Source: Alphaproteobacteria bacterium (GTDB lineage Bacteria; Pseudomonadota; Alphaproteobacteria; UBA828). From it: DNA of 64,000 nt. The stretch covers positions 864,001 to 928,000 of the forward strand of contig CBDCQT010000013.1 of assembly GCA_965220745.1 (NCBI GenBank). The letters run 5' to 3'. The notes below the pieces were generated by a model. That model did not search any database. It was not told the origin of the DNA and was given only the letters and a program-made list of their open reading frames with translations. Position numbers and translations under genes: made by a program. Of the stretch, positions 1 through 64,000 are shown one piece after another. The stretch's first letter is position 1. Every line of letters begins with the position of its first letter.

Positions 1-65
1 GTGAGAGTGTCGCGACGACGCGCTTCCCCGAGATCGGACCCGGCGTCAAAGTCGAGGTGCGATGA
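1..65 (+). CDS. 3' end of a probable RND efflux periplasmic adaptor (membrane fusion protein), partial
   Basis: Frame starting at nt 3 reads ESVATTRFPEIGPGVKVEVR* and its TGA (63-65) overlaps the ATG of the RND permease (ATGA coupling). Identity is inferred from position only. Confidence 0.5.
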   Translation, partial: ESVATTRFPEIGPGVKVEVR

Positions 66-3000
66 GCCAGACCGGTCGCGGTCTGATCGCGCTGTTCACG
101 CGCCACCGTACGGCCGCCAATCTGGTGATGGTGCTGATGATCCTGTTCGGCGTGCTCGGGCTCGCGCGCATGAACACTCAGTTCTTCCCTACCTTCGCCG
201 TCGAATGGGTCTCGGTCAGCGTGACCTGGCCCGGCGCCAGCGCCGAGGACGTGGATACCAACATCGTCGCCGCCATCGAGCCGGAGGTCCGCTTCCTCGA
301 CGGGGTCAAGCGCGTCTTCGCGCAGTCCGTGGAAGGCATCGGCTCGGTCGTCGTAGAGTTCGAGCCGGGGACGAACCTCGATACGGCGCTGGCCAATGTC
401 GAGAACGCCGTGGATCGGGTCGAGACGCTGCCGGAGGACTCCGAGAGGCCGGTCGTCAACCGCCTCTACTTCTACGAGAACATAGGCAATATCGTCGTTT
501 CCGGCCCGTTCTCCGAAGCGGCGCTGCGTGCCCACGCCAAGGATATCCGGGAGCGTCTGCTTGCCGCTGGCGTCGACAAGGTCGACCTGTTCGGCAGCCG
601 GCGCGAGGAGATCTGGGTCGAGGTCGGGGAGGGGCGCCTGCGTCAGCTCGACCTCACGCTCGGCGATATCGCGTCGCGGATCGGTACGAGTTCGGCTGAC
701 CAGCCTTCCGGCATCGTTCCTGCCGGCACCAACAAGCAGATCCGAAGCCTGGGCCTTGCCAGATCGGCCGATGAGATCGGCCAGGTCGAGATCATCGCGC
801 GCGAGGACGGGGCCAAGGTCCACCTCCGCGATATCGCGACCATCAGCGAACGCTTCAACGAGCGGGATGCTGTCGCGTACAGGGCGGGCTACCCCGCCAT
901 CGAGCTCCAGGTGCGGCGGGCGAGCACGTCCGATGCGCTGGAGCAGGCGGGCATCCTCGATGACTTTCTGGGGGAGATGCGGCCGACGCTGCCCCCGACT
1001 CTGGTCGTCGAGCACTACGACAATGCGGCCGAGCTCATCGACGACCGCATCAACATGCTGCTCCGCAACGGCGCGAGCGGGCTGGCTCTGGTGGTGCTGG
1101 TGCTGTTCATCTTCCTGAGCACGCGGGTCGCCTTCTGGGTCACGGTCGGCATTCCCGTCTCGCTGCTCGCCACCCTCGGCGTGATGATGCTGACCGGCCA
1201 GACGATCAACATGGTGAGCCTGTTCGCGCTCATCATGGCCATCGGCATCATCGTGGACGACGCCATCGTGGTCGGCGAGCATGCCGTGACCCAGCGCGCG
1301 GCGGGCGCCGGCCCGGCCGACGCGGCGGAACTCGGCGCGCGACGAATGCTGGCGCCGGTGATGGCGGCAACGCTGACAAGCGTCGCCGCCTTCCTGCCGC
1401 TCTTCATGGTGTCGGGCCAGATCGGTGAGATCATCGGGGCCATTCCCCTGGTGATCGTGGCCGTGCTCGTCGCGAGCCTGATCGAGTGCTTCCTGGTGTT
1501 GCCGGGCCATCTGCGGATCGGTCTGAAGACCGATCCAAGGGGGGAAAACAGGTTTGCCCGATGGTTCAACCCGCGCTTCGAGGCGTTCCGCGACGGTCTG
1601 TTCGCCCGCGTCGTGCGGGCCTGCGTCGCCTGGCGCTACCTCACCGTCGCCGTCGCGATCGGCCTGCTGCTGCTGTTCATAGGGCTGATCGGGGGCGGGC
1701 GTATCTCATTCGTTTTCTTCCCCTCGCCCGAAGCGGACTCTGTGGTCGCCAACGTCACCTTCGTCGAGGGCACCAAGCGGGAGACCACGGCCGCCATGGT
1801 GGACGAGCTCGGGCGGGCGCTGGACGAAGCCGAGCGCGCGCTGACAGAGGGCGCCGGCGGCCTCGTGGTCATGAGCCTCGGCCAGGTCGGCAAGCCGGCG
1901 TCCCGTCCCAACACGTTCTTCCTCGGCACCGGCGACCACGTGGGCGCCATGCGGGTCGAGCTGCAGCCATCGGATCGGCGCACCATCCGCACGCAGGCGC
2001 TGATCGAGGAATGGCGCAAGCGGGTGCGCCCGCTGCCGGGGCTGGAGACCATGACGATCCTCGAGCGTGCAGCCGGGCCACCCGGCCGCGAGATCGACAT
2101 TCGGATCGCAGGCGACGACGTGCAGGCGCTCAAGGCGGCGGCAGGCGAGGTGAGCGTGCTGCTCGGCCGTTTCCCCGGTGTGAGCGACATCGAGGACAAC
2201 ACCCCCTACGGCAAGCAGGAGGCGATCCTTACCGTCAATGCGCGCGGCCGCGCCCTCGGCTTCACCACGGAGAGCGCCGCGCGCCAGGTGCGCGCCGCCT
2301 TCGAGGGCGTGATCGCGAGGCGCTTCGCGCGAGGTGACGAAGAGGTCGCGATCCGTGTCCGCCTGCCGCACGAAGCCCTCACCGAAGGCGATCTCCGGCG
2401 CTTCTATCTGCGGAGCCCTGCGGGCGTCGAAGTGCCGCTCGCCGAAGTGGTCGACTTCGACGAGGCAACTGGGTTCGCGAGCATCCGCCGCGAGGACGGC
2501 CAGCGCATGATCGCCGTCACGGCGGAGATCGACGAATCGACAACCAACACCGACGAGGTCTTGGACGCGCTCCAGGTCGAGGGACTGCCGGAGCTCTCGC
2601 AGAAGTACGGCGTCGGCGTCCTGCTGCGCGGCAAGGCCGAGGAACAGGCGACGACCATGGGCGACATGATGACCGGCGCCGTGGTCGCCTTGGTTGCGAT
2701 TTATCTCATTCTAGCCTGGGTGTTCTCCAGCTACTCGCGGCCGATCTTCGTCATGGCCGTGATTCCCTTCGGTGCAGTTGGCGCCGTCTTCGGCCATTTC
2801 GTTCTGGGCTACGACCTCACTGTTCTGAGCATGATGGCGCTGCTCGGGCTGAGCGGCATCGTGGTCAACGATTCGATCATCCTCGTGCGCGCGATCCAGG
2901 AGCGTCTCAACACCGGCGAACCGCTGATGGAGGCCCTGGTCGGCGGCGCGCGGGATCGTCTGCGTGCCGTCATTCTGACCTCCGTGACCACGATCTTCGG

Positions 3001-3235
3001 CCTCACGCCCTTGCTCTTCGAGACCAGCCTTCAGGCGCAGTTCCTGAAGCCCATGGCGGTCACCATCGTCTTCGGCCTGCTCGGCGTGACCCTGATCGTG
3101 CTGATCCTGGTGCCGTGCCTGCTCGCCATTCAGGGCGACATCGCCGCTCTCTTCGGCCGCCCGCCGGCCGGGGATGAGGAGGCCGTCGAGGACGATCCGT
3201 CGCCGGCTCTCAGGCTTCGCGAAAGCGACGGTTGA
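62..3235 (+). CDS. RND efflux transporter permease (AcrB/AcrD/AcrF family)
   Basis: 1057 aa, two hydrophobic TM clusters separated by large periplasmic loops, GIIVDDAIVVGE and RLRAVILTS motifs. Confidence 0.95.
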   Translation: MSQTGRGLIALFTRHRTAANLVMVLMILFGVLGLARMNTQFFPTFAVEWVSVSVTWPGASAEDVDTNIVAAIEPEVRFLDGVKRVFAQSVEGIGSVVVEFEPGTNLDTALANVENAVDRVETLPEDSERPVVNRLYFYENIGNIVVSGPFSEAALRAHAKDIRERLLAAGVDKVDLFGSRREEIWVEVGEGRLRQLDLTLGDIASRIGTSSADQPSGIVPAGTNKQIRSLGLARSADEIGQVEIIAREDGAKVHLRDIATISERFNERDAVAYRAGYPAIELQVRRASTSDALEQAGILDDFLGEMRPTLPPTLVVEHYDNAAELIDDRINMLLRNGASGLALVVLVLFIFLSTRVAFWVTVGIPVSLLATLGVMMLTGQTINMVSLFALIMAIGIIVDDAIVVGEHAVTQRAAGAGPADAAELGARRMLAPVMAATLTSVAAFLPLFMVSGQIGEIIGAIPLVIVAVLVASLIECFLVLPGHLRIGLKTDPRGENRFARWFNPRFEAFRDGLFARVVRACVAWRYLTVAVAIGLLLLFIGLIGGGRISFVFFPSPEADSVVANVTFVEGTKRETTAAMVDELGRALDEAERALTEGAGGLVVMSLGQVGKPASRPNTFFLGTGDHVGAMRVELQPSDRRTIRTQALIEEWRKRVRPLPGLETMTILERAAGPPGREIDIRIAGDDVQALKAAAGEVSVLLGRFPGVSDIEDNTPYGKQEAILTVNARGRALGFTTESAARQVRAAFEGVIARRFARGDEEVAIRVRLPHEALTEGDLRRFYLRSPAGVEVPLAEVVDFDEATGFASIRREDGQRMIAVTAEIDESTTNTDEVLDALQVEGLPELSQKYGVGVLLRGKAEEQATTMGDMMTGAVVALVAIYLILAWVFSSYSRPIFVMAVIPFGAVGAVFGHFVLGYDLTVLSMMALLGLSGIVVNDSIILVRAIQERLNTGEPLMEALVGGARDRLRAVILTSVTTIFGLTPLLFETSLQAQFLKPMAVTIVFGLLGVTLIVLILVPCLLAIQGDIAALFGRPPAGDEEAVEDDPSPALRLRESDG

Positions 3236-3326
3236 TCGCAGCGCACGCGGCCACTACACAGCGCCCTAGCCGCAGCCCGGCTCCCTAATAGGTCGGGCGA
3301 GGCGAAGAGAGCGAGGAGGAGTGGGC

Positions 3327-4544
3327 GTGAACGGCATTCTCAAAGGCCTGCGCGTTGTCGAAGGCTCGGCCTTCGTCGCCGCTCCGCTCGGCGGCATGAC
3401 GCTCGCCCAGATGGGCGCGGACGTGATCCGCTTCGACCCGCTCACGGGCGGCCTGGACTACCGGCGCTGGCCGGTTACGCCCGAGAACGAGAGCATCTAC
3501 TGGGCCGGCATGAACAAGGGCAAGCGCTCCTTCGCGGTCAACCTGCGCGAGGCGGAGGGGCGCGAGCTGGTGGCGGCCCTCATCACCGCGCCGGGGCCGG
3601 AGGCGGGCATCTTTCTGACCAATCTGCAGGTCGGAGACTGGCTCTCTTACGAGACGCTGAGCGCCCGGCGCGAAGACCTCATCATGCTCCGCATCATCGG
3701 CAACCCGGACGGCACGGTCGCGGTCGACTACACCGTGAACGCCCGCATGGGCTGGCCGTTCGTGACCGGACCGGCGGACCTGGACGAGCCGGTCAACAAC
3801 GTGCTGCCGGGTTGGGACCTGACCTGCGGGCTTACCGCCACCATCGGCCTGCTCGCGGCCGAGCGACACCGCAGCCGCACCGGCGAGGGGCAGGAGGTGC
3901 GGCTCAGCCTCGCCGATGTCGCCTATCACATCACCGGCTCGCTCGGTTACATCGGCGATGTCGAGATCAACGGCGCCGAGCGGCCGCGCATCGGCAACGA
4001 CATGTACGGCACCTTCGGCGGCGATTTTGCCACCCTCGACGGCCGCCGGGTCATGCTGGTGGTGGTGACGCCGCGCCACGTCAAGGCGCTGGGGCAGGCA
4101 GCCGGGCTCACGGAGACCTTCGCCGCCATCGAGGCGGAGCACGGTGTCAATCTTGCCGACGAGGCCGACCGCTGGGAGGTGCGAGAGCAGCTTCGCGCCG
4201 CGCTCGAGCCGTGGTTCGCCTCACTGAGCCTGGAGGAGGTGGGCGCCCGGCTCACCGAGGTCGGCGTGCTCTGGGGGCCGTTTCGCACCCATACCCAGAT
4301 GGTGGAGGAAGACCCCTTCTGCTCGACCGCCAATCCGCTGTTTCAGCGGATCGATCAGCCGGGGATCGGGCCTGTGCTGACGCCGGGCTCGCCGCTGGAC
4401 TTCGCCGCGTCTCCCCGAGGTGAGGTCGCGCCGGGGCCGCAGCTCGGCCAGCACACCGACGAGATTCTGGCGGGGGTGCTGGGCCTCAGCGACGGTGCCA
4501 TCGGCGCACTACACGATCGCGGTATCGTCGGCGCGCCTAGCTGA
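3327..4544 (+). CDS. mct: Family III (CaiB/BaiF) CoA transferase, mesaconyl-CoA C1-C4 transferase / 2-methylfumaryl-CoA isomerase-like
   Basis: GILKGLRVVEGSAFVAAPLGGMTLAQMGADVIRFDP..GGLDYRRWP N-terminus and VLPGWD catalytic Asp match the Chloroflexus Mct sequence as recalled. GTG start chosen after the GAGGAG RBS (3321 is an alternative). Confidence 0.8.
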   Translation: MNGILKGLRVVEGSAFVAAPLGGMTLAQMGADVIRFDPLTGGLDYRRWPVTPENESIYWAGMNKGKRSFAVNLREAEGRELVAALITAPGPEAGIFLTNLQVGDWLSYETLSARREDLIMLRIIGNPDGTVAVDYTVNARMGWPFVTGPADLDEPVNNVLPGWDLTCGLTATIGLLAAERHRSRTGEGQEVRLSLADVAYHITGSLGYIGDVEINGAERPRIGNDMYGTFGGDFATLDGRRVMLVVVTPRHVKALGQAAGLTETFAAIEAEHGVNLADEADRWEVREQLRAALEPWFASLSLEEVGARLTEVGVLWGPFRTHTQMVEEDPFCSTANPLFQRIDQPGIGPVLTPGSPLDFAASPRGEVAPGPQLGQHTDEILAGVLGLSDGAIGALHDRGIVGAPS

Positions 4545-4552
4545 CGCAGGGC

Positions 4553-5095
4553 TCAGGCGCCCTCGACCAGAACTGCCTCTCCCTCCAGCCGGCTGGCGTC
4601 CGCCGACTCGCGCCAGGCCTCCGCCGCAGCGCGGTCGTCGAATTCGAGCACCGTCATGCGCCCGTCGGGCCAGGTACCTTCCTTGACCGTTGGCGCTCGG
4701 CCGCTCGACAGCACCCGACCGCCATGGGTGGCGACGCTACGGGTATCGATGTCGGACTCGCCGCTCGCTCCACGGAGGATCAGGTAGTGGCCGCCACCCT
4801 GTGCAGCGTCACCGCCTTCGAGATGGACCATGTGGCCGGTCGATGCGCGCTGTCGAATCGCGCGCGCCTCGACGTAGGCGGGCGAATCGTACCAGGCCGC
4901 GGCGCGAGCCGGACTGTCGAACTCCAGCAGCACCAGCCGCCCCGGTTGCCAGCCGCCGGCGATCACCTCGTGCCCACCACCCCTGACCAAGAAGCGCCCC
5001 TCGAACGCCGCGATCGAGCCCGGCGTCAGCGCCCGGTAGTCGGCATAGGTCTCCGGATCGGTCACGGTCACATCGGCGATCACATAGCCTGGCAT
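4553..5095 (-). CDS. DUF1330-family protein with tandem domain duplication
   Basis: C-terminal 180 aa of ORF 4553..6367: MPGYVIADVTVTDPETYADYR...GRFLVRGG...LLEFDS...AWYDSPAY, followed by a second degenerate copy (GGRVLSSG...VLEFDD...AW). Confidence 0.8.
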   Translation of the reverse strand: MPGYVIADVTVTDPETYADYRALTPGSIAAFEGRFLVRGGGHEVIAGGWQPGRLVLLEFDSPARAAAWYDSPAYVEARAIRQRASTGHMVHLEGGDAAQGGGHYLILRGASGESDIDTRSVATHGGRVLSSGRAPTVKEGTWPDGRMTVLEFDDRAAAEAWRESADASRLEGEAVLVEGA

Positions 5096-5106
5096 GTCGG
5101 GCGTCC

Positions 5107-7359
5107 TCAGAAAGGCTCGGGGTCTGCGAAGCGGCGGAGCACGTTGGTCGTGAGCTTCGCGATGTTGTTGTCGTACCCGTTCCACGGCAGGCTCGCGGGA
5201 TAGCAGATCGAGCCGACCGAGAAGACTGCGCCGCCGTTGGGCGTCTCGTAGAACACCATGTCGGCCTTGACCTTCTCGTGCTCGGTGCCGCCCAGGCCGG
5301 CATGGTTCACCAGCACCTCCTCGTTCACCACGAGGTAGAGGTCGGTGTGGTCCTCCGAGCGCGCGAGGACCAGCGCGTGCGGGGGCGTGCCGAGGCGGGG
5401 ATCGGTGGCGTCGAGCTCGTTGCCGGCCGCGCCCTCGCCGTGATAGCCGAAGTCGCCGAGCAGCTCGTCCTCGCCGATCCCCTCGAAGATGAACTGCGCG
5501 CGGGGGTCGAAGCTCCCCGGCATGCGCCGGTAGTAGGAGGACTTGTCGAAGCCCTCGGCGACGAAGCCGACGCCGGCCAGCCGCTGGGGCGCGAAGTCCC
5601 CCTGATGGCGCCAGATGCCGCCGTATTCGCCTGTGAAGCTGTGGTAGTACTCGCCGGGATCCCCCTCCCAGGTGCGGATCGCAGCCTCGCAGCGGCGCAC
5701 CTCGATCACGCCCGGCAGCTCCTTGTGCATGGCGACGCGCCAGTAGAAGCCGTTGCCGCCGAGATACATCAGCCGGCCGCCCTGCTGGGTGAAGCCGTGG
5801 ACGGCGTCCCGCATGGCCTTGGAGTAGTACTCCGGGTGGCCGCCGGTGATCAGCACGTTGTAGGGCTTGAGCAGGTCGATGCCCTCGCGGTCGACGTCCT
5901 CGTCGGTGATGACGTCGTGCTCCATGCCGAAGTGGGTGAGCCAGTCCACCACGTACATGTCGAGGATGAACTCGCGCGCGTTGGTGGAGTCCTCGCCGGC
6001 GCAGGCCCAGGGCGTCTCCGCCTTGGGCCGCATGTTGAGGATCGGGCGCAGCCGAGACGAATAGCAGACGCCGCTGCCGTCCGAATGGGTGTCGTAGAGC
6101 GAGGAGCCGTATTCGCGATGCTCGTTGAGGAAGAGCTGCTGCGCGTTGAGCGTGGGCAGCTGGCCGGTGAGCAACTCGCCGAGCGGGCCGTCGAAGGCCA
6201 GGTGCTCGTTGGCATAGGCCATGTACTCGACCGTCGGCAGCAGGAAGGCGATGCGCGCCGCTCGCCCCGGCGCCGGCAACACCACGAAGGGCACGTATTC
6301 CTCGGCTCCCTTGGCCCGGAGCCGCGCGGCGTAGACTCCGCTCGCCATGCGCGCCGGCACGGTCCATTCGAAGTCCACCTCCCAGCCGGCGTCGTAGAGA
6401 TCGTCGTCGTGGAAGTGGATGGCGCCGTACTCATGCCGAGCGTGGCGCCAGCACATCTCCTCGCCCGAGAAATTCCACCCGGTCATGCCGCGCGCGGGCA
6501 GGTTGACGATCTCGCCGTGGCAATGGTTGGAGGAGCGGTCGGAAATCCTGATCGACGTGATGTCGCGCGAGAAATCCCAGGCGCAGAGGATGTCGGGCGC
6601 GAGCCCGGCCGGGACCGCCTCGTTCTTCATGCGCTCGATCTCCAGCCGATCCAAGGCGCGGCCGACTAGCCGGGGTGAATCGATCTTGCCGTTGTAGAGG
6701 CCGTCCACCAGCGCGCGGCCCTTCTGGCGCCGCTTGAAGATGCCGGCCATGACGATGGGCGCGCCGTTGCCGGGGGATGCTGCACCGGCCTTGCGCGTCT
6801 TCGTGCCGCCGTCGTCGACGCGGGCGTAGGGCAGGAGCGGCTCCTGATACACCGTGACCCGGCCGGACTCGGCATCGTAGCTGGCGGCGGCGAGGTACCA
6901 GTGGCGCTCCAGCAGCGGCTTGCCGACCGAGACCTTTTCCACCGTGCCGTCCGCCATGCCGAGCTGGAGCGCGACGGAGCCCGCATCGTCGATAACGAGG
7001 GCGAAGCCGGTCTTGCCACGCGGGTCCCACTTGGTGACGAGGCCTTGCTCGCCCTTGCCGGGCGTGGTCGGCCAGATCATGGCCTGAACGGTGAAGCTGC
7101 CGAGCGTCTCCAACAGCAGCCGGCTCTCCACCAGGGCGTAGGAGCCCGCGTGGATGACCTGCCGGCGCCCCTTGTGGCGCTTGCTCACCGGGGTGCGGAT
7201 CGGCTTCTCCTTGAAGCCGGGCCCGGCGGGCGTGTCGTCCGCGCAGATCAGGCGCACGATGTCCGCTTGGTAGGTGGGATGCTCGCAGTTCACATGGAAC
7301 TTGATGGTCTCGCCCGGCCGGACGCTGATCCGGTCGGGATAGCCGGTGATCGTCAGCAT
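5107..7359 (-). CDS. dmfA2: N,N-dimethylformamidase large (beta) subunit family protein
   Basis: 750 aa; GYPDRISVRPGETIKF N-terminus, LamG-like domain, YMAYANEH, SLYDTHSDGSG, GGHPEYYS and LMYLGGNGFYW motifs. Confidence 0.85.
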   Translation of the reverse strand: MLTITGYPDRISVRPGETIKFHVNCEHPTYQADIVRLICADDTPAGPGFKEKPIRTPVSKRHKGRRQVIHAGSYALVESRLLLETLGSFTVQAMIWPTTPGKGEQGLVTKWDPRGKTGFALVIDDAGSVALQLGMADGTVEKVSVGKPLLERHWYLAAASYDAESGRVTVYQEPLLPYARVDDGGTKTRKAGAASPGNGAPIVMAGIFKRRQKGRALVDGLYNGKIDSPRLVGRALDRLEIERMKNEAVPAGLAPDILCAWDFSRDITSIRISDRSSNHCHGEIVNLPARGMTGWNFSGEEMCWRHARHEYGAIHFHDDDLYDAGWEVDFEWTVPARMASGVYAARLRAKGAEEYVPFVVLPAPGRAARIAFLLPTVEYMAYANEHLAFDGPLGELLTGQLPTLNAQQLFLNEHREYGSSLYDTHSDGSGVCYSSRLRPILNMRPKAETPWACAGEDSTNAREFILDMYVVDWLTHFGMEHDVITDEDVDREGIDLLKPYNVLITGGHPEYYSKAMRDAVHGFTQQGGRLMYLGGNGFYWRVAMHKELPGVIEVRRCEAAIRTWEGDPGEYYHSFTGEYGGIWRHQGDFAPQRLAGVGFVAEGFDKSSYYRRMPGSFDPRAQFIFEGIGEDELLGDFGYHGEGAAGNELDATDPRLGTPPHALVLARSEDHTDLYLVVNEEVLVNHAGLGGTEHEKVKADMVFYETPNGGAVFSVGSICYPASLPWNGYDNNIAKLTTNVLRRFADPEPF

Positions 7360-7536
7360 GCCGCGCCTCCGCGCTGCGCCATCCTCATGCCGCGAGCATA
7401 GTCAGCAGCCCGGCGGCGAACAACTCGACCCGACGCGTTCACGCTGCGGTCCCGGTGCAACCTCGAGCGGGATGTGCAATATGGGCGCGCGGTCGGGGAG
7501 GGCCCTGCCGCCCCGACCGGAGTGAGGGAGCGAACG

Positions 7537-8160
7537 ATGGCGACACTGATTATTCATGGCATACCGCTGAGCACCTATGTCCGCACCTGCCGCATGGCGT
7601 GCAGGGAGAAGGGGGTGCCCTACGAGCTCGATCCCGTCATGCCCCAGTCGCCGGAGCAGCTGGCGATGCAGCCCTGGGGCTCGGTGCCGGCCATGACCCA
7701 CGGCGATGTGCGCATGTACGAATCGGTCGCGATCTGCAACTACATCGACAACGCGTTCGACGGGCCGCCCCTGCAGCCCGCCGACCCGCTCGCCAACGCA
7801 CGCTGCTGGCAGTGGACGTCGGTCTTCATCCAGTATCTCTACCGGCCGGCGATCGACATCGTGCTGCAGCGCCTGATCGTGCCCGCGCAGGGCGGCGAGC
7901 CCGACGAGGCATTGGTCGAGAGCAGCGTGCCCAAGTCCGACAAGGCGCTCGTCGCGCTCGACGGAGCACTGGAAGGCAATGCCTGCTTCGCCGGCGACGA
8001 AGCATCCGTCGCCGACTACATGGTGCTGCCCGTGCTGCACTATCTGAAGATGACGCCGGAGGGAGAAGGCCTGCTTGCGCCCCGCGCCAACATCGCCCGC
8101 TGGCACGCCGCCATCGACGAGCGCGAGAGCGCGGTCGCAACGGTGCCCGAGTTCGGTTGA
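7537..8160 (+). CDS. Glutathione S-transferase family protein
   Basis: STYVR, PWGSVP, YESVAI and SVADY motifs; ATG after GAGGGAG RBS. Confidence 0.9.
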   Translation: MATLIIHGIPLSTYVRTCRMACREKGVPYELDPVMPQSPEQLAMQPWGSVPAMTHGDVRMYESVAICNYIDNAFDGPPLQPADPLANARCWQWTSVFIQYLYRPAIDIVLQRLIVPAQGGEPDEALVESSVPKSDKALVALDGALEGNACFAGDEASVADYMVLPVLHYLKMTPEGEGLLAPRANIARWHAAIDERESAVATVPEFG

Positions 8161-8176
8161 TAGAGCGGCGCTTCGA

Positions 8177-8866
8177 TCAGCCTGAGAAGGCGTAGCCCGC
8201 CGAGCGCACGGTCCGGATCACGTCGTCCTCGCCGTCGCGGTTAAGCGCCTGGCGCAGACGGCGAACGTGCACGTCCACGGTGCGTTGCTCAATGTGCACC
8301 GCGCGCCCCCACACCGCCTCGAGCAGATGGTCGCGGGAGAGCACCCGGCCGGGATGCTCCATGAAGTGACGCAGCAGGCGGTATTCGGTCGGCCCCAGGT
8401 GAATCGAGCGTCCGTTGCGGCTGACGCGGTGGCTGGCAAGGTCCATCGCGATGTCGCCGCTGGCGAGTGATTGGGCCGCGCTCGTCGGCGCAGCCCGGCG
8501 CAGCACCGCGCCAATGCGTGCAATGAGTTCCGAAATTGCGAACGGCTTGACCACGTAGTCGTCGGCACCGCAGTCGAGGCCGCGGACGCGGTCGCTTTCC
8601 TCGCCGCGTGCGGTGAGCAGGATGACCGGCAGGCTGTGAGTCTCCGGATCGCGCCGGATCTTGCGACAAATCTCGATTCCGGAGACGCCGGGCAGCATCC
8701 AGTCGAGCAGTACCAGATCGGGCTTTATCGAAGCGATCGTGCCTATCGCGTCGCCGCCGTTCTCGATCGAAGCGACGCGGAACCGGTGATTCTCAAGATT
8801 GTAACGGAGCAGGGTCGTCAGCGAGGTTTCGTCTTCGATCACGAGGATGAGCGGGCTATCCGTCAT
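8177..8866 (-). CDS. phoB: Phosphate regulon response regulator PhoB
   Basis: LLRYNLE, LLDWMLPGVSG, LTARGEESDRVRGLD, HLGPTEYRLL, RTVDVHVRRLR; adjacent to pstS. Confidence 0.9.
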   Translation of the reverse strand: MTDSPLILVIEDETSLTTLLRYNLENHRFRVASIENGGDAIGTIASIKPDLVLLDWMLPGVSGIEICRKIRRDPETHSLPVILLTARGEESDRVRGLDCGADDYVVKPFAISELIARIGAVLRRAAPTSAAQSLASGDIAMDLASHRVSRNGRSIHLGPTEYRLLRHFMEHPGRVLSRDHLLEAVWGRAVHIEQRTVDVHVRRLRQALNRDGEDDVIRTVRSAGYAFSG

Positions 8867-8922
8867 CGCGCATGCTCCTGTCGCTCTCCCTGCGGTTGGC
8901 TATTGTCTTGCGGCGCTGTTTG

Positions 8923-8958
8923 AAAACGGCGCCCGCTCCCGGTGAGGAACGGGCGCCG
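8923..8958 (-). terminator. Probable intrinsic terminator between pstS and phoB
   Basis: Minus strand CGGCGCCCGTTCC-tcacc-GGGAGCGGGCGCCG followed by TTTT. Confidence 0.55.
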
Positions 8959-8994
8959 CCGTAGCATGATTTCAGGGTCTTGTGGTGAGCCCTG

Positions 8995-10041
8995 TTACAT
9001 GGAGAGCTGAGCAAAGGTGGTGGCCTGGGTGCGCATCGCCTCGCGATCCGCATCGGGGAGCGGGATCAGCCCCTTGTCCGCGAGGTAGCCGTAGGGACCC
9101 CAGGCGTCCTCGTCAGTAAACGTCGCGACGTACTCGTCGATTCCGGGGATCACGCCCACATGCGCCTTCTTCACGTAGAAGTACATGGAGCGGGAGACCG
9201 GATAGTCGCCGTCGGCGATGGTGTCGAAGTCGGGCTCGACGCCGTCGATGATGCTGCCGCGAACCTTGTCGCGGTTCTGGTCGAGGAAGCTGTAGCCGAA
9301 GATCCCGAGCGCCGAGGGATTGGCTTCGAGCTTCTGAACGATGAGGTTGTCGTTCTCGCCCGCCTCGACGAAGGCGCCATCCTCACGAATTGAGTGGCAG
9401 ATGACCTTGTAGGCGCTCTTGTCCTCTTTCTTGAGCGCTTTGATGTCGGGGAAGGTCTTGCAGCCGCCTTCCATGGCGAGCTCGACGAACGCGTCCCGCG
9501 TGCCGGAGGTCGGCGGCGGGCCGAGCACCTCGATCTTCGCGGCCGGCAGGGAGGCGTCGATGTCGCTCCAGGTCAGGTTGGGATTGGGCACCATCCCACC
9601 GTCGGAGGGAACGTCCTTGGCCAGAGCAAGGAAGAGCTGCTGCAGGGTGATCGAGAACCGCTCCGCCGACTTCGAGTTGGCGAGCACGATGCCGTCGTAG
9701 CCGATCTTGACCTCGGTGATGTCGGTCACGCCGTTCGAGGCGCAGCGCTCGACCTCCGAGGTCTTGATCCGGCGCGAGGCGTTGGTGATGTCGGGGTGAG
9801 CGACGCCGACGCCGGCGCAGAAGAGCTTGAGCCCGCCGCCCGAGCCGGTGCTCTCGACCACCGGGGTCTTGTTCCCCGTGGTCTTGCCGAACTCTTCGGC
9901 GACGGCGGTGGCGAAGGGGAATACGGTCGAAGAGCCTACGATCCTGATCTGGTCGCGGGCCTCCGCGGCGTTGGTCAGCGCCACTGACGCGGTCAGCGCA
10001 AGAGCTGCCGCCGCGGCGATGGCGAGGGGTGTCTTGGTCAC
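8995..10041 (-). CDS. pstS: Phosphate ABC transporter substrate-binding protein PstS
   Basis: Signal peptide then RDQIRIVGSSTVFPF, STGSGGG, GPPPTSGTRDAF, YPVSRS. Confidence 0.95.
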   Translation of the reverse strand: MTKTPLAIAAAAALALTASVALTNAAEARDQIRIVGSSTVFPFATAVAEEFGKTTGNKTPVVESTGSGGGLKLFCAGVGVAHPDITNASRRIKTSEVERCASNGVTDITEVKIGYDGIVLANSKSAERFSITLQQLFLALAKDVPSDGGMVPNPNLTWSDIDASLPAAKIEVLGPPPTSGTRDAFVELAMEGGCKTFPDIKALKKEDKSAYKVICHSIREDGAFVEAGENDNLIVQKLEANPSALGIFGYSFLDQNRDKVRGSIIDGVEPDFDTIADGDYPVSRSMYFYVKKAHVGVIPGIDEYVATFTDEDAWGPYGYLADKGLIPLPDADREAMRTQATTFAQLSM

Positions 10042-10144
10042 GGCGCTTCCTCCGGGTTCGCTCTCATCCCGACGGTCGTGACCGCGCGCCGGCGCGGCCG
10101 CCCGGGATGGCAGGCAAACGCTAACGCCGGGCGAAGATGGAAAT

Positions 10145-10173
10145 AATACGGATATGTGACGGTTCGTTGACTC
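10145..10173 (-). promoter_or_regulatory. Pho box upstream of pstS
   Basis: Minus strand GAGTCAA-cgaa-CCGTCAC-atat-CCGTATT: three 7-mers at 11-bp period resembling CTGTCAT-N4. Confidence 0.65.
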
Positions 10174-10194
10174 TATGCCCCGCGCCGGGACGCC

Positions 10195-10476
10195 CTACTT
10201 CACCTCGACTTCGACGAAGACCACGTCGTCGGTGTCGCTCGGGTTGATGACGTCGTGCTCGACCCCTTCATCCCGGTAATAGGGCGAGCCGTGGACGATT
10301 TGGACTGTGCGCTCGCCGTCGGGCTCCACGAGGTGGAGGTGTCCGGTCGTTACCGGCACCACCACGTAGTCGTATTCGTGCCGGTGCCAACCCGTCGCCT
10401 CGCCGGGCTTGAATCGCCACTCGGTGACGCGCACGCGGTCGTTGTCGATTAGCACGGTCGGCGTTGCCGCGCCCAT
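10195..10476 (-). CDS. Small cupin-domain protein
   Basis: 93 aa; DNDRVRVTEWRF.PG..TGWHRHEYDY and GVEHDV cupin motifs. Confidence 0.85.
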   Translation of the reverse strand: MGAATPTVLIDNDRVRVTEWRFKPGEATGWHRHEYDYVVVPVTTGHLHLVEPDGERTVQIVHGSPYYRDEGVEHDVINPSDTDDVVFVEVEVK

Positions 10477-10570
10477 AGCCACCTCCACTGCAAGGAATAA
10501 CCGCGGCGAAGCGTTGCAGGTTGGCGGGCCCTGCGCAAGCCCGCGGGCGGAACGCGCTGTCTCGCGACGA

Positions 10571-11077
10571 TCACTCCCTGTGCCAGGAGCAATCCGTGGT
10601 CGTGACGACCTGATCGTTGGCCAGGTAGCTGGTCTCGTAGGCACAGCTTCCTGCCATCCCGGCATAGACACCGGTGCCGCCTGCCAGCTCCAACTGACCC
10701 TGCCCGCCGCCGCCGGCGTCCACGTCGCCCGCGCGCCTCTCGGCTGTGAGATAGAGCGTGTCGCCGGAGGGGTTGGTGGACGTGCACGCGGTCTGAAGAT
10801 CGAGCCCGGCGGCCGAGCGTTTGCCGAAGATCACGCACGTCGACAGGCTGTGCCCGCCTTCGACGAACGGCTCGCCGCTGCTTGCGAGGGTGGTGATGGT
10901 GCCCTCCAGCTTGCCGCCGAAATACGCGCCGTCAGCGTGCTCTATGGATGTGAAATCGCGAACATAGGTTGCGATGGCGCTGAAGCTGCCGCTCTCCTGC
11001 GCGAACGCGCTCGGGGCCGCGCATAGAACGCCTATCGTGGCCGCTGCCGCCACGGCAAGTCCTCTGCTGGCTCTCAT
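10571..11077 (-). CDS. Hypothetical secreted beta-rich protein
   Basis: ATG after GGGAGGG; signal peptide ending AFA-Q; four Cys in the mature region; GGTGVYAG motif. Confidence 0.7.
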   Translation of the reverse strand: MRASRGLAVAAAATIGVLCAAPSAFAQESGSFSAIATYVRDFTSIEHADGAYFGGKLEGTITTLASSGEPFVEGGHSLSTCVIFGKRSAAGLDLQTACTSTNPSGDTLYLTAERRAGDVDAGGGGQGQLELAGGTGVYAGMAGSCAYETSYLANDQVVTTTDCSWHRE

Positions 11078-11177
11078 GTTGCCCTCCCAGTCTGGCAATT
11101 GCCCTGCCTCGGGATGGTAGGGGGAACAAATCGGCGACGGCAACAGGCGCGCTGGCTTCTCGCGTTGCAGCGCAGCT

Positions 11178-12281
11178 TCAGGCGTCGTCCTGTTCGGTCT
11201 GCACCAGCGATGCCGGGTCCACTGCGACGCTCTTGACCAGCGCGTACACCTCCGAGCCGGGGGCGAGGCCCAGGGTGTCGGCCGAGCGGGCGGTGATCCG
11301 CGCCGTTAGCCGGGCGCCAATGTCGACTGCCACATCGACAGAGGCGCCGCGGCGCGGTCCGATCTCGACGACCCGGCCGCGAAAGACGTTGAGGACGCTG
11401 GTCTCACGCGGCTCGGCCGTCGCGAGCGACACGTCCCGCGCCCGCACGCGGACCCTGAGCCGCCGTCCCGGCGCAAGCCTGAGGCGCGGCACGCGCAGGG
11501 TGCCGCCAGGCACCGCGAGCTCGGTGAGCCCGTAGGCCGCATCGTGGCGCTGCACTGTCGCCTCCAGCACCGCGCCGGCCGCCTCGATGCCGGCGAGGGG
11601 ATCGAGATCGAGCCTGGCCATGACTTCCGCGGCAGGGCCCGCCGCCGCGACTCTGCCGCCGGCCATGACCACGATCGTGCCCGCGAGCCGCGCCACCTCG
11701 TCCACGGCGTGGCTGACGAAGACGATGGGCACGCCGATCTCGTCCCGCAGCCGCTCGATGTAGTCGATGACTTGCGCCTTGCGGGGTACGTCGAGCGCGG
11801 CCAGCGGCTCGTCCATCAGGAGGAGCTCCGGCTGGGCCATGAGCGCGCGCCCGAGCGCAACCCGCTGACGCTCGCCGCCCGAGAGGGTGCCGGGCCGGCG
11901 CTGCAGCAGTGCCTCCAGGCCGAGCAGCGTCACGATTCTCTCGAGTGTCGCATAACGCCCGTCGCGCGGCGCGAAGCGGTACCCGTAGAGCAGGTTGCGG
12001 CGCACGCTGAGGTGGGGGAAGAGGCGGCCGTCCTGAAACACGTAGCCGATCCGGCGGCGCTCCGGCTTGAGGTTTATCCCGGCCTCCGCATCAAAGAGCA
12101 CGCGGTCTCCGAGCGCGATCCGCCCCGCCTCGGGCCGCACGAGGCCCGCGATGGCATCGGCCAGCGTGGTCTTGCCGGCGCCCGAGGCGCCGAACAGTGC
12201 GACCACGCCGTCGGCCTCGGCGCCGAAGGACGCATCGAGCGTGAACTCGCCCCGCGTGAGTCGCGCCTGGACCGCCAGCAT
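11178..12281 (-). CDS. modC: Molybdate ABC transporter ATP-binding protein
   Basis: GASGAGKT, FQDGRLFPHL, LSGGERQR, C-terminal TOBE/mop (TSVLN, VYALVKSVA). Confidence 0.95.
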   Translation of the reverse strand: MLAVQARLTRGEFTLDASFGAEADGVVALFGASGAGKTTLADAIAGLVRPEAGRIALGDRVLFDAEAGINLKPERRRIGYVFQDGRLFPHLSVRRNLLYGYRFAPRDGRYATLERIVTLLGLEALLQRRPGTLSGGERQRVALGRALMAQPELLLMDEPLAALDVPRKAQVIDYIERLRDEIGVPIVFVSHAVDEVARLAGTIVVMAGGRVAAAGPAAEVMARLDLDPLAGIEAAGAVLEATVQRHDAAYGLTELAVPGGTLRVPRLRLAPGRRLRVRVRARDVSLATAEPRETSVLNVFRGRVVEIGPRRGASVDVAVDIGARLTARITARSADTLGLAPGSEVYALVKSVAVDPASLVQTEQDDA

Positions 12282-12970
12282 CACCCCTCCAACCGGCGCT
12301 TGACGATGCGCGCCAAGAATTCGGAGCCGATCAGCGCGGCGAAGGCGATGACGATGGCGATCACCATCAGGCGGAAGGCGCCGTCAAGGCCGCCCGGCAC
12401 TTGCGTGTAGGTGTAAAGCGCAAGGGGCAGAGTCCGGGTCTCTCCGGGAATGTTGGAGACGAAGGTGATGGTCGCGCCGAACTCGCCGAGGCAGCGGGCG
12501 AAGGCGAGGATGACGCCGGTGAGCACGCCGGGCGCGATGAGCGGCAGGCTGATGGTCACGAAGACCCAGATGGGCGGGGCGCCGAGCGTTCGTGCGGCGG
12601 TCTCCAGCCGGCGATCCATGCCCTCGATGGAGAGGCGGATCGCGCGCACCATGAGCGGGAAGGAGACCACGGCCGAGGCCACTGCCGCGCCCTGCCAGGT
12701 GAAGGCGAGGGTGATGCCGAACCAGTCGTCGAGCCAGGCGCCGAGCGGACCCTGCCTGCCGAGCAGCAGCAGCAGCACGAAGCCCACCACCACCGGCGGC
12801 AGCACCAGTGGCAGGTGGACCAGTCCGTTGAGGATCTCCCGGCCGGGGAAGCGATAGCGCGCCAGCAGCCAGGCGACGGCGATGCCGAGCGGCAGGCTGA
12901 TCAGAACCGCCCAGCCCGCCACCCGCAGGCTGAGCTTGATCGCCTCGACCTCAAGCGGAGTCAGCGCCAC
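12281..12970 (-). CDS. modB: Molybdate ABC transporter permease
   Basis: HLPLVLPPVVVG, FPLMVRAIRLS, FARCLGEFGATITF. Confidence 0.95.
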   Translation of the reverse strand: MALTPLEVEAIKLSLRVAGWAVLISLPLGIAVAWLLARYRFPGREILNGLVHLPLVLPPVVVGFVLLLLLGRQGPLGAWLDDWFGITLAFTWQGAAVASAVVSFPLMVRAIRLSIEGMDRRLETAARTLGAPPIWVFVTISLPLIAPGVLTGVILAFARCLGEFGATITFVSNIPGETRTLPLALYTYTQVPGGLDGAFRLMVIAIVIAFAALIGSEFLARIVKRRLEG

Positions 12971-12974
12971 TGTC

Positions 12975-13778
12975 TCACTCGACGAGGAAGCCGGCGCGGG
13001 CGAAGGCCGCCCGGCCCGCGGGCCCGGTGAGGAATTCGAAGAAGCGCACCGCGAGCGGCTCGGTGCGGCCCGCGACGAGTGCCACCGGGTATACGATGGG
13101 CTCATGCAGCGTCGCCGGGATCGAACCCACCACATGCACTCCTTCGACGAGGGCGGCATCGGTGGCGTAGACGATGCCGAGCGGCGCCTCGCCCCTGGCC
13201 ACCAGCGCGAGCGCAGCCCGCACGTCGGCTGCCGGCGCGAGGTGGCCCTGCACGTCGTGCCAAAGGCCGAGCGCTTCCAGCGCTTGGCGCGCGTATATGC
13301 CGGCCGGCACATGGTCGGGGTTGCCGATGGCGAGCCGCCCGCCGTTCAGCAACGCAAGAAGATCGAACGCCGCGGACGATTTGAAGGGCGTCATGTCGCT
13401 GAGACCGGTGACGAACACCAGCCGATTGCCGGCGAGCACCTGCCGGCTGCCGGGCTCGATCAGGCCCTGCGCCTCTACATGGTCCATCCAGGCCGCATTG
13501 GCGGCGAGGAAGATATCGGCGGGCGCGCCGCTCTCGATCTGGCGCGCGAGCGCCGAGGTGCCGGCGTAGGAGGCCACGACACTATTGTCGGGACCCGCCT
13601 CGAACTGCCCGATGACCTCGTCGATCACGTGTGCGGTACTGGCGGCCGCGAGCACGACCATCCGCTCGGCTGCTGCCGGCCCTGCCCAGCAACAGGCGGA
13701 GAGCGCGGCGAGCACTAGCCATGCCGCCCGGAGCGTCGCCGACCGGCGCGGCCGCCGGTCGCCTCTTCCATGCCACAC
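12975..13778 (-). CDS. modA: Molybdate ABC transporter substrate-binding protein
   Basis: VLAAAS, LARQIESGAPADIFLAAN, VPAGIYA, GIVYATDA; start codon uncertain. Confidence 0.9.
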   Translation of the reverse strand: MWHGRGDRRPRRSATLRAAWLVLAALSACCWAGPAAAERMVVLAAASTAHVIDEVIGQFEAGPDNSVVASYAGTSALARQIESGAPADIFLAANAAWMDHVEAQGLIEPGSRQVLAGNRLVFVTGLSDMTPFKSSAAFDLLALLNGGRLAIGNPDHVPAGIYARQALEALGLWHDVQGHLAPAADVRAALALVARGEAPLGIVYATDAALVEGVHVVGSIPATLHEPIVYPVALVAGRTEPLAVRFFEFLTGPAGRAAFARAGFLVE

Positions 13779-14101
13779 GTCGCGCGTCGCGGCCCCCGCG
13801 GGGCTCGCGCCTCTTCCTCAACTTGCGTGCATGAGGCTGGTTCCGACTGGAGCGAGCGCTCCCGCACCTCCACGGCGCCTCGGCCGTCGCCGACAGGGAC
13901 CGACCGTTCCGTCGTTCGGGCGGTCACTCAGCCTGCTAAGGCCGCATCGGCGCGGCGACTGTAGCGTTCGGCCTGGACCCGCGCAACGCCGGCACGTCGC
14001 TCGCTTGTCAACCGATCGCAGAATTCAGACACTCCATCAACCCGGCGCCGGAACATGCGATTGGGCCGCGACACAACGCCAGGCCGAAAGCTACGCGAAA
14101 G

Positions 14102-14416
14102 ATGGAGAGGATCTTGCTTTGCCGTGTCGACGAGGTCTACGCGGGCGAGATTCTGCGGGTCGAGACCGACGGCTTGCCGCCGGTCGCGGTTTACAACCTG
14201 GAAGGCGCCTTCTACGCCACCGACGACACGTGTTCCCATAGCCAAGCCTGGCTCTCGCAAGGCTTCATAGACGGCGACATCATCGAATGCCCGCTCCACG
14301 GCGGCTGCTTCGAGATCAAGACCGGCCAGCCGGTGGAGCCGCCCTGCACCGAGCCCATTCGGAGCTATGACCTCGTCGTCGAGGACGGCGCGATCTACGC
14401 GCTCGTCGAACCCTGA
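14102..14416 (+). CDS. Rieske-type [2Fe-2S] ferredoxin (dioxygenase ferredoxin family)
   Basis: CSH...CPLH Rieske ligands, 104 aa, acidic. Confidence 0.9.
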   Translation: MERILLCRVDEVYAGEILRVETDGLPPVAVYNLEGAFYATDDTCSHSQAWLSQGFIDGDIIECPLHGGCFEIKTGQPVEPPCTEPIRSYDLVVEDGAIYALVEP

Positions 14417-14431
14417 GCCGGAGGCGATGCC

Positions 14432-15247
14432 ATGCCGATGCTGGAATGTTCCGAGGGGGATATCCACTACGAGGTCTGCGACATCGTGCCCCCGTGGCAG
14501 GAGCCGCGCGAGACTATCCTCTTTCTCCACGGGCTCGCCGTCGATTCCGACATATGGATCACGTGGCTGCCGATCCTGGCTGACCGCTATCGAATCATTC
14601 GAGTGGACCTGCGCGGCTTCGGCCGGTCCTTCGTCCCGGCGGAGGGCGCCGATTGGTCCATCGACGCGATGGCCGACGATGTTCTCGACGTGCTCGTTGC
14701 GCTTGGGACGGAGCGGGTGCACTTCGTCGGCGAATCGACAGGCGGCACCGTCGGCCTCCATCTCGCCGCGCATCATCCGGGACGCCTTCAAACGCTGACC
14801 ATGGTTTCGGCGGCTCACCGGGGCGGTACGATCGGGCGGGCGCAGGCGCTCCGGGACGATGTCCACGGGCTGGGGATGGACGCGTGGTCGGCCAAACTCA
14901 TGCCGCTCCGCTTCCCCGCAGGTTGCCTGAGCTCCGCGATGGAGCGCTGGTTCCACGACACGCAACGTGCCTCGGCGCCACAGGCCTGCGTCGACCTCGT
15001 GGACATGCTGGTGCGGGTGGACCTCACGGAGGCGCTTGGCGACATCCGCGTTCCCACCCTCCTTATCGCGCCCGACGACAGTCCCTTCGTCTCGCTCGAG
15101 ACCCAGGTCGAGCGGCTGCGTGCCATGCCCGATTGCGAGATGCACGTGGTGGCCGGCGCCCGTCACGGCGTCGCCTATTCGCACGGGCCGGAGTGCGCCA
15201 GCGCCCTCAGAGACTTTTTGGAACGCCGCAGCCCTTCGCCTGAATAG
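14432..15247 (+). CDS. Alpha/beta hydrolase (3-oxoadipate enol-lactonase-like)
   Basis: FLHG, DLRGFGRS, GESTGG nucleophile elbow, C-terminal His (GARH). Confidence 0.85.
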   Translation: MPMLECSEGDIHYEVCDIVPPWQEPRETILFLHGLAVDSDIWITWLPILADRYRIIRVDLRGFGRSFVPAEGADWSIDAMADDVLDVLVALGTERVHFVGESTGGTVGLHLAAHHPGRLQTLTMVSAAHRGGTIGRAQALRDDVHGLGMDAWSAKLMPLRFPAGCLSSAMERWFHDTQRASAPQACVDLVDMLVRVDLTEALGDIRVPTLLIAPDDSPFVSLETQVERLRAMPDCEMHVVAGARHGVAYSHGPECASALRDFLERRSPSPE

Positions 15248-15279
15248 ACCGTGGTGCGACGACGGGCGTTCGCCTCTCC

Positions 15280-15792
15280 TTAACTCTGGGCAGGCAACCG
15301 TTCACCAAACGACTTCCAGATCGGCTCGATGCCGTTCTCCCGCAGGAACTCCTCGGCCATCGCGACGATTTCCGCCTCCCGGAACGCATAGAATGCGTCG
15401 ACGGCGTCCTCGTCTCTGACGTCCCGTTTCCACTTGCCGATCGAGCCCCTGTAGGCGTCCTCCGCCTGTTGTCTCCGCTCCTTGTCGCGGGTCCAATCCG
15501 AGACCAGGAATCGCCTGAGAATCCGATGGTGATCGTCGTGATCGAGGCCGGGAATCTCCAGATAACGCTCCGGCTCGGCGTCGACTGCTTCGCGCTCCTG
15601 GCGATTCTCCTCGGCGGGTATGCCGACCTCCATTTCGGCGTCGTCGTCCGTCTCGTAGAGCCAGACGATGCCGCCCGTCTGCCGGTCGAGGTAGACCACT
15701 TGCGGATATGTATCGTGGAAATCCACGTCGCGGCCGAAGGCCATCGTAAAGAGACCCTTGTCTATGCCCCCGCCACCGTCTCCGTCAGCCAT
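15280..15792 (-). CDS. UPF0158-like hypothetical protein
   Basis: YLDRQTG, PERYLEIP and AEEFLRENGIE patterns resemble UPF0158. Confidence 0.6.
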   Translation of the reverse strand: MADGDGGGGIDKGLFTMAFGRDVDFHDTYPQVVYLDRQTGGIVWLYETDDDAEMEVGIPAEENRQEREAVDAEPERYLEIPGLDHDDHHRILRRFLVSDWTRDKERRQQAEDAYRGSIGKWKRDVRDEDAVDAFYAFREAEIVAMAEEFLRENGIEPIWKSFGERLPAQS

Positions 15793-15894
15793 GTGCGCGA
15801 CGCCCCTCTCCGATACCGGTTAGCGCGGCGATGCGCGTAGCCAGCCGCGCGGACTTGCCTATATCATGCTCGTCACAAAAGGGGGGATAGACAC

Positions 15895-18015
15895 ATGGCA
15901 GAGACCACCGTCTTCAGCGCTTGTCCTCACGATTGCCCAGACACATGCGCCATGCTCACTACCGTCGAGGACGGCAGGGTGACCCAGGTGCGCGGCAATC
16001 CCGACCACCCGTTCACTCAGGGCGGTCTCTGTGTCAAGGTCAACGACTACCAGAATCGGGTCTATAGCAAGGATCGCGTGCTGCATCCGCTGCGCCGCAC
16101 GGGAGCGAAGGGCGCCGGCGAATTCGAACAAATTTCCTGGGACGACGCGCTTGAGGAAATTTCGCGCCGTTGGAACGACATCATCGACAAGGACGGGCCG
16201 AGCACCATCGTGCCCTACAGCTATCTCGGCACCGAGGGCATCCTAAACGGCCTCAATTCCGGCGATGCCTTCTTCAACAAGCTCGGCGCTGCCGTCTCGG
16301 AACGGACCTTCTGCGACTCTGCCGCGATCACGGCCTTCTTCATGTCCTGCGGGCCGACCGCCGCGGTCGATCCCGAGAGTTTCGTCTACTCGAAGTACAT
16401 CGTCCTTTGGGCAATCAACACCATCAGCAACAACCTGCACCACTGGCCCTTCATTGCCGAGGCACAGCGCCGCGGAGCCAAGGTGGTGGTGATCGATCCG
16501 GTCGCGACCCGCACGGCAAAGCAGGCCGACTGGCACCTGCCGATCAAGCCCGGCACCGACGCCGCTCTGGCGCTCGGCATGATCAACGTGATCATCGCCG
16601 AGAACCTGGTCGATCACGACTACGTCGAGAAGTACACCGTCGGCTACGACGAGCTGGCCGAGCGTGCGGCGAACTTCCCGCCGGATAGGGTCGCTGAGAT
16701 CACCGGGATTGCGGCCGACGACATCCGCACGCTGGCGCGGGAGTTCGCGACCACGCAGCCCTCGGTAATCCGCATGGGCGTGGCGATCGAACGCAACGCA
16801 TCCGGCGGCAACGCCGTGCGGGCGATGTCCTGCATCCCAGCACTGGTCGGCTCCTGGCGGCATTGCGGCGGCGGCATCCTGCACATGCCGATCTGGGCCT
16901 TCCCGATGAAGTGGGACGATCTCAGCCGCCCCGACTGGATCCGCGAAGGCACACCGGTGATCAACCAGTGGCGGCTCGGCCCGGCGCTCGCGGGCGAGCT
17001 CGACCACAAGGTCAATTCGCTCTTCGTCTACAACTCGAATCCGGTTGTGGTGGCGCCGGAGCAGGACAAGATGCTGCAGGGTCTCGCGCGCGAGGATCTG
17101 TTCACCGTCGTGAGCGAGCACTTCCTCACCGATACTGCGCTCTACGCCGACATCGTGCTGCCCGCCACCACGCAGCTGGAGCAGTTCGATCTCATGTTCT
17201 CGTGGGGGCACCTCTATCTGACCCTCAACGAGCCGGCGATCGCGCCGCTCGGCGAGGCGGTGTCCAACACCGAGCTGTTCCGGCGCCTGGCCCGCGCCAT
17301 GGGCTTCAACGACCCCTTCTGGGATCGGTCGGACGAGCAAATGGCGCTCGATGCCCTGGACTGGGACAACCCGGTGCTGGAGGGGATCGACCTCGATGGC
17401 TTGCGCCAGACCGGCTATGCCCGGCTCAAGGTCGGCTCGCCGGAGGAGTTCGTACCGCACCGCGAGGGCAACTTCCCGACGCCCTCCGGCAAGATGGAAT
17501 TCAAGTCGTCCGTTGCCGAGGCCGCCGGCAACATGGTGCTGCCGCTGTTTCGCCAGGGCTATGCCGCCGATCAGTCGGGCGAGCCGCTGGACCCGTTGCC
17601 AAACTTCATTCCGCAGAACGAGTCAGCGCGCACCAACCCCGAGCTCGCCGCGCGTTATCCGCTCAACATGCTCTCACCGAAGGCCCACGCCTTCCTCAAC
17701 TCGTGCTACGCCAATATGGATACCCAGCTTCATCACGCCGGCGAGCAGATGGTGATGATCAATCCGAGCGACGCGGGTGCCCGCGGCATCGCTGATGGAA
17801 ACGCGGTGCAGGTCTTCAACGACCGAGGCGCATTCCATGCGGTGGCGCACGTTAGCGAGGACGCAAGCCCCGGTGTCGTGGTCGCACCGCTCGGCTATTG
17901 GGCGAAGAGCAGCCCCAACGGCCGCACGGTGAATGCCATCAACCCGCCGGCCTTCGCAGACTACGGCAACGCGCCGACCTTCTCCGACACGCTGGTGGAG
18001 GTGAGCGCGGTTTAG
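15895..18015 (+). CDS. Molybdopterin (Mo-bisPGD) oxidoreductase, DMSO reductase superfamily, cytoplasmic
   Basis: CPHDCPDTC...LCVK 4Fe-4S motif, TDTALYADIVLPA, C-terminal MopB-CT domain; no Tat signal. Confidence 0.9.
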   Translation: MAETTVFSACPHDCPDTCAMLTTVEDGRVTQVRGNPDHPFTQGGLCVKVNDYQNRVYSKDRVLHPLRRTGAKGAGEFEQISWDDALEEISRRWNDIIDKDGPSTIVPYSYLGTEGILNGLNSGDAFFNKLGAAVSERTFCDSAAITAFFMSCGPTAAVDPESFVYSKYIVLWAINTISNNLHHWPFIAEAQRRGAKVVVIDPVATRTAKQADWHLPIKPGTDAALALGMINVIIAENLVDHDYVEKYTVGYDELAERAANFPPDRVAEITGIAADDIRTLAREFATTQPSVIRMGVAIERNASGGNAVRAMSCIPALVGSWRHCGGGILHMPIWAFPMKWDDLSRPDWIREGTPVINQWRLGPALAGELDHKVNSLFVYNSNPVVVAPEQDKMLQGLAREDLFTVVSEHFLTDTALYADIVLPATTQLEQFDLMFSWGHLYLTLNEPAIAPLGEAVSNTELFRRLARAMGFNDPFWDRSDEQMALDALDWDNPVLEGIDLDGLRQTGYARLKVGSPEEFVPHREGNFPTPSGKMEFKSSVAEAAGNMVLPLFRQGYAADQSGEPLDPLPNFIPQNESARTNPELAARYPLNMLSPKAHAFLNSCYANMDTQLHHAGEQMVMINPSDAGARGIADGNAVQVFNDRGAFHAVAHVSEDASPGVVVAPLGYWAKSSPNGRTVNAINPPAFADYGNAPTFSDTLVEVSAV

Positions 18016-18099
18016 ATCCTCGGCCTGCGCCAGATCGTTCGCCTCCACCGGGCCGGGCCGAGCACGGCAGGGACGCATGCGCGCGGGAAGGGTCGGAAC

Positions 18100-18972
18100 A
18101 TGCTCGCGAAGCACGAAGTCGATGCGTTCTGGCGCGATGGCTTTATCGTTGCCGAGAACGCGGTCGACCGCCGCCAGCTCACGCGCCTGCGGGGCGTCCT
18201 GGCCGGATGGGTCGACGAAAGCCGCGGCCGCGACGCGCCATTCGGCGAGCCGACCACCGACGGGCGGCCGCGCTTCGACCTGGCGCCCGAGCACAACGCG
18301 AAGCAGCCCGCACTCCGACGGGTCAATAACCCTAGTGAGATCGACGACGCCTACATGGAGGCGATGCGCGATTCGGCGATGACCGACATGGTCGCCGCCC
18401 TCATCGGCCCCGACGTCAAACACCATCACTGCAAGATCAACCTCAAGCTGCCCGGCTCCAACACCGAGGTGCGCTACCACCAGGACTTCGCCTACACGCC
18501 GCACACGAACGATGATGTCGTGACCGCTCTGCTCATGCTCGACGACATGACGCCCGAGAACGGCTGTCTCATGGCGGTGCCCGGCAGCCACCGCGGACCG
18601 GTGTACTCGCTCTTCGACGGCGAGCGCTTCACCGGTTTCGTCGCGCCCGCCGTGGAGCGCTCGTTACGCGAGCACGAGGTGCCCGTTCTCGGCAGCGCCG
18701 GCAGCGTCTGCCTGATGCACACCCGGCTCGCGCACGGCTCTGAGCCCAACCGCTCGTCAGCGCCGCGCGGTCTCTACATCTGTGTCTACAGCGCTGCGGA
18801 CGCGTTCCCCATCGCCCGCAACCCCATGCCGAACCGCAACGAGGGCATGATGGTGCGCGGCCGGCCTACGCGCCGTGCCCGCCTCGCCGAAGCGACCATC
18901 GAGCTGCCCGAGCAGCCGATGCGCGCGTCGTTCTTCGCCGTGCAGGAGGAGGCCGGCGACTCCGCGTCCTGA
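18100..18972 (+). CDS. Phytanoyl-CoA dioxygenase (PhyH) family Fe(II)/2-oxoglutarate dioxygenase
   Basis: YHQD, ENGCL..VPGSH, HGS.PN.S..PR. Confidence 0.9.
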   Translation: MLAKHEVDAFWRDGFIVAENAVDRRQLTRLRGVLAGWVDESRGRDAPFGEPTTDGRPRFDLAPEHNAKQPALRRVNNPSEIDDAYMEAMRDSAMTDMVAALIGPDVKHHHCKINLKLPGSNTEVRYHQDFAYTPHTNDDVVTALLMLDDMTPENGCLMAVPGSHRGPVYSLFDGERFTGFVAPAVERSLREHEVPVLGSAGSVCLMHTRLAHGSEPNRSSAPRGLYICVYSAADAFPIARNPMPNRNEGMMVRGRPTRRARLAEATIELPEQPMRASFFAVQEEAGDSAS

Positions 18973-18991
18973 TCGCCGCCGCCGATTCGCC

Positions 18992-19387
18992 TTACGGCCG
19001 CCGTGCCAGCAGGTCGATCTCGACGCGGGCATCGAGGGCGAGCCCGGTGACGCCCACGCACGTGCGCGCCGGGCGCCGCTCGGGATCGAAATAGGTCTCG
19101 TAGACCGCGTTCATCGCCGCGTAGTCCTCCTTGAAGTGCGTGAGATAGACCCGCGCGACGAGGACGTGCTCGAGCCCGAGGCCGAAGGAGCCGAGCACGA
19201 TCTTCAGATTGGCCATGACGTTGTGGGTCTGGCCTTCGATGCCGTCGGGGAGCGGCGCGGCCTCGTCGTCGGGGTCGTTGGGCATCTGGCCGGTGACGAA
19301 CACCCATTCGTCGGCTTCGACCGCGTGGCTGAAGGGCGCGACGGGCGTGGGTGCGCCGGCCGCCATGTGGAAGATCGGTGCTGTCAT
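18992..19387 (-). CDS. RidA/YjgF family protein
   Basis: PFSHAV, VFVTGQ, MNAVY, RPARTCVGV, VEID. Confidence 0.9.
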   Translation of the reverse strand: MTAPIFHMAAGAPTPVAPFSHAVEADEWVFVTGQMPNDPDDEAAPLPDGIEGQTHNVMANLKIVLGSFGLGLEHVLVARVYLTHFKEDYAAMNAVYETYFDPERRPARTCVGVTGLALDARVEIDLLARRP

Positions 19388-19414
19388 GGGATTCCTCTCG
19401 TCGTGCGGGCGCGG

Positions 19415-19909
19415 TCAGGCCTCGACGGTGTGGAGCATGACCCGGAGCGCTCGCGCGAGCTCCTCCTTCTCCGCGGTGGAGAGGTCGCGGGTGATCTCGC
19501 CTTCGAGCGCGTTGAATCGGGGAAAAATCTCGCGCACGGTGGCGATCCCCGTCTCGGTCGCCTCCACCAGCACCCGCCGGCCGTCGGCGGCATGGGGGCG
19601 GCGGGCGGCGAAGCCCAGCCCTTCCAGGGTCTTCACCACGCCGGTGAGGGTGCTCTTGGAGATCCCCGATTCCTCGGCGAGGACGTTGGACTCCTTCGGC
19701 CCCCAGACCCACAGCACCCAGAGCACCGTGAAGCCCGAGAATGAGAGGCGGTACTCGGCGAGCAGGTTGCGCTCCATGTAATTGCGCACCGCGTTAGCCA
19801 CACGAAAGACGTTGGAGACGGCCGCGAAGGCGTCGACATCAATGCCCAGCCCCTCGACCCGCGCGCGGGCCTCGCGCTCCTCGCGCGTGAGCGCAACCTC
19901 CCTGCTCAT
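19415..19909 (-). CDS. MarR family transcriptional regulator
   Basis: C-terminal 164 aa of ORF 19415..20737: SKSTLTGVVKTLE..G...R....DGRR winged helix; ATG overlaps the upstream stop. Confidence 0.9.
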   Translation of the reverse strand: MSREVALTREEREARARVEGLGIDVDAFAAVSNVFRVANAVRNYMERNLLAEYRLSFSGFTVLWVLWVWGPKESNVLAEESGISKSTLTGVVKTLEGLGFAARRPHAADGRRVLVEATETGIATVREIFPRFNALEGEITRDLSTAEKEELARALRVMLHTVEA

Positions 19910-20727
19910 GCGTCGGTGCCCCCGATCTCGGGGAGGTTTCTCCGCTCCAGCGTCGTGCCGCCTCGCCAGGACATGGCGACCTCGCGCCAGTAGCCCGCGA
20001 TCAGCTCGCGGGGCTGCAGCCGGGTGAGCTCCTCCACCGGGGAGTCGCCGATCCAGAGCTCGAAGCTGCCGCGGAAGCAGCGGCCGATCTCGCCCTCGTA
20101 GGCGGACATGGTCACCAGCTCGTCCAGGCTGTCGCTGCCGTCGCCCTCGATCGCGGGCATCCAGCGGTTGTGCACCATCGGCAGCGCGTTGACGAAGCCG
20201 GCATGGTCGCTCTCGGCCTCGATCTCGAAGGTCGCGTGCAGCAGGCGGCGGTCGTTGGCGGCGAGGCTCGCGCCGAAGCGCCCGCCGGGCTCCAGGCCCG
20301 GCCCGGCCCGGCCCACCGTGACCGGGCGGGTGAGATAGATCGAGCCGAGCTTCTTGGGGTAGCCCTGGTGATGGCCGCGCACCATGGCGTAGTCGGTATC
20401 GACCCAGATGTAGGCGCAGCGCGAGTAGTGCCGGCCCCGGTACTTGCAGCGGATGACGACGAACATCTCCCGGTACTGCGCACGGACGGGGTCGAGCAGC
20501 TCCTCGAAGGTGTCGGAGCAGCTCTGCCACTCGGCCCAGATGAGCGCCACGGCGCCGGGGTCTTCGTCTGCCGGCGCGAGACCGGGCGGGATCAGCGCCG
20601 CCACCGCGTCGGGGTCGGTGCGGTATTCCAGCGTGAGCATTTGACCGGAGTAGTGCCACGGCACGGGCGGCAGCAGGGAGGCGCGGCCGCTGCCGGAGCG
20701 CGGGAACATGAAGCCTTTGAGGGACAA
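19906..20727 (-). CDS. Acetoacetate decarboxylase-like family protein
   Basis: PWHYSG, YRTDP, YIWVD, GYPKKL Schiff-base Lys motif. Confidence 0.85.
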   Translation of the reverse strand: MSLKGFMFPRSGSGRASLLPPVPWHYSGQMLTLEYRTDPDAVAALIPPGLAPADEDPGAVALIWAEWQSCSDTFEELLDPVRAQYREMFVVIRCKYRGRHYSRCAYIWVDTDYAMVRGHHQGYPKKLGSIYLTRPVTVGRAGPGLEPGGRFGASLAANDRRLLHATFEIEAESDHAGFVNALPMVHNRWMPAIEGDGSDSLDELVTMSAYEGEIGRCFRGSFELWIGDSPVEELTRLQPRELIAGYWREVAMSWRGGTTLERRNLPEIGGTDA

Positions 20728-20782
20728 GACGAATCACTCCCGGAATCGCGACGATTCCTTGTCTTTCGCAATCGTCGATCCT

Positions 20783-20802
20783 ATCGTCAGGGACCGAACG
20801 AT
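20783..20802. promoter_or_regulatory. Putative MarR operator, copy 1
   Basis: ATCGTCAG-ggac-CGAACGAT imperfect palindrome in a divergent promoter; same motif at 25796-25815. Confidence 0.6.
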
Positions 20803-20821
20803 TTCAAGCCGAGGGCCAGCC

Positions 20822-21670
20822 ATGACGGAGTTCCGGCGCATCCTGCTCGACGGTTACCCCGCCGTCGTGACCAGAGACGGCGAGCGCCTGCACGCGAAGG
20901 ACGGACGCTCGGTCGCGGTGGAGGATGCGATCCACCTGCCGCCGACGGAGCCGCGCAAGATCATCTGCGTTCACCTCAACTACCAGAGCCGGGTGGACGA
21001 GTTCATGGCGACGCTGCCGGCGACGCCGACTTACTTCCACAAGCCGGTGAGCGCGCTCTGCGGGCACGGCGCGCAAGTGGTACGGCCCGAGCGCTGCCAG
21101 TGGCTGAACTACGAGGGCGAGATCGCCATCGTCATCGGCTGGCACTGCCGCAACGTCGCGCGCGACGAGGCCGCTGACTACATCGCGGGCTACACCATCG
21201 CCAACGACTACGGACTGCACGACTTCCGCGACACCGACGCGGGCTCCATGCTGCGGGTGAAGGGCTCGGACACGCTCTGCCCGGTCGGCCCCGCACTGGT
21301 GAGCGACTGGGACTTTCGCGGCAAGTCCGTCCGCACCTACGTCAATGGCGCCCTCGCCCAGGACGGAAACACGGACGAGATGGCGTGGGACATGCACTAT
21401 CTCGTGGCCGACATCGCCCGCAACATCACGCTTGAGCCCGGCGACTTGCTGCTCTCCGGCACGCCCGCCAACAGCCGGCCGGTTGAGCCGGGCGACGTCG
21501 TGCGTGTGGAGGTGGACGGGCTGGGCGCACTGGAGAACGAGATCGTACAGGGCCCGGCGCCGATCCGCGACGATGTCGGCGCCCAGCCCACGAGCTCGGA
21601 GGAGGTGATGTCCACCGCGCTCGGCGGCGACTGGGAGCTCCGCGGCATTCGGGCCCCGCGCAAGTCGTAG
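20822..21670 (+). CDS. Fumarylacetoacetate hydrolase family protein (HpaG-like)
   Basis: KIICVHLNY, YEGE, GYTIAND, KGSDT, LEPGDLLLSGTP. Confidence 0.9.
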   Translation: MTEFRRILLDGYPAVVTRDGERLHAKDGRSVAVEDAIHLPPTEPRKIICVHLNYQSRVDEFMATLPATPTYFHKPVSALCGHGAQVVRPERCQWLNYEGEIAIVIGWHCRNVARDEAADYIAGYTIANDYGLHDFRDTDAGSMLRVKGSDTLCPVGPALVSDWDFRGKSVRTYVNGALAQDGNTDEMAWDMHYLVADIARNITLEPGDLLLSGTPANSRPVEPGDVVRVEVDGLGALENEIVQGPAPIRDDVGAQPTSSEEVMSTALGGDWELRGIRAPRKS

Positions 21671-21677
21671 CGCGGCG

Positions 21678-23141
21678 TCAGGCGGTGGAGCTCTCCAGGA
21701 TCTGCAGGGTCTTCAGGTCGCTGTGGAAGTCGAGGGCGTAGTCGCCGCCTTCCCTGCCGATGCCGCTGATGCCGCAGCCGCCGAAGGGCGCGCTCAGGTC
21801 GCGGACGAGGAAGCAGTTGACCCAGACCGTGCCCGCGCGCACCCGCCGCCCGATGCGCTCAGCCCTCGCCGCATCGCCGGTGTAGACGACCCCGGCGAGC
21901 CCGTAGCGCGTGCCGTTGGCAAGCGCCACTGCCTCGCCTTCGTCCGCGAAGGTTTGCAGGGTCAGCACCGGGCCGAACACCTCGTGCTGCACGATCTCGG
22001 CCTCGTTGCTGCGGGGCTCGATCAGGGTCGGCTCGTACCAGAGCCCGCCCTCCCGGGTGACGTGCCCGCCTCTCAGCACTCGGTCTCCCGCCGCCCGCGC
22101 CCGCTCGACGAAACCGTGGACCCGCGCGAGGTGCTCGGGATGAATCAGCGGAGAGAGCGTGGTGCCGGGCTCGCGGCTGTCGCCCGCCACATGCTGCTCG
22201 GTGTAGGCGAGCATCCGTTCAAGGAACTCCTCGCGGACCGCGTCCTCCACCAGGAGGCGGGTGCCTGCCAGGCAGACCTGCCCCGAGTCGTCGTACTGGC
22301 CGGCGGCCTTGCGGGCGGCGGCATCGAGGTCGGAGTCGGCGAACACGATGAAGGGGCTCTTGCCGCCAAGCTCCGCCGTGAAGGGCACGATGTTGCGGGC
22401 GGCGGCGGCCCCAATCTGCCGGGCGGCCTCGGGCGAGCCGGTGAACGAGATGCGGCGCACCCGCGGGTCCGCGACCAAGGCTGCGCCGACCTCCTCGCCG
22501 AGCCCCTGGACCACGTTGAAGACGCCGGGCGGGAAGCCGGCCTCGTCCACCAGATCGGCGAGCAGGGAGGCCGTGATCGGCGACCACTCGGCAGGCTTGA
22601 GGATCACAGTATTGCCGGCGGCGAGCGCCGGCGCGCACTTCCAGGTCGCGAGCATGAAGGGCGCGTTCCAGGGCGTGATGATCACCGCGGGGCCGGCGGG
22701 CATGCGCAGCACACGGTTGGCGGTGCCGTTGGAGTTCCAGGCCCGCGGCTCGTAGTCGCAGGCGAGGTCGGCGTAGGCACGAAAGTTCCGCGCCCCTCGG
22801 GGGATCACCCGCAGCTCCAGACTCTCCTGGAGCATCGCCATGTCGAGGCATTCGAGCCGGGCCAGGGTGGCGACGTTCGCGTCGATGAGCTCGGCGAGGC
22901 GGTGCATGTACGCCGCCCGCTCGGCCGGGCCCTTCGCCGACCAGCTGGGGAAGGCGTCCGCCGCCGCGCCCACCGCCTGCGCGGCGGTCGCGGCATAGCC
23001 CGCTGCGAAGTCTCCGAGCTTCCGAGACCAGTCCAGCGGCGAGCGGTCCTCGAAGCGACGCGCCGAGGGCACCCGGCGCCCTGCGATGTAGTGATCGGGT
23101 GAGACGGAGACACCGTCGACGTCGATCCGGGGCGCAGTCAT
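21678..23141 (-). CDS. Aldehyde dehydrogenase (HpaE / hydroxymuconic-semialdehyde dehydrogenase-like)
   Basis: TPWNAPFML, KPAEWSP, FTGS, ELGGKSP, GQVCLAG, EVFGP, SGIGREGG. Confidence 0.9.
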   Translation of the reverse strand: MTAPRIDVDGVSVSPDHYIAGRRVPSARRFEDRSPLDWSRKLGDFAAGYAATAAQAVGAAADAFPSWSAKGPAERAAYMHRLAELIDANVATLARLECLDMAMLQESLELRVIPRGARNFRAYADLACDYEPRAWNSNGTANRVLRMPAGPAVIITPWNAPFMLATWKCAPALAAGNTVILKPAEWSPITASLLADLVDEAGFPPGVFNVVQGLGEEVGAALVADPRVRRISFTGSPEAARQIGAAAARNIVPFTAELGGKSPFIVFADSDLDAAARKAAGQYDDSGQVCLAGTRLLVEDAVREEFLERMLAYTEQHVAGDSREPGTTLSPLIHPEHLARVHGFVERARAAGDRVLRGGHVTREGGLWYEPTLIEPRSNEAEIVQHEVFGPVLTLQTFADEGEAVALANGTRYGLAGVVYTGDAARAERIGRRVRAGTVWVNCFLVRDLSAPFGGCGISGIGREGGDYALDFHSDLKTLQILESSTA

Positions 23142-23181
23142 CGGCTCCTCCGCTCTATGCCGTGCGGGTCGAGGCGCGGTG

Positions 23182-24468
23182 CTAGAGGAAGTTGAGGTAG
23201 CGCGACATCTCCCAGTCCGTCGTGCTGCCGAGGTAGTCGTCCCACTCCTTGCGCTTGATCCCGATGTGGTTCGCCACCAGCAGCGCGCCGATCGCGGCGA
23301 CCAGCGCGTCGTCCTGCTCCAGCGCGTCGAGCGCCGCGCCCAGGTTCCCGGGCACGGCGACGTCTGTATCGACGCTCTCCAGCCCGTCGCCGGTCTCCGC
23401 CGGCGGCAGTGGATAGCCGTTCTCCACCCCGAGCCGGGCCGCCCGCAGCATGGTCGCCGCGGCGACATAGGGATTGGCGGCACCGTCAGCCACGCGATGC
23501 TCGATGCGCGTCGCCGGTCCGCGTTCGCCGGGCACCCGCACCGCGACGCCGCGGTGGTCGTATCCCCAGTTCGCCCAGTAGCCGGCGAGACTCGCCGGGC
23601 GGAGCCGGCGGTAGGAGTTGACGGTGGGCGCGATCAGCCCGGCCATGGAGCGGTGATGGTGCATGAGCCCCGCGATGCACTGCCGGGAGAGGTCGGAGAG
23701 GCCGTCCGCCTGCGCGGGGTCGGCGCAGGCGTTGTGCCCGTCCTTGTCGGCGAAGCTGAGGTTGAGGTGGACCCCGCTGCCGCCGCGATCCGAGAGCGGC
23801 TTCGGCATGAAGCTGAGCAGATAACCCCGTTTCGCCGCGACCTCGCGGGCCATCAGCCGGAAGAGGAAGATGTCGTCGATGGCCCCGAGCGCGTCCCGAT
23901 AGCGCAGCGTGAACTCGAACTGCGGCCAGTCGAACTCGGAGTTGATCGCCTCCAGCGGGAAGCCGCAGGCCTCCGCCTGCGACCAGATGCCGTCGACCAG
24001 CCCGGCGGGGTCGACCGCAGCGCCGGTGCCGTAGACGTAGGCGCCGGGGGTGTCGTAGGGCACCCAGTTGCCGGTGGAATCGCGCTCGAAGACGAAGGCC
24101 TCGAGCTCGATGCCGAGGAAGGGCGCGAGCCCCGCCTCCTGCCACGCCGCAATCGCGCGGGCGAGCGCGCCCCGTGCGCAGAGCCCGAGCGGCTGCCTGT
24201 CCTTCTCCAGGTTCGCCACCACCACGCCGGTGCCGGGCTCCCAGCCGGGCCGGACTCCGTCGAGGTCGAACACCGCCTCCATGTCCGGCAGGCCTTCGGG
24301 CACACCCGATCCGGGGGCGGGGATCAAGGCACGCTCGTAGTCCACGGCGTAGACCCCGACGCACTGACGGAGCGTGCCGGACTCGGCCATTGCGCGTGGG
24401 ACGTACTTGCCGCGCGCGAGGTTCAGATGGTCGCAGAACAGGACCCGAATGCGTTCGTAGTCGCTCAT
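23182..24468 (-). CDS. Glutamine synthetase-like gamma-glutamyl ligase
   Basis: GIELE, QFE, SFMPKP, GSGVHLN, PTVNSYRRL, WGYDHR, RIEHR; no GSI adenylylation motif seen. Confidence 0.85.
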   Translation of the reverse strand: MSDYERIRVLFCDHLNLARGKYVPRAMAESGTLRQCVGVYAVDYERALIPAPGSGVPEGLPDMEAVFDLDGVRPGWEPGTGVVVANLEKDRQPLGLCARGALARAIAAWQEAGLAPFLGIELEAFVFERDSTGNWVPYDTPGAYVYGTGAAVDPAGLVDGIWSQAEACGFPLEAINSEFDWPQFEFTLRYRDALGAIDDIFLFRLMAREVAAKRGYLLSFMPKPLSDRGGSGVHLNLSFADKDGHNACADPAQADGLSDLSRQCIAGLMHHHRSMAGLIAPTVNSYRRLRPASLAGYWANWGYDHRGVAVRVPGERGPATRIEHRVADGAANPYVAAATMLRAARLGVENGYPLPPAETGDGLESVDTDVAVPGNLGAALDALEQDDALVAAIGALLVANHIGIKRKEWDDYLGSTTDWEMSRYLNFL

Positions 24469-24498
24469 GCCAAGCGCCCTATCACTCGGCCGCGCCGG

Positions 24499-25758
24499 TC
24501 AGCAGGTCACCGACACCGGCAGGTACTTGATGCCATTGATGAAGTTGGATCGGAGCCGGAGCGCCTGACCGGCCGGCCGGAGCGTGCGCACCCGGCGCGT
24601 CAGCTCCTCCAGCACGATGCGCAGCTCGAGCCGCGCCAGCCAGAGGCCGAGGCAGAGGTGCGGCCCGCCCCGCCCGAAGGCCATTTGCGGGTTGGGGTCG
24701 CGCGCGAAATCGGCGTTGTAGGGATCGTCGAAGACCCGCTCGTCGAAGTTGCCGGAGATGAACCACAGGATCACCTTGTCGCCCGCCGCGATGGTGCGCC
24801 CGTGCATGTCGAAGTCTTCCACAGCGGTGCGGCGGAAGTGCATGGTGGGCGACGAGATGCGCAGCAGCTCCTCCACCGCCGTGGCCCAGAGCGCCTCGTC
24901 GGCGCCCTGAAGCTGCTCGAAGAGCCGGGGCTCACGGGCGAGGAGGTCGACAGAGGAGGCAACCGCATAGCGCGTGGTGTCGTTGCCCGCCACCACCAGC
25001 AACGTGAAGAAATTCTTGAACTCGTGGTCGGTGAGCGGCTCGCCGTCCCGGTCGGGCTCAAGCAGAAGGCTGATCACGTCACCGCGCGGCTTCCCGCGTC
25101 GGAGCGCGGCCTGGCGCTCCGCGTACTCGAAGACCTCCGCACCGGCCGGCGAGCGGAAGGGCATGAGGCGGAAGGCGTCCGTGTCGGTTTGGTCGACCAC
25201 GTGGTCGGTGAAGTCCGGGTCGCTGTTCGCCATCATCTCGTCGCCCTTGTCGGCGAGCCAGGCACCGTCCTCCTCCGACACCCCAAGCACGCCCGCCAGC
25301 ATCAGCATGGGCAGGGGCTTCGCGATCGCATCGACGCAATCGAACTCGTCCTGCTTCAGAGCCTCGTCGAGCACGCGGGAGACGATGGCACGCACCCGGT
25401 CCCGGTAGGTCTCGATGAAGCGGCGCGAGAAAGTGCGGTTGACCAGGCGGCGCAGGCGGGTGTGCTCGGGCGGGTCCTGCTCCATCATGGTCAGGCGCGC
25501 GATCCGCTCCTCTTCCGTCATCTCTTCGAGGCGAATCCCCTGCCGGGTCGTGAACTGCCGGAAGTTCTTGCTGATCTCCGCGATGTCCTCGTGGCGGGTG
25601 ATGGCCCAGAAACCGGAGGCATCGCGCTCGTCGAACCACGCAATCGGGTCGTCGCGCCGCAGCGCCTCGAAGGTCCTGTGAGGCACGCAATCGACGAAGG
25701 AGTCGTGGGAGGAGAGGTCGGCGATCCCCTCCGGCTCGGGAGAAAGAAGCGCGGACAT
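24499..25758 (-). CDS. Cytochrome P450
   Basis: DPPEHTRLR, I-helix AGNDTT, EELLR, MHFRRTA, heme motif FGRGGPHLCLG. Confidence 0.95.
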   Translation of the reverse strand: MSALLSPEPEGIADLSSHDSFVDCVPHRTFEALRRDDPIAWFDERDASGFWAITRHEDIAEISKNFRQFTTRQGIRLEEMTEEERIARLTMMEQDPPEHTRLRRLVNRTFSRRFIETYRDRVRAIVSRVLDEALKQDEFDCVDAIAKPLPMLMLAGVLGVSEEDGAWLADKGDEMMANSDPDFTDHVVDQTDTDAFRLMPFRSPAGAEVFEYAERQAALRRGKPRGDVISLLLEPDRDGEPLTDHEFKNFFTLLVVAGNDTTRYAVASSVDLLAREPRLFEQLQGADEALWATAVEELLRISSPTMHFRRTAVEDFDMHGRTIAAGDKVILWFISGNFDERVFDDPYNADFARDPNPQMAFGRGGPHLCLGLWLARLELRIVLEELTRRVRTLRPAGQALRLRSNFINGIKYLPVSVTC

Positions 25759-25795
25759 GGCGGTCTCGTTTGGTTGCGAACCGGTTGACGGCATG

Positions 25796-25815
25796 ATAGT
25801 TCGGATACGAACGAT
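25796..25815. promoter_or_regulatory. Putative MarR operator, copy 2
   Basis: ATAGTTCG-gata-CGAACGAT (7/8 palindromic) between the divergent P450 and dioxygenase genes. Confidence 0.65.
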
Positions 25816-25901
25816 CTGTCCACCGAAGTCGTTCGCTGTGCGTGCCAGCCGGAGCCGGCGGGCCGGTTCCGGGGCGCAGGCGAGGCGACAAAGGAGGAGA
25901 C

Positions 25902-26786
25902 GTGGGAGACATCGCAGGCGCCGGCTTCCTGTCGCATGTGCCTACGATCATGCTGCCGAAGGCGGTCCGGCTTGCGCTGAACGAGGGGCGCGAGCTGAGC
26001 CTCGTGCCCGGTCTCGAGCGGCTGCGCAGCGAGGTCCTCGACGACCTCCGGCCCGACACCTTCGTGGTGTTCGACACCCACTGGTTCACCACCGTGGAGT
26101 TCATCGTGAGCGCCCACGAGCGCCGCCGGGGCCGCTACACCTCGGGCGAGCTCCCGCGCGGCATTCACGGCCTGCCCTACGACCTTGCCGGGAGCCCGGC
26201 ACTGGCCGCGGGCATCGCAGCGGCTGTACGCGAGCACGCCGGCATACCCTGCATCGCCAACGACGATGCGCACCTGCCGATCCACTACCCCACCGTCAAC
26301 CTCGCCCACTACCTGAACCGGAGCGAGCGCTGGGTCTCCGTCAGCATCTGCCAGACCGCGCGGGACGAGGATTTTCTCGCGGTGGGGGCGGCGCTGGGGC
26401 GGGCAATCGCCGAATCGGACGAGCGCGTGGTGCTGCTCGCGAGCGGAGGCATGAGCCACCGCTTCTGGCCGCTCTCGGAGATCGATCGGCACGAGGCCTC
26501 GGACCCGGTCCACATCCGCACGCCCGAGGCGCGCGCCGCCGACCTCGAACGCCTGGCCTGGTGGGCAGAGGGCGATCACGCGGCGGTCATCGACTCCATG
26601 GACGCGTTCCGCCCCCACAAGCCGGAAGGTCTGTTCGGCCACTACCTGATGATGGTCGCCGCTCTGGGTGGACGCGACTGCACAGCAGCCGGGACGCCGT
26701 TCAGCGACTACGAGAACGCGGCGGGCACCGGGCAGGTGCACGTCTGGTTCCCGCGCCCGCCGCAGGGCTGGAGCGTCGAGGGCTAG
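25902..26786 (+). CDS. LigB/HpaD-family extradiol ring-cleavage dioxygenase (3,4-dihydroxyphenylacetate 2,3-dioxygenase-like)
   Basis: SHVPT, VFDTHW, ASGGMSHRF, GTGQ; GTG after AAGGAGG RBS. Confidence 0.85.
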   Translation: MGDIAGAGFLSHVPTIMLPKAVRLALNEGRELSLVPGLERLRSEVLDDLRPDTFVVFDTHWFTTVEFIVSAHERRRGRYTSGELPRGIHGLPYDLAGSPALAAGIAAAVREHAGIPCIANDDAHLPIHYPTVNLAHYLNRSERWVSVSICQTARDEDFLAVGAALGRAIAESDERVVLLASGGMSHRFWPLSEIDRHEASDPVHIRTPEARAADLERLAWWAEGDHAAVIDSMDAFRPHKPEGLFGHYLMMVAALGGRDCTAAGTPFSDYENAAGTGQVHVWFPRPPQGWSVEG

Positions 26787-26794
26787 GCCCGGCG

Positions 26795-27259
26795 TCAGGC
26801 TTGGGGAAAGCCGGTGGGGCGGGAGCCGTGGGCGTCCGTGCCGCCTGCGGAGCCGGGATTGCTGTAGTAGATGGTCATCTCGTGGATGAGGCCGTCCCGG
26901 CAGCGGAAGAAGTTGCAGTTGCGAAGGCGTTGCACGCCTACGCTGCGATAAGCTGAGTCGGGCTTCGGCGTCAGCGTGACGAGAAACATCGCGGCGCAGC
27001 GCTCGTTGGCCACGTCCACGTAGTGGACGAACTCGGTGAACCGGGGCTCGTAGTTCGCGAGCAGATGCTCGAAGAAGCGCGGCAGCGGGGTCTCGCCGAC
27101 GGTGGGCCTGGCCTTGAAGAGGCGCGGCGCGGCATCGCCGTGATAGATCGTGACCGAAGCGTCGTCGGTGAAGCAGGCAACCACCGCCGGGATGTCGGCT
27201 TGTGCGACGCTGCCGAAGTAGCGCCGCTCCACCAAGTCCACGTAATCGTCTCTCGTCAT
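26795..27259 (-). CDS. NTF2/SnoaL-like protein
   Basis: VERRYF...D...V.ACFTDDA...FFRCRDGLI.E..IY pattern. Confidence 0.75.
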   Translation of the reverse strand: MTRDDYVDLVERRYFGSVAQADIPAVVACFTDDASVTIYHGDAAPRLFKARPTVGETPLPRFFEHLLANYEPRFTEFVHYVDVANERCAAMFLVTLTPKPDSAYRSVGVQRLRNCNFFRCRDGLIHEMTIYYSNPGSAGGTDAHGSRPTGFPQA

Positions 27260-27284
27260 CGCGCGCCGCTTCCGCCAGCCGGTG

Positions 27285-27614
27285 CTACAGCAGGATTTCG
27301 ACGAAGCCGAGGGCGACCAGCACGGCGGTGAGCAGGATGGCGCCGACGATGGCGGTGACGCGCACCACGCGGCGCACCGGGTTCTGGGTGTTGGCGAAAG
27401 GGATGAGATTGAAGAGGAGCCCGCCGGCCACCACCATGATGCAGCCGGCCGAGAAGAGCGGCCGGTACACGGGCTGGAATATGAAGACCAAAGCGAGCAG
27501 GCAGAGCGCGATGATCGCGATCACGATCAGCCGCGCCGTGCGGCGGGACATGTTACGCCGTGCCGGCTTCTCCTGCGCCGGCGCCTCCTGGGGTTCTGCC
27601 TGTGCCTCGCTCAT
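27285..27614 (-). CDS. Small membrane protein in the ABC transporter operon
   Basis: 109 aa, three hydrophobic segments; ATG overlaps the ATPase stop. Confidence 0.75.
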   Translation of the reverse strand: MSEAQAEPQEAPAQEKPARRNMSRRTARLIVIAIIALCLLALVFIFQPVYRPLFSAGCIMVVAGGLLFNLIPFANTQNPVRRVVRVTAIVGAILLTAVLVALGFVEILL

Positions 27615-28711
27615 GACGCGATCCTCACGCCGTCATGGTCGAACAGATGGACCTGCCCCGGCGTCGGCGCCACGTGCATGGTCTCACCGACCGCGGCCGG
27701 GTGCCCCCGGCTGGTCACCACGCGCAGGTCGTCCTCGCCGATGCGGAGGTGGATCAGGGTCTCCGCCCCCATCGGTTCGATCAGGTCGATCTGGCCCGAG
27801 ATCGTGGTCGGTCCGGCCTCGGATGCGGGTGCCAGTCCGCGCGGGCGCACGCCGACGGTGACCGGAGCATTGCGCCGCTCAACGGTGCCCCGCAGGGAGA
27901 TCTCCGCATGCAGCGGCAGGGCCACCTCTTGCCCCAGCATGTTCACGGTCGCCGTGTCCTCGTCCGCGTCGATGACGTTGGCCTCGACCAAGTTCATCTG
28001 CGGCGTGCCGATGAAGCCCGCGACGAAGACGTTGGCGGGCTTGGCGAAGATGTCGTGCGGGCTCGCCACCTGCTCGATGATGCCGTCGCGCATCACCGCG
28101 ATCCGGTCGGCGATGGTGAGCGCCTCGATCTGATCGTGGGTCACGATCACGGTCGCCTTGTGCAGGCCGTTGAGGAGCTGCTTGATCTGCCCGCGCATCT
28201 CCTGGCGGACGGCAATGTCGAGCCGGCTCAGGGGCTCGTCAAAGAGGAAGCACTGCGGGTCGCGAATGACGGCCCGGCCGACCGCGACGCGCTGCTTCTC
28301 GCCCTCGGCAAGCCGGCCAGGGACCCGGCCGAGCGCATGGGAAAGGTCGAGAAGGCCGGCGATCTCCCTCACCCGACGCTCGATCTCTTCCTTGGTGATG
28401 CGCTCCGCATGAAGGGGGAAGGCCAGGTTCTCCGACACCGTCAGGCTCGGATAGAGCGCGTAGAACTGGAACACCATGGCGATGTCCCGATCGCGCGGCG
28501 CGAGCTCGTTGACCCGCGCACCCGCGATGAAGATGTCGCCCGCCGTCGCGTCCTCGAGCCCCGCGATCATGCGGAGCGTCGTGGTCTTGCCGCAGCCGGA
28601 GGGCCCGAGCAGGCACACAACCTCGCCGGCTTCGACGTCGAGATCGATGTCGTCGACCGCGGCGAGCGAGCCGAAATGCTTGCTCAGGTTGCGCAGCTCG
28701 ATGTCTGCCAT
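27611..28711 (-). CDS. Sugar ABC transporter ATP-binding protein (MalK-like), degenerate signature
   Basis: GPSGCGKTT, FLFDEP, VTHD; signature reads LAEGE. Confidence 0.95.
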   Translation of the reverse strand: MADIELRNLSKHFGSLAAVDDIDLDVEAGEVVCLLGPSGCGKTTTLRMIAGLEDATAGDIFIAGARVNELAPRDRDIAMVFQFYALYPSLTVSENLAFPLHAERITKEEIERRVREIAGLLDLSHALGRVPGRLAEGEKQRVAVGRAVIRDPQCFLFDEPLSRLDIAVRQEMRGQIKQLLNGLHKATVIVTHDQIEALTIADRIAVMRDGIIEQVASPHDIFAKPANVFVAGFIGTPQMNLVEANVIDADEDTATVNMLGQEVALPLHAEISLRGTVERRNAPVTVGVRPRGLAPASEAGPTTISGQIDLIEPMGAETLIHLRIGEDDLRVVTSRGHPAAVGETMHVAPTPGQVHLFDHDGVRIAS

Positions 28712-28718
28712 GGCAGCG

Positions 28719-29588
28719 CTACCGCCTGATGGTGCCGAAGGTGACGCCGCGCAGGAGCTGGTTCTGCAGCAGGAACGTCACGAACACCACCGGGATCAGG
28801 AACAGCGTCTCGATCGCCGCCAGCAGCCCCCAGCGCACGCCGATGTCGCCGCCGATGGTCTGCGCCATGGCGACCGGCACCGTGCGTGTGTCGCGCCCGG
28901 TGAGCAGCAGGGCGAAGAGGAACTCGTTCCAGGTTAGGATCAGCCCGAACACGGCGGTCGCTGCGATGCCCGCCTTCACTTGCGGCAGGCAGATGCGGAA
29001 GAAGATCTTCATCTCCGAGCTGCCGTCCATGCGCGCGGCATCTTCCACCTCGCGCGGTATCTCGTCGAAGAAGCTCTTCATCATCCAGATGGTGAAGGGC
29101 AGGTTGAACGCGGCGTAGAGCAGGATGATCCCGATGTAGCTGCCGCTGAGCCCGCTCAGGCGGAACATGATGAAGATCGGGATGATGACGATGATCGGCG
29201 GCAGCATCCGGGTCGTTAGGATGATGAAGAGGTAGGTCTCGTTGCCCCGGAGCGGCCAGCGCGAGAAGCCGTAGGCCGCGATCGTGCCGATGATCAGCGC
29301 GACCCCGACCGAGGCGCCGGCGATGAAGATGGAGTTGAAGAAGAAGAGGTCGAAGTGGGTGTCCACCGCCGCGCCGCCGCGCTCGTAGGCGCGGGCGAAG
29401 ACGCTGACGAAGTTGTCCAGCGTGGGCGTGAAGATGAACTTGGGCGGGGTGGAGAGCGCGTCGGTGTGGCTCTTGAACGCGGTCAGGATGATCCACAGCA
29501 CCGGGAAGAAGTAGATGAAGCTGATGACCGTCGAGAACGCGGTCCGCCCCCAGCCTGCCTTGCCGATCTCACGCCGTCTGCGGGCCAT
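28719..29588 (-). CDS. Carbohydrate ABC permease (MalG-like)
   Basis: EVEDAARMDG EAA loop, WNEFLFA. Confidence 0.95.
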   Translation of the reverse strand: MARRRREIGKAGWGRTAFSTVISFIYFFPVLWIILTAFKSHTDALSTPPKFIFTPTLDNFVSVFARAYERGGAAVDTHFDLFFFNSIFIAGASVGVALIIGTIAAYGFSRWPLRGNETYLFIILTTRMLPPIIVIIPIFIMFRLSGLSGSYIGIILLYAAFNLPFTIWMMKSFFDEIPREVEDAARMDGSSEMKIFFRICLPQVKAGIAATAVFGLILTWNEFLFALLLTGRDTRTVPVAMAQTIGGDIGVRWGLLAAIETLFLIPVVFVTFLLQNQLLRGVTFGTIRR

Positions 29589-29591
29589 GAC

Positions 29592-30512
29592 CTATTGGTC
29601 CTCCACGTCCCGTCGTCTGACGAAGAAGAGATAGAGGTTGGTCAGCACGATCACCACGAAGAGCAGAATATAGCCGAGCGCCGCCGACTGGCTGGTCTTG
29701 AAGTACTGGAAGGCCACCCGGTAGACGTAGACGGCGATGGTCTCGGTGGAGGTGCCCGGCCCGCCCTCGGTGATCAGGAACACGATGTCGAACAGCTTGA
29801 ACGCCTCGATGGTGCGGAACAGGATCGCCAGCAGCAGCAGGCCCCGGATGTAAGGGAAGGTGATCGTCCAGAACCGCCGCCACCAAGACGCGCGGTCGAT
29901 CTCGGCGGCCTCGTAGAGGTGCTTGGGCACGCTGACGAGGCCGGCCAGCACCAGTAGCATCACGAAGGGCGACCACATCCAGACATCGGCGAAGATGATG
30001 CCGGCGAGCGCGCCCACCTCGGAGCCGAGAAGGATGAAGGGCTCGCCCGTGATCGCCTTGATCCCCTGGCTCAGGAGGCCGAAGGTCGGCTCGTAGTAGT
30101 AGCGGAAGAAGGCGCCGACCGCGACGAAGCTCAGCATCATCGGCGTCAGCACCAGCATCAGCAGCACGCGGCGGCCGGGGAAGGTCTTCTCGAAGAGGAG
30201 CGCCAGCAGGAAGCCCACCACGAGCTGAAGCAGCACGTCGACCGTGACCACGATGGCCGTGGTCTGGAAGCGCTCCCAGACCACCGGGTCGGTCAGCACC
30301 TTCTGGTAATTCTTAAACCAAACGAATTCCGGTTCTTTGATGCGATTCGCACGATACCGATAGAAGCTCAGACCGAAGGACCAGAGCAGCGGAAAGATGT
30401 TCATGATGAACAGCACGGCGAGCGCCGGCGAGACCAGGAGCGGCCCGCGGTTGCGCTCGAAGAAGCGCTCCAGCAGCGTGCCGTGCTCGGCGTGATACGT
30501 GGTGACGGCCAT
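29592..30512 (-). CDS. Carbohydrate ABC permease (MalF-like)
   Basis: LYEAAEID, TEGGPGTSTET. Confidence 0.95.
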   Translation of the reverse strand: MAVTTYHAEHGTLLERFFERNRGPLLVSPALAVLFIMNIFPLLWSFGLSFYRYRANRIKEPEFVWFKNYQKVLTDPVVWERFQTTAIVVTVDVLLQLVVGFLLALLFEKTFPGRRVLLMLVLTPMMLSFVAVGAFFRYYYEPTFGLLSQGIKAITGEPFILLGSEVGALAGIIFADVWMWSPFVMLLVLAGLVSVPKHLYEAAEIDRASWWRRFWTITFPYIRGLLLLAILFRTIEAFKLFDIVFLITEGGPGTSTETIAVYVYRVAFQYFKTSQSAALGYILLFVVIVLTNLYLFFVRRRDVEDQ

Positions 30513-30560
30513 GCGTCAGGGGCCGGTCAATCTCAATGTTCCGGGCAATCGGTGGGAAGG

Positions 30561-30593
30561 AAAGGGGGCGGCCCCTTATGCGGAGCCGCCCCC
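30561..30593 (-). terminator. Stem-loop after the binding-protein gene (terminator or mRNA-stabilising hairpin)
   Basis: Minus strand GGGGGCGGCTCC-gcataa-GGGGCCGCCCCC followed by TTT. Confidence 0.5.
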
Positions 30594-30609
30594 GTTACCG
30601 CCTCGATCG

Positions 30610-32043
30610 CTAGTCCTCGATGCGCCCCGCTTCGCGCAGGAGCTCATCCTGGAAGACGGCGATGTTGTCCAGCGCCTCCTTGGCGGAGATCTGACCGGTA
30701 ATCGCCTTGTCGAACTCTTCCTGCTGCTGCACCAGCAGCTCGAAGAACTCGGGGATGTGCCAGACGTCCCTCTGCCAGTCGAGGCTCGGGCCGAAGGCAT
30801 GGTTCCACGGCCGGTACTCCATGTACTCGGGCGTGGTGTAGACGCTCTGGAGCCCGCTCTGGCCGCCACGCGAGGCGAACTCGTGCTGCACCGGAGTCGA
30901 CAGCCACCACTTGCAGAAGTCGAGCGCCTCCTTGATCACCGCGTCGCTGTTCCAGGTGGTCAGCACGAAGGGCTGCCCACCGATGTTGGACCAGCGCACG
31001 ATCTCGTCGCCCACCAGCAGACCCGGCATCCGCGCGAAGTTGACCTTGTCGTGGACCTTCGAGAGTTCCGGCGCAATCGCGGACTCGCCGAAGCCGATCC
31101 ACTGGATGATCCAGGCCACCTTGCCTTCGCGGAACAGCTCGTCGACCTTGAAGATGTCCATGGTGCCGGTCTGGACCACCGGCGGCATGAACTCGGTCAG
31201 CGAGAGATAGTGCTCGAACGCCTCGACGGCGACGTCGGAGTTCACGACGCCGATGGCCTGGCCCTCGGGCTCCTGGGTCTCGTCCCAGATGCTGCCGCCA
31301 TGCTGCCAGATGAAGCCGTTGATCTGCATGCTGGAGAAGTCGTAGCCCTTACCGGCCTGGTAGGCGATCCCGTAGAAATCGTCGTTCAGGGTCTCGCCGC
31401 CCAGCGACTCGCCGGAGCTGCGACGGAAGAACTCGCCGAAGTCACGCACCTGGCCCCAATGGACTTCGTTCTGCTCCTCGGGCGAGCACGGCAGGTCGTA
31501 GCCGTACTTCTCCTTGAACGCGGCCATCTCGCCTTCATGGCAGAACAGGTCCTGCCGGTAATAAACCACCAGCACGTCCGGCATCTGCGGGAAGCCGTAG
31601 TAATTCTCTGTGCGATGCGGATAGGTGGAATAGGACGCGACCAGGTTGGGATGAAGATCCTCGAACACCGCCTGCAGACCGGGGTCGGCATCGATGAACT
31701 CGTTGATCTTCATGTAGTAGCCGCCCTCGATGTTGGCGCCCAGCCACTGGCTGTCGCTGACCGCCATCTGGTACTTCTCCTCGCCCGAGGTCAGCGAGGC
31801 CGCGAGCCGCGTGTAGTAGTCGGGCCACGGGATGAAGTCGATCACGAGCTTCACGTTGTTGCCGCTTGGCGCGTTGTAGCTCGCGTTCGCCATGTCTTGC
31901 ATGATGCGCGTCGGCGGCCAGTCGGGCGCCGCCATGTTGATGGTGATGTCCTCGGACTTTGCGGGACCACCCCACATGGCGGAGCCGACCAGCGCCACCG
32001 CGCCGGCGAGCAGTGCCGCCTTGCCCTTTGTCATGAGTCTCAT
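30610..32043 (-). CDS. Sugar/polyol ABC transporter substrate-binding protein (CUT1)
   Basis: Signal peptide, YGFPQMPD..V.YYRQDLF, operon context. Confidence 0.9.
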   Translation of the reverse strand: MRLMTKGKAALLAGAVALVGSAMWGGPAKSEDITINMAAPDWPPTRIMQDMANASYNAPSGNNVKLVIDFIPWPDYYTRLAASLTSGEEKYQMAVSDSQWLGANIEGGYYMKINEFIDADPGLQAVFEDLHPNLVASYSTYPHRTENYYGFPQMPDVLVVYYRQDLFCHEGEMAAFKEKYGYDLPCSPEEQNEVHWGQVRDFGEFFRRSSGESLGGETLNDDFYGIAYQAGKGYDFSSMQINGFIWQHGGSIWDETQEPEGQAIGVVNSDVAVEAFEHYLSLTEFMPPVVQTGTMDIFKVDELFREGKVAWIIQWIGFGESAIAPELSKVHDKVNFARMPGLLVGDEIVRWSNIGGQPFVLTTWNSDAVIKEALDFCKWWLSTPVQHEFASRGGQSGLQSVYTTPEYMEYRPWNHAFGPSLDWQRDVWHIPEFFELLVQQQEEFDKAITGQISAKEALDNIAVFQDELLREAGRIED

Positions 32044-32133
32044 GCTTGTCTCCCTTACTCGGTCTACTCGCAAACCGCGGCGGTGCCTGCCGTCGATCGT
32101 GTCGGCCGGCCGCTCCGGCGGGCGCGCCGCATC

Positions 32134-33228
32134 CTACGCCACCATGGTGCCGGAGTCGCTCAGGAAAAGTCGTGTATCGGCGCCGGCGAGCGCAATGCGC
32201 ACGCTGTCACCGGCTGTATAGCGGGCGCCCGTCGCTTCCGCCACCACCATGCGAAGCGGTACGCCGGCCGCCGAAAGGTCGAGAATCGTGATGTCGCCCT
32301 GGGGCTCGGTAATCTCGATCGTGGCCGGCACGCCGTCTCCGTTCTCCTCGACCAGCGAGAGGTCGTGCGGCCTGATTCCCACCAGGAGCTCGGTACCCGC
32401 ACCGAGCGCCTGCAGCCTCTCGCGCCACGGGTTGCCGTCCAGTTCCATGAACGGCAGCTCGATGGCAGGCCCTGTGTTGCCGCCCAGCTTGAGCGTGCCC
32501 TTGACCAGATTGATGGGCGGGTCGCCGATCAGCGAGGCGACGTGGCGGTCGACCGGCTTGGCATAGAGGCGGTCGGGGGTATCGACCTGGGCGATCTGCC
32601 CGTGCTGGATCACGGCGATGCGCTCGCCGATGCTGAGCGCCTCAAGCTGATCGGGCGTCGCGTAGATCGTGGTCGTGCCGAGCTCCCGGTGCAGCCGCTT
32701 GAACTCGGCCCGCATGTCGTGGCGGAGCTTCGCGTCGAGGTTGGTGAGCGGCTCGTCGAAGAGGAAGAGCCGCGGACGGCGGATGATGGCGCGCCCGATG
32801 GCGAGCCGCTGCTGCTCGCCGCCGCTGAGCGAAGCCGGCCTGCGGTCGAGCGTGTGGGTGATGCGCAAAAGCTCCGCGGTCTCGCGCACGCGGCTGTCGA
32901 TCTCGGCGCGTCGCATCTTCATCTCGCGCAAGGGGTAGGCGAGGTTCTGGAAGGTGGTCAGGTGGGGGTAGAGCGCGAAGCTCTGGAAGACCATCGCCAT
33001 GTCGCGCCGCTTGACCGGAGTGCCTGCGAGATCGATCCCGTCCACCATGAGCGTGCCGGCGTCCGGCTTCTCCAGCCCGGCGATGACGCGGAGCGTGGTC
33101 GTCTTTCCGGCCGCGCTCGGGCCGAACAGCACGAAGAATTCTCCGTCATCGACCTCCAGGTCGACGCCGCGCAGCGCATGCACCGAGCCATAGCTCTTGG
33201 TCAGCCCCGTGAGGCGTACCTCCGCCAT
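32134..33228 (-). CDS. Second sugar ABC transporter ATP-binding protein
   Basis: GPSAAGKTT, LSGGEQQR, FLFDEP; H-loop reads YATPD. Confidence 0.95.
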   Translation of the reverse strand: MAEVRLTGLTKSYGSVHALRGVDLEVDDGEFFVLFGPSAAGKTTTLRVIAGLEKPDAGTLMVDGIDLAGTPVKRRDMAMVFQSFALYPHLTTFQNLAYPLREMKMRRAEIDSRVRETAELLRITHTLDRRPASLSGGEQQRLAIGRAIIRRPRLFLFDEPLTNLDAKLRHDMRAEFKRLHRELGTTTIYATPDQLEALSIGERIAVIQHGQIAQVDTPDRLYAKPVDRHVASLIGDPPINLVKGTLKLGGNTGPAIELPFMELDGNPWRERLQALGAGTELLVGIRPHDLSLVEENGDGVPATIEITEPQGDITILDLSAAGVPLRMVVAEATGARYTAGDSVRIALAGADTRLFLSDSGTMVA

Positions 33229-33526
33229 CCGATGTGCCCGCTCCGATGAATTCTCCCAGACGCGCGAGCGGCGGCCGAGCGGTCCAGCCAGGACCGCGTT
33301 CGGCTGCCTTTCGCGCGCGCACAATAGCACCATGGCCTCGCCTGCCAAACGTGCGGCGCGTGTTTCCTTTCCTTGCGACAAGCGGTTGCTCTCACGAGCC
33401 TCCTGAAACGCGCTTCACAAATGGGCCACGCTATGCAACAACCCGGCCCCGACGGTCGTCGGCGTGGCTCAGAAGTCCCGCAATTCGGCCCGTCGCCCTT
33501 TTGAACGAGAAGCAGCACCTTCGCCT

Positions 33527-33745
33527 ATGGCCAAAGAGGACTTGCTCGAGTTTTCCGGCACGGTTCGCGAGAAGCTGCCGGACACGATGTTCCGCGTGGC
33601 GCTCGATAACGGTCACGAGATCATCGCGCGCCCGGCGGGCAAGATGCGCAAGTTCCGCATCCGCGTGCTCGTCGGCGACCGGGTCGATGTCGAGATGACG
33701 CCCTACGATCTGTCGAAGGGCCGCATCATCTTCCGCCACAAGTAG
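33527..33745 (+). CDS. infA: Translation initiation factor IF-1
   Basis: MAKEDLLEF...[27 protein letters not shown], 72 aa. Confidence 0.97.
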
Positions 33746-33846
33746 GCTAAGAGCAGGCGAGTAGGGCGCGCAACGGGCGGAGCCTCCCGTCCGCACGCCT
33801 CCCCCGTACTCTGTTATGATCGGGAGGTATCGGGAGGAAGAGGGGC

Positions 33847-34536
33847 ATGGCCCATCCACGCTTCGGCGATATCGCGGCCTGCGTCTTCGACGCCTACGGC
33901 ACACTGTTCGACTACAACGCGGCGGCCGGGCGCCACGTTGCGGCGCTCGGCGACAAGGCCGCTCCGCTCGCCGAGCTCTGGCGTCACAAGCAGCTCCAGT
34001 ACACCTGGCTGCGCAGCCTGATGGGCCGCTACACGGGGTTCTGGCAAGTCACGGGCGACGCGCTCGATTTCTCCATGGGGGAGCTCGGTATCGAGGACGA
34101 CGCGCTGCGCGCCCGGCTGATGGAGGCCTACCGCACCCTGGACGCCTACCCGGAGGTGCCGGAAACGCTGGCGACGCTCAGGGCGCACGGGCTCAAGACC
34201 GCTATCCTCTCGAACGGCGAGCCCGAGATGCTGGCGGCGGCGGTCGAGGCGGCAGGAATCGGTGACAGTCTCGATGCGGTGCTCTCGGTCGAGGAAGTCG
34301 GCATCTTCAAGCCTCATCCCTCTGTCTACCAACTGGTGGTGGATCGGCTCGGCGTGCCGCCGGCCAAGGTGAGCTTCCAATCCTCGAACGCGTGGGACGC
34401 CAACGGGGCGGCAGCCTTCGGCTTCCGCGTCGCTTGGTGCAACCGCTTCGGTCAAGGGCAGGAGCGTATCCCGGAGGCGCCCGACGCCGAGATCAAGACC
34501 CTCGCGGAGCTTCCTCCCCTACTGGGCGTCGCCTGA
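33847..34536 (+). CDS. Haloacid dehalogenase type II
   Basis: FDAYGTLFD, LSNG, FKP, SSNAWD. Confidence 0.9.
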   Translation: MAHPRFGDIAACVFDAYGTLFDYNAAAGRHVAALGDKAAPLAELWRHKQLQYTWLRSLMGRYTGFWQVTGDALDFSMGELGIEDDALRARLMEAYRTLDAYPEVPETLATLRAHGLKTAILSNGEPEMLAAAVEAAGIGDSLDAVLSVEEVGIFKPHPSVYQLVVDRLGVPPAKVSFQSSNAWDANGAAAFGFRVAWCNRFGQGQERIPEAPDAEIKTLAELPPLLGVA

Positions 34537-34546
34537 GGATCGCGCC

Positions 34547-35158
34547 ATGCGCCTGTTGCAAGTCCTTGGCCTGATCGCGCTCCTGGCCGCGGGCGCTGCA
34601 GCGACGGGCGCCGCGCAGGCCGACTCGTGGCTGGCCGGTCGGGTGCTGGTCGCGAGCGAGCACATGCCCGACCCGCGCTTCCAGGAGACCGTGATCTATC
34701 TCGTCGATCACGACGAGAACGGCGCGTTCGGACTGGTCGTCAACAAGCCGATCAGCACCGCGCCGATCGAGGGACTTCTCGATCGGCTTGGCATCGACCT
34801 CGACGATGAGGGCCTGGACGCGCTGCGCAGCGGCCCCATAACCCTGCATTACGGCGGCCCGGTTCAGCCGGAAATCGGCTTCCTGCTGCACTCGGCCGAG
34901 TACGCGATCCGCGGAACCAGGGTCCTCTCCGGCGCGTTCGCGCTCACCACCAACCTCGAGGTGCTGGTCGACGTCGCGTTCGGTCGTGGGCCGCGCCGCA
35001 GCCTGCTGATCTTTGGTTATTCCGGCTGGGGGCCGTCGCAGCTCGAGAGCGAGCTCGCGCGCGGTGACTGGGCGGTGATCGACGCCGATCCCGACCTCGT
35101 GCTGGGCACCGACCACGAGAGCAAATGGCGCCGCCTGCTCGGCGGCATCATCATTTGA
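34547..35158 (+). CDS. YqgE/AlgH (DUF179) family protein with N-terminal signal peptide
   Basis: DPRF..TVIY, GAFGLVVNKP, YGGPV, GYSGWGPSQLESE. Confidence 0.85.
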   Translation: MRLLQVLGLIALLAAGAAATGAAQADSWLAGRVLVASEHMPDPRFQETVIYLVDHDENGAFGLVVNKPISTAPIEGLLDRLGIDLDDEGLDALRSGPITLHYGGPVQPEIGFLLHSAEYAIRGTRVLSGAFALTTNLEVLVDVAFGRGPRRSLLIFGYSGWGPSQLESELARGDWAVIDADPDLVLGTDHESKWRRLLGGIII

Positions 35159-35215
35159 ATCGCCGCCTGCAGACCGCAGGCCAGGTTTTACGCGAGAGGA
35201 CGAGGCCCCGGCCGC

Positions 35216-38014
<2,799 letters not shown>

Positions 38015-38168
38015 GGCATCATCCCGACAACTATCGCCCGCCGCCGCATGCAGCGACGCCAGTAACCGAGAGATAGGCGTGCGTTCGGGTCCTGTCAACG
38101 CGGCGCGGTATTCGTCTCGCTCCGGCTCTGCTTGTATGTTTGGCGCGGCCCGCCACCAGGAGAGGTCG

Positions 38169-39404
38169 ATGACCGCGATATCACCCCTTGCGCCCGCGCG
38201 CTTCCCCGATATGCCGCCGGTTCCCGGCGTTCGGCTTGCCGCTGCCGAGGCGCGGCTGCGCTACAAGGGCCGGCCCGATCTTCTGCTCGCGTCCTTCGCG
38301 CCGGGGACGACGGTCGCCGGCACGCTCACCCGCTCGCATACGGCGGCGCCGCCGGTGCACTGGTGCCGGGCGCTGCTGGGCGAGGGCGATGGCACGGCAC
38401 GGGCGCTGGTGGTCAATGCCGGCAACGCGAACGCCGCGACCGGGGAGCAGGGCCACGCCGCCGTGCGTCAGACCGTCGATGCGGCCGCCGCGCTGGTGGG
38501 CTGCCGGGCGGACGAGGTTTACGTCAGCTCCACCGGGGTGATTGGCGAGCAGCTGCCGGTGGAAAAGCTGACCGCCGCGCTGACCCCGCTTCACGCCCGC
38601 CTCGCGGACGACACCTGGCCCGAGGCTGTGGCCGCGATCATGACCACGGATACCTTCCCCAAGGGTGCTTCGGCCAAGGCCGAGATCGACGGCGTGCCGG
38701 TGGTCATCAATGGTATCACCAAGGGCTCCGGCATGATCGCGCCGAACATGGCCACCATGCTCGCCTACGTGTTCACCGACGCGAACCTGCCGGCAGCGGC
38801 GCTGGGGCCTCTGGTCCGGCGCGGCGTGAACCGCTCGTTCAACGCCATCACGGTGGACGGCGATACCTCGACCAACGACACCTGCCTGCTCTTCGCCACC
38901 GGCGCTGCGGGGAACCGGCGGATCGGGCGGGCGGGCGACCCGCGGCTCCAAGGGTTCCGTACCGCGCTGGAGGGCGTGCTGACCGACTTGGCCCAGCAGA
39001 TCGTGCGGGACGGGGAGGGGGCCCAGAAGCTGGTTTCGATCACGGTGCGCGGCGCGGCTTCGGAGGCGGCAGCCCGCAAGCTCGGGCTCGCCATCGCCAA
39101 CTCGCCGCTGGTGAAGACGGCGATCGCCGGCGAGGACCCCAACTGGGGACGGATCGTCGCCGTGGTGGGCCGGGCTGGCGTGGCCTTCGACCAGGCGCGG
39201 CTCTCGATCTGGCTCGGCGGCGAGCGCGCGGCCAAGGACGGTGTGGCCGATCCCGCCTTCGACGAGCCGGCGGCGGCCCGCCACATGCAGGGGCAGGAGG
39301 TCGACCTCGCCGTCGAGATTGGTGCGGGCCCCGGCTCGGCAACCGTCTGGACCTGCGACCTGACCCACGGCTACATCGAGATTAATGCCGACTACCGCAC
39401 CTGA
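38169..39404 (+). CDS. argJ: Bifunctional ornithine acetyltransferase / N-acetylglutamate synthase
   Basis: [41 protein letters not shown]. Confidence 0.97.
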
Positions 39405-39810
39405 CGGGTCGCGTCCCCTTGTCCTGGTGGCGGCGGTCGCGCTGGTCGATGCCGACGGCCGCGTGCTGCTGGCGCGCAGGCCGCCGGGCAAGGCCATGGC
39501 GGGGCTGTGGGAGTTCCCCGGCGGTAAGGTTGCGCCCGGCGAGACGCCCGAGCGCGCGCTGATTCGCGAGCTGCGCGAGGAGCTCGGGATCGACACGGAG
39601 CAGAGCTGCCTCGCGCCTCTGGCTTTCGCTTCCCATAGCTACGACGACTTCCACCTCCTCATGCCGCTCTACATCTGCCGGATATGGAACGGCTTCGTGA
39701 CGGCGAAGGAGAGGCAGGAGCTCCGCTGGGTTCGGCCCGCGCGGCTCCGCGACTTCCCCATGCCGCCGGCCGATGCGCCGCTGATCCCCGTGCTGCGCGA
39801 CCTGCTCTAA
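39385..39810 (+). CDS. mutT: 8-oxo-dGTP diphosphatase (Nudix)
   Basis: WEFPGGK...GE...ALIRELREELG Nudix box; conserved position after argJ. Confidence 0.9.
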   Translation: MPTTAPDGSRPLVLVAAVALVDADGRVLLARRPPGKAMAGLWEFPGGKVAPGETPERALIRELREELGIDTEQSCLAPLAFASHSYDDFHLLMPLYICRIWNGFVTAKERQELRWVRPARLRDFPMPPADAPLIPVLRDLL

Positions 39811-39813
39811 CCC

Positions 39814-40932
39814 ATGAGAATCGCCGCCATCGAGATCACGCGTCACCGCATTCCGCTCGACCCGCCGGTGCCGGTCTCGTGGGACAGCAGGTCGCGCGAG
39901 AGCTTCACCATCAACCTCGTTCGCGTGCGCACCGACCAGGGACTTGAAGGCGTCGCGGCGGGCGATTCGATGGGTGGGTTCGACGAGCACGCCGACCTGT
40001 TTCTCGGCCGCGACCCGCGCGATATCGAGCGCCATCACGCGGTGCTCGACAATCTCTGCTTCCACTACGGGCGCTGGTGGCCGCTCGACCTAGCGCTCTG
40101 GGACCTGCGCGGCAAGATCGAGAATGAGCCGGTGTTTCGCCTGCTGGGCGGCACCGACAACCGTGTGCGAGCCTATGCCTCGACGGCGCTCTGGCGCGAC
40201 GAGGCCGCGAGCCGCGAGACCACGCAAGCGCTCGTCGCCCGTGGCTTCAAGGCAATCAAGCTGCGCTTCTCCACCGACGACCGGCGCCGTGATATGGCGC
40301 GCGCCGCCGCCGTGCGCGACGCCGTCGGCCCCGGCATCGACCTGATGGTCGATTGCAACCAGGCTTGGCGCATGTCCTGGGACACCGCGCCGCCGTGGGA
40401 TCTGGCGACCGCCCGCGAGGTGGCGCATGCGCTGGCCGAGCTCGACGTCTACTGGGTGGAGGAGCCGCTGCATCGGGGCGATTACGCCGGCATGGCGGCG
40501 CTGCGGGCCGAGACTGGAGTGAGGATCGCGGGCGGCGAAGTGACCCGCGAAGCCCACGAGTTCCGCACCTTGATCGAGCGCGGCTGCCTCGACGTGCTGC
40601 AGCCGGACTGTGTCTTCGTTGGCGGCATCACGGGATGCGCGCGCATCGCCGCGGCGTCACATGAGGCTGGCCTGATGTTCACGCCGCACACCTGGGGGAG
40701 CGGCCTGGGCCTGCTGGCCAACGCCCAGCTGACGGTCGGCGTCGGCGGTGCGCCCTACCTGGAGTTCCCCTTCGATCCGCCGGACTGGGTGCCGACACGG
40801 CGCGACTTCGGCCTCAAGGAGCCGATCGAGGTCGACGACGAGGGGTGGCTTGCGCTGCCGGATCGCCCAGGCCTCGGCGCCACACTCGACGAAAACGTGC
40901 TGCGTGACACTCTGATTGACGGGGCGGGATGA
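39814..40932 (+). CDS. Mandelate racemase / muconate lactonizing enzyme family protein
   Basis: DLALWDLRGK, MVDCN, WVEEP, AGGE, DVLQPD, PGLG. Confidence 0.9.
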   Translation: MRIAAIEITRHRIPLDPPVPVSWDSRSRESFTINLVRVRTDQGLEGVAAGDSMGGFDEHADLFLGRDPRDIERHHAVLDNLCFHYGRWWPLDLALWDLRGKIENEPVFRLLGGTDNRVRAYASTALWRDEAASRETTQALVARGFKAIKLRFSTDDRRRDMARAAAVRDAVGPGIDLMVDCNQAWRMSWDTAPPWDLATAREVAHALAELDVYWVEEPLHRGDYAGMAALRAETGVRIAGGEVTREAHEFRTLIERGCLDVLQPDCVFVGGITGCARIAAASHEAGLMFTPHTWGSGLGLLANAQLTVGVGGAPYLEFPFDPPDWVPTRRDFGLKEPIEVDDEGWLALPDRPGLGATLDENVLRDTLIDGAG

Positions 40933-40992
40933 CACAGGTGCCCGCAGCCTCCATGATCCGCGTCCCAAGCCACGACTGCCGAGGAGTTGCCG

Positions 40993-42396
40993 GTGACCGA
41001 TGATCTTTGCTTCACGCCCGCCACCGAACTCAGCCCCCTGATCCGGCGCAAGGAGCTCTCGCCGGTCGAGCTGATCGACGCGGTGCTGGCTCGCATCGAG
41101 GCTTGCGAGCCCCGCGTCAACGCCTTCGCAACGCTGACCGCGGAGCGGGCGCGGGAGGCCGCAAAGCGCGCGGAGGCTGCGTTGATGAAGGGCGATGCCT
41201 CGGGCGCGCTCTTCGGCCTGCCCGTCACCATCAAGGATCTGACCGAGACCGCCGGGATCCCCACCGAGCGCGGCTCCCATTCGCTGAAGGACCACGTGCC
41301 GACGGTGGACGCGCCCGTGATTCCGCGGCTGGAGGAGGCCGGCGCCATCATCCTCGGCAAGACCACCACGTCGGAGTTCGGCTGGTCCGGCGTGAGCAAC
41401 AGCCCGCTCACCGGCATCACCTCGAACCCGTGGAAGGAGGGCTACAACGCGGGCGCCTCCTCGGCCGGCGCCGGGGCGGCTGCGGCGGCGGGCTACGGGC
41501 CGCTGCACCAGGGCTCGGACGGCGCCGGCTCGATCCGTATGCCCTCGCACTTCAGCGGCATCTTCGGCCTGAAGCCCACGTATGGGCGCGTACCCAACTG
41601 GCCGGTGCCGAACAACGATCAGGTCTCCCACGTGGGACCCATGACCCGCACGGTGGGCGACGCCGCGCTGATGCTGCAGGCGATGGCAGGCCCGCACCCG
41701 TGGGATCACACCAGCCTGGAGGCCCCGCCCGCCGACTATCCGGCGAGGCTCGACGACGGGATCGCAGGGCTCAAGGTCGCCTTCAGCCCGGACCTCGGGC
41801 ACGCCCGCGTCGATCCGGACGTGGCGGCGCTGGTGCAGAGCGCGGCCGAGGCGTTCGACGCGCTGGGCTGCACCGTGGAGAGCCCGGCGCTGCCCTTCGG
41901 CCCGGAGGGGCCCGAGATCATTCGCCTGCTCTGGCCGATCCATCTCCACGCCTACCGCCCGCTGCTCGACGAGTTCGAGGACCGCATGGACCCCGGCTTG
42001 GTCGCCTGCATCCGCGCGGCTGACGGGGTGACGGGTGCGACCTATCTGGAGACGCGGGCGCGCAAGTTAGCCTATGCGGAGGCGGTGCATCGCTTCTTCG
42101 AGGAGTGGGACCTGCTGCTCACGCCGGCCGTCTCCGTGGCGGCGTTCCCGGCCGAGCGGCTGCAGCCCGAGCACTGGCCGTCCCATCCGTGGGACTGGAT
42201 CATGTGGGCCGAGTTCTCCTACCCCTTCAACTTCAGTCAGAACCCCGCGGCGTCCGTGCCCTGCGGCTTCACCGATGCGGGGCTCCCGGTCGGCCTGCAG
42301 ATCGTAGGCAAGCGCTTCACCGATCTGACCGTGCTCCAGGCAGCCCGCGCCTTCGAGCAGGCGCGCCCGTGGGCGGACAAGCGGCCGGCGTTGTGA
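40993..42396 (+). CDS. Amidase signature family protein
   Basis: GLPVTIKD, GASSAG, GSDGAGSIR (Ser-cisSer-Lys triad); GTG after GAGGAG RBS. Confidence 0.92.
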   Translation: MTDDLCFTPATELSPLIRRKELSPVELIDAVLARIEACEPRVNAFATLTAERAREAAKRAEAALMKGDASGALFGLPVTIKDLTETAGIPTERGSHSLKDHVPTVDAPVIPRLEEAGAIILGKTTTSEFGWSGVSNSPLTGITSNPWKEGYNAGASSAGAGAAAAAGYGPLHQGSDGAGSIRMPSHFSGIFGLKPTYGRVPNWPVPNNDQVSHVGPMTRTVGDAALMLQAMAGPHPWDHTSLEAPPADYPARLDDGIAGLKVAFSPDLGHARVDPDVAALVQSAAEAFDALGCTVESPALPFGPEGPEIIRLLWPIHLHAYRPLLDEFEDRMDPGLVACIRAADGVTGATYLETRARKLAYAEAVHRFFEEWDLLLTPAVSVAAFPAERLQPEHWPSHPWDWIMWAEFSYPFNFSQNPAASVPCGFTDAGLPVGLQIVGKRFTDLTVLQAARAFEQARPWADKRPAL

Positions 42397-42443
42397 CCGG
42401 CGGTAGGCATTGCAGCTAACACACAAGGAGATTGCGGCACTGC

Positions 42444-42473
42444 TTGCCGGCTCCCGGCGCCTGACGCTATAAG
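42444..42473 (+). promoter_or_regulatory. Possible sigma70 promoter of tRNA-Pro
   Basis: TTGCCG about 17-18 nt before (C)TATAAG, followed by a GC-rich discriminator. Confidence 0.35.
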
Positions 42474-42520
42474 GGGCGCGCGCGAGGGCCGGCATTGCAT
42501 CGCCTGCGCGCACCCTCGGT

Positions 42521-42597
42521 CGGAGTGTAGCTCAGCTTGGTAGAGCACCGTCTTCGGGAGGCGGGGGTCGGTGGTTCAAATCCACTCACTCCGACCA
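42521..42597 (+). tRNA. tRNA-Pro(CGG)
   Basis: CGGAGTG acceptor paired with CACTCCG, D-arm AGCTCAGCTTGGTAGAGC, anticodon arm CCGTC-TTCGGGA-GGCGG, T-loop GGTTCAAATCC, encoded CCA. Confidence 0.97.
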
Positions 42598-42863
42598 ATC
42601 CTTTCAAGCACTTAGCCGCCTCCCGACCATCCCCGAAATCCGCTATTTCCGTGCATTTGTGCGGAAACGCCCCGAATCGAACTTCTGTCGGTCGCCAGGG
42701 CGCGCGCCGGTGCGTCGTGGGAGCGCCGGCGATACCTGCCCGCGCGATCTCCTGTCGCGCGGTGCTCGGCTTGGAAGAGGGCGCGGGCTTGCTCTAGACT
42801 GACCGGCAGAGGGAGTTGGCCGGCTCGCCGCCGGGCGGCGGGTCGGAACAGGGGAGAGACTGG

Positions 42864-43727
42864 ATGAAACCGCCACCGTTCGACTACTGCTGTCCGGATT
42901 CCCTGGACGAGGCGCTGGCGCTGCTTGCAGAGCACGGCGAGGAGGCCAAGGTGATCGCGGGCGGCCAGAGCCTGGTGCCGATGCTGAACCTGCGGGCGCT
43001 GCATCCGGGCGTGCTGATCGACATCAACCGGCTGCCAGGTCTCGACTACATCAACCTGGAGAATGGGCAGCTCAGGGTTGGCGCGCTGGCGCGGCACAAG
43101 GCAGTGCTGGGCTCGGCGGCCGTGCAGGAAGCTTCGCCGCTGATGGCTCTGGCCTACCCCTATGTCTCCCACGGGCCGATCCGCAACCGCGGCACGCTCT
43201 GCGGCAATCTCTGCCACAACGACCCGGCGTCGGAGATGCCGGCGGTGGCGCTCGCGAGCGATGCGGAGATGGTGCTGCAGAGCACGGGAGGCACGCGCAC
43301 CGTCGGCGCGGCTGACTTCTTCACCGGCACGCTCTCCACAGCGGCGGAGGCCAACGAGCTCCTGGTCGAGGTCCGCGTGCCCCGCGCGCCGGCCGGCCAG
43401 GGCGCGGGCTTTCACGAGGTGAGTCCTCGCAAGGGCGACTTCGCCTACGTGGCCGTGGGCGCGACGCTGCAAGTAGCGGACGGCGTCTGTACCGGCGCGC
43501 GGATCGTCTGCGCCGGCGTGGGCGACGGGCCGCACCGGGCGCACGCCGCCGAGGATGCGCTCACGGGCGCAGCACCCGGAGACGATGCCTTCCGCCAGGC
43601 GGCTGCGGCGGCGGCCGACAGCATCGACCCCAACGAAGACTTTCACGCGGACGCGGACTATCGTCGCGATCTGGTGCGCAGCCTGACCCGGCGCGCCCTC
43701 GCCGACGCCGCCTCCCGCTGCAACTGA
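42864..43727 (+). CDS. Molybdenum hydroxylase set 1, FAD-binding medium subunit (CoxM/CutM family)
   Basis: MKPPPFDY, AGGQSL.PMLN.R, IRNRGT.CGN. Confidence 0.92.
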   Translation: MKPPPFDYCCPDSLDEALALLAEHGEEAKVIAGGQSLVPMLNLRALHPGVLIDINRLPGLDYINLENGQLRVGALARHKAVLGSAAVQEASPLMALAYPYVSHGPIRNRGTLCGNLCHNDPASEMPAVALASDAEMVLQSTGGTRTVGAADFFTGTLSTAAEANELLVEVRVPRAPAGQGAGFHEVSPRKGDFAYVAVGATLQVADGVCTGARIVCAGVGDGPHRAHAAEDALTGAAPGDDAFRQAAAAAADSIDPNEDFHADADYRRDLVRSLTRRALADAASRCN

Positions 43728-43739
43728 AGGGAGGTGGAG

Positions 43740-44225
43740 ATGACGACGCCACGCACCGTCGAGCTTGTCGTCAACGGCGAGAGCCGCGCCGGCGACGCCG
43801 AGCCGCGCATGCTGCTGAGCGACTTCCTGCGCGAGCAGCTCGGGCTCACCGGCACTCACGTGGGATGCGAGCACGGGGTCTGCGGCGCCTGCACCGTGCT
43901 GGTCAACGGCGAGGCCGCGCGCTCCTGCCTGATGCTCGCCGTCCAGGCGGAGGGCGCGGAAGTCCGCACCATCGAGGGCCTCGGCGGTGTCGACGACATG
44001 CACCCGCTGCAGGAGGCCTTCTGGGAGAAGCACGGCCTGCAATGCGGCTTCTGTACCCCCGGAATGCTCATGACGGCGGTCGAGCTGCTGGAGAGCACGC
44101 CCAACCCGAGCCTCGACGACATCCGCGAGGCGATCTCGAGCAATCTTTGCCGTTGTACTGGATATCAGACCATCGTCGAGGCGGTGCAGGCCGCGGCCGA
44201 ACGGATGCAGGGAGAGGCGCAATGA
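43740..44225 (+). CDS. Molybdenum hydroxylase set 1, 2Fe-2S small subunit (CoxS family)
   Basis: [27 protein letters not shown]. Confidence 0.95.
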   Translation: MTTPRTVELVVNGESRAGDAEPRMLLSDFLREQLGLTGTHVGCEHGVCGACTVLVNGEAARSCLMLAVQAEGAEVRTIEGLGGVDDMHPLQEAFWEKHGLQCGFCTPGMLMTAVELLESTPNPSLDDIREAISSNLCRCTGYQTIVEAVQAAAERMQGEAQ

Positions 44226-46693
44226 CCCGCGAACGCCACTACATCCCCGAATCGCGCCAGCGCGAGAAGCCCAAGTCCAAGTACTTCGCCATCGGGCATA
44301 GCATGAAGCGGGTGGAGGACACCCGCCTGCTCACAGGCTCCGGCACCTATGCCGACGACGTGACGCTGCCCAACATGGCGCATGCGGCGGTGTTGCGCAG
44401 CCCCCACGCGCACGCCCGCATCGTGAGCATCGACAAGGCCAAGGCCGAGGCGTTGCCCGGCGTGCTCTGCGTCATGACCGGCGCCGAGGCGGCGGAGGTG
44501 ACGGGGCCCTGCGCGGATTTCTCCAGCCCGCCCACGACGCAGCACTGCATCGCCGTGGACAAGGTGCGCCACGTAGGCGAGGCGGTCGCCGCCGTGGTAG
44601 CGGAGAGCCGCTACATCGCCGAGGACGCCTGCGAGCTGATCGAGGTAGAGTACGATCCGCTGCCTGCGGTGGTCGACCTCGAAGAGGCGGTGACCTCCAC
44701 TGGCGATGCCGTGCTCCATCCCGAGCGGGGCGACACCAACGTGGCACACCACCGCGTCATCGACTTCGGCACGGTGGACGAGGATTTCGCCGCCGCCGAT
44801 CTGGTGATCGAGCGCAGGCTGCGCTGGCCGCGCTCCGGCGGCACGCCCATCGAGACCGTCGGCGCCACCGCGCATTACGACCGCGGCACGGGCAAGTTCA
44901 CGATCCATGCCAACACGTCGATGTACAACTATGTCGGCTGGCTGATCGCGGTCTCGCTCAAGGTCGAGCCCCACCGGCTCAACATCGTGCCGACGGATGC
45001 CGGCGGCAGCTTCGGCAGCAAGCTCTTCTGCCACAAGGTCTGCACCCTGGCGGGCACGCTCGCCCGCGCCGCGGGCCGGCCGGTCAAGTATCTGGAAGAC
45101 CGCATCGACAACATGACCAGCGGCGACGCCCACGGGTCGGACCGCGTCTACGACGCCCAGCTCGCGCTGAAGCGCGACGGCACCATGCTGAGCATGCGGC
45201 TCAAGGTGATCGACGATTACGGCGCCTACTTCCAGTACGGCGTCGGCCAGCACGGCAACGCCATGGCGCAGGTAACCGGCCCCTACAAGATCAACAGCGT
45301 CCAGGTCGATCTCACCGCCGTGTTCACGAACAAGTGCCAGCAGGGGGCCTATCGCGGCTTCGGCTCTGAGGTCGGCAACTTCGTGATCGAGCGCCTGGTC
45401 GATGCCGCTTGCGAAGAGCTCGACATCGACCCCATCGAGATGCGCCGGCAGAACCTGATCGAGCAGGACCAGTTCCCCTACATCATGCCGACCGGCAACA
45501 TGTACGACAGCGGCAACTACCAGGCCGTGCTCGACGAGGCGCTCGGCATGATCGACATTGACGGCTGGCGGGCGAAGCAGGCCGAGGCGCGCAAGGAGGG
45601 CCGCTACATCGGCATCGGCATCTCCACCTGCCAGGAGCGGAGCGTCTTCAGCGCCACCGAGTTCTGGATGTGGAACCCGAACGAGACCCCGGGCTTCACG
45701 CTCTCGAGCTCGCCGGAGAGTGTGTCCGTCAACATCGACCCCACCGGCAAGGCTTTCATCACGCTGAACGCGCCCTTCTGGGGCAACAGTCCGGAGACGA
45801 TGGCGGTCCAGGTGCTGGCCGAGAAGCTGGAGATGGACCCGTCGGACATCTCCGTCGGCTATGCCGATTCCGACAAGGGCTTCAACTCGTCGGGGCCGGG
45901 CGGCAGCCGCTTCACCGTGATGATCGCAGGCGCGGTGAGCGGCGCCGCCGACGTGATCAAGGAGAAGATGCTGCGCGTCGCGAGCCATATGCTGGAGGCT
46001 GACCCGAGCGATCTCGAATTCCGCAACGGCTCCATCGGGGTCCAGGGCGTGCCCGGCAAGGAGAAGACCCTGGCCGAGGTGGCGCTCCACGCTCACTACT
46101 TCAGGTTGGACCTGCCGGAGGACCACGACCTCACCAGCGGCATCGACGCGGCCTACGTCTACGACCATCCGGTCACCACCATGCCGTCGGAGGACCGCAC
46201 CGACCTCGGCATCTTCTATCCGATCGTCGGCCACATGTGTCACATCCCGGTGGTGGAGGTGGATGCCGAGACCGGCAAGGTCGATTTTCTCGACTACGTG
46301 GCGGTCCACGACTGCGGCACCATGGTCAACCCGATGACGCTGGCCGGCCACGTGCGGGGCGGCACCGTGAACGGCATCGGCAGTGCCCTCTACGAGCACT
46401 TCCACTATGACGAGAACGGCCAGCTGCAGAACGCGCTCTTGAGCGACTATCTGCACCCGACGCTGATGGAGACGCCGGTCGATATCCGCGTGGGCCACGT
46501 GGAGACGCCGTCCCCCTTCACCGAATACGGCATCAAGGGCGGCGGCGAGGGCGGGCGCATGGGCGCCCCGCCCGCCATCGCCGCGGCGGTGGAAGACGCG
46601 CTCAAGCCCTTGGGCGTCAAGGTGGACTCGCTCCCGCTCACGCCCAAGGTGCTACGCGGCATGATCCGCGAGGCGGAGGCGAACGGGGGCTGA
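44222..46693 (+). CDS. Molybdenum hydroxylase set 1, molybdopterin-binding large subunit (XDH/CoxL family, AYRGFG type)
   Basis: RSPHAHA, GGSFGSK, AYRGFG, KGGGEG; ATGA-coupled to the small subunit. Confidence 0.92.
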   Translation: MTRERHYIPESRQREKPKSKYFAIGHSMKRVEDTRLLTGSGTYADDVTLPNMAHAAVLRSPHAHARIVSIDKAKAEALPGVLCVMTGAEAAEVTGPCADFSSPPTTQHCIAVDKVRHVGEAVAAVVAESRYIAEDACELIEVEYDPLPAVVDLEEAVTSTGDAVLHPERGDTNVAHHRVIDFGTVDEDFAAADLVIERRLRWPRSGGTPIETVGATAHYDRGTGKFTIHANTSMYNYVGWLIAVSLKVEPHRLNIVPTDAGGSFGSKLFCHKVCTLAGTLARAAGRPVKYLEDRIDNMTSGDAHGSDRVYDAQLALKRDGTMLSMRLKVIDDYGAYFQYGVGQHGNAMAQVTGPYKINSVQVDLTAVFTNKCQQGAYRGFGSEVGNFVIERLVDAACEELDIDPIEMRRQNLIEQDQFPYIMPTGNMYDSGNYQAVLDEALGMIDIDGWRAKQAEARKEGRYIGIGISTCQERSVFSATEFWMWNPNETPGFTLSSSPESVSVNIDPTGKAFITLNAPFWGNSPETMAVQVLAEKLEMDPSDISVGYADSDKGFNSSGPGGSRFTVMIAGAVSGAADVIKEKMLRVASHMLEADPSDLEFRNGSIGVQGVPGKEKTLAEVALHAHYFRLDLPEDHDLTSGIDAAYVYDHPVTTMPSEDRTDLGIFYPIVGHMCHIPVVEVDAETGKVDFLDYVAVHDCGTMVNPMTLAGHVRGGTVNGIGSALYEHFHYDENGQLQNALLSDYLHPTLMETPVDIRVGHVETPSPFTEYGIKGGGEGGRMGAPPAIAAAVEDALKPLGVKVDSLPLTPKVLRGMIREAEANGG
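45624..45677 (+). repeat. 54-nt exact repeat shared by the two paralogous large-subunit genes (copy 1)
   Basis: CCACCTGCCAGGAGCGGAGCGTCTTCAGCGCCACCGAGTTCTGGATGTGGAACC identical to 54660-54713. Confidence 0.85.
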
Positions 46694-46907
46694 CGTAGCC
46701 TCCGCATCTAGCCTTTTCGGCGGCTGTCGTCAGGGGTCGCCGACGCTCCATCGCTTTTACCGGGCAACTAGTCCGAAGGAAACCTGTTCTGAGACGGTAA
46801 TCGCCTCACAGTTTGGCCGGCGCCGGCGCGCGACCATCAGGAATCGTGTACGCCGGCTCGACTTCGAGCAACCTGTGCCAATGCAATTCTACCTCTTCCA
46901 CCCTACT

Positions 46908-48047
46908 CTATTCGCTTCCTCTGCTCACTTCTTCCTTCGCATTGCGCGCGTACTCCATGAATTCTTTGGTAAGAGACCCTCTCTTGCGATCCAATTCATG
47001 CAACGCATCTAAAAGGCCGACAGTTGCACGAAACACAGATTTTATCATTTCTACTCTAGCATCATAACTGCTCGTAGTTGATACGTCTAAGTCATCAATG
47101 ACCCTTCTTAGACAGTTTATCCATCGCTCTTTATCGACGTCGTTCGATGAGAGCAACTCTCCAAAATTGCCGAAACCAATCACTTCAAACCTCCTACTTC
47201 CATCTCTTATTTCCGTAATTATTAAGTCTCCTACAGCAGATTGAAAATCGCGATATATCCAAGCTTCTCTGATGGAAACGGCTCGAATTGCCTCCTCACA
47301 CTTTTCTCCTATTTCGTTGTCCTTTAGAGCCTTTTCTGACAGCTTTTCTTCGAATACCGCGTGCAACTCGCGGCACAGCTTTAGTCTCTGCGTGATATCA
47401 TCTATCTTCTCAGCCGTTGTTACCTTACTCCCGTGCAAATACTTCTGTAGTACTCTATCGATACTTACACCTATCTCTGATTTAGTGCATTCTTTCAAAT
47501 CGTTATTGTTTATGGATTGTATCCCCCACACGGAAGCAAGAGCATCAACTCTTTGAGTCTCCACATGAGCGCCATCCGCGAGAGCCCTTTCAAACTCCTG
47601 AATGGCTTCCACCCAGCCTCTTAGTTTCTTGGGATTGCTAAGTGAGAAAAAGGTAAGCTCCCTATGGTATGCTCGAAGCCAGCCGATTACAGCGGCTATT
47701 CTATACAATGTGCTATCGTATTTGTACTGGCCGAAGTCTGTGATTCTCTCGCTCTCAATCAGAAATGAACCTCGGCCCTCTTTGCGAAGTATTTCGTCTA
47801 GGCGCCAAAACAAGCTAGAAGAGGCCAATATTATAGGGTCCGCGTAATGGCGGTAAATTACGAGAGCATTCTTTCGTCTTCGACGTTCGTCTTGCCATAC
47901 AAACAGAGGAACTTCCTTCAGGATAAGTAGAATAAGCGCAAAGAAGGATGTAACCAGAGCGGCCAATACTGCCGCATCCGGTAAGGCGAATTGGCTAGCC
48001 ATGAGTTGGAGTTCTCCGTTTGCGGTAGATGTTGGAGACTGAGCCAT
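46908..48047 (-). CDS. Hypothetical protein with N-terminal membrane anchor, low GC, probably horizontally acquired
   Basis: 379-aa ORF in an AT-rich segment (21/60 and 27/60 G+C in the lines starting 47041 and 47281); hydrophobic AAVLAALVTSFFALILLIL followed by a basic RRRRK; start may be 48002. Confidence 0.85.
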   Translation of the reverse strand: MAQSPTSTANGELQLMASQFALPDAAVLAALVTSFFALILLILKEVPLFVWQDERRRRKNALVIYRHYADPIILASSSLFWRLDEILRKEGRGSFLIESERITDFGQYKYDSTLYRIAAVIGWLRAYHRELTFFSLSNPKKLRGWVEAIQEFERALADGAHVETQRVDALASVWGIQSINNNDLKECTKSEIGVSIDRVLQKYLHGSKVTTAEKIDDITQRLKLCRELHAVFEEKLSEKALKDNEIGEKCEEAIRAVSIREAWIYRDFQSAVGDLIITEIRDGSRRFEVIGFGNFGELLSSNDVDKERWINCLRRVIDDLDVSTTSSYDARVEMIKSVFRATVGLLDALHELDRKRGSLTKEFMEYARNAKEEVSRGSE

Positions 48048-48227
48048 TGGTGAAGTGTTCGGTTAGTGGAGGGAATGACTTGGGTGGAGAGGGGTTGGGA
48101 TCAGAGCGCGTACTTGTCCCTTAGCTCCTGTTGCTACGCTGCGCGGGACTGATATTGTGGAGGACGGTCGGGACACGCAAGTAAAGGATTGCCGCCAAGA
48201 AGAGCGGCGCGCTTGGGGGAGGGGGCC

Positions 48228-50597
48228 ATGTACGTCGGTCAGGCGATTCGGCGCCGGGAGGACGAGCGCTTCCTTCGGGGGCGCGGCCGCTTCGTTGAGG
48301 ACATCACCCTCGATCAGCCCATAGCCCACGCCGCCTTCGTTCGCAGCCCCCATGCCCATGCCGCAGTGACGCGCGTCGAGACCGCGCAGGCCGCGGCCAT
48401 GCCGGGGGTGCTCGCGGTGCTCACCGGCGCGGACTGGACCGCGGCTGGCCACGGCGAGGCCGAGGGCGTCTGGCCGGTCAAGGACATGAGTGGTGCGGAC
48501 TCGCGCACCGCCTACCGGCCGCTTATCTGCGTCGATGGCGTGGTTCGCTGCGTGGGCGAGATCGTCGCCATGGTGGTCGCCGAGGACCGCCACCAGGCCC
48601 TCGATGCCGCCGAGGTCATCGAGGTCGATTACGAGGAGAAGCCGGCCAACACGATCACGGCCAGGGCGCTCGATCCCGACACCCCGCTCGTGCATCCCGC
48701 CTTCGGCACCAATGAGGTGATGGTCACCGAGCACGGCCTGAAGGAGGAGACCGAGGCGGCGCTCGCGAACGCGCATCACGTGACCGAGGTCGTGGTGCCC
48801 ACCAACCGCGTCACCGCCGCCTCGATGGAGCCCCGCGCGTACCTGGGCCACTACGACCAGGTCAACGACCGCTACACGGTGTGGACCACCAACCAGGCGC
48901 CGCACATCGTGCGCCGCTACTTCACCAAATCGCTGCACATTCCCGAGCACAAGCTCAGGGTGATCGCGCCAGATGTCGGCGGCGGCTTCGGGATGAAGCT
49001 CTACCACTATCCCGAGGAGGGGCTGGTGCTGTGGGGCGCGATCGTCTGCGACCGGCCCGTGCGCTGGGTGGGCACGCGCTCCGAGTGCCTGCTGGGGGAC
49101 ACGCACGCCAGGGACCACTACACCGTGGGCCGCATGGGCTTCGACGAGAACGGCAAGATTCTCGGCGTGAAGTTCGAGACCCTTGCCGCCTTCGGCGCCT
49201 ACGAGAGCCAGTGGCAGGCGAGCATCACCAACGCCTATCACTTCACCATGCTCTCGCTCGCCTACGACATCCCGGCGATCCATACCCAGGTGCGCGCGGT
49301 CTACACCAACGCGACTCCGGTGGACGCCTACCGCGGCGCGGGCCGGCCCGAAGCCGTCTATCAGGTCGAGCGCATGATCGAGAACGGCGCCCAGGAGATG
49401 GGCATCGACCCGCTGGAGCTGCGCGCGCGCAACCTGATCCCGCCTGAGAAGTTTCCGTACCAGACCGCTCTCGGCATCACCTACGATTCCGGCGACCCGC
49501 CGGTGCTCATGGAGAAGATCAAGGCGCTCGCCGCCTACGACGCGCTCCGTGCCGAACAGGCCAAGCTCAGGGCGGACGGCCAGTGGATGGGCATCGGCAT
49601 TTCGGCCTTCTTCGACATGGCCGGCGCCGGCCCAGTGAAGATGATGAACGACCTCGGCGCCAAGGTCGGCTGCTACGACGTGGCCAGCGTCCGCGTGCAC
49701 CCGGACGGGCGCATCACCGTGTTCGCCGGCAGCCACAGCCACGGGCAGGGCCACGAGACCACCTGGAGCCAGATCGCGGCCGACCGCCTCGGCTGCGACA
49801 TCGACCACATCGACCTGGTGGAGGGCGATACCGACCGCGTGCCCATGGGGATCGGCACCTGGGGCTCGCGGTCGCTTTCCACCGCCGGCATGGCGGTCTA
49901 CACCGCCGCCGACCGGGTGGTGGCGAAGGCCAAGCGCATGGCGGCGCACATGATGGAGTGCGCGCCCGAAGACCTCGACCTCGCCGATGGCGAATTCACG
50001 GTCAAGGGGACGGACCGCAAGCTCTCGTTCGCGGCCGTGGCCAACGCCTCCTACCATTCCGGCGACCGTCCGTCCGATCTGGAGATCGGCCTGGAGGAGA
50101 CCTCGTTCTTCGACCCCGCCGATTGCACCTATCCTTCGGCCATCCACCTCTGCGTCGTGCTCGTCGATCCCGAGACCTGCGCGGTGACGCTCCGCAACTA
50201 CTGGGCGGTGGACGACGTCGGCACCGTCATCAACCCGATGGTGCTGCACGGGCAGGTCCACGGCGGGCTGGTCCAGGGCATCGGCCAGGCGTTGATGGAG
50301 GAATGCGCCTACGATGCCGAGAGCGGCCAGTATCTCTCGGGCACCTTCATGGATTACGCCATACCCCATGCGGAGGACGTGCCGTCTTTCGGCCTCGATG
50401 CGCATTTCACGCGGGCGCTGGGCAACCCGCTTGGGGCCAAGGGGGCGGGAGAGAGCGGCACCATCGGCGCGCCGGCCTGCATCTGCAACGGGGTGGTCGA
50501 CGCGCTCTGGCATCTCGGCGTGCGGCAGATCACGCAGCCGATGACGCCCAGGAAGATCTGGCGTGCCATCGAGGACGCGAAGCGGGCGCAGCACTAG
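48228..50597 (+). CDS. Molybdenum hydroxylase set 2, large subunit (form II CoxL-like)
   Basis: MEPR, TTNQ, GGGFGMK, AYRGAGRPE, HGQGHET, GQVHGG, KGAGE. Confidence 0.92.
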   Translation: MYVGQAIRRREDERFLRGRGRFVEDITLDQPIAHAAFVRSPHAHAAVTRVETAQAAAMPGVLAVLTGADWTAAGHGEAEGVWPVKDMSGADSRTAYRPLICVDGVVRCVGEIVAMVVAEDRHQALDAAEVIEVDYEEKPANTITARALDPDTPLVHPAFGTNEVMVTEHGLKEETEAALANAHHVTEVVVPTNRVTAASMEPRAYLGHYDQVNDRYTVWTTNQAPHIVRRYFTKSLHIPEHKLRVIAPDVGGGFGMKLYHYPEEGLVLWGAIVCDRPVRWVGTRSECLLGDTHARDHYTVGRMGFDENGKILGVKFETLAAFGAYESQWQASITNAYHFTMLSLAYDIPAIHTQVRAVYTNATPVDAYRGAGRPEAVYQVERMIENGAQEMGIDPLELRARNLIPPEKFPYQTALGITYDSGDPPVLMEKIKALAAYDALRAEQAKLRADGQWMGIGISAFFDMAGAGPVKMMNDLGAKVGCYDVASVRVHPDGRITVFAGSHSHGQGHETTWSQIAADRLGCDIDHIDLVEGDTDRVPMGIGTWGSRSLSTAGMAVYTAADRVVAKAKRMAAHMMECAPEDLDLADGEFTVKGTDRKLSFAAVANASYHSGDRPSDLEIGLEETSFFDPADCTYPSAIHLCVVLVDPETCAVTLRNYWAVDDVGTVINPMVLHGQVHGGLVQGIGQALMEECAYDAESGQYLSGTFMDYAIPHAEDVPSFGLDAHFTRALGNPLGAKGAGESGTIGAPACICNGVVDALWHLGVRQITQPMTPRKIWRAIEDAKRAQH

Positions 50598-50624
50598 GCC
50601 GGGAGCAATCGCGGGGGAGAGGCG

Positions 50625-51098
50625 ATGGCAGGGGTTTCAGTAACCTTCAGCGTGAACGACCGGGAAGTCACGGCGACGGTTGATCCACGCACCCTCCTGG
50701 TCCACTTCCTGCGCGAGCATCTCAAGCTCACGGGCACCCATATCGGCTGCGACACGAGCCAGTGCGGCGCCTGCACGGTGCACCTGGACGGCAGGCCGGC
50801 GAAATCCTGCGCGCTGCTGGCGGTGCAGATGGAGGGTGCCGAAGTGACCACCATCGAAGGGGTCGCCGGGCCGGACGGAATGCACCCGATGCAGGCCGCC
50901 TTCAAGGAGCATCACGGCCTGCAATGCGGCTTCTGCACTCCCGGCATGGTGATGATGGGGATCGACATCGCGAACCGCCACGAGGCGCCGGACGAGGCGA
51001 CCATCCGCCGCGAGCTGGAAGGCAACCTCTGTCGATGTACGGGCTACCACAACATCGTCGCGTCGATTGCGGCCGGCGCGAGTTCGATGCGGGGCTAA
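50625..51098 (+). CDS. Molybdenum hydroxylase set 2, 2Fe-2S small subunit
   Basis: [27 protein letters not shown]. Confidence 0.95.
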
Positions 51099-51110
51099 GG
51101 AGAGGGGGCG

Positions 51111-51914
51111 ATGTATCCGTTCACCTACCACCGGCCTGCCTCGCTCGACGACGCCAAGGCCCGCCTCGCCGCGAGTGAGGACGGCCGCCCGCTCGCCGGC
51201 GGCATGAGCCTGCTCCCGACCATGCGCTTCCGCCTCACCTCGTGTGCGGACCTGGTCGATCTCAACGGCATCGAGTCGCTGGCCGGGATCGAGCGGGGAG
51301 ACGGTCACGTGCGGATCGGCGCGATGACGCGGCACGTAGCGGTCGCGGAGTCAGCAGAGGTGGGGGAGGCGATCCCGGCGCTTGCGGCGCTCGCGGGCTC
51401 GATCGGCGACGTGCAGGTGCGCAATCGCGGCACCATCGGCGGCTCGATCTGCTTCGCCGACCCGGCGGCGGACTACCCGGCCGGCCTGCTCGGCCTCGGC
51501 GCCACGGTCAACACCGACCGGCGCGCCATCGCCGCCGACGATTTCTTCACCGGGCTCTACGAGACCGCGCTGGAGGATGGCGAGATCGTGGTCTCGGTCG
51601 ATTTCCCAGTGCCTGAACGCGCGGGCTGGGCCAAGTTCGGCAACCAGGCTTCGCGGTTCGCGATCGTCGCGGTGATGGTATCGCAGGCTGCGGGCGGCGC
51701 TGTGCGCCTCGCGGTGACCGGCGCCAAGTCCCACGTCTTTCGCATGACGGAGATGGAGCAGGCGCTCGCTGGAGACTTTTCCGCAGAGGCCCTCGACGGC
51801 ATCGCGATTCCGAGCGAGGGGCTCAACGAGGACCTTCATGCCGATAAGGACTACCGCGCCCACCTCGTCGGCGTGATGGCGAAGCGCGCCGTCCGCGACG
51901 CCCCCGCACGATGA
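51111..51914 (+). CDS. Molybdenum hydroxylase set 2, FAD-binding subunit
   Basis: MYPFTYHRP, LAGGMSL, VRNRGTIGGS, ASRFA. Confidence 0.92.
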   Translation: MYPFTYHRPASLDDAKARLAASEDGRPLAGGMSLLPTMRFRLTSCADLVDLNGIESLAGIERGDGHVRIGAMTRHVAVAESAEVGEAIPALAALAGSIGDVQVRNRGTIGGSICFADPAADYPAGLLGLGATVNTDRRAIAADDFFTGLYETALEDGEIVVSVDFPVPERAGWAKFGNQASRFAIVAVMVSQAAGGAVRLAVTGAKSHVFRMTEMEQALAGDFSAEALDGIAIPSEGLNEDLHADKDYRAHLVGVMAKRAVRDAPAR

Positions 51915-52768
51915 AACCCGCTCGCTTCCGCTACCTGCGCGCCGCCAGTGTGGACGATGCGCTGCAGGCGCTCGCCGACAACCCCGACGCGCAAATTCTG
52001 GCCGGCGGCCAGAGCCTGATCGCCATGATGAACCTCAGGCTGGTGAAGCCCGCCTGCCTGATCGACATCAACCGGATTTCGAATATCGGACACATCGATG
52101 AAGACGGCGACGGCGTCGCCATCGGCGCGCTGGCTCGGCACAACGATGTGAAGCACTCGCCGCTGATCCGGGAGCGCTGCCCGCTGCTGACCGAGGCTTA
52201 CGAGTCGATCGCGCACCACACTGTGCGCAATCGCGGCACGCTCGGCGGCAATCTTTGCCACGCCGATCCCTCGTCGGAGACGCCGGCGGTGATGGTGGCG
52301 ATGGGTGCCACGTTGGTGCTGCAGAGCGTGCACGGCAGGCGCGAGGTCGGGGCGCAGGATTTCTTCCTCGGCACCTACGAAACGGCGCGGCAGCAGGACG
52401 AGATGCTGGTCGAGATTCGCATTCCCGGTCGCGGTGCCGATGGCTGGGCCTTCGCCGAGATCAGCAACCGGCACGGCGACTTCGCCATCGCCGTGATCGC
52501 GACGACGCTGCGGCTCGCGAACGGGAGCTGCGAGGCGGCCCGCGTTGTGGTGAGCGGGGTCGGCGAGCACGCTGCGCGGCTCAGGCCAGCGGAGGATGCG
52601 CTCATCGGCGGGCCGATCGACGATGCGCGCCTCGATGCCGCTGCGGCAGCCGCCGCGGGCGCGGTCGATCCGCACAGCGACAGCCATGCCGATGCCGCCT
52701 ATCGGCGGGACGCGATTGCTGCGCTGACCAAGCGGACCGTGCGCCGGGCCGCCGAGCGCTGCGGCTGA
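51911..52768 (+). CDS. Molybdenum hydroxylase set 3, FAD-binding subunit
   Basis: MKPARFRY, AGGQSL, VRNRGTLGGN, RHGDFA; ATGA overlap with the preceding gene. Confidence 0.92.
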   Translation: MKPARFRYLRAASVDDALQALADNPDAQILAGGQSLIAMMNLRLVKPACLIDINRISNIGHIDEDGDGVAIGALARHNDVKHSPLIRERCPLLTEAYESIAHHTVRNRGTLGGNLCHADPSSETPAVMVAMGATLVLQSVHGRREVGAQDFFLGTYETARQQDEMLVEIRIPGRGADGWAFAEISNRHGDFAIAVIATTLRLANGSCEAARVVVSGVGEHAARLRPAEDALIGGPIDDARLDAAAAAAAGAVDPHSDSHADAAYRRDAIAALTKRTVRRAAERCG

Positions 52769-52781
52769 AGAGGGGCGCACC

Positions 52782-53260
<479 letters not shown>

Positions 53261-53264
<4 letters not shown>

Positions 53265-55723
53265 CCGATCGCGGCCACATCCCCGAGAGCCGGCAGCGCG
53301 AGAAGCCGCGCGCCGACCTGCAATGGATCGGCAAGAGCATGAAGCGGGTGGAGGACCCGCGCCTCCTCGTCGGCAAGGGCATCTATGCCGACGACATCAA
53401 CATGCCGGAGATGGCGCACGCCGCCGTGCTGCGCAGCCCCCACGCCCATGCACGGATCGTCTCCATCGACGTGAGCAAGGCGGCCGCGCTCCCCGGCGTG
53501 CTCTGCGTGATGACCGGCGCCGATGCGGCGCAAGTCTGCGATCCGCTGCCCACATGGGCGAGCCCGCCGGTGCTCCAGCCCGCGATCGCTCACGATCGCG
53601 TGCGCCATGTTGGCGAGGCGGTGGCAGCGGTGGCGGCGGAGGATCGCTACATCGCCGAGGATGCCTGTGACCTGATCGAGGTCGAGTACGAGCCGCTGCC
53701 TCCTGTCGTGGATCCCGAGGAGGCGCTGACATCCACGGGCGATGCCGTGCTGCATCCCGAGCGCGGCGACACCAACATCGGGCTCGAGCGCACGCTCTCC
53801 TTCGGGCCGGTGGAGGAGGATTTCGCCGCCGCCGACCTGGTGATCGAGCGCCGCTTCCGCTGGCCGCGTTCGGGCGGACAGCCGCTGGAGACGGTGGGCG
53901 CGGTCGCGAGCTTCGACGACGGCGCGGGGCGTTTCACAATCCAGTGCAACACCTCGATGTACAACTATTGCGGCTGGATGATCGCGAGCACGCTCCGCGT
54001 CGCGCCTCACAAGCTCAACATCGTGCCGACGCTCGCGGGCGGCAGCTTTGGCAGCAAGATGTTCGTCCACAAGGTCCCGGTGCTGGCGGCGGTGCTGGCG
54101 CGCGCGGTGGGACGGCCGGTCAAGTTCATGGAAGACCGGATCGACAACACCACGAGCTGCGATAACCACGCGTCCGACCGGGTCTACTACGCCAAACTCG
54201 CGCTCAATCGGGACGGCACGCTGCTCAGCCTGATGACCCGAATCATCGACGATTACGGCGCCTATCTGCAGTTTGGCGTGGGCCAGCATGGCAACGCGCT
54301 CTCGCAATGCGTAGGCCCCTACCGCATCAACAGCGTCGAGGTCGACCTCGCCGCCGTGCTCACCAACAAGTGCCAGCAGGGCGCCTATCGCGGCTTCGGC
54401 TCCGAGGTGGCGAACTTCGTCATCGAGCGACTAGTGGACGCGGCGGCGGACGAGCTCGGAGTCGACCGGATCGCGCTCCGGCGGCAGAACTTCATCCAGC
54501 CCGACCAGTTCCCCTACCTGATCCCGACCGGGAACATGTACGACAGCGGCAACTATCAGGCGGTCCTCGACGAGACCCTAAAGTTGGCCGACGTGGAGGG
54601 CTGGCGGGCGAAGCAGGCCGAGGCGCGGGCGCAGGGCCGATACATCGGCATCGGCGTCGCCACCTGCCAGGAGCGGAGCGTCTTCAGCGCCACCGAGTTC
54701 TGGATGTGGAACCTGGAGCCCGGCGTCGAGTGGACCAGCTCGCCCGACGGGGTCTCGGTCAAGATCGACCCTACCGGCAAGGCCTTCGTCACCCTGCACT
54801 CACCCTTCTGGGGCAACAGCCCGGAGACGGTGGCAGCGCAAGTGCTGGCCGAGCAGCTCACCATCGATCCGGCTGACATCGAGATCACCTATTCGGACAC
54901 CGACCAGGGCCTCAACTCGACCGGGCCGGGCGGCAGCCGGTTCACCGTCATGGTGACCGGCGCCATCGTCGGTGCCGCCGGCAAGATCCGCGAGAAGCTG
55001 CTCCGCATCGCCGCCCATCTGATGGAGGCCGATGTTCGCGATCTCACGCTTGAGGACGGTGCCGTGCACGTCAAAGGCGTGCCCGACATGAAGATGAGCA
55101 TCGCCGAGCTTGCCGACAAGGCGCACTACTACCGGCTCAGCATGCCCGAGGATCTCGACCTCACCAGCGGGCTCGACGCCACCTATGTCTACGACCACCC
55201 GGTGACCACGCTCCCGGACCCCGACGAGCGGCACATGGGCATCTTCTATCCGATCATGGGCCACAGCTGTCACATCCCCGTGGTCGAGGTGGATATCGAG
55301 ACCGGGCAGGTGCACTTCCTCCACTACGCCGCCGTGCACGACTGCGGCACGATGGTGAACCCGATGACGCTGGAGGGGCACATCAGAGGCGGCACGGTGA
55401 ACGGGATCGGCACGGCGCTCTTCGAGGAGTTCAGCTACGACGAGGCCGGCCAGCTGACCACCGCGCTCTGGACCGATTACCTAATCCCGACCATCAAGGA
55501 GTCGCCGGCCGACATCGTCGTGGGCCACGTGGAGACGCCGTCTCCGTTCACCGAGTACGGTGTGAAGGGCGGCGGAGAGGGCGGGCGCATGGGCGGCCCG
55601 CCGGCGATCGCGGCGGCCATCGAGGACGCGCTCAAGCCCCTGGGCGTCACCATCGACAGCCTGCCGCTGCCGCCGAGCAAGCTCCGCGCCCTCATCCGCG
55701 AGGCTCAGGCGCGTAGCGCTTGA
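53261..55723 (+). CDS. Molybdenum hydroxylase set 3, large subunit (paralog of set 1, AYRGFG type)
   Basis: IPESRQREKP N-terminus, GGSFGSK, AYRGFG, KGGGEG; colinear with 44222..46693. Confidence 0.92.
54660..54713 (+). repeat. 54-nt exact repeat (copy 2)
   Basis: Identical to 45624-45677. Confidence 0.85.
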
Positions 55724-56616
55724 TCCTGCCCGGCGTCCGGGCCTTCCGATCCGAAGTGTGCCGCCTCCCAGCCCAGCATGACCCGCTTGCGGGAGCGCCC
55801 CCACTCGTAGTTCGAGATGACGCCCGAGCGCCGGATCACCCGGTGGCAGGGGATCAGATACGAGATCGGGTTGGCGGCGACGGCCCCGCCCACCGCGCGC
55901 GCTGAGCGGGGCAGACCCAACGCCTGCGCGAGCGCGTGGTACGACGTGATGCGACCGGGCGGGATTCGCAGCAGCGCCTCCCACACCTTGAGTTGGAAGT
56001 TGGTGCCGCAGAGCGCGAGCCGGAGGGGTTCGGTGGCCGTCGCCCGCCTACCATCGAAAATGCGTGCGACCACGGGTTCGGTTGTGGCTCGATTTTCGTG
56101 GAAGCGCGCGGCGGGCCAGCGGCATTCGAACTCGGCGCGGACGGCTTGGGCATCGCTCCTGTGATCATCGGCGAAGCCGAGAGCGCAGATGCCGCGTTCG
56201 GTCTGCCCGATGAAGCAGGGGCCGAAGGGGCTCGGGTGCACGCCGTACGAAATTTTCACGCCGTTGCCGCCCTGCTTGAAGGCACCGGGGCTCATCGCCT
56301 CGTAGGTGACGAAGAGATCGTGCAGCCGGGAGGGGCCGGAGAGGCCGGCGTCATAGGCAGTATCGAGGACCGAGGCCGCGGCTTCCAGCTGCGCCTTGGC
56401 ATAGTCCAGCGTGAGGAACTGGCCGAAGCGCTTGGGCGAAATGCCTGCCCAGCGGCGGAACATGCGCTGGAAGTGGTGGCAGCTGAGACCAGCCTCCCGC
56501 GCCACGTCGTCGAGGCTCGGTTGATCGCGGAAGTGCTCCTCCAGGTAGAGGATCGCGGCTTCGATGCGGGCGTAGTCGCGCGCATTCTGGGCGATGTCCG
56601 AGGATGTGGATGTCAT
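55705..56616 (-). CDS. AraC-HTH plus O6-methylguanine-DNA methyltransferase (Ada-like)
   Basis: HFQRMF.RWAGISPKRF HTH, GTNFQ.KVW, IPCHRV active site. Confidence 0.92.
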   Translation of the reverse strand: MTSTSSDIAQNARDYARIEAAILYLEEHFRDQPSLDDVAREAGLSCHHFQRMFRRWAGISPKRFGQFLTLDYAKAQLEAAASVLDTAYDAGLSGPSRLHDLFVTYEAMSPGAFKQGGNGVKISYGVHPSPFGPCFIGQTERGICALGFADDHRSDAQAVRAEFECRWPAARFHENRATTEPVVARIFDGRRATATEPLRLALCGTNFQLKVWEALLRIPPGRITSYHALAQALGLPRSARAVGGAVAANPISYLIPCHRVIRRSGVISNYEWGRSRKRVMLGWEAAHFGSEGPDAGQDQALRA

Positions 56617-56698
56617 GGCGGCCCTCCTGAGCCGCCAATCTATGGAGCGCGCAGGCGCCGGGCCACCCGATAGTTGCGTTGGGATCACATCCAAATTA

Positions 56699-56710
56699 AT
56701 GTAGTAACAT
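56699..56710 (+). promoter_or_regulatory. Palindrome over the TA promoter, putative BrnA operator
   Basis: ATGT-agta-ACAT in an AT-rich patch 5 nt before the toxin ATG. Confidence 0.45.
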
Positions 56711-56715
56711 AAATA

Positions 56716-56985
56716 ATGTTAGTAGAGTTCGATTCGGCGAAGCGCGCCGCCACTCTCCAGAGCAGGGGACTGGACATGGCACGCGCCGGAGAGGTGCTGG
56801 CGGGAGCCACGCTGACCGCACAGGACGACCGACGAGACTACGGCGAGGATCGCTTCATCACCATCGGGTTCCTCGACGACGCAATGGTGGTCCTGGTCTG
56901 GACGCCGCGCTATGGCGCGCATCGCATCATTAGCATGAGGAAAGCCAATGAAAGAGAACGAGCATTCTACGGTCCGCGATTCTGA
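56716..56985 (+). CDS. brnT: BrnT family toxin
   Basis: EFDSAK, DDRRDYGEDRF.TIG, VVLVWT.R, RIISMRKANERE. Confidence 0.9.
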   Translation: MLVEFDSAKRAATLQSRGLDMARAGEVLAGATLTAQDDRRDYGEDRFITIGFLDDAMVVLVWTPRYGAHRIISMRKANERERAFYGPRF

Positions 56986-57205
56986 TCCCGATGACGCGCC
57001 GGACCTTACTCGGGATGGCTGGCCGGAGAAGTTCGCCAAGGCGAAAGTTCGCCGGGGCCGCCCGCCGGTCGCCAAGCCGAAGGTGTCGACCACGATCCGC
57101 CTCTCGCCGGAGGTGATCGATTACTTCAAGGCCGGCGGCCGTGGGTGGCAAACACGAATCGACGAGGCGCTTCGCGACTGGATCGGGAAGCAAGGCGCTG
57201 CATGA
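56948..57205 (+). CDS. brnA: BrnA family antitoxin
   Basis: DPDDAPDLT, RGRP, TIRLSPEVIDYFKA.GRGWQTRI..AL. Confidence 0.9.
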   Translation: MKENEHSTVRDSDPDDAPDLTRDGWPEKFAKAKVRRGRPPVAKPKVSTTIRLSPEVIDYFKAGGRGWQTRIDEALRDWIGKQGAA

Positions 57206-57224
57206 TCGTTACCGCCCGCGGCGT

Positions 57225-58025
57225 CTATGTCGTGGGCGTCAGGGTTACCCCGTGATTGACCGGCCCGTGGCCGGCGCCATAGCCCGGCGCCGCCTCGATC
57301 GCCGCTCTTAGATAGTGGCGTGCCCGCGCCACGGCATCGATGAGGCCCATGCCCTGCGCGATGCCCGTGGCGATGGCGGAAGCTAGTGTGCAACCCGTGC
57401 CGTGGGTGTGGCGGCTCTCGATCCTCTGTGCATGGAAGCGTTCAATCCCGCCCACGTGACTGAGCAAGTCGGTAATCTCGTCCGACTCAAGGTGACCGCC
57501 CTTAACCAAGACCGCCTTCGGTCCGAGTTCGTGGATTCGTTCGGCGGCGCGCGCCATGTCGTCCGCCGTGGCAATGGTGAGCCCCGTCAGTCGCTCCGCC
57601 TCCGGAATATTAGGCGTCACGAGGTCGGCCCGGCCGATGAGCGCGGTCTCCAGCGCGCGCATCGCCGAGGCCTCAAGCAGCGAGGCCCCGCCCTTGGCCA
57701 CGAGCACGGGATCGACCACCAGGGGGATGCCCTCACCGTAACGCGCCGCGGCGTCGGCGACCGCCTCGATGATGGGCGCGCTGTGGATCATTCCGGTCTT
57801 GATGCAGTCGGCGCCGATGTCGGCCAGCACGACGCGCATCTGCTCGGCGACGAATTCCGCCGGCACCGCGTGGACTGCGTGGACCGTGCGCGTGTCCTGT
57901 GCAGTGAGCGCGGTGATGGCGGTTGAGGCGTAGCCGCCGAGCACGGTCACGGTCTTGATGTCGGCCTGGATGCCGGCGCCGCCGCCCGAATCGGAGCCGG
58001 CGACGATCAGCACACGACCCTTCAT
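57225..58025 (-). CDS. thiD: Hydroxymethylpyrimidine/phosphomethylpyrimidine kinase
   Basis: [33 protein letters not shown]. Confidence 0.97.
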
Positions 58026-59422
58026 TGCGCCGCGGCGCCCGTGCGCTCCCCCGCGTGTTCCGCCTCGGCCGCTGCGACCACGGCTTCGGCGACATCGTCG
58101 ACCACTTCAGCGACCAGCGCTTCATCGTCCCCTTCGGCCATCACACGGATGACGGGCTCGGTGCCGGACGCGCGAATGACCAGGCGGCCGCGCTCGCCGA
58201 GCCGCGCGTTGCCATCCGCGATCGCCGCTTTAGCCGCGGCGCTCTCAAGCGCTCCGGTGCCGGCGACGCGGACGTTGCGGAGCATTTGGGGGACGGATTC
58301 GAAAAGACCGGTCACGTCACCGGCTCGGCGCCCCGTCGCCGCGAGCGCCGCCAAGGTTTGGAGAGCGGCCATCAAGCCGTCGCCGGTGGTCGCATGGTCG
58401 CTCATGACGATGTGGCCCGACTGCTCGCCGCCCAAGTTGAACCCGTGCTCCCGCATGTGCTCGACGACGTAGCGATCGCCGACGCGGGTGCGCTCCAGGG
58501 TGAGCCCAATGTCTCCGAGGTAGCGCTCCAGGCCCAGATTGGACATGACGGTCGCGACCACGCCGCCGCCTCTCAGCCGTCCCGCCGAGGCCCAACTCGA
58601 CGCGATCAGCGCGAGGATGTAATCGCCGTCGATCACCGCGCCATTCTCGTCACAGATCACGACCCGGTCGGCGTCGCCGTCCAGCGCAATCCCGATATCC
58701 GCGCCGCGTTCCAAGACTGTGCGGACGAGTGCGGCCGTGTCGGTCGAGCCGCAGTCCTGGTTGATGTTGAAGCCATCGGGCTCGGCGCCGATGGTGACGA
58801 CCTCGGCACCAAGCTCCCACAGCACGGTCGGGGCCACTTTGTAGGCGGCGCCGTGGGCGCAGTCGATCACGATGCGCCTGCCTTCGAGACCCAGCGGCTG
58901 CGGGAAGCTGTTCTTGACGAACTCGATGTAGCGGCCCTCGGCGTCGTCGAGGCGGCGTGCCCGCCCCAGCGCCGGCGGCGCCGCCAGTCCGTGCGCGCCG
59001 GAATCGACTGATGCCTCGATGCGTGCCTCCGTCTCGTCCGAAAGCTTGTAGCCGTCCGGCCCGAACAGCTTGATGCCGTTGTCGGCGAAGAGGTTGTGAG
59101 AGGCGGAGATCATCACGCCGAGATCGGCCCGGAGCGCGCGGGTCAGCATCGCCACGGCGGGCGTCGGCATGGGGCCCACCAGGATCACGTCCACGCCCAC
59201 CGAGATGAAGCCCGCCGTCAGCGCCGGCTCGAACAAGTAGCCCGAGAGCCGCGTGTCCTTGCCGATGACCACGCGATGCCGGTGGTCGCCGCGCACGAAG
59301 AGACTGCCGGCGGCAGCGCCCACCTTCATCGCGGTCTCGGCGGTCATCGGCTCCTGGTTCGCGATGCCACGAATGCCGTCGGTACCGAAGAGCGAGCGTG
59401 GCGCTCCACCGGCGCGGCTCAC
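58022..59422 (-). CDS. glmM: Phosphoglucosamine mutase
   Basis: [32 protein letters not shown]; GTG start overlapping the folP stop is assumed. Confidence 0.95.
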
Positions 59423-60537
59423 CGGAGTATCTCCTGTACTGCTGCCTCGGGGTCGCGAATGCCTCGCCACATCGCGAGCGCTTGGCGGGTTTCGGCAACG
59501 TCATGCACGCGCAGGATGTGGGCGCCTTCGCCGAGCGCGTGCAGTCCCGCCGCCAGCGAGCCCGGCAGCCGTGCCTTTGGCGCCTCGCCCGCACTGAGCC
59601 GCCCGATAAAACTCTTGCGCGATGCGCCGACGAGCAACGGGCAGCCCAGGCCGTGGAACAGCGCGATATCGCGCAGGACTTCGAGATTGTGGCGCACCGT
59701 CTTGCCGAAGCCGATGCCTGGATCGACGATGATCCGCGCGCGGGGGATGCCGGAGGCTTCCGCTGCGCTCATGTGGGCGGCCAGCGCATCGAACACATCG
59801 AGGCTCGCGTCCTCGTAGCGGGGCTCGCGCTGCATGGTCTCCGGCGTGCCCTGCATGTGGCTGAGCACGACCCAAGCGCCGTGCCGGGCGACGACCGCGC
59901 ATGCCTGCGGATCGTGGCTGAGCGCGCTGATGTCGTTCACGACCCGCGCACCGGCATTGAGTGCGGCATCCATCACCGTAGCGCGGCGGGTATCGACCGA
60001 GACCAGAATTCCTTCTTCGGCGAGGGCACGAATCACCGGGATCACCCGGCGAAGTTCCTCCGCCTCGCTCGGTGCCTGCGAGCCAGGTCGGGTCGACTCG
60101 CCGCCGACGTCGATGATGTCGGCGCCGGCTGCGGCCATGGCGCCGCCGTGCGCGATCGCGTCGTCTTCGGCCGCGAAGTCGCCGCCGTCGGAGAAGCTGT
60201 CAGGCGTCACGTTTAGGACGCCCATCAGGCGTGGCCGGTCGAGCACGAGCCCGCAGACCGGACTACGAGGCGCGCTCAGGCGGGCGCTGAGCTGTGCGAT
60301 TTCGTCGGCTGCGCCTGGCGCGTTCTTCTCGGCCCAGCGCGAGAGCACGGCTTGTTGCAGCCTGATCCGACGGCGCGCAGGTGTGCCCCGAAAGAGCACG
60401 TCCACCAGGTCGAAGGTGAGCGCCTCACCGGGGACCGGGTTACAAGGCCGCAAGTAGACGCTGCCGACGCGAGGCTCCGGCAACGCGCCTTCGGCGTCTT
60501 CTCGTTCAGAATGTCTCAGAGGTACCGCCGCCGGCAT
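59419..60537 (-). CDS. folP: Dihydropteroate synthase
   Basis: [44 protein letters not shown]. Confidence 0.97.
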
Positions 60538-60553
60538 GACGGCTCAGGTGCCG

Positions 60554-62482
<1,929 letters not shown>

Positions 62483-62626
62483 CGTTCGGCCTCCGATTGT
62501 CCTCGCGTTCGTCTACGGCCGACGCCGTCAGCGGCAAAGCAACCCGCGTGCAATCCACACGCGTAGCCGCTGCAGTGTACACGACATTCGCCGCGCGGAC
62601 GATCAATAGTCTCTTCAACGGTTTCG

Positions 62627-64000
62627 TCAACTGTCTTCATCCTGCAACGGCAACACGCGAAGCGTCGCCGGGAGGCCCGGTGCCAAGGGACGCGTTGGCC
62701 GAAACGACACTGAAAACTCTGCGGCCCCGGCCTCGTGTTGGGGCGATGCACGTCTGAATCCCAAGTGGGGAGCGGCGAGCGGACCGTCAAGGTCGAACAA
62801 CGCGGGCAGTGAAGGCCGCGCCGGTGCTGGGAAGCTATCGGTCGTGAGTGGCATACCTGAGCTGCGAACCATTGCGCGGGCCTGAGCCAAGCCGTCGGTC
62901 CCGAGTCGGCGGACGACGAAGGGCCCAGCGGCGGCGGAGAGTTCCAGAGAGACGACGAATCGGTGGTCCCACAGTGTGCTCTCGCCCGGCGCGAGCGGGC
63001 AAACTTCCGAGGCGGCAGACGGTTCTCGGCATACGACGACCCGCCCATCTCGCTGCGGCACCACGCGGCATCCGCCGAGCGTCGCCGCCTTGGTGCCATC
63101 GTCGAGCAATCGGTGGGCGAGCCGCTCCAATCTTTCTTGCCGTGGCGGATAGGCGCTGCCGGAGACCGTAGTAACGACACAGCCCAACGCACGCACCGCC
63201 AGAGCAGACGGCGCCCGCCGCAAGACGCTCAGGTCCAGGATCACGAAGCCCGCCGGCGAGGGGCGCGCGCAGGTGGCCAGCAGGTCGGTGCAGAGCCGCT
63301 CCAGCGCGGCACGGTCGCTTGCAGCGCGAGTCGCGGCACTCGCCAACCGCGAAACGCTCAGCCCTTCGGACCCGAGGCGTGCCAATGCCGCTGCCAGGCG
63401 TGGGCGGGCATGACGGACGTCGCGGTTAGTCGGATCGTCAATCCAGGGCTGATTCCAACGAGCCAAGGTCGCGATCAGCGCGGCGCGTGACACGGGAAGC
63501 AGGGGTCGGAGCAAACGGACGCCTCCACCTGCCGGCTCCATCGCCAGGCGAACCGGTGCCATGCCTGCAAGTCCGTCGATACCGCTTCCACGGACGAACC
63601 GTTGTAGTGCGGTCTCCGCCTGATCCTCCCGCTGATGGCCGAGCAACAGGTGGAGAATGCCCACCCGCCGACACCAGCCGGTGAGCAGTGCAAGTCGCGC
63701 GGCCCGTGCCTGTTCTTGGATTGCCGAGAGAGGGGGAGCGCCCTTCCAGCGGAGCGCGTGGTGGGCAATGGCGCGGGCCTCGAGCCAGCGCCGCACCTGC
63801 GCGGATTCGGCGGCCGATTCAGAGCGCAAGCGGTGGTCGACGGTGAGCCCATATACCGTGCCGCTCCGTGACCGTGCCCAGCGATCGGCCAGCAAGCAAA
63901 GTGCGAGGCTGTCCGGACCACCGGAGACCGCCACCGCGATCCTCGGCATGGGCTCGAAGGGGCCGAGCGGCGCCATGAGCACCTCGAAAGCCGCCGCATC
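62627..64000 (-). CDS. tilS: tRNA(Ile)-lysidine synthetase, 5' end beyond the window
   Basis: AVSGGPDS PP-loop, VDH.LR, H..EDQAET, DPTN; frame stays open to the window edge. Confidence 0.93.
   Translation of the reverse strand, partial: DAAAFEVLMAPLGPFEPMPRIAVAVSGGPDSLALCLLADRWARSRSGTVYGLTVDHRLRSESAAESAQVRRWLEARAIAHHALRWKGAPPLSAIQEQARAARLALLTGWCRRVGILHLLLGHQREDQAETALQRFVRGSGIDGLAGMAPVRLAMEPAGGGVRLLRPLLPVSRAALIATLARWNQPWIDDPTNRDVRHARPRLAAALARLGSEGLSVSRLASAATRAASDRAALERLCTDLLATCARPSPAGFVILDLSVLRRAPSALAVRALGCVVTTVSGSAYPPRQERLERLAHRLLDDGTKAATLGGCRVVPQRDGRVVVCREPSAASEVCPLAPGESTLWDHRFVVSLELSAAAGPFVVRRLGTDGLAQARAMVRSSGMPLTTDSFPAPARPSLPALFDLDGPLAAPHLGFRRASPQHEAGAAEFSVSFRPTRPLAPGLPATLRVLPLQDEDS

Follow-up and report, generated by a model that had tools for sequence, protein, structure and literature searches.

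A 64-kb window of an alphaproteobacterial genome (the window being the whole stretch of DNA analysed) contains an eight-gene locus that belongs to a gene cluster common to at least six phyla. We read this locus, with about even confidence, as a horizontally spread set of catabolic genes directed at a tyramine- or dopamine-type arylethylamine, phenolic or catecholic, whose amine would be capped with glutamate before the ring is opened. The first-pass annotation had suggested an undescribed pathway for an aromatic amine, and this interpretation was supported overall: full-text literature searching returned no published match for the gene combination, and its P450 and glutamine-synthetase (GS)-like genes proved to be conserved beside ring-cleavage genes. 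We also could not find a description of the glutamate-capped route in the published full-text literature.

The eight genes and their strands were confirmed by Pfam matches and reading of the DNA, with several starts corrected relative to the earlier calls, and coding-frame GC statistics chose identical frames. The genes form four transcription units (ADC–MarR–RidA, FAH, P450–GS–ALDH and LigB) around two divergent control regions delimited by sequence reading, which with the corrected starts span 94 bp (ADC/FAH, 20728–20821) and 108 bp (P450/LigB, 25795–25902). None of the cluster proteins reached a curated-family (NCBIfam) cut-off. The best curated matches included HpaD_Fe, HpaE, the HpaG C-terminal domain and HpaR of the homoprotocatechuate pathway, all below their cut-offs, and the catalytic residues of the cluster enzymes were intact in alignments with orthologues and in a structure match.

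The ADC-superfamily, MppR-like gene (19906–20727, minus strand; 273 aa, PF06314, E = 5.7e-53) scored 213 bits against the MppR equivalog TIGR04460 (cut-off 380), and the nearest solved structure to its product was MppR itself (4jm3, E = 1.4e-53). Residues R117, Q121 and K125 align with R148, Q152 and K156 of the 4jm3 chain and were invariant among 21 orthologues, while identity among ADC-like orthologues across phyla was 61–96%. MppR is described as condensing pyruvate with an aldehyde, and for two ADC-like proteins of Saccharolobus that are up about 80-fold on phenol an aldolase role has been proposed (PMC7820114). We propose that the protein in the window is a Schiff-base hydratase-aldolase that works at the 2-oxo-acid end of the chain left by ring fission.

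The MarR-family gene (19415–19910, minus strand; 164 aa, PF01047, E = 5.2e-11) is translationally coupled to the ADC-like gene, as its ATG at 19910 shares an ATGA with the ADC stop codon. Its top NCBIfam match was HpaR (36.8 bits, far under the cut-off of 121.2), and it probably controls the gene set in this genome; in other lineages AraC, GntR or TetR regulators take its place. A 17-bp perfect palindrome, GGAATCGCGACGATTCC, at 20742–20758 in the ADC/FAH control region is a candidate MarR operator. Its 15-bp core matched exactly at one position of the 64-kb window and, with two mismatches allowed, at four against 4.68 expected; different palindromes occupy the same position in other MarR-bearing loci. 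In the P450/LigB intergenic region, neither a site like the palindrome nor any other operator was identified. The unit ends with the RidA/YjgF-family gene (18992–19387, minus strand; 131 aa, PF01042, E = 1.3e-30), whose ATG at 19387 is preceded by GAGAGGAA and whose product scored 99 bits against TIGR00004 (cut-off 106).

Divergent to the ADC-like gene lies a single-domain, HpaG-like gene of the FAH family (20822–21670, plus strand; 282 aa, PF01557, E = 6.5e-57). Its reading frame is open from 20708 (ORF 20708–21670), and the start is more likely the ATG at 20822, which has GAGGG upstream and gives a length in line with the 281–296 aa of annotated homologues. The protein scored 206.7 bits against the HpaG C-terminal domain model (cut-off 276.4), and E136, E138 and D167 (numbered from position 20708) were invariant in 73 sequences; it is proposed to be the decarboxylase/isomerase of the oxidised ring-fission product. 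For the LigB-type (class III), HpaD-like extradiol dioxygenase (25903–26786, plus strand; 294 aa, PF02900, E = 1.6e-21), in a frame open from 25842 (ORF 25842–26786), the more likely start is the GTG at 25903 with an AAGGAGG ribosome-binding site at 25891–25897. It scored 138.2 bits against HpaD_Fe (cut-off 316), residues H32, H80, H206, H246 and E262 (numbered from 25842) were invariant in 35 sequences, and it was the single PF02900 match in the genome, which is 99.96% complete.

The remaining unit begins with the cytochrome P450 (24499–25794, minus strand; 431 aa, PF00067, E = 1.2e-18; alternative ATG at 25758), which has a heme-ligand C381, an AGNDTT I-helix and an ExxR motif; C381, T273, E309 and R312 were invariant in 66 sequences. 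Its nearest solved chains were CYP125MRCA (336 bits) and then CYP124 and CYP125 (about 220–230 bits). CYP125 and CYP124 act as omega-hydroxylases on the side chains of sterols and branched lipids rather than on rings, which counts against ring hydroxylation by this P450. The GS-like ligase (23182–24468, minus strand; 428 aa, PF00120 catalytic domain, E = 8e-81) scored 230 bits against GlnIII (cut-off 470) and 213.5 bits against gamma-glutamylputrescine synthetase (cut-off 650), and its solved relatives include the glutamate-methylamine ligase 9qur. GS-type Glu, His and Arg residues were invariant in 39 orthologues, and the protein is proposed to be an ATP-dependent gamma-glutamyl-amine synthetase. 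The third gene encodes an HpaE-like NAD(P)-dependent aldehyde dehydrogenase (ALDH; 21678–23141, minus strand; 487 aa, PF00171, E = 4.5e-139) and starts at the ATG at 23141 with GGAGGAG upstream. HpaE was its top NCBIfam match (468.9 bits, cut-off 638), and C313, E280 and N182 (numbered from a longer test translation starting at 23210) were invariant in 41 sequences.

We then surveyed 80 loci around the ADC-like gene, 44 of which had full 10-kb flanks. A FAH gene lay divergent to ADC in 74 of the 80 (identity 65–94%), and a P450 was found in 66, a GS-like gene in 47, an HpaE-like ALDH in 43 and a LigB gene in 36. The carriers are Alpha- and Gammaproteobacteria, Actinomycetota, Acidobacteriota, Chloroflexota and SAR324, and cultured ones include Kordiimonas, Brumicola pallidula, Novosphingobium sp. 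EMRT-2 and S. lunaelactis. Six core families, ADC among them, occurred together in 20 of the 44 fully flanked loci. A RidA homologue was found in only 2/80 loci and a MarR homologue beside ADC in only 29/80; RidA is a lineage-specific accessory gene outside the conserved set. Where LigB and GS were missing within the flank, both lay outside it, by a few kb, in 5 of 5 genomes. Gene order and orientation were reshuffled between phyla, yet the set stays together, and this recurrence of the same families around the ADC-like gene shows a grouping beyond chance.

The reported absence of hpaBC, hpaF, hpaH and hpaI holds within the window, whereas HpaB-family and HpcH/HpaI-family genes exist elsewhere in the genome. 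HpaF was not found in this genome, so that one isomerisation of the route proposed below has no assigned enzyme. Among the 80 loci, no HpcH/HpaI aldolase was found except for one 38-residue fragment at a locus end, and HpaH-like matches were solely to the cluster's own FAH gene, which would leave C–C cleavage to the ADC-like enzyme.

Family membership, gene context and chemistry together suggest the following route, including its substrate and the sequence of its steps. The GS-like ligase would use ATP and glutamate to form the N-gamma-glutamyl amide of the amine, after which the P450, served by a ferredoxin and a reductase, would hydroxylate the capped phenol to a catechol. The HpaD-like dioxygenase would cleave the ring adjacent to the diol, the HpaE-like ALDH would oxidise the resulting semialdehyde, and the HpaG-like enzyme would decarboxylate and isomerise the product. 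The MppR-like enzyme, forming a Schiff base between Lys125 and the 2-oxo acid, would then carry out the hydration and cleavage performed by HpaH and HpaI, releasing pyruvate and gamma-glutamyl-4-aminobutanal, from which a PuuC-like (or HpaE-like) ALDH and a PuuD-like hydrolase would yield GABA and glutamate. One dehydrogenase could serve both oxidations here, as the HpaE-type enzyme of A. baumannii is described as also taking the terminal aldehyde succinic semialdehyde (PMC12718150). The glutamyl cap would block condensation of the amine with the aldehyde produced by ring opening, which, were the amine free, would trap the ring-fission product in a dead-end cyclic form. Such condensation is described as spontaneous for ring-opened DOPA, and dopamine with such a dioxygenase as giving cyclic 6-decarboxy-betalamic acid (PMC11376341).

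Extra partners in other loci included a ferredoxin or reductase (15/80), a gamma-glutamyl-type hydrolase of the C26 or class I GATase type (20/80) and a second ALDH (13/80), all of which fit the route. A group II PLP decarboxylase was embedded in three of the 80 loci, with a diaminobutyrate decarboxylase model as best curated match (150 bits, cut-off 900). None of these partners, including a P450 redox partner, was linked to the locus in this genome, whose candidates, among them a C26 peptidase, are encoded on other contigs among unrelated genes. The clusters of Streptomyces canus and S. lunaelactis are on plasmids. In S. canus, the ALDH beside the dioxygenase matched HpaE best (517.6 bits), while the second ALDH of each species adjoins a PuuD-like hydrolase and matched PuuC best (568 and 554 bits). 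This HpaE-like and PuuC-like pair agrees with the prediction from a route with two necessary aldehyde-oxidation steps and a Puu intermediate at its end. The S. lunaelactis cluster also encodes a PLP enzyme with tyrosine-decarboxylase models as best matches, alongside an amino-acid permease; its lack of a P450 would be expected of a version fed with a ready-made catechol.

The enzymes might instead form two independent neighbouring modules, with GS-like ligase, P450 and hydrolase acting in an Ipu- or Puu-like manner on an aliphatic amine of the branched or cyclic alkylamine type and LigB, ALDH, FAH and ADC acting in an Hpa-like manner on an aromatic acid. The combination of GS-like ligase, P450 and hydrolase is indeed the logic of isopropylamine degradation (IpuC), the nearest solved P450 relatives hydroxylate terminal methyls of branched chains, each group has its own transcription units in the window, and the S. 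lunaelactis cluster works without a P450. We nevertheless consider this arrangement unlikely, since linkage of the groups persists across at least six phyla despite reshuffling, and the ADC–FAH pair is linked to the P450 more often than to the dioxygenase. The P450-free cluster of S. lunaelactis still combines the GS-like, PuuC-like and PuuD-like genes with those for ring cleavage. The proteobacterial loci have no conserved catechol-forming hydroxylase besides the P450, and the predicted end product of a joint pathway would be the exact substrate of the PuuC-like and PuuD-like enzymes.

Somewhat less probable still is a single pathway for an aniline-type arylamine or aminophenol, with gamma-glutamylation of the ring amine, the P450 in place of the Rieske aniline dioxygenase, Amn-type cleavage and RidA as 2-aminomuconate deaminase. 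Aniline degradation is described as beginning with a GS-like ligase and a class I amidotransferase-like hydrolase via gamma-glutamylanilide, and the Amn pathway as comprising a LigB-type dioxygenase, ALDH, deaminase, decarboxylase, hydratase and aldolase (PMC4539516). In line with such a pathway, this locus has RidA in its ADC operon, and related loci carry GMP-synthase-like GATase genes. The rarity of RidA elsewhere argues against it, however, as do the dioxygenase, far nearer to the solved 3,4-dihydroxyphenylacetate 2,3-dioxygenase 8iq8 (E = 5.7e-21) than to the beta (AmnB, 1e-5) or alpha (8.5e-4) subunit of 2-aminophenol dioxygenase, and the ALDH, which scored 389 bits on the 2-hydroxymuconic semialdehyde dehydrogenase model against 469 on HpaE. 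A second LigB subunit was not found in the genome, the PuuC-like/PuuD-like pair and amino-acid decarboxylases of other loci would have no role, and one-step conversion of an anilide to a catechol would be beyond a monooxygenase. We regard as very improbable a biosynthetic cluster in which the MppR-like, P450, GS-like and DOPA-type dioxygenase enzymes build an N-heterocycle or pigment (enduracididine, betalain-like or pyrroline-type), even though MppR, to which the ADC-like protein is closest among characterised enzymes, is biosynthetic, betalamic acid is described as made by LigB-type dioxygenases (PMC11376341), and the Streptomyces plasmid copies are near NRPS genes. The gene set has no conserved NRPS, PKS or tailoring partners, it occurs in small-genome heterotrophs of marine and fresh waters, and ALDH, FAH and a pyruvate-releasing enzyme would dismantle the ring-fission product; importers (ABC, TTT, MFS and APC), small-molecule regulators, two ALDHs and hydrolases as partners are typical of catabolism.

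At many gammaproteobacterial loci the set is accompanied by a TTT-type carboxylate importer together with a cytoplasmic sulfatase (12/80), a hint that the precursor may be sulfated or acidic, for which the simple model of arylethylamine catabolism has no place. Some actinobacterial loci contain extra ACAD-fold proteins and a second P450.

The window has a G+C content of 68%, and its source genome, 4.8 Mb in size, is 99.96% complete. Codon-position G+C statistics together with Pfam and NCBIfam scans confirmed the eight genes listed by the first-pass annotation. RidA (18992-19387), a MarR regulator (19415-19910) and an acetoacetate-decarboxylase-superfamily (ADC-like) protein (19906-20727) lie on the reverse strand, followed by a fumarylacetoacetate-hydrolase-family (FAH) protein on the forward strand (ORF 20708-21670), an aldehyde dehydrogenase (ALDH; 21678-23141), a glutamine-synthetase-like (GS-like) ligase (23182-24468) and a cytochrome P450 (24499-25794) on the reverse strand, and a LigB-type extradiol dioxygenase on the forward strand (ORF 25842-26786). 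In the DNA, the stop of the ADC-like gene is overlapped by the MarR start codon (ATGA) with RidA 27 bp further on, the ALDH start at 23141 is preceded by a GGAGGAG site, and 30 bp separate the P450 stop at 24499 from the GS start at 24468 on the same strand. FAH and LigB most likely start at 20822 and 25903, respectively, as judged from a good ribosome-binding site before each start codon. From the corrected starts and the ATGA overlap, we therefore regarded the four transcription units and two divergent control regions, which had also been proposed, as real; the two regions are 94 and 108 bp long. A 17-bp perfect palindrome at 20742-20758 in the ADC/FAH control region is a candidate MarR site. 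A search for a single operator common to both divergent regions found no counterpart of this palindrome in the P450/LigB control region, and the palindromes found in orthologous loci differ from that of the window. A common MarR regulon is therefore unsupported.

We then searched for the gene set in other genomes. In the protein collection, 3762 relatives of the ADC-like protein were found at E <= 0.001, the best 120 of which were 66-88% identical and were labelled Gammaproteobacteria, Acidimicrobiales, Granulosicoccus and Kordiimonas. A pattern scan with one genome per species contained at least 544 ADC-like relatives among the matches listed (582), and the best 80 loci were examined. By record title, these included Alphaproteobacteria (Kordiimonas, Porphyrobacter, Novosphingobium, Hyphomonadaceae and Caulobacterales), Gammaproteobacteria (Arenicellales, Candidatus Poriferihabitaceae, Porticoccaceae, Brumicola/Glaciecola and Woeseiaceae), Actinomycetota (Ilumatobacteraceae, Acidimicrobiales and Desertimonas), Acidobacteriota, Chloroflexota and SAR324. 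The carriers belong to at least six phyla; many are marine and some are titled sponge symbionts. In a search of sequencing runs, small shares of the stretch were listed for metagenomes from sponges, corals and marine samples and for a single metatranscriptome, from a sponge; these shares carry no inference on expression or habitat.

Genes were counted by tblastn with the window's proteins in all 80 loci, where frequent short contigs lowered the counts, and in the 44 loci having full 10-kb flanks. The ADC-like gene was present in 80 and 44 of these, respectively, FAH in 74 and 43, the P450 in 66 and 41, the GS-like ligase in 47 and 33, the HpaE-like ALDH in 43 and 30, LigB in 36 and 26, and MarR in 29 and 15. 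ADC, FAH and P450 occurred together in 62 of the 80 and 40 of the 44 loci, and all of these genes except MarR, which we refer to as the six core genes, in 28 and 20. GS and P450 were found together in 46/80 loci. Conservation of the P450 and GS-like genes beside the ring-cleavage genes, on which the aromatic-amine pathway suggested from the sequence alone depended, was therefore borne out by the co-occurrence search. RidA had been counted as a pathway member as well; it is present in the window, but with 2/80 loci (1/44 with full flanks) it does not belong to the conserved set. Five actinobacterial genomes without LigB and GS in the flank all encoded both proteins elsewhere (52-59% and 43-54% identity, respectively), in four of them on the ADC contig about 1-18 kb from the flank and in the fifth adjoining each other on another contig of a fragmented assembly. 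Between phyla the order and orientation of the genes vary, and the divergent FAH/ADC pair alone is near-constant. When 200 other genomes were sampled evenly from the window's class, one had an ADC orthologue at E <= 1e-60, and the sole sampled member of the same family had none; the gene set is therefore rare and patchy, and has probably spread horizontally. At one locus, L005, in a metagenome-assembled genome labelled Chloroflexota, identity to the alphaproteobacterial window is 90-96% for the ADC-like gene and the genes around it, which reflects a very recent transfer or else an error in binning.

The flanks of the cluster are shared much less widely: RidA, a PhyH-family dioxygenase (18100-18972), a SnoaL-like protein and an ABC importer are common to one to three close relatives only, and may adapt the pathway in this lineage. 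Forward-strand genes for an alpha/beta hydrolase, for a molybdopterin oxidoreductase of 706 aa that has an Fe4S4 domain and for the PhyH-family Fe/2-oxoglutarate dioxygenase (14432-18972) run towards the RidA end of the cluster; they were otherwise found only in the close relatives L003 and L005 and may form a lineage-specific extension of the pathway. Directly past the dioxygenase, the reverse strand (26795-33414) encodes the SnoaL-like protein, a 109-aa protein without a family match and the ABC importer, which comprises a binding protein of the SBP_bac_1/8 type, a pair of permeases and a pair of ATPases with TOBE domains and may serve as an uptake system in this lineage. L003 was the only locus with most of these genes, where the binding protein had no match and the second ATPase was just 40% identical.

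None of the cluster proteins reached the curated NCBIfam equivalog cut-offs; their best models and nearest solved structures were as follows. The dioxygenase, the only LigB-family gene of the whole genome, matched HpaD_Fe best (TIGR02298; 138.2 bits against a cut-off of 315.95) and aligned with the solved 3,4-dihydroxyphenylacetate 2,3-dioxygenase 8iq8 at E 5.7e-21, versus E 1e-5 and 8.5e-4 for AmnB and AmnA of 2-aminophenol dioxygenase. Among 41 ALDH models, the best for the ALDH was HpaE (TIGR02299; 468.9 against 638.35 bits). The FAH protein, which has only one FAA_hydrolase domain, matched the C-terminal domain of HpaG best (206.7 against 276.4 bits; 145.7 against 811 for full-length HpaG), and the best model for MarR was HpaR (37 against 121 bits). 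Although below cut-off, these four best models agree on the homoprotocatechuate (Hpa) pathway and form a coherent picture. The GS-like ligase scored 213.5 bits with the gamma-glutamylputrescine synthetase PuuA (NF045547; cut-off 650), and is thus not an equivalog; its nearest solved relatives are archaeal-type glutamine synthetases and glutamate-methylamine ligase. The P450 has the expected fold and cysteine heme ligand, and its nearest solved structures are CYP125 and CYP124, the best being CYP125MRCA with 336 bits, a bit score and not a percent identity. These enzymes hydroxylate the omega position of sterol and branched-lipid chains, which does not fit the scheme proposed below; hydroxylation of the ring of a long, glutamyl-tailed phenol would be plausible. 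Catalytic residues were present and invariant in the orthologues of the P450 (heme cysteine, acid-alcohol pair and ExxR), ALDH (Cys, Glu and Asn), FAH (Glu-x-Glu...Asp), GS-like ligase (Glu, His and Arg) and LigB (His, His and Glu).

The cluster has in common with the Hpa pathway of E. coli and A. baumannii an extradiol dioxygenase, a semialdehyde dehydrogenase, an FAH-family decarboxylase/isomerase and pyruvate among the end products. In the canonical route, homoprotocatechuate is cleaved, the semialdehyde oxidized, the tri-acid isomerized and decarboxylated, and 2-oxo-hept-3-enedioate hydrated and split by an aldolase into pyruvate and succinic semialdehyde (PMC12718150). However, HpaG has two domains whereas the FAH protein of the cluster has one, HpaBC is replaced by a P450, and the place of HpaH/HpaI is taken by the ADC-superfamily enzyme. 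The side chain differs as well, being carboxymethyl in the Hpa pathway, whereas with the added GS-like ligase that of the cluster would be a glutamyl-capped aminoethyl group. The absence of hpaBC/F/H/I noted earlier holds within the window, where HpaB_N, HpcH/HpaI (PF03328) and HpaH (TIGR02312) had no match. Genome-wide, the CHM isomerase HpaF (PF02962) had no match in the 99.96% complete assembly, TIGR02312 had four weak matches, none above the cut-off, and PF03328 had seven. Across the 80 loci, neither an HpcH/HpaI aldolase nor a separate hydratase was found except for one 38-residue fragment. Both HpaB_N matches of the genome lie outside the window, and one adjoins an HpcH/HpaI-family gene about 565 kb away. 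The latter unit, at about 299-301 kb of the same contig (region L102, 7996-11507), groups the genes of an HpcH/HpaI-family aldolase and an HpaB-family flavin monooxygenase with two SnoaL_4 genes, adjoins a formamidase and a DUF3047 gene, and is positionally unrelated to the cluster. Its context is different, and the pair at about 300 kb was rejected as a canonical hpa cluster.

The ADC-like protein has the ADC fold (Pfam PF06314; 180.3 bits, cut-off 29.8), which it shares with MppR, 4zbo/6eej, 5upb and Sso1221/Sso1222 of Saccharolobus. Its closest solved structure is MppR (4jm3; E 1.4e-53), with R117, Q121 and K125 aligned to R148, Q152 and K156 of the 4jm3 chain. K156 is reportedly the Schiff-base lysine (Burroughs et al. 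2013), and K125 was invariant among 21 orthologues. The orthologues are 61-96% identical between phyla. The protein scored 213 bits with the MppR equivalog TIGR04460 (cut-off 380), and no MppP- or MppQ-like PLP genes were found among the scanned neighbours; the context is catabolic and not that of enduracididine. The solved relatives 4zbo/6eej and 5upb are presumably Sbi00515 and Swit_4259, respectively; with a match of only 84 bits, 5upb is a distant relative from another branch of the family, and identity with the Swit_4259 cluster of Sphingomonas wittichii was rejected. To our knowledge, none of the catabolic members of the ADC-like superfamily has a known natural substrate. MppR is reported to couple pyruvate with an aldehyde, and the Saccharolobus genes Sso1221/Sso1222 are strongly induced along with a meta-cleavage pathway (PMC7820114). 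The cleavage proposed here would run the MppR reaction backwards. We assigned the role of both HpaH and HpaI to the ADC-like enzyme because no such aldolase or separate hydratase was found in the 80 loci or the window, and because of the MppR chemistry and the Saccharolobus induction; a role as a vinylogous decarboxylase is possible.

Further partners were mapped at the loci of other genomes by tblastn. As single-linkage of ORFs in high-GC loci mixed in antisense ORFs, neighbour clusters were kept only where their representatives matched Pfam or NCBIfam. An adrenodoxin-type ferredoxin and/or ferredoxin reductase was found in 15/80 loci, gamma-glutamyl-type hydrolases (peptidase C26/PuuD-like or class I amidotransferase-like, sometimes both) in 20/80, a second ALDH (34-39% identical) in 13/80 and a group II PLP decarboxylase within the cluster in 3/80. 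A cytoplasmic sulfatase, mostly adjoining a TTT importer, was present in 12/80 loci (Arenicellales and Poriferihabitaceae), suggesting a sulfated or acidic precursor, for which the scheme proposed below does not account. Loci of Actinomycetota had Liv-type ABC importers and ACAD-fold proteins, some with a second P450, while those of Kordiimonas and neighbours had MFS transporters and AraC regulators.

Annotated records of three plasmids provided clear gene orders. On that of Novosphingobium sp. EMRT-2, the order was ferredoxin-ALDH-FAH / ADC ... ALDH-GS-P450 / dioxygenase ... MarR. The Streptomyces canus plasmid carries P450-GS / ferredoxin-reductase-ADC-ALDH-dioxygenase-FAH-TetR, next a second P450, a ferredoxin and an APC permease, and at the end a second ALDH and a PuuD-family hydrolase. 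In S. lunaelactis pSLUN1, an amino-acid permease, GS and MarR-ADC are accompanied by a PuuD-family hydrolase adjoining an ALDH and by a separate ALDH-dioxygenase-FAH-PLP enzyme unit, and no P450 was found in the cluster. The hydrolase-side ALDH matched PuuC best in both Streptomyces clusters (568 and 554 bits), the S. canus ALDH beside the dioxygenase matched HpaE best (518 bits), and the best models for the S. lunaelactis PLP enzyme were sub-threshold tyrosine-decarboxylase models; the PuuC-like and PuuD-like plasmid proteins also score below cut-off. None of the extra partners was linked to the cluster in the window's genome, and no PuuC-like or PuuD-like gene was linked to the ligase in the window. 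A C26 peptidase on another contig, a Pyridoxal_deC protein and a ferredoxin are the best candidates for these partners, but they sit among unrelated genes and could not be linked to the cluster. On the S. canus plasmid (locus L097), the cluster is followed by FolD, PurU and an aminomethyltransferase-family gene (26472-28777), the usual set for C1 units from demethylation, which hints at N- or O-methylated amine substrates there.

Taken together, we propose, with a confidence that stays a little short of even, that the gene set of these at least six phyla mineralizes catecholamine-type compounds without prior removal of the nitrogen. For protection, the amine would be turned into a gamma-glutamyl amide; the P450 would hydroxylate the phenol capped in this way, and the dioxygenase would open the ring of the resulting catechol. 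The MppR-like ADC-superfamily enzyme would then act as a hydratase-aldolase releasing pyruvate, and the nitrogen-bearing remainder, gamma-glutamyl-4-aminobutanal, would enter the putrescine (Puu) route to GABA. Applied to N-gamma-glutamyl-dopamine, with its gamma-glutamyl-aminoethyl side chain, the Hpa sequence would yield pyruvate and gamma-glutamyl-4-aminobutanal. In Puu catabolism, which uses the ligase PuuA, the oxidase PuuB, the dehydrogenase PuuC and the hydrolase PuuD, this aldehyde is oxidized by PuuC and the product hydrolysed by PuuD to GABA and glutamate; we infer the junction of the two routes from the chemistry and the known Puu pathway. A PuuD-type hydrolase and two aldehyde dehydrogenases are thus expected from the scheme, and an HpaE-like ALDH, a PuuC-like ALDH and such a hydrolase were seen in the S. 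canus cluster. In S. lunaelactis, the P450 would be dispensable because the decarboxylase and the amino-acid permease could supply a ready-made catecholamine. The single HpaE-like ALDH of the window may serve both aldehyde steps, because the HpaE-type enzyme of A. baumannii is described as also taking succinic semialdehyde (PMC12718150). A purpose for the glutamyl cap would be found in the cyclization of free amines: the free amine of ring-opened DOPA condenses spontaneously with the newly formed aldehyde, and dopamine given to such a dioxygenase is converted to the corresponding cyclic acid (PMC11376341). This condensation is not open to an amide nitrogen.

In Puu catabolism as in the cluster, a GS-like ligase gamma-glutamylates an amine and the late intermediate, here a proposed one, is the PuuC substrate, but the Puu aldehyde comes from oxidation of a diamine by a PuuB-type oxidase, which the cluster is without, whereas here it would come from breakdown of an aromatic ring. 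Isopropylamine (Ipu) catabolism in Pseudomonas sp. KIE171 and Arthrobacter aurescens TC1 employs the GS-like IpuC, the P450 IpuD and the hydrolase IpuF. Its logic of a glutamate cap, P450 oxidation of the capped compound and uncapping by a hydrolase is shared, and the window likewise has a GS-like gene adjacent to a P450 gene; the Ipu substrate, however, is a small aliphatic amine and there is no ring-cleavage module.

An aniline or aminophenol version of the pathway would also combine glutamylation with ring cleavage, and in the aniline (Atd/Tdn) systems, GS-like AtdA1/TdnQ and an amidotransferase-like hydrolase precede the oxygenase and meta-cleavage (PMC4539516). The oxygenase there is a Rieske aniline dioxygenase, whereas here it is a P450 and no Rieske domain was found among the eight cluster genes or the ten flanking genes scanned. 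The 2-aminophenol (Amn) pathway has a two-subunit AmnBA dioxygenase and a RidA-type deaminase, against a single LigB gene and a rarely conserved RidA in this case. We disfavour this version given the affinities of the dioxygenase and ALDH, the presence of just one LigB gene and the scarcity of RidA among the loci; unlike in Atd/Tdn, the amine is probably on the side chain and kept through ring cleavage. We also disfavour two unrelated modules that only travel together, as the linkage persists through rearrangements in six phyla and Puu-type finishing genes are present. A biosynthetic role, as known for MppR, is likewise disfavoured, as the loci have transporters, regulators, two ALDHs and hydrolases and no conserved assembly genes. 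We retained the capped-catecholamine route as the preferred reading.

No published description of this gene combination was found in the full-text literature, with subscription-only papers and supplementary files outside reach; a match to an already published pathway, which would have spoken against the earlier suggestion, was accordingly absent from the searchable full texts. The components are of known kinds, but the proposed route would join Hpa meta-cleavage to glutamylation of the Puu/Ipu type and give the ADC-like enzyme a new role. Animals, algae and microbes commonly produce tyramine, dopamine and related amines in their tyrosine metabolism, and in the textbook bacterial route the amine is removed first and the Hpa pathway follows. 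If true, the proposed route would be the first physiological role for the catabolic branch of the ADC-like superfamily, giving a job to a very conserved and so far functionless family, and would be the first aromatic meta-cleavage pathway in which a protecting group is kept from start to ring opening and beyond. A gene set recurring in at least 544 species records would thereby be explained. The route would also provide new enzymes with which aromatic amines could be turned into GABA and pyruvate, and show how cells escape spontaneous cyclization to dead ends of the betalamic-acid type (PMC11376341). Because cultured carriers exist (Kordiimonas species, Brumicola pallidula DSM 14239, Novosphingobium sp. 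EMRT-2 and Streptomyces lunaelactis MM109), the route is directly testable.

Elsewhere in the window, a 764-aa protein on the reverse strand (5107-7401) combines a C-terminal domain resembling the beta subunit of N,N-dimethylformamidase (E 8e-98) with a Laminin_G_3 domain and is a further amide/amine-related catabolic gene near the cluster. On the forward strand, just after a tRNA-Pro (42521-42597), the region 42816-55723 encodes three large subunits of xanthine-dehydrogenase/CO-dehydrogenase-type molybdenum hydroxylases (43865-46693, 48189-50597 and 53159-55723), with a single FAD subunit (42816-43727) and a single 2Fe-2S subunit (43734-44225). Between two of these hydroxylase genes, a 379-aa ORF without a Pfam match (46908-48047, reverse strand) lies where the window has its one stretch of low G+C (54% versus about 68%) and may be a foreign insertion.
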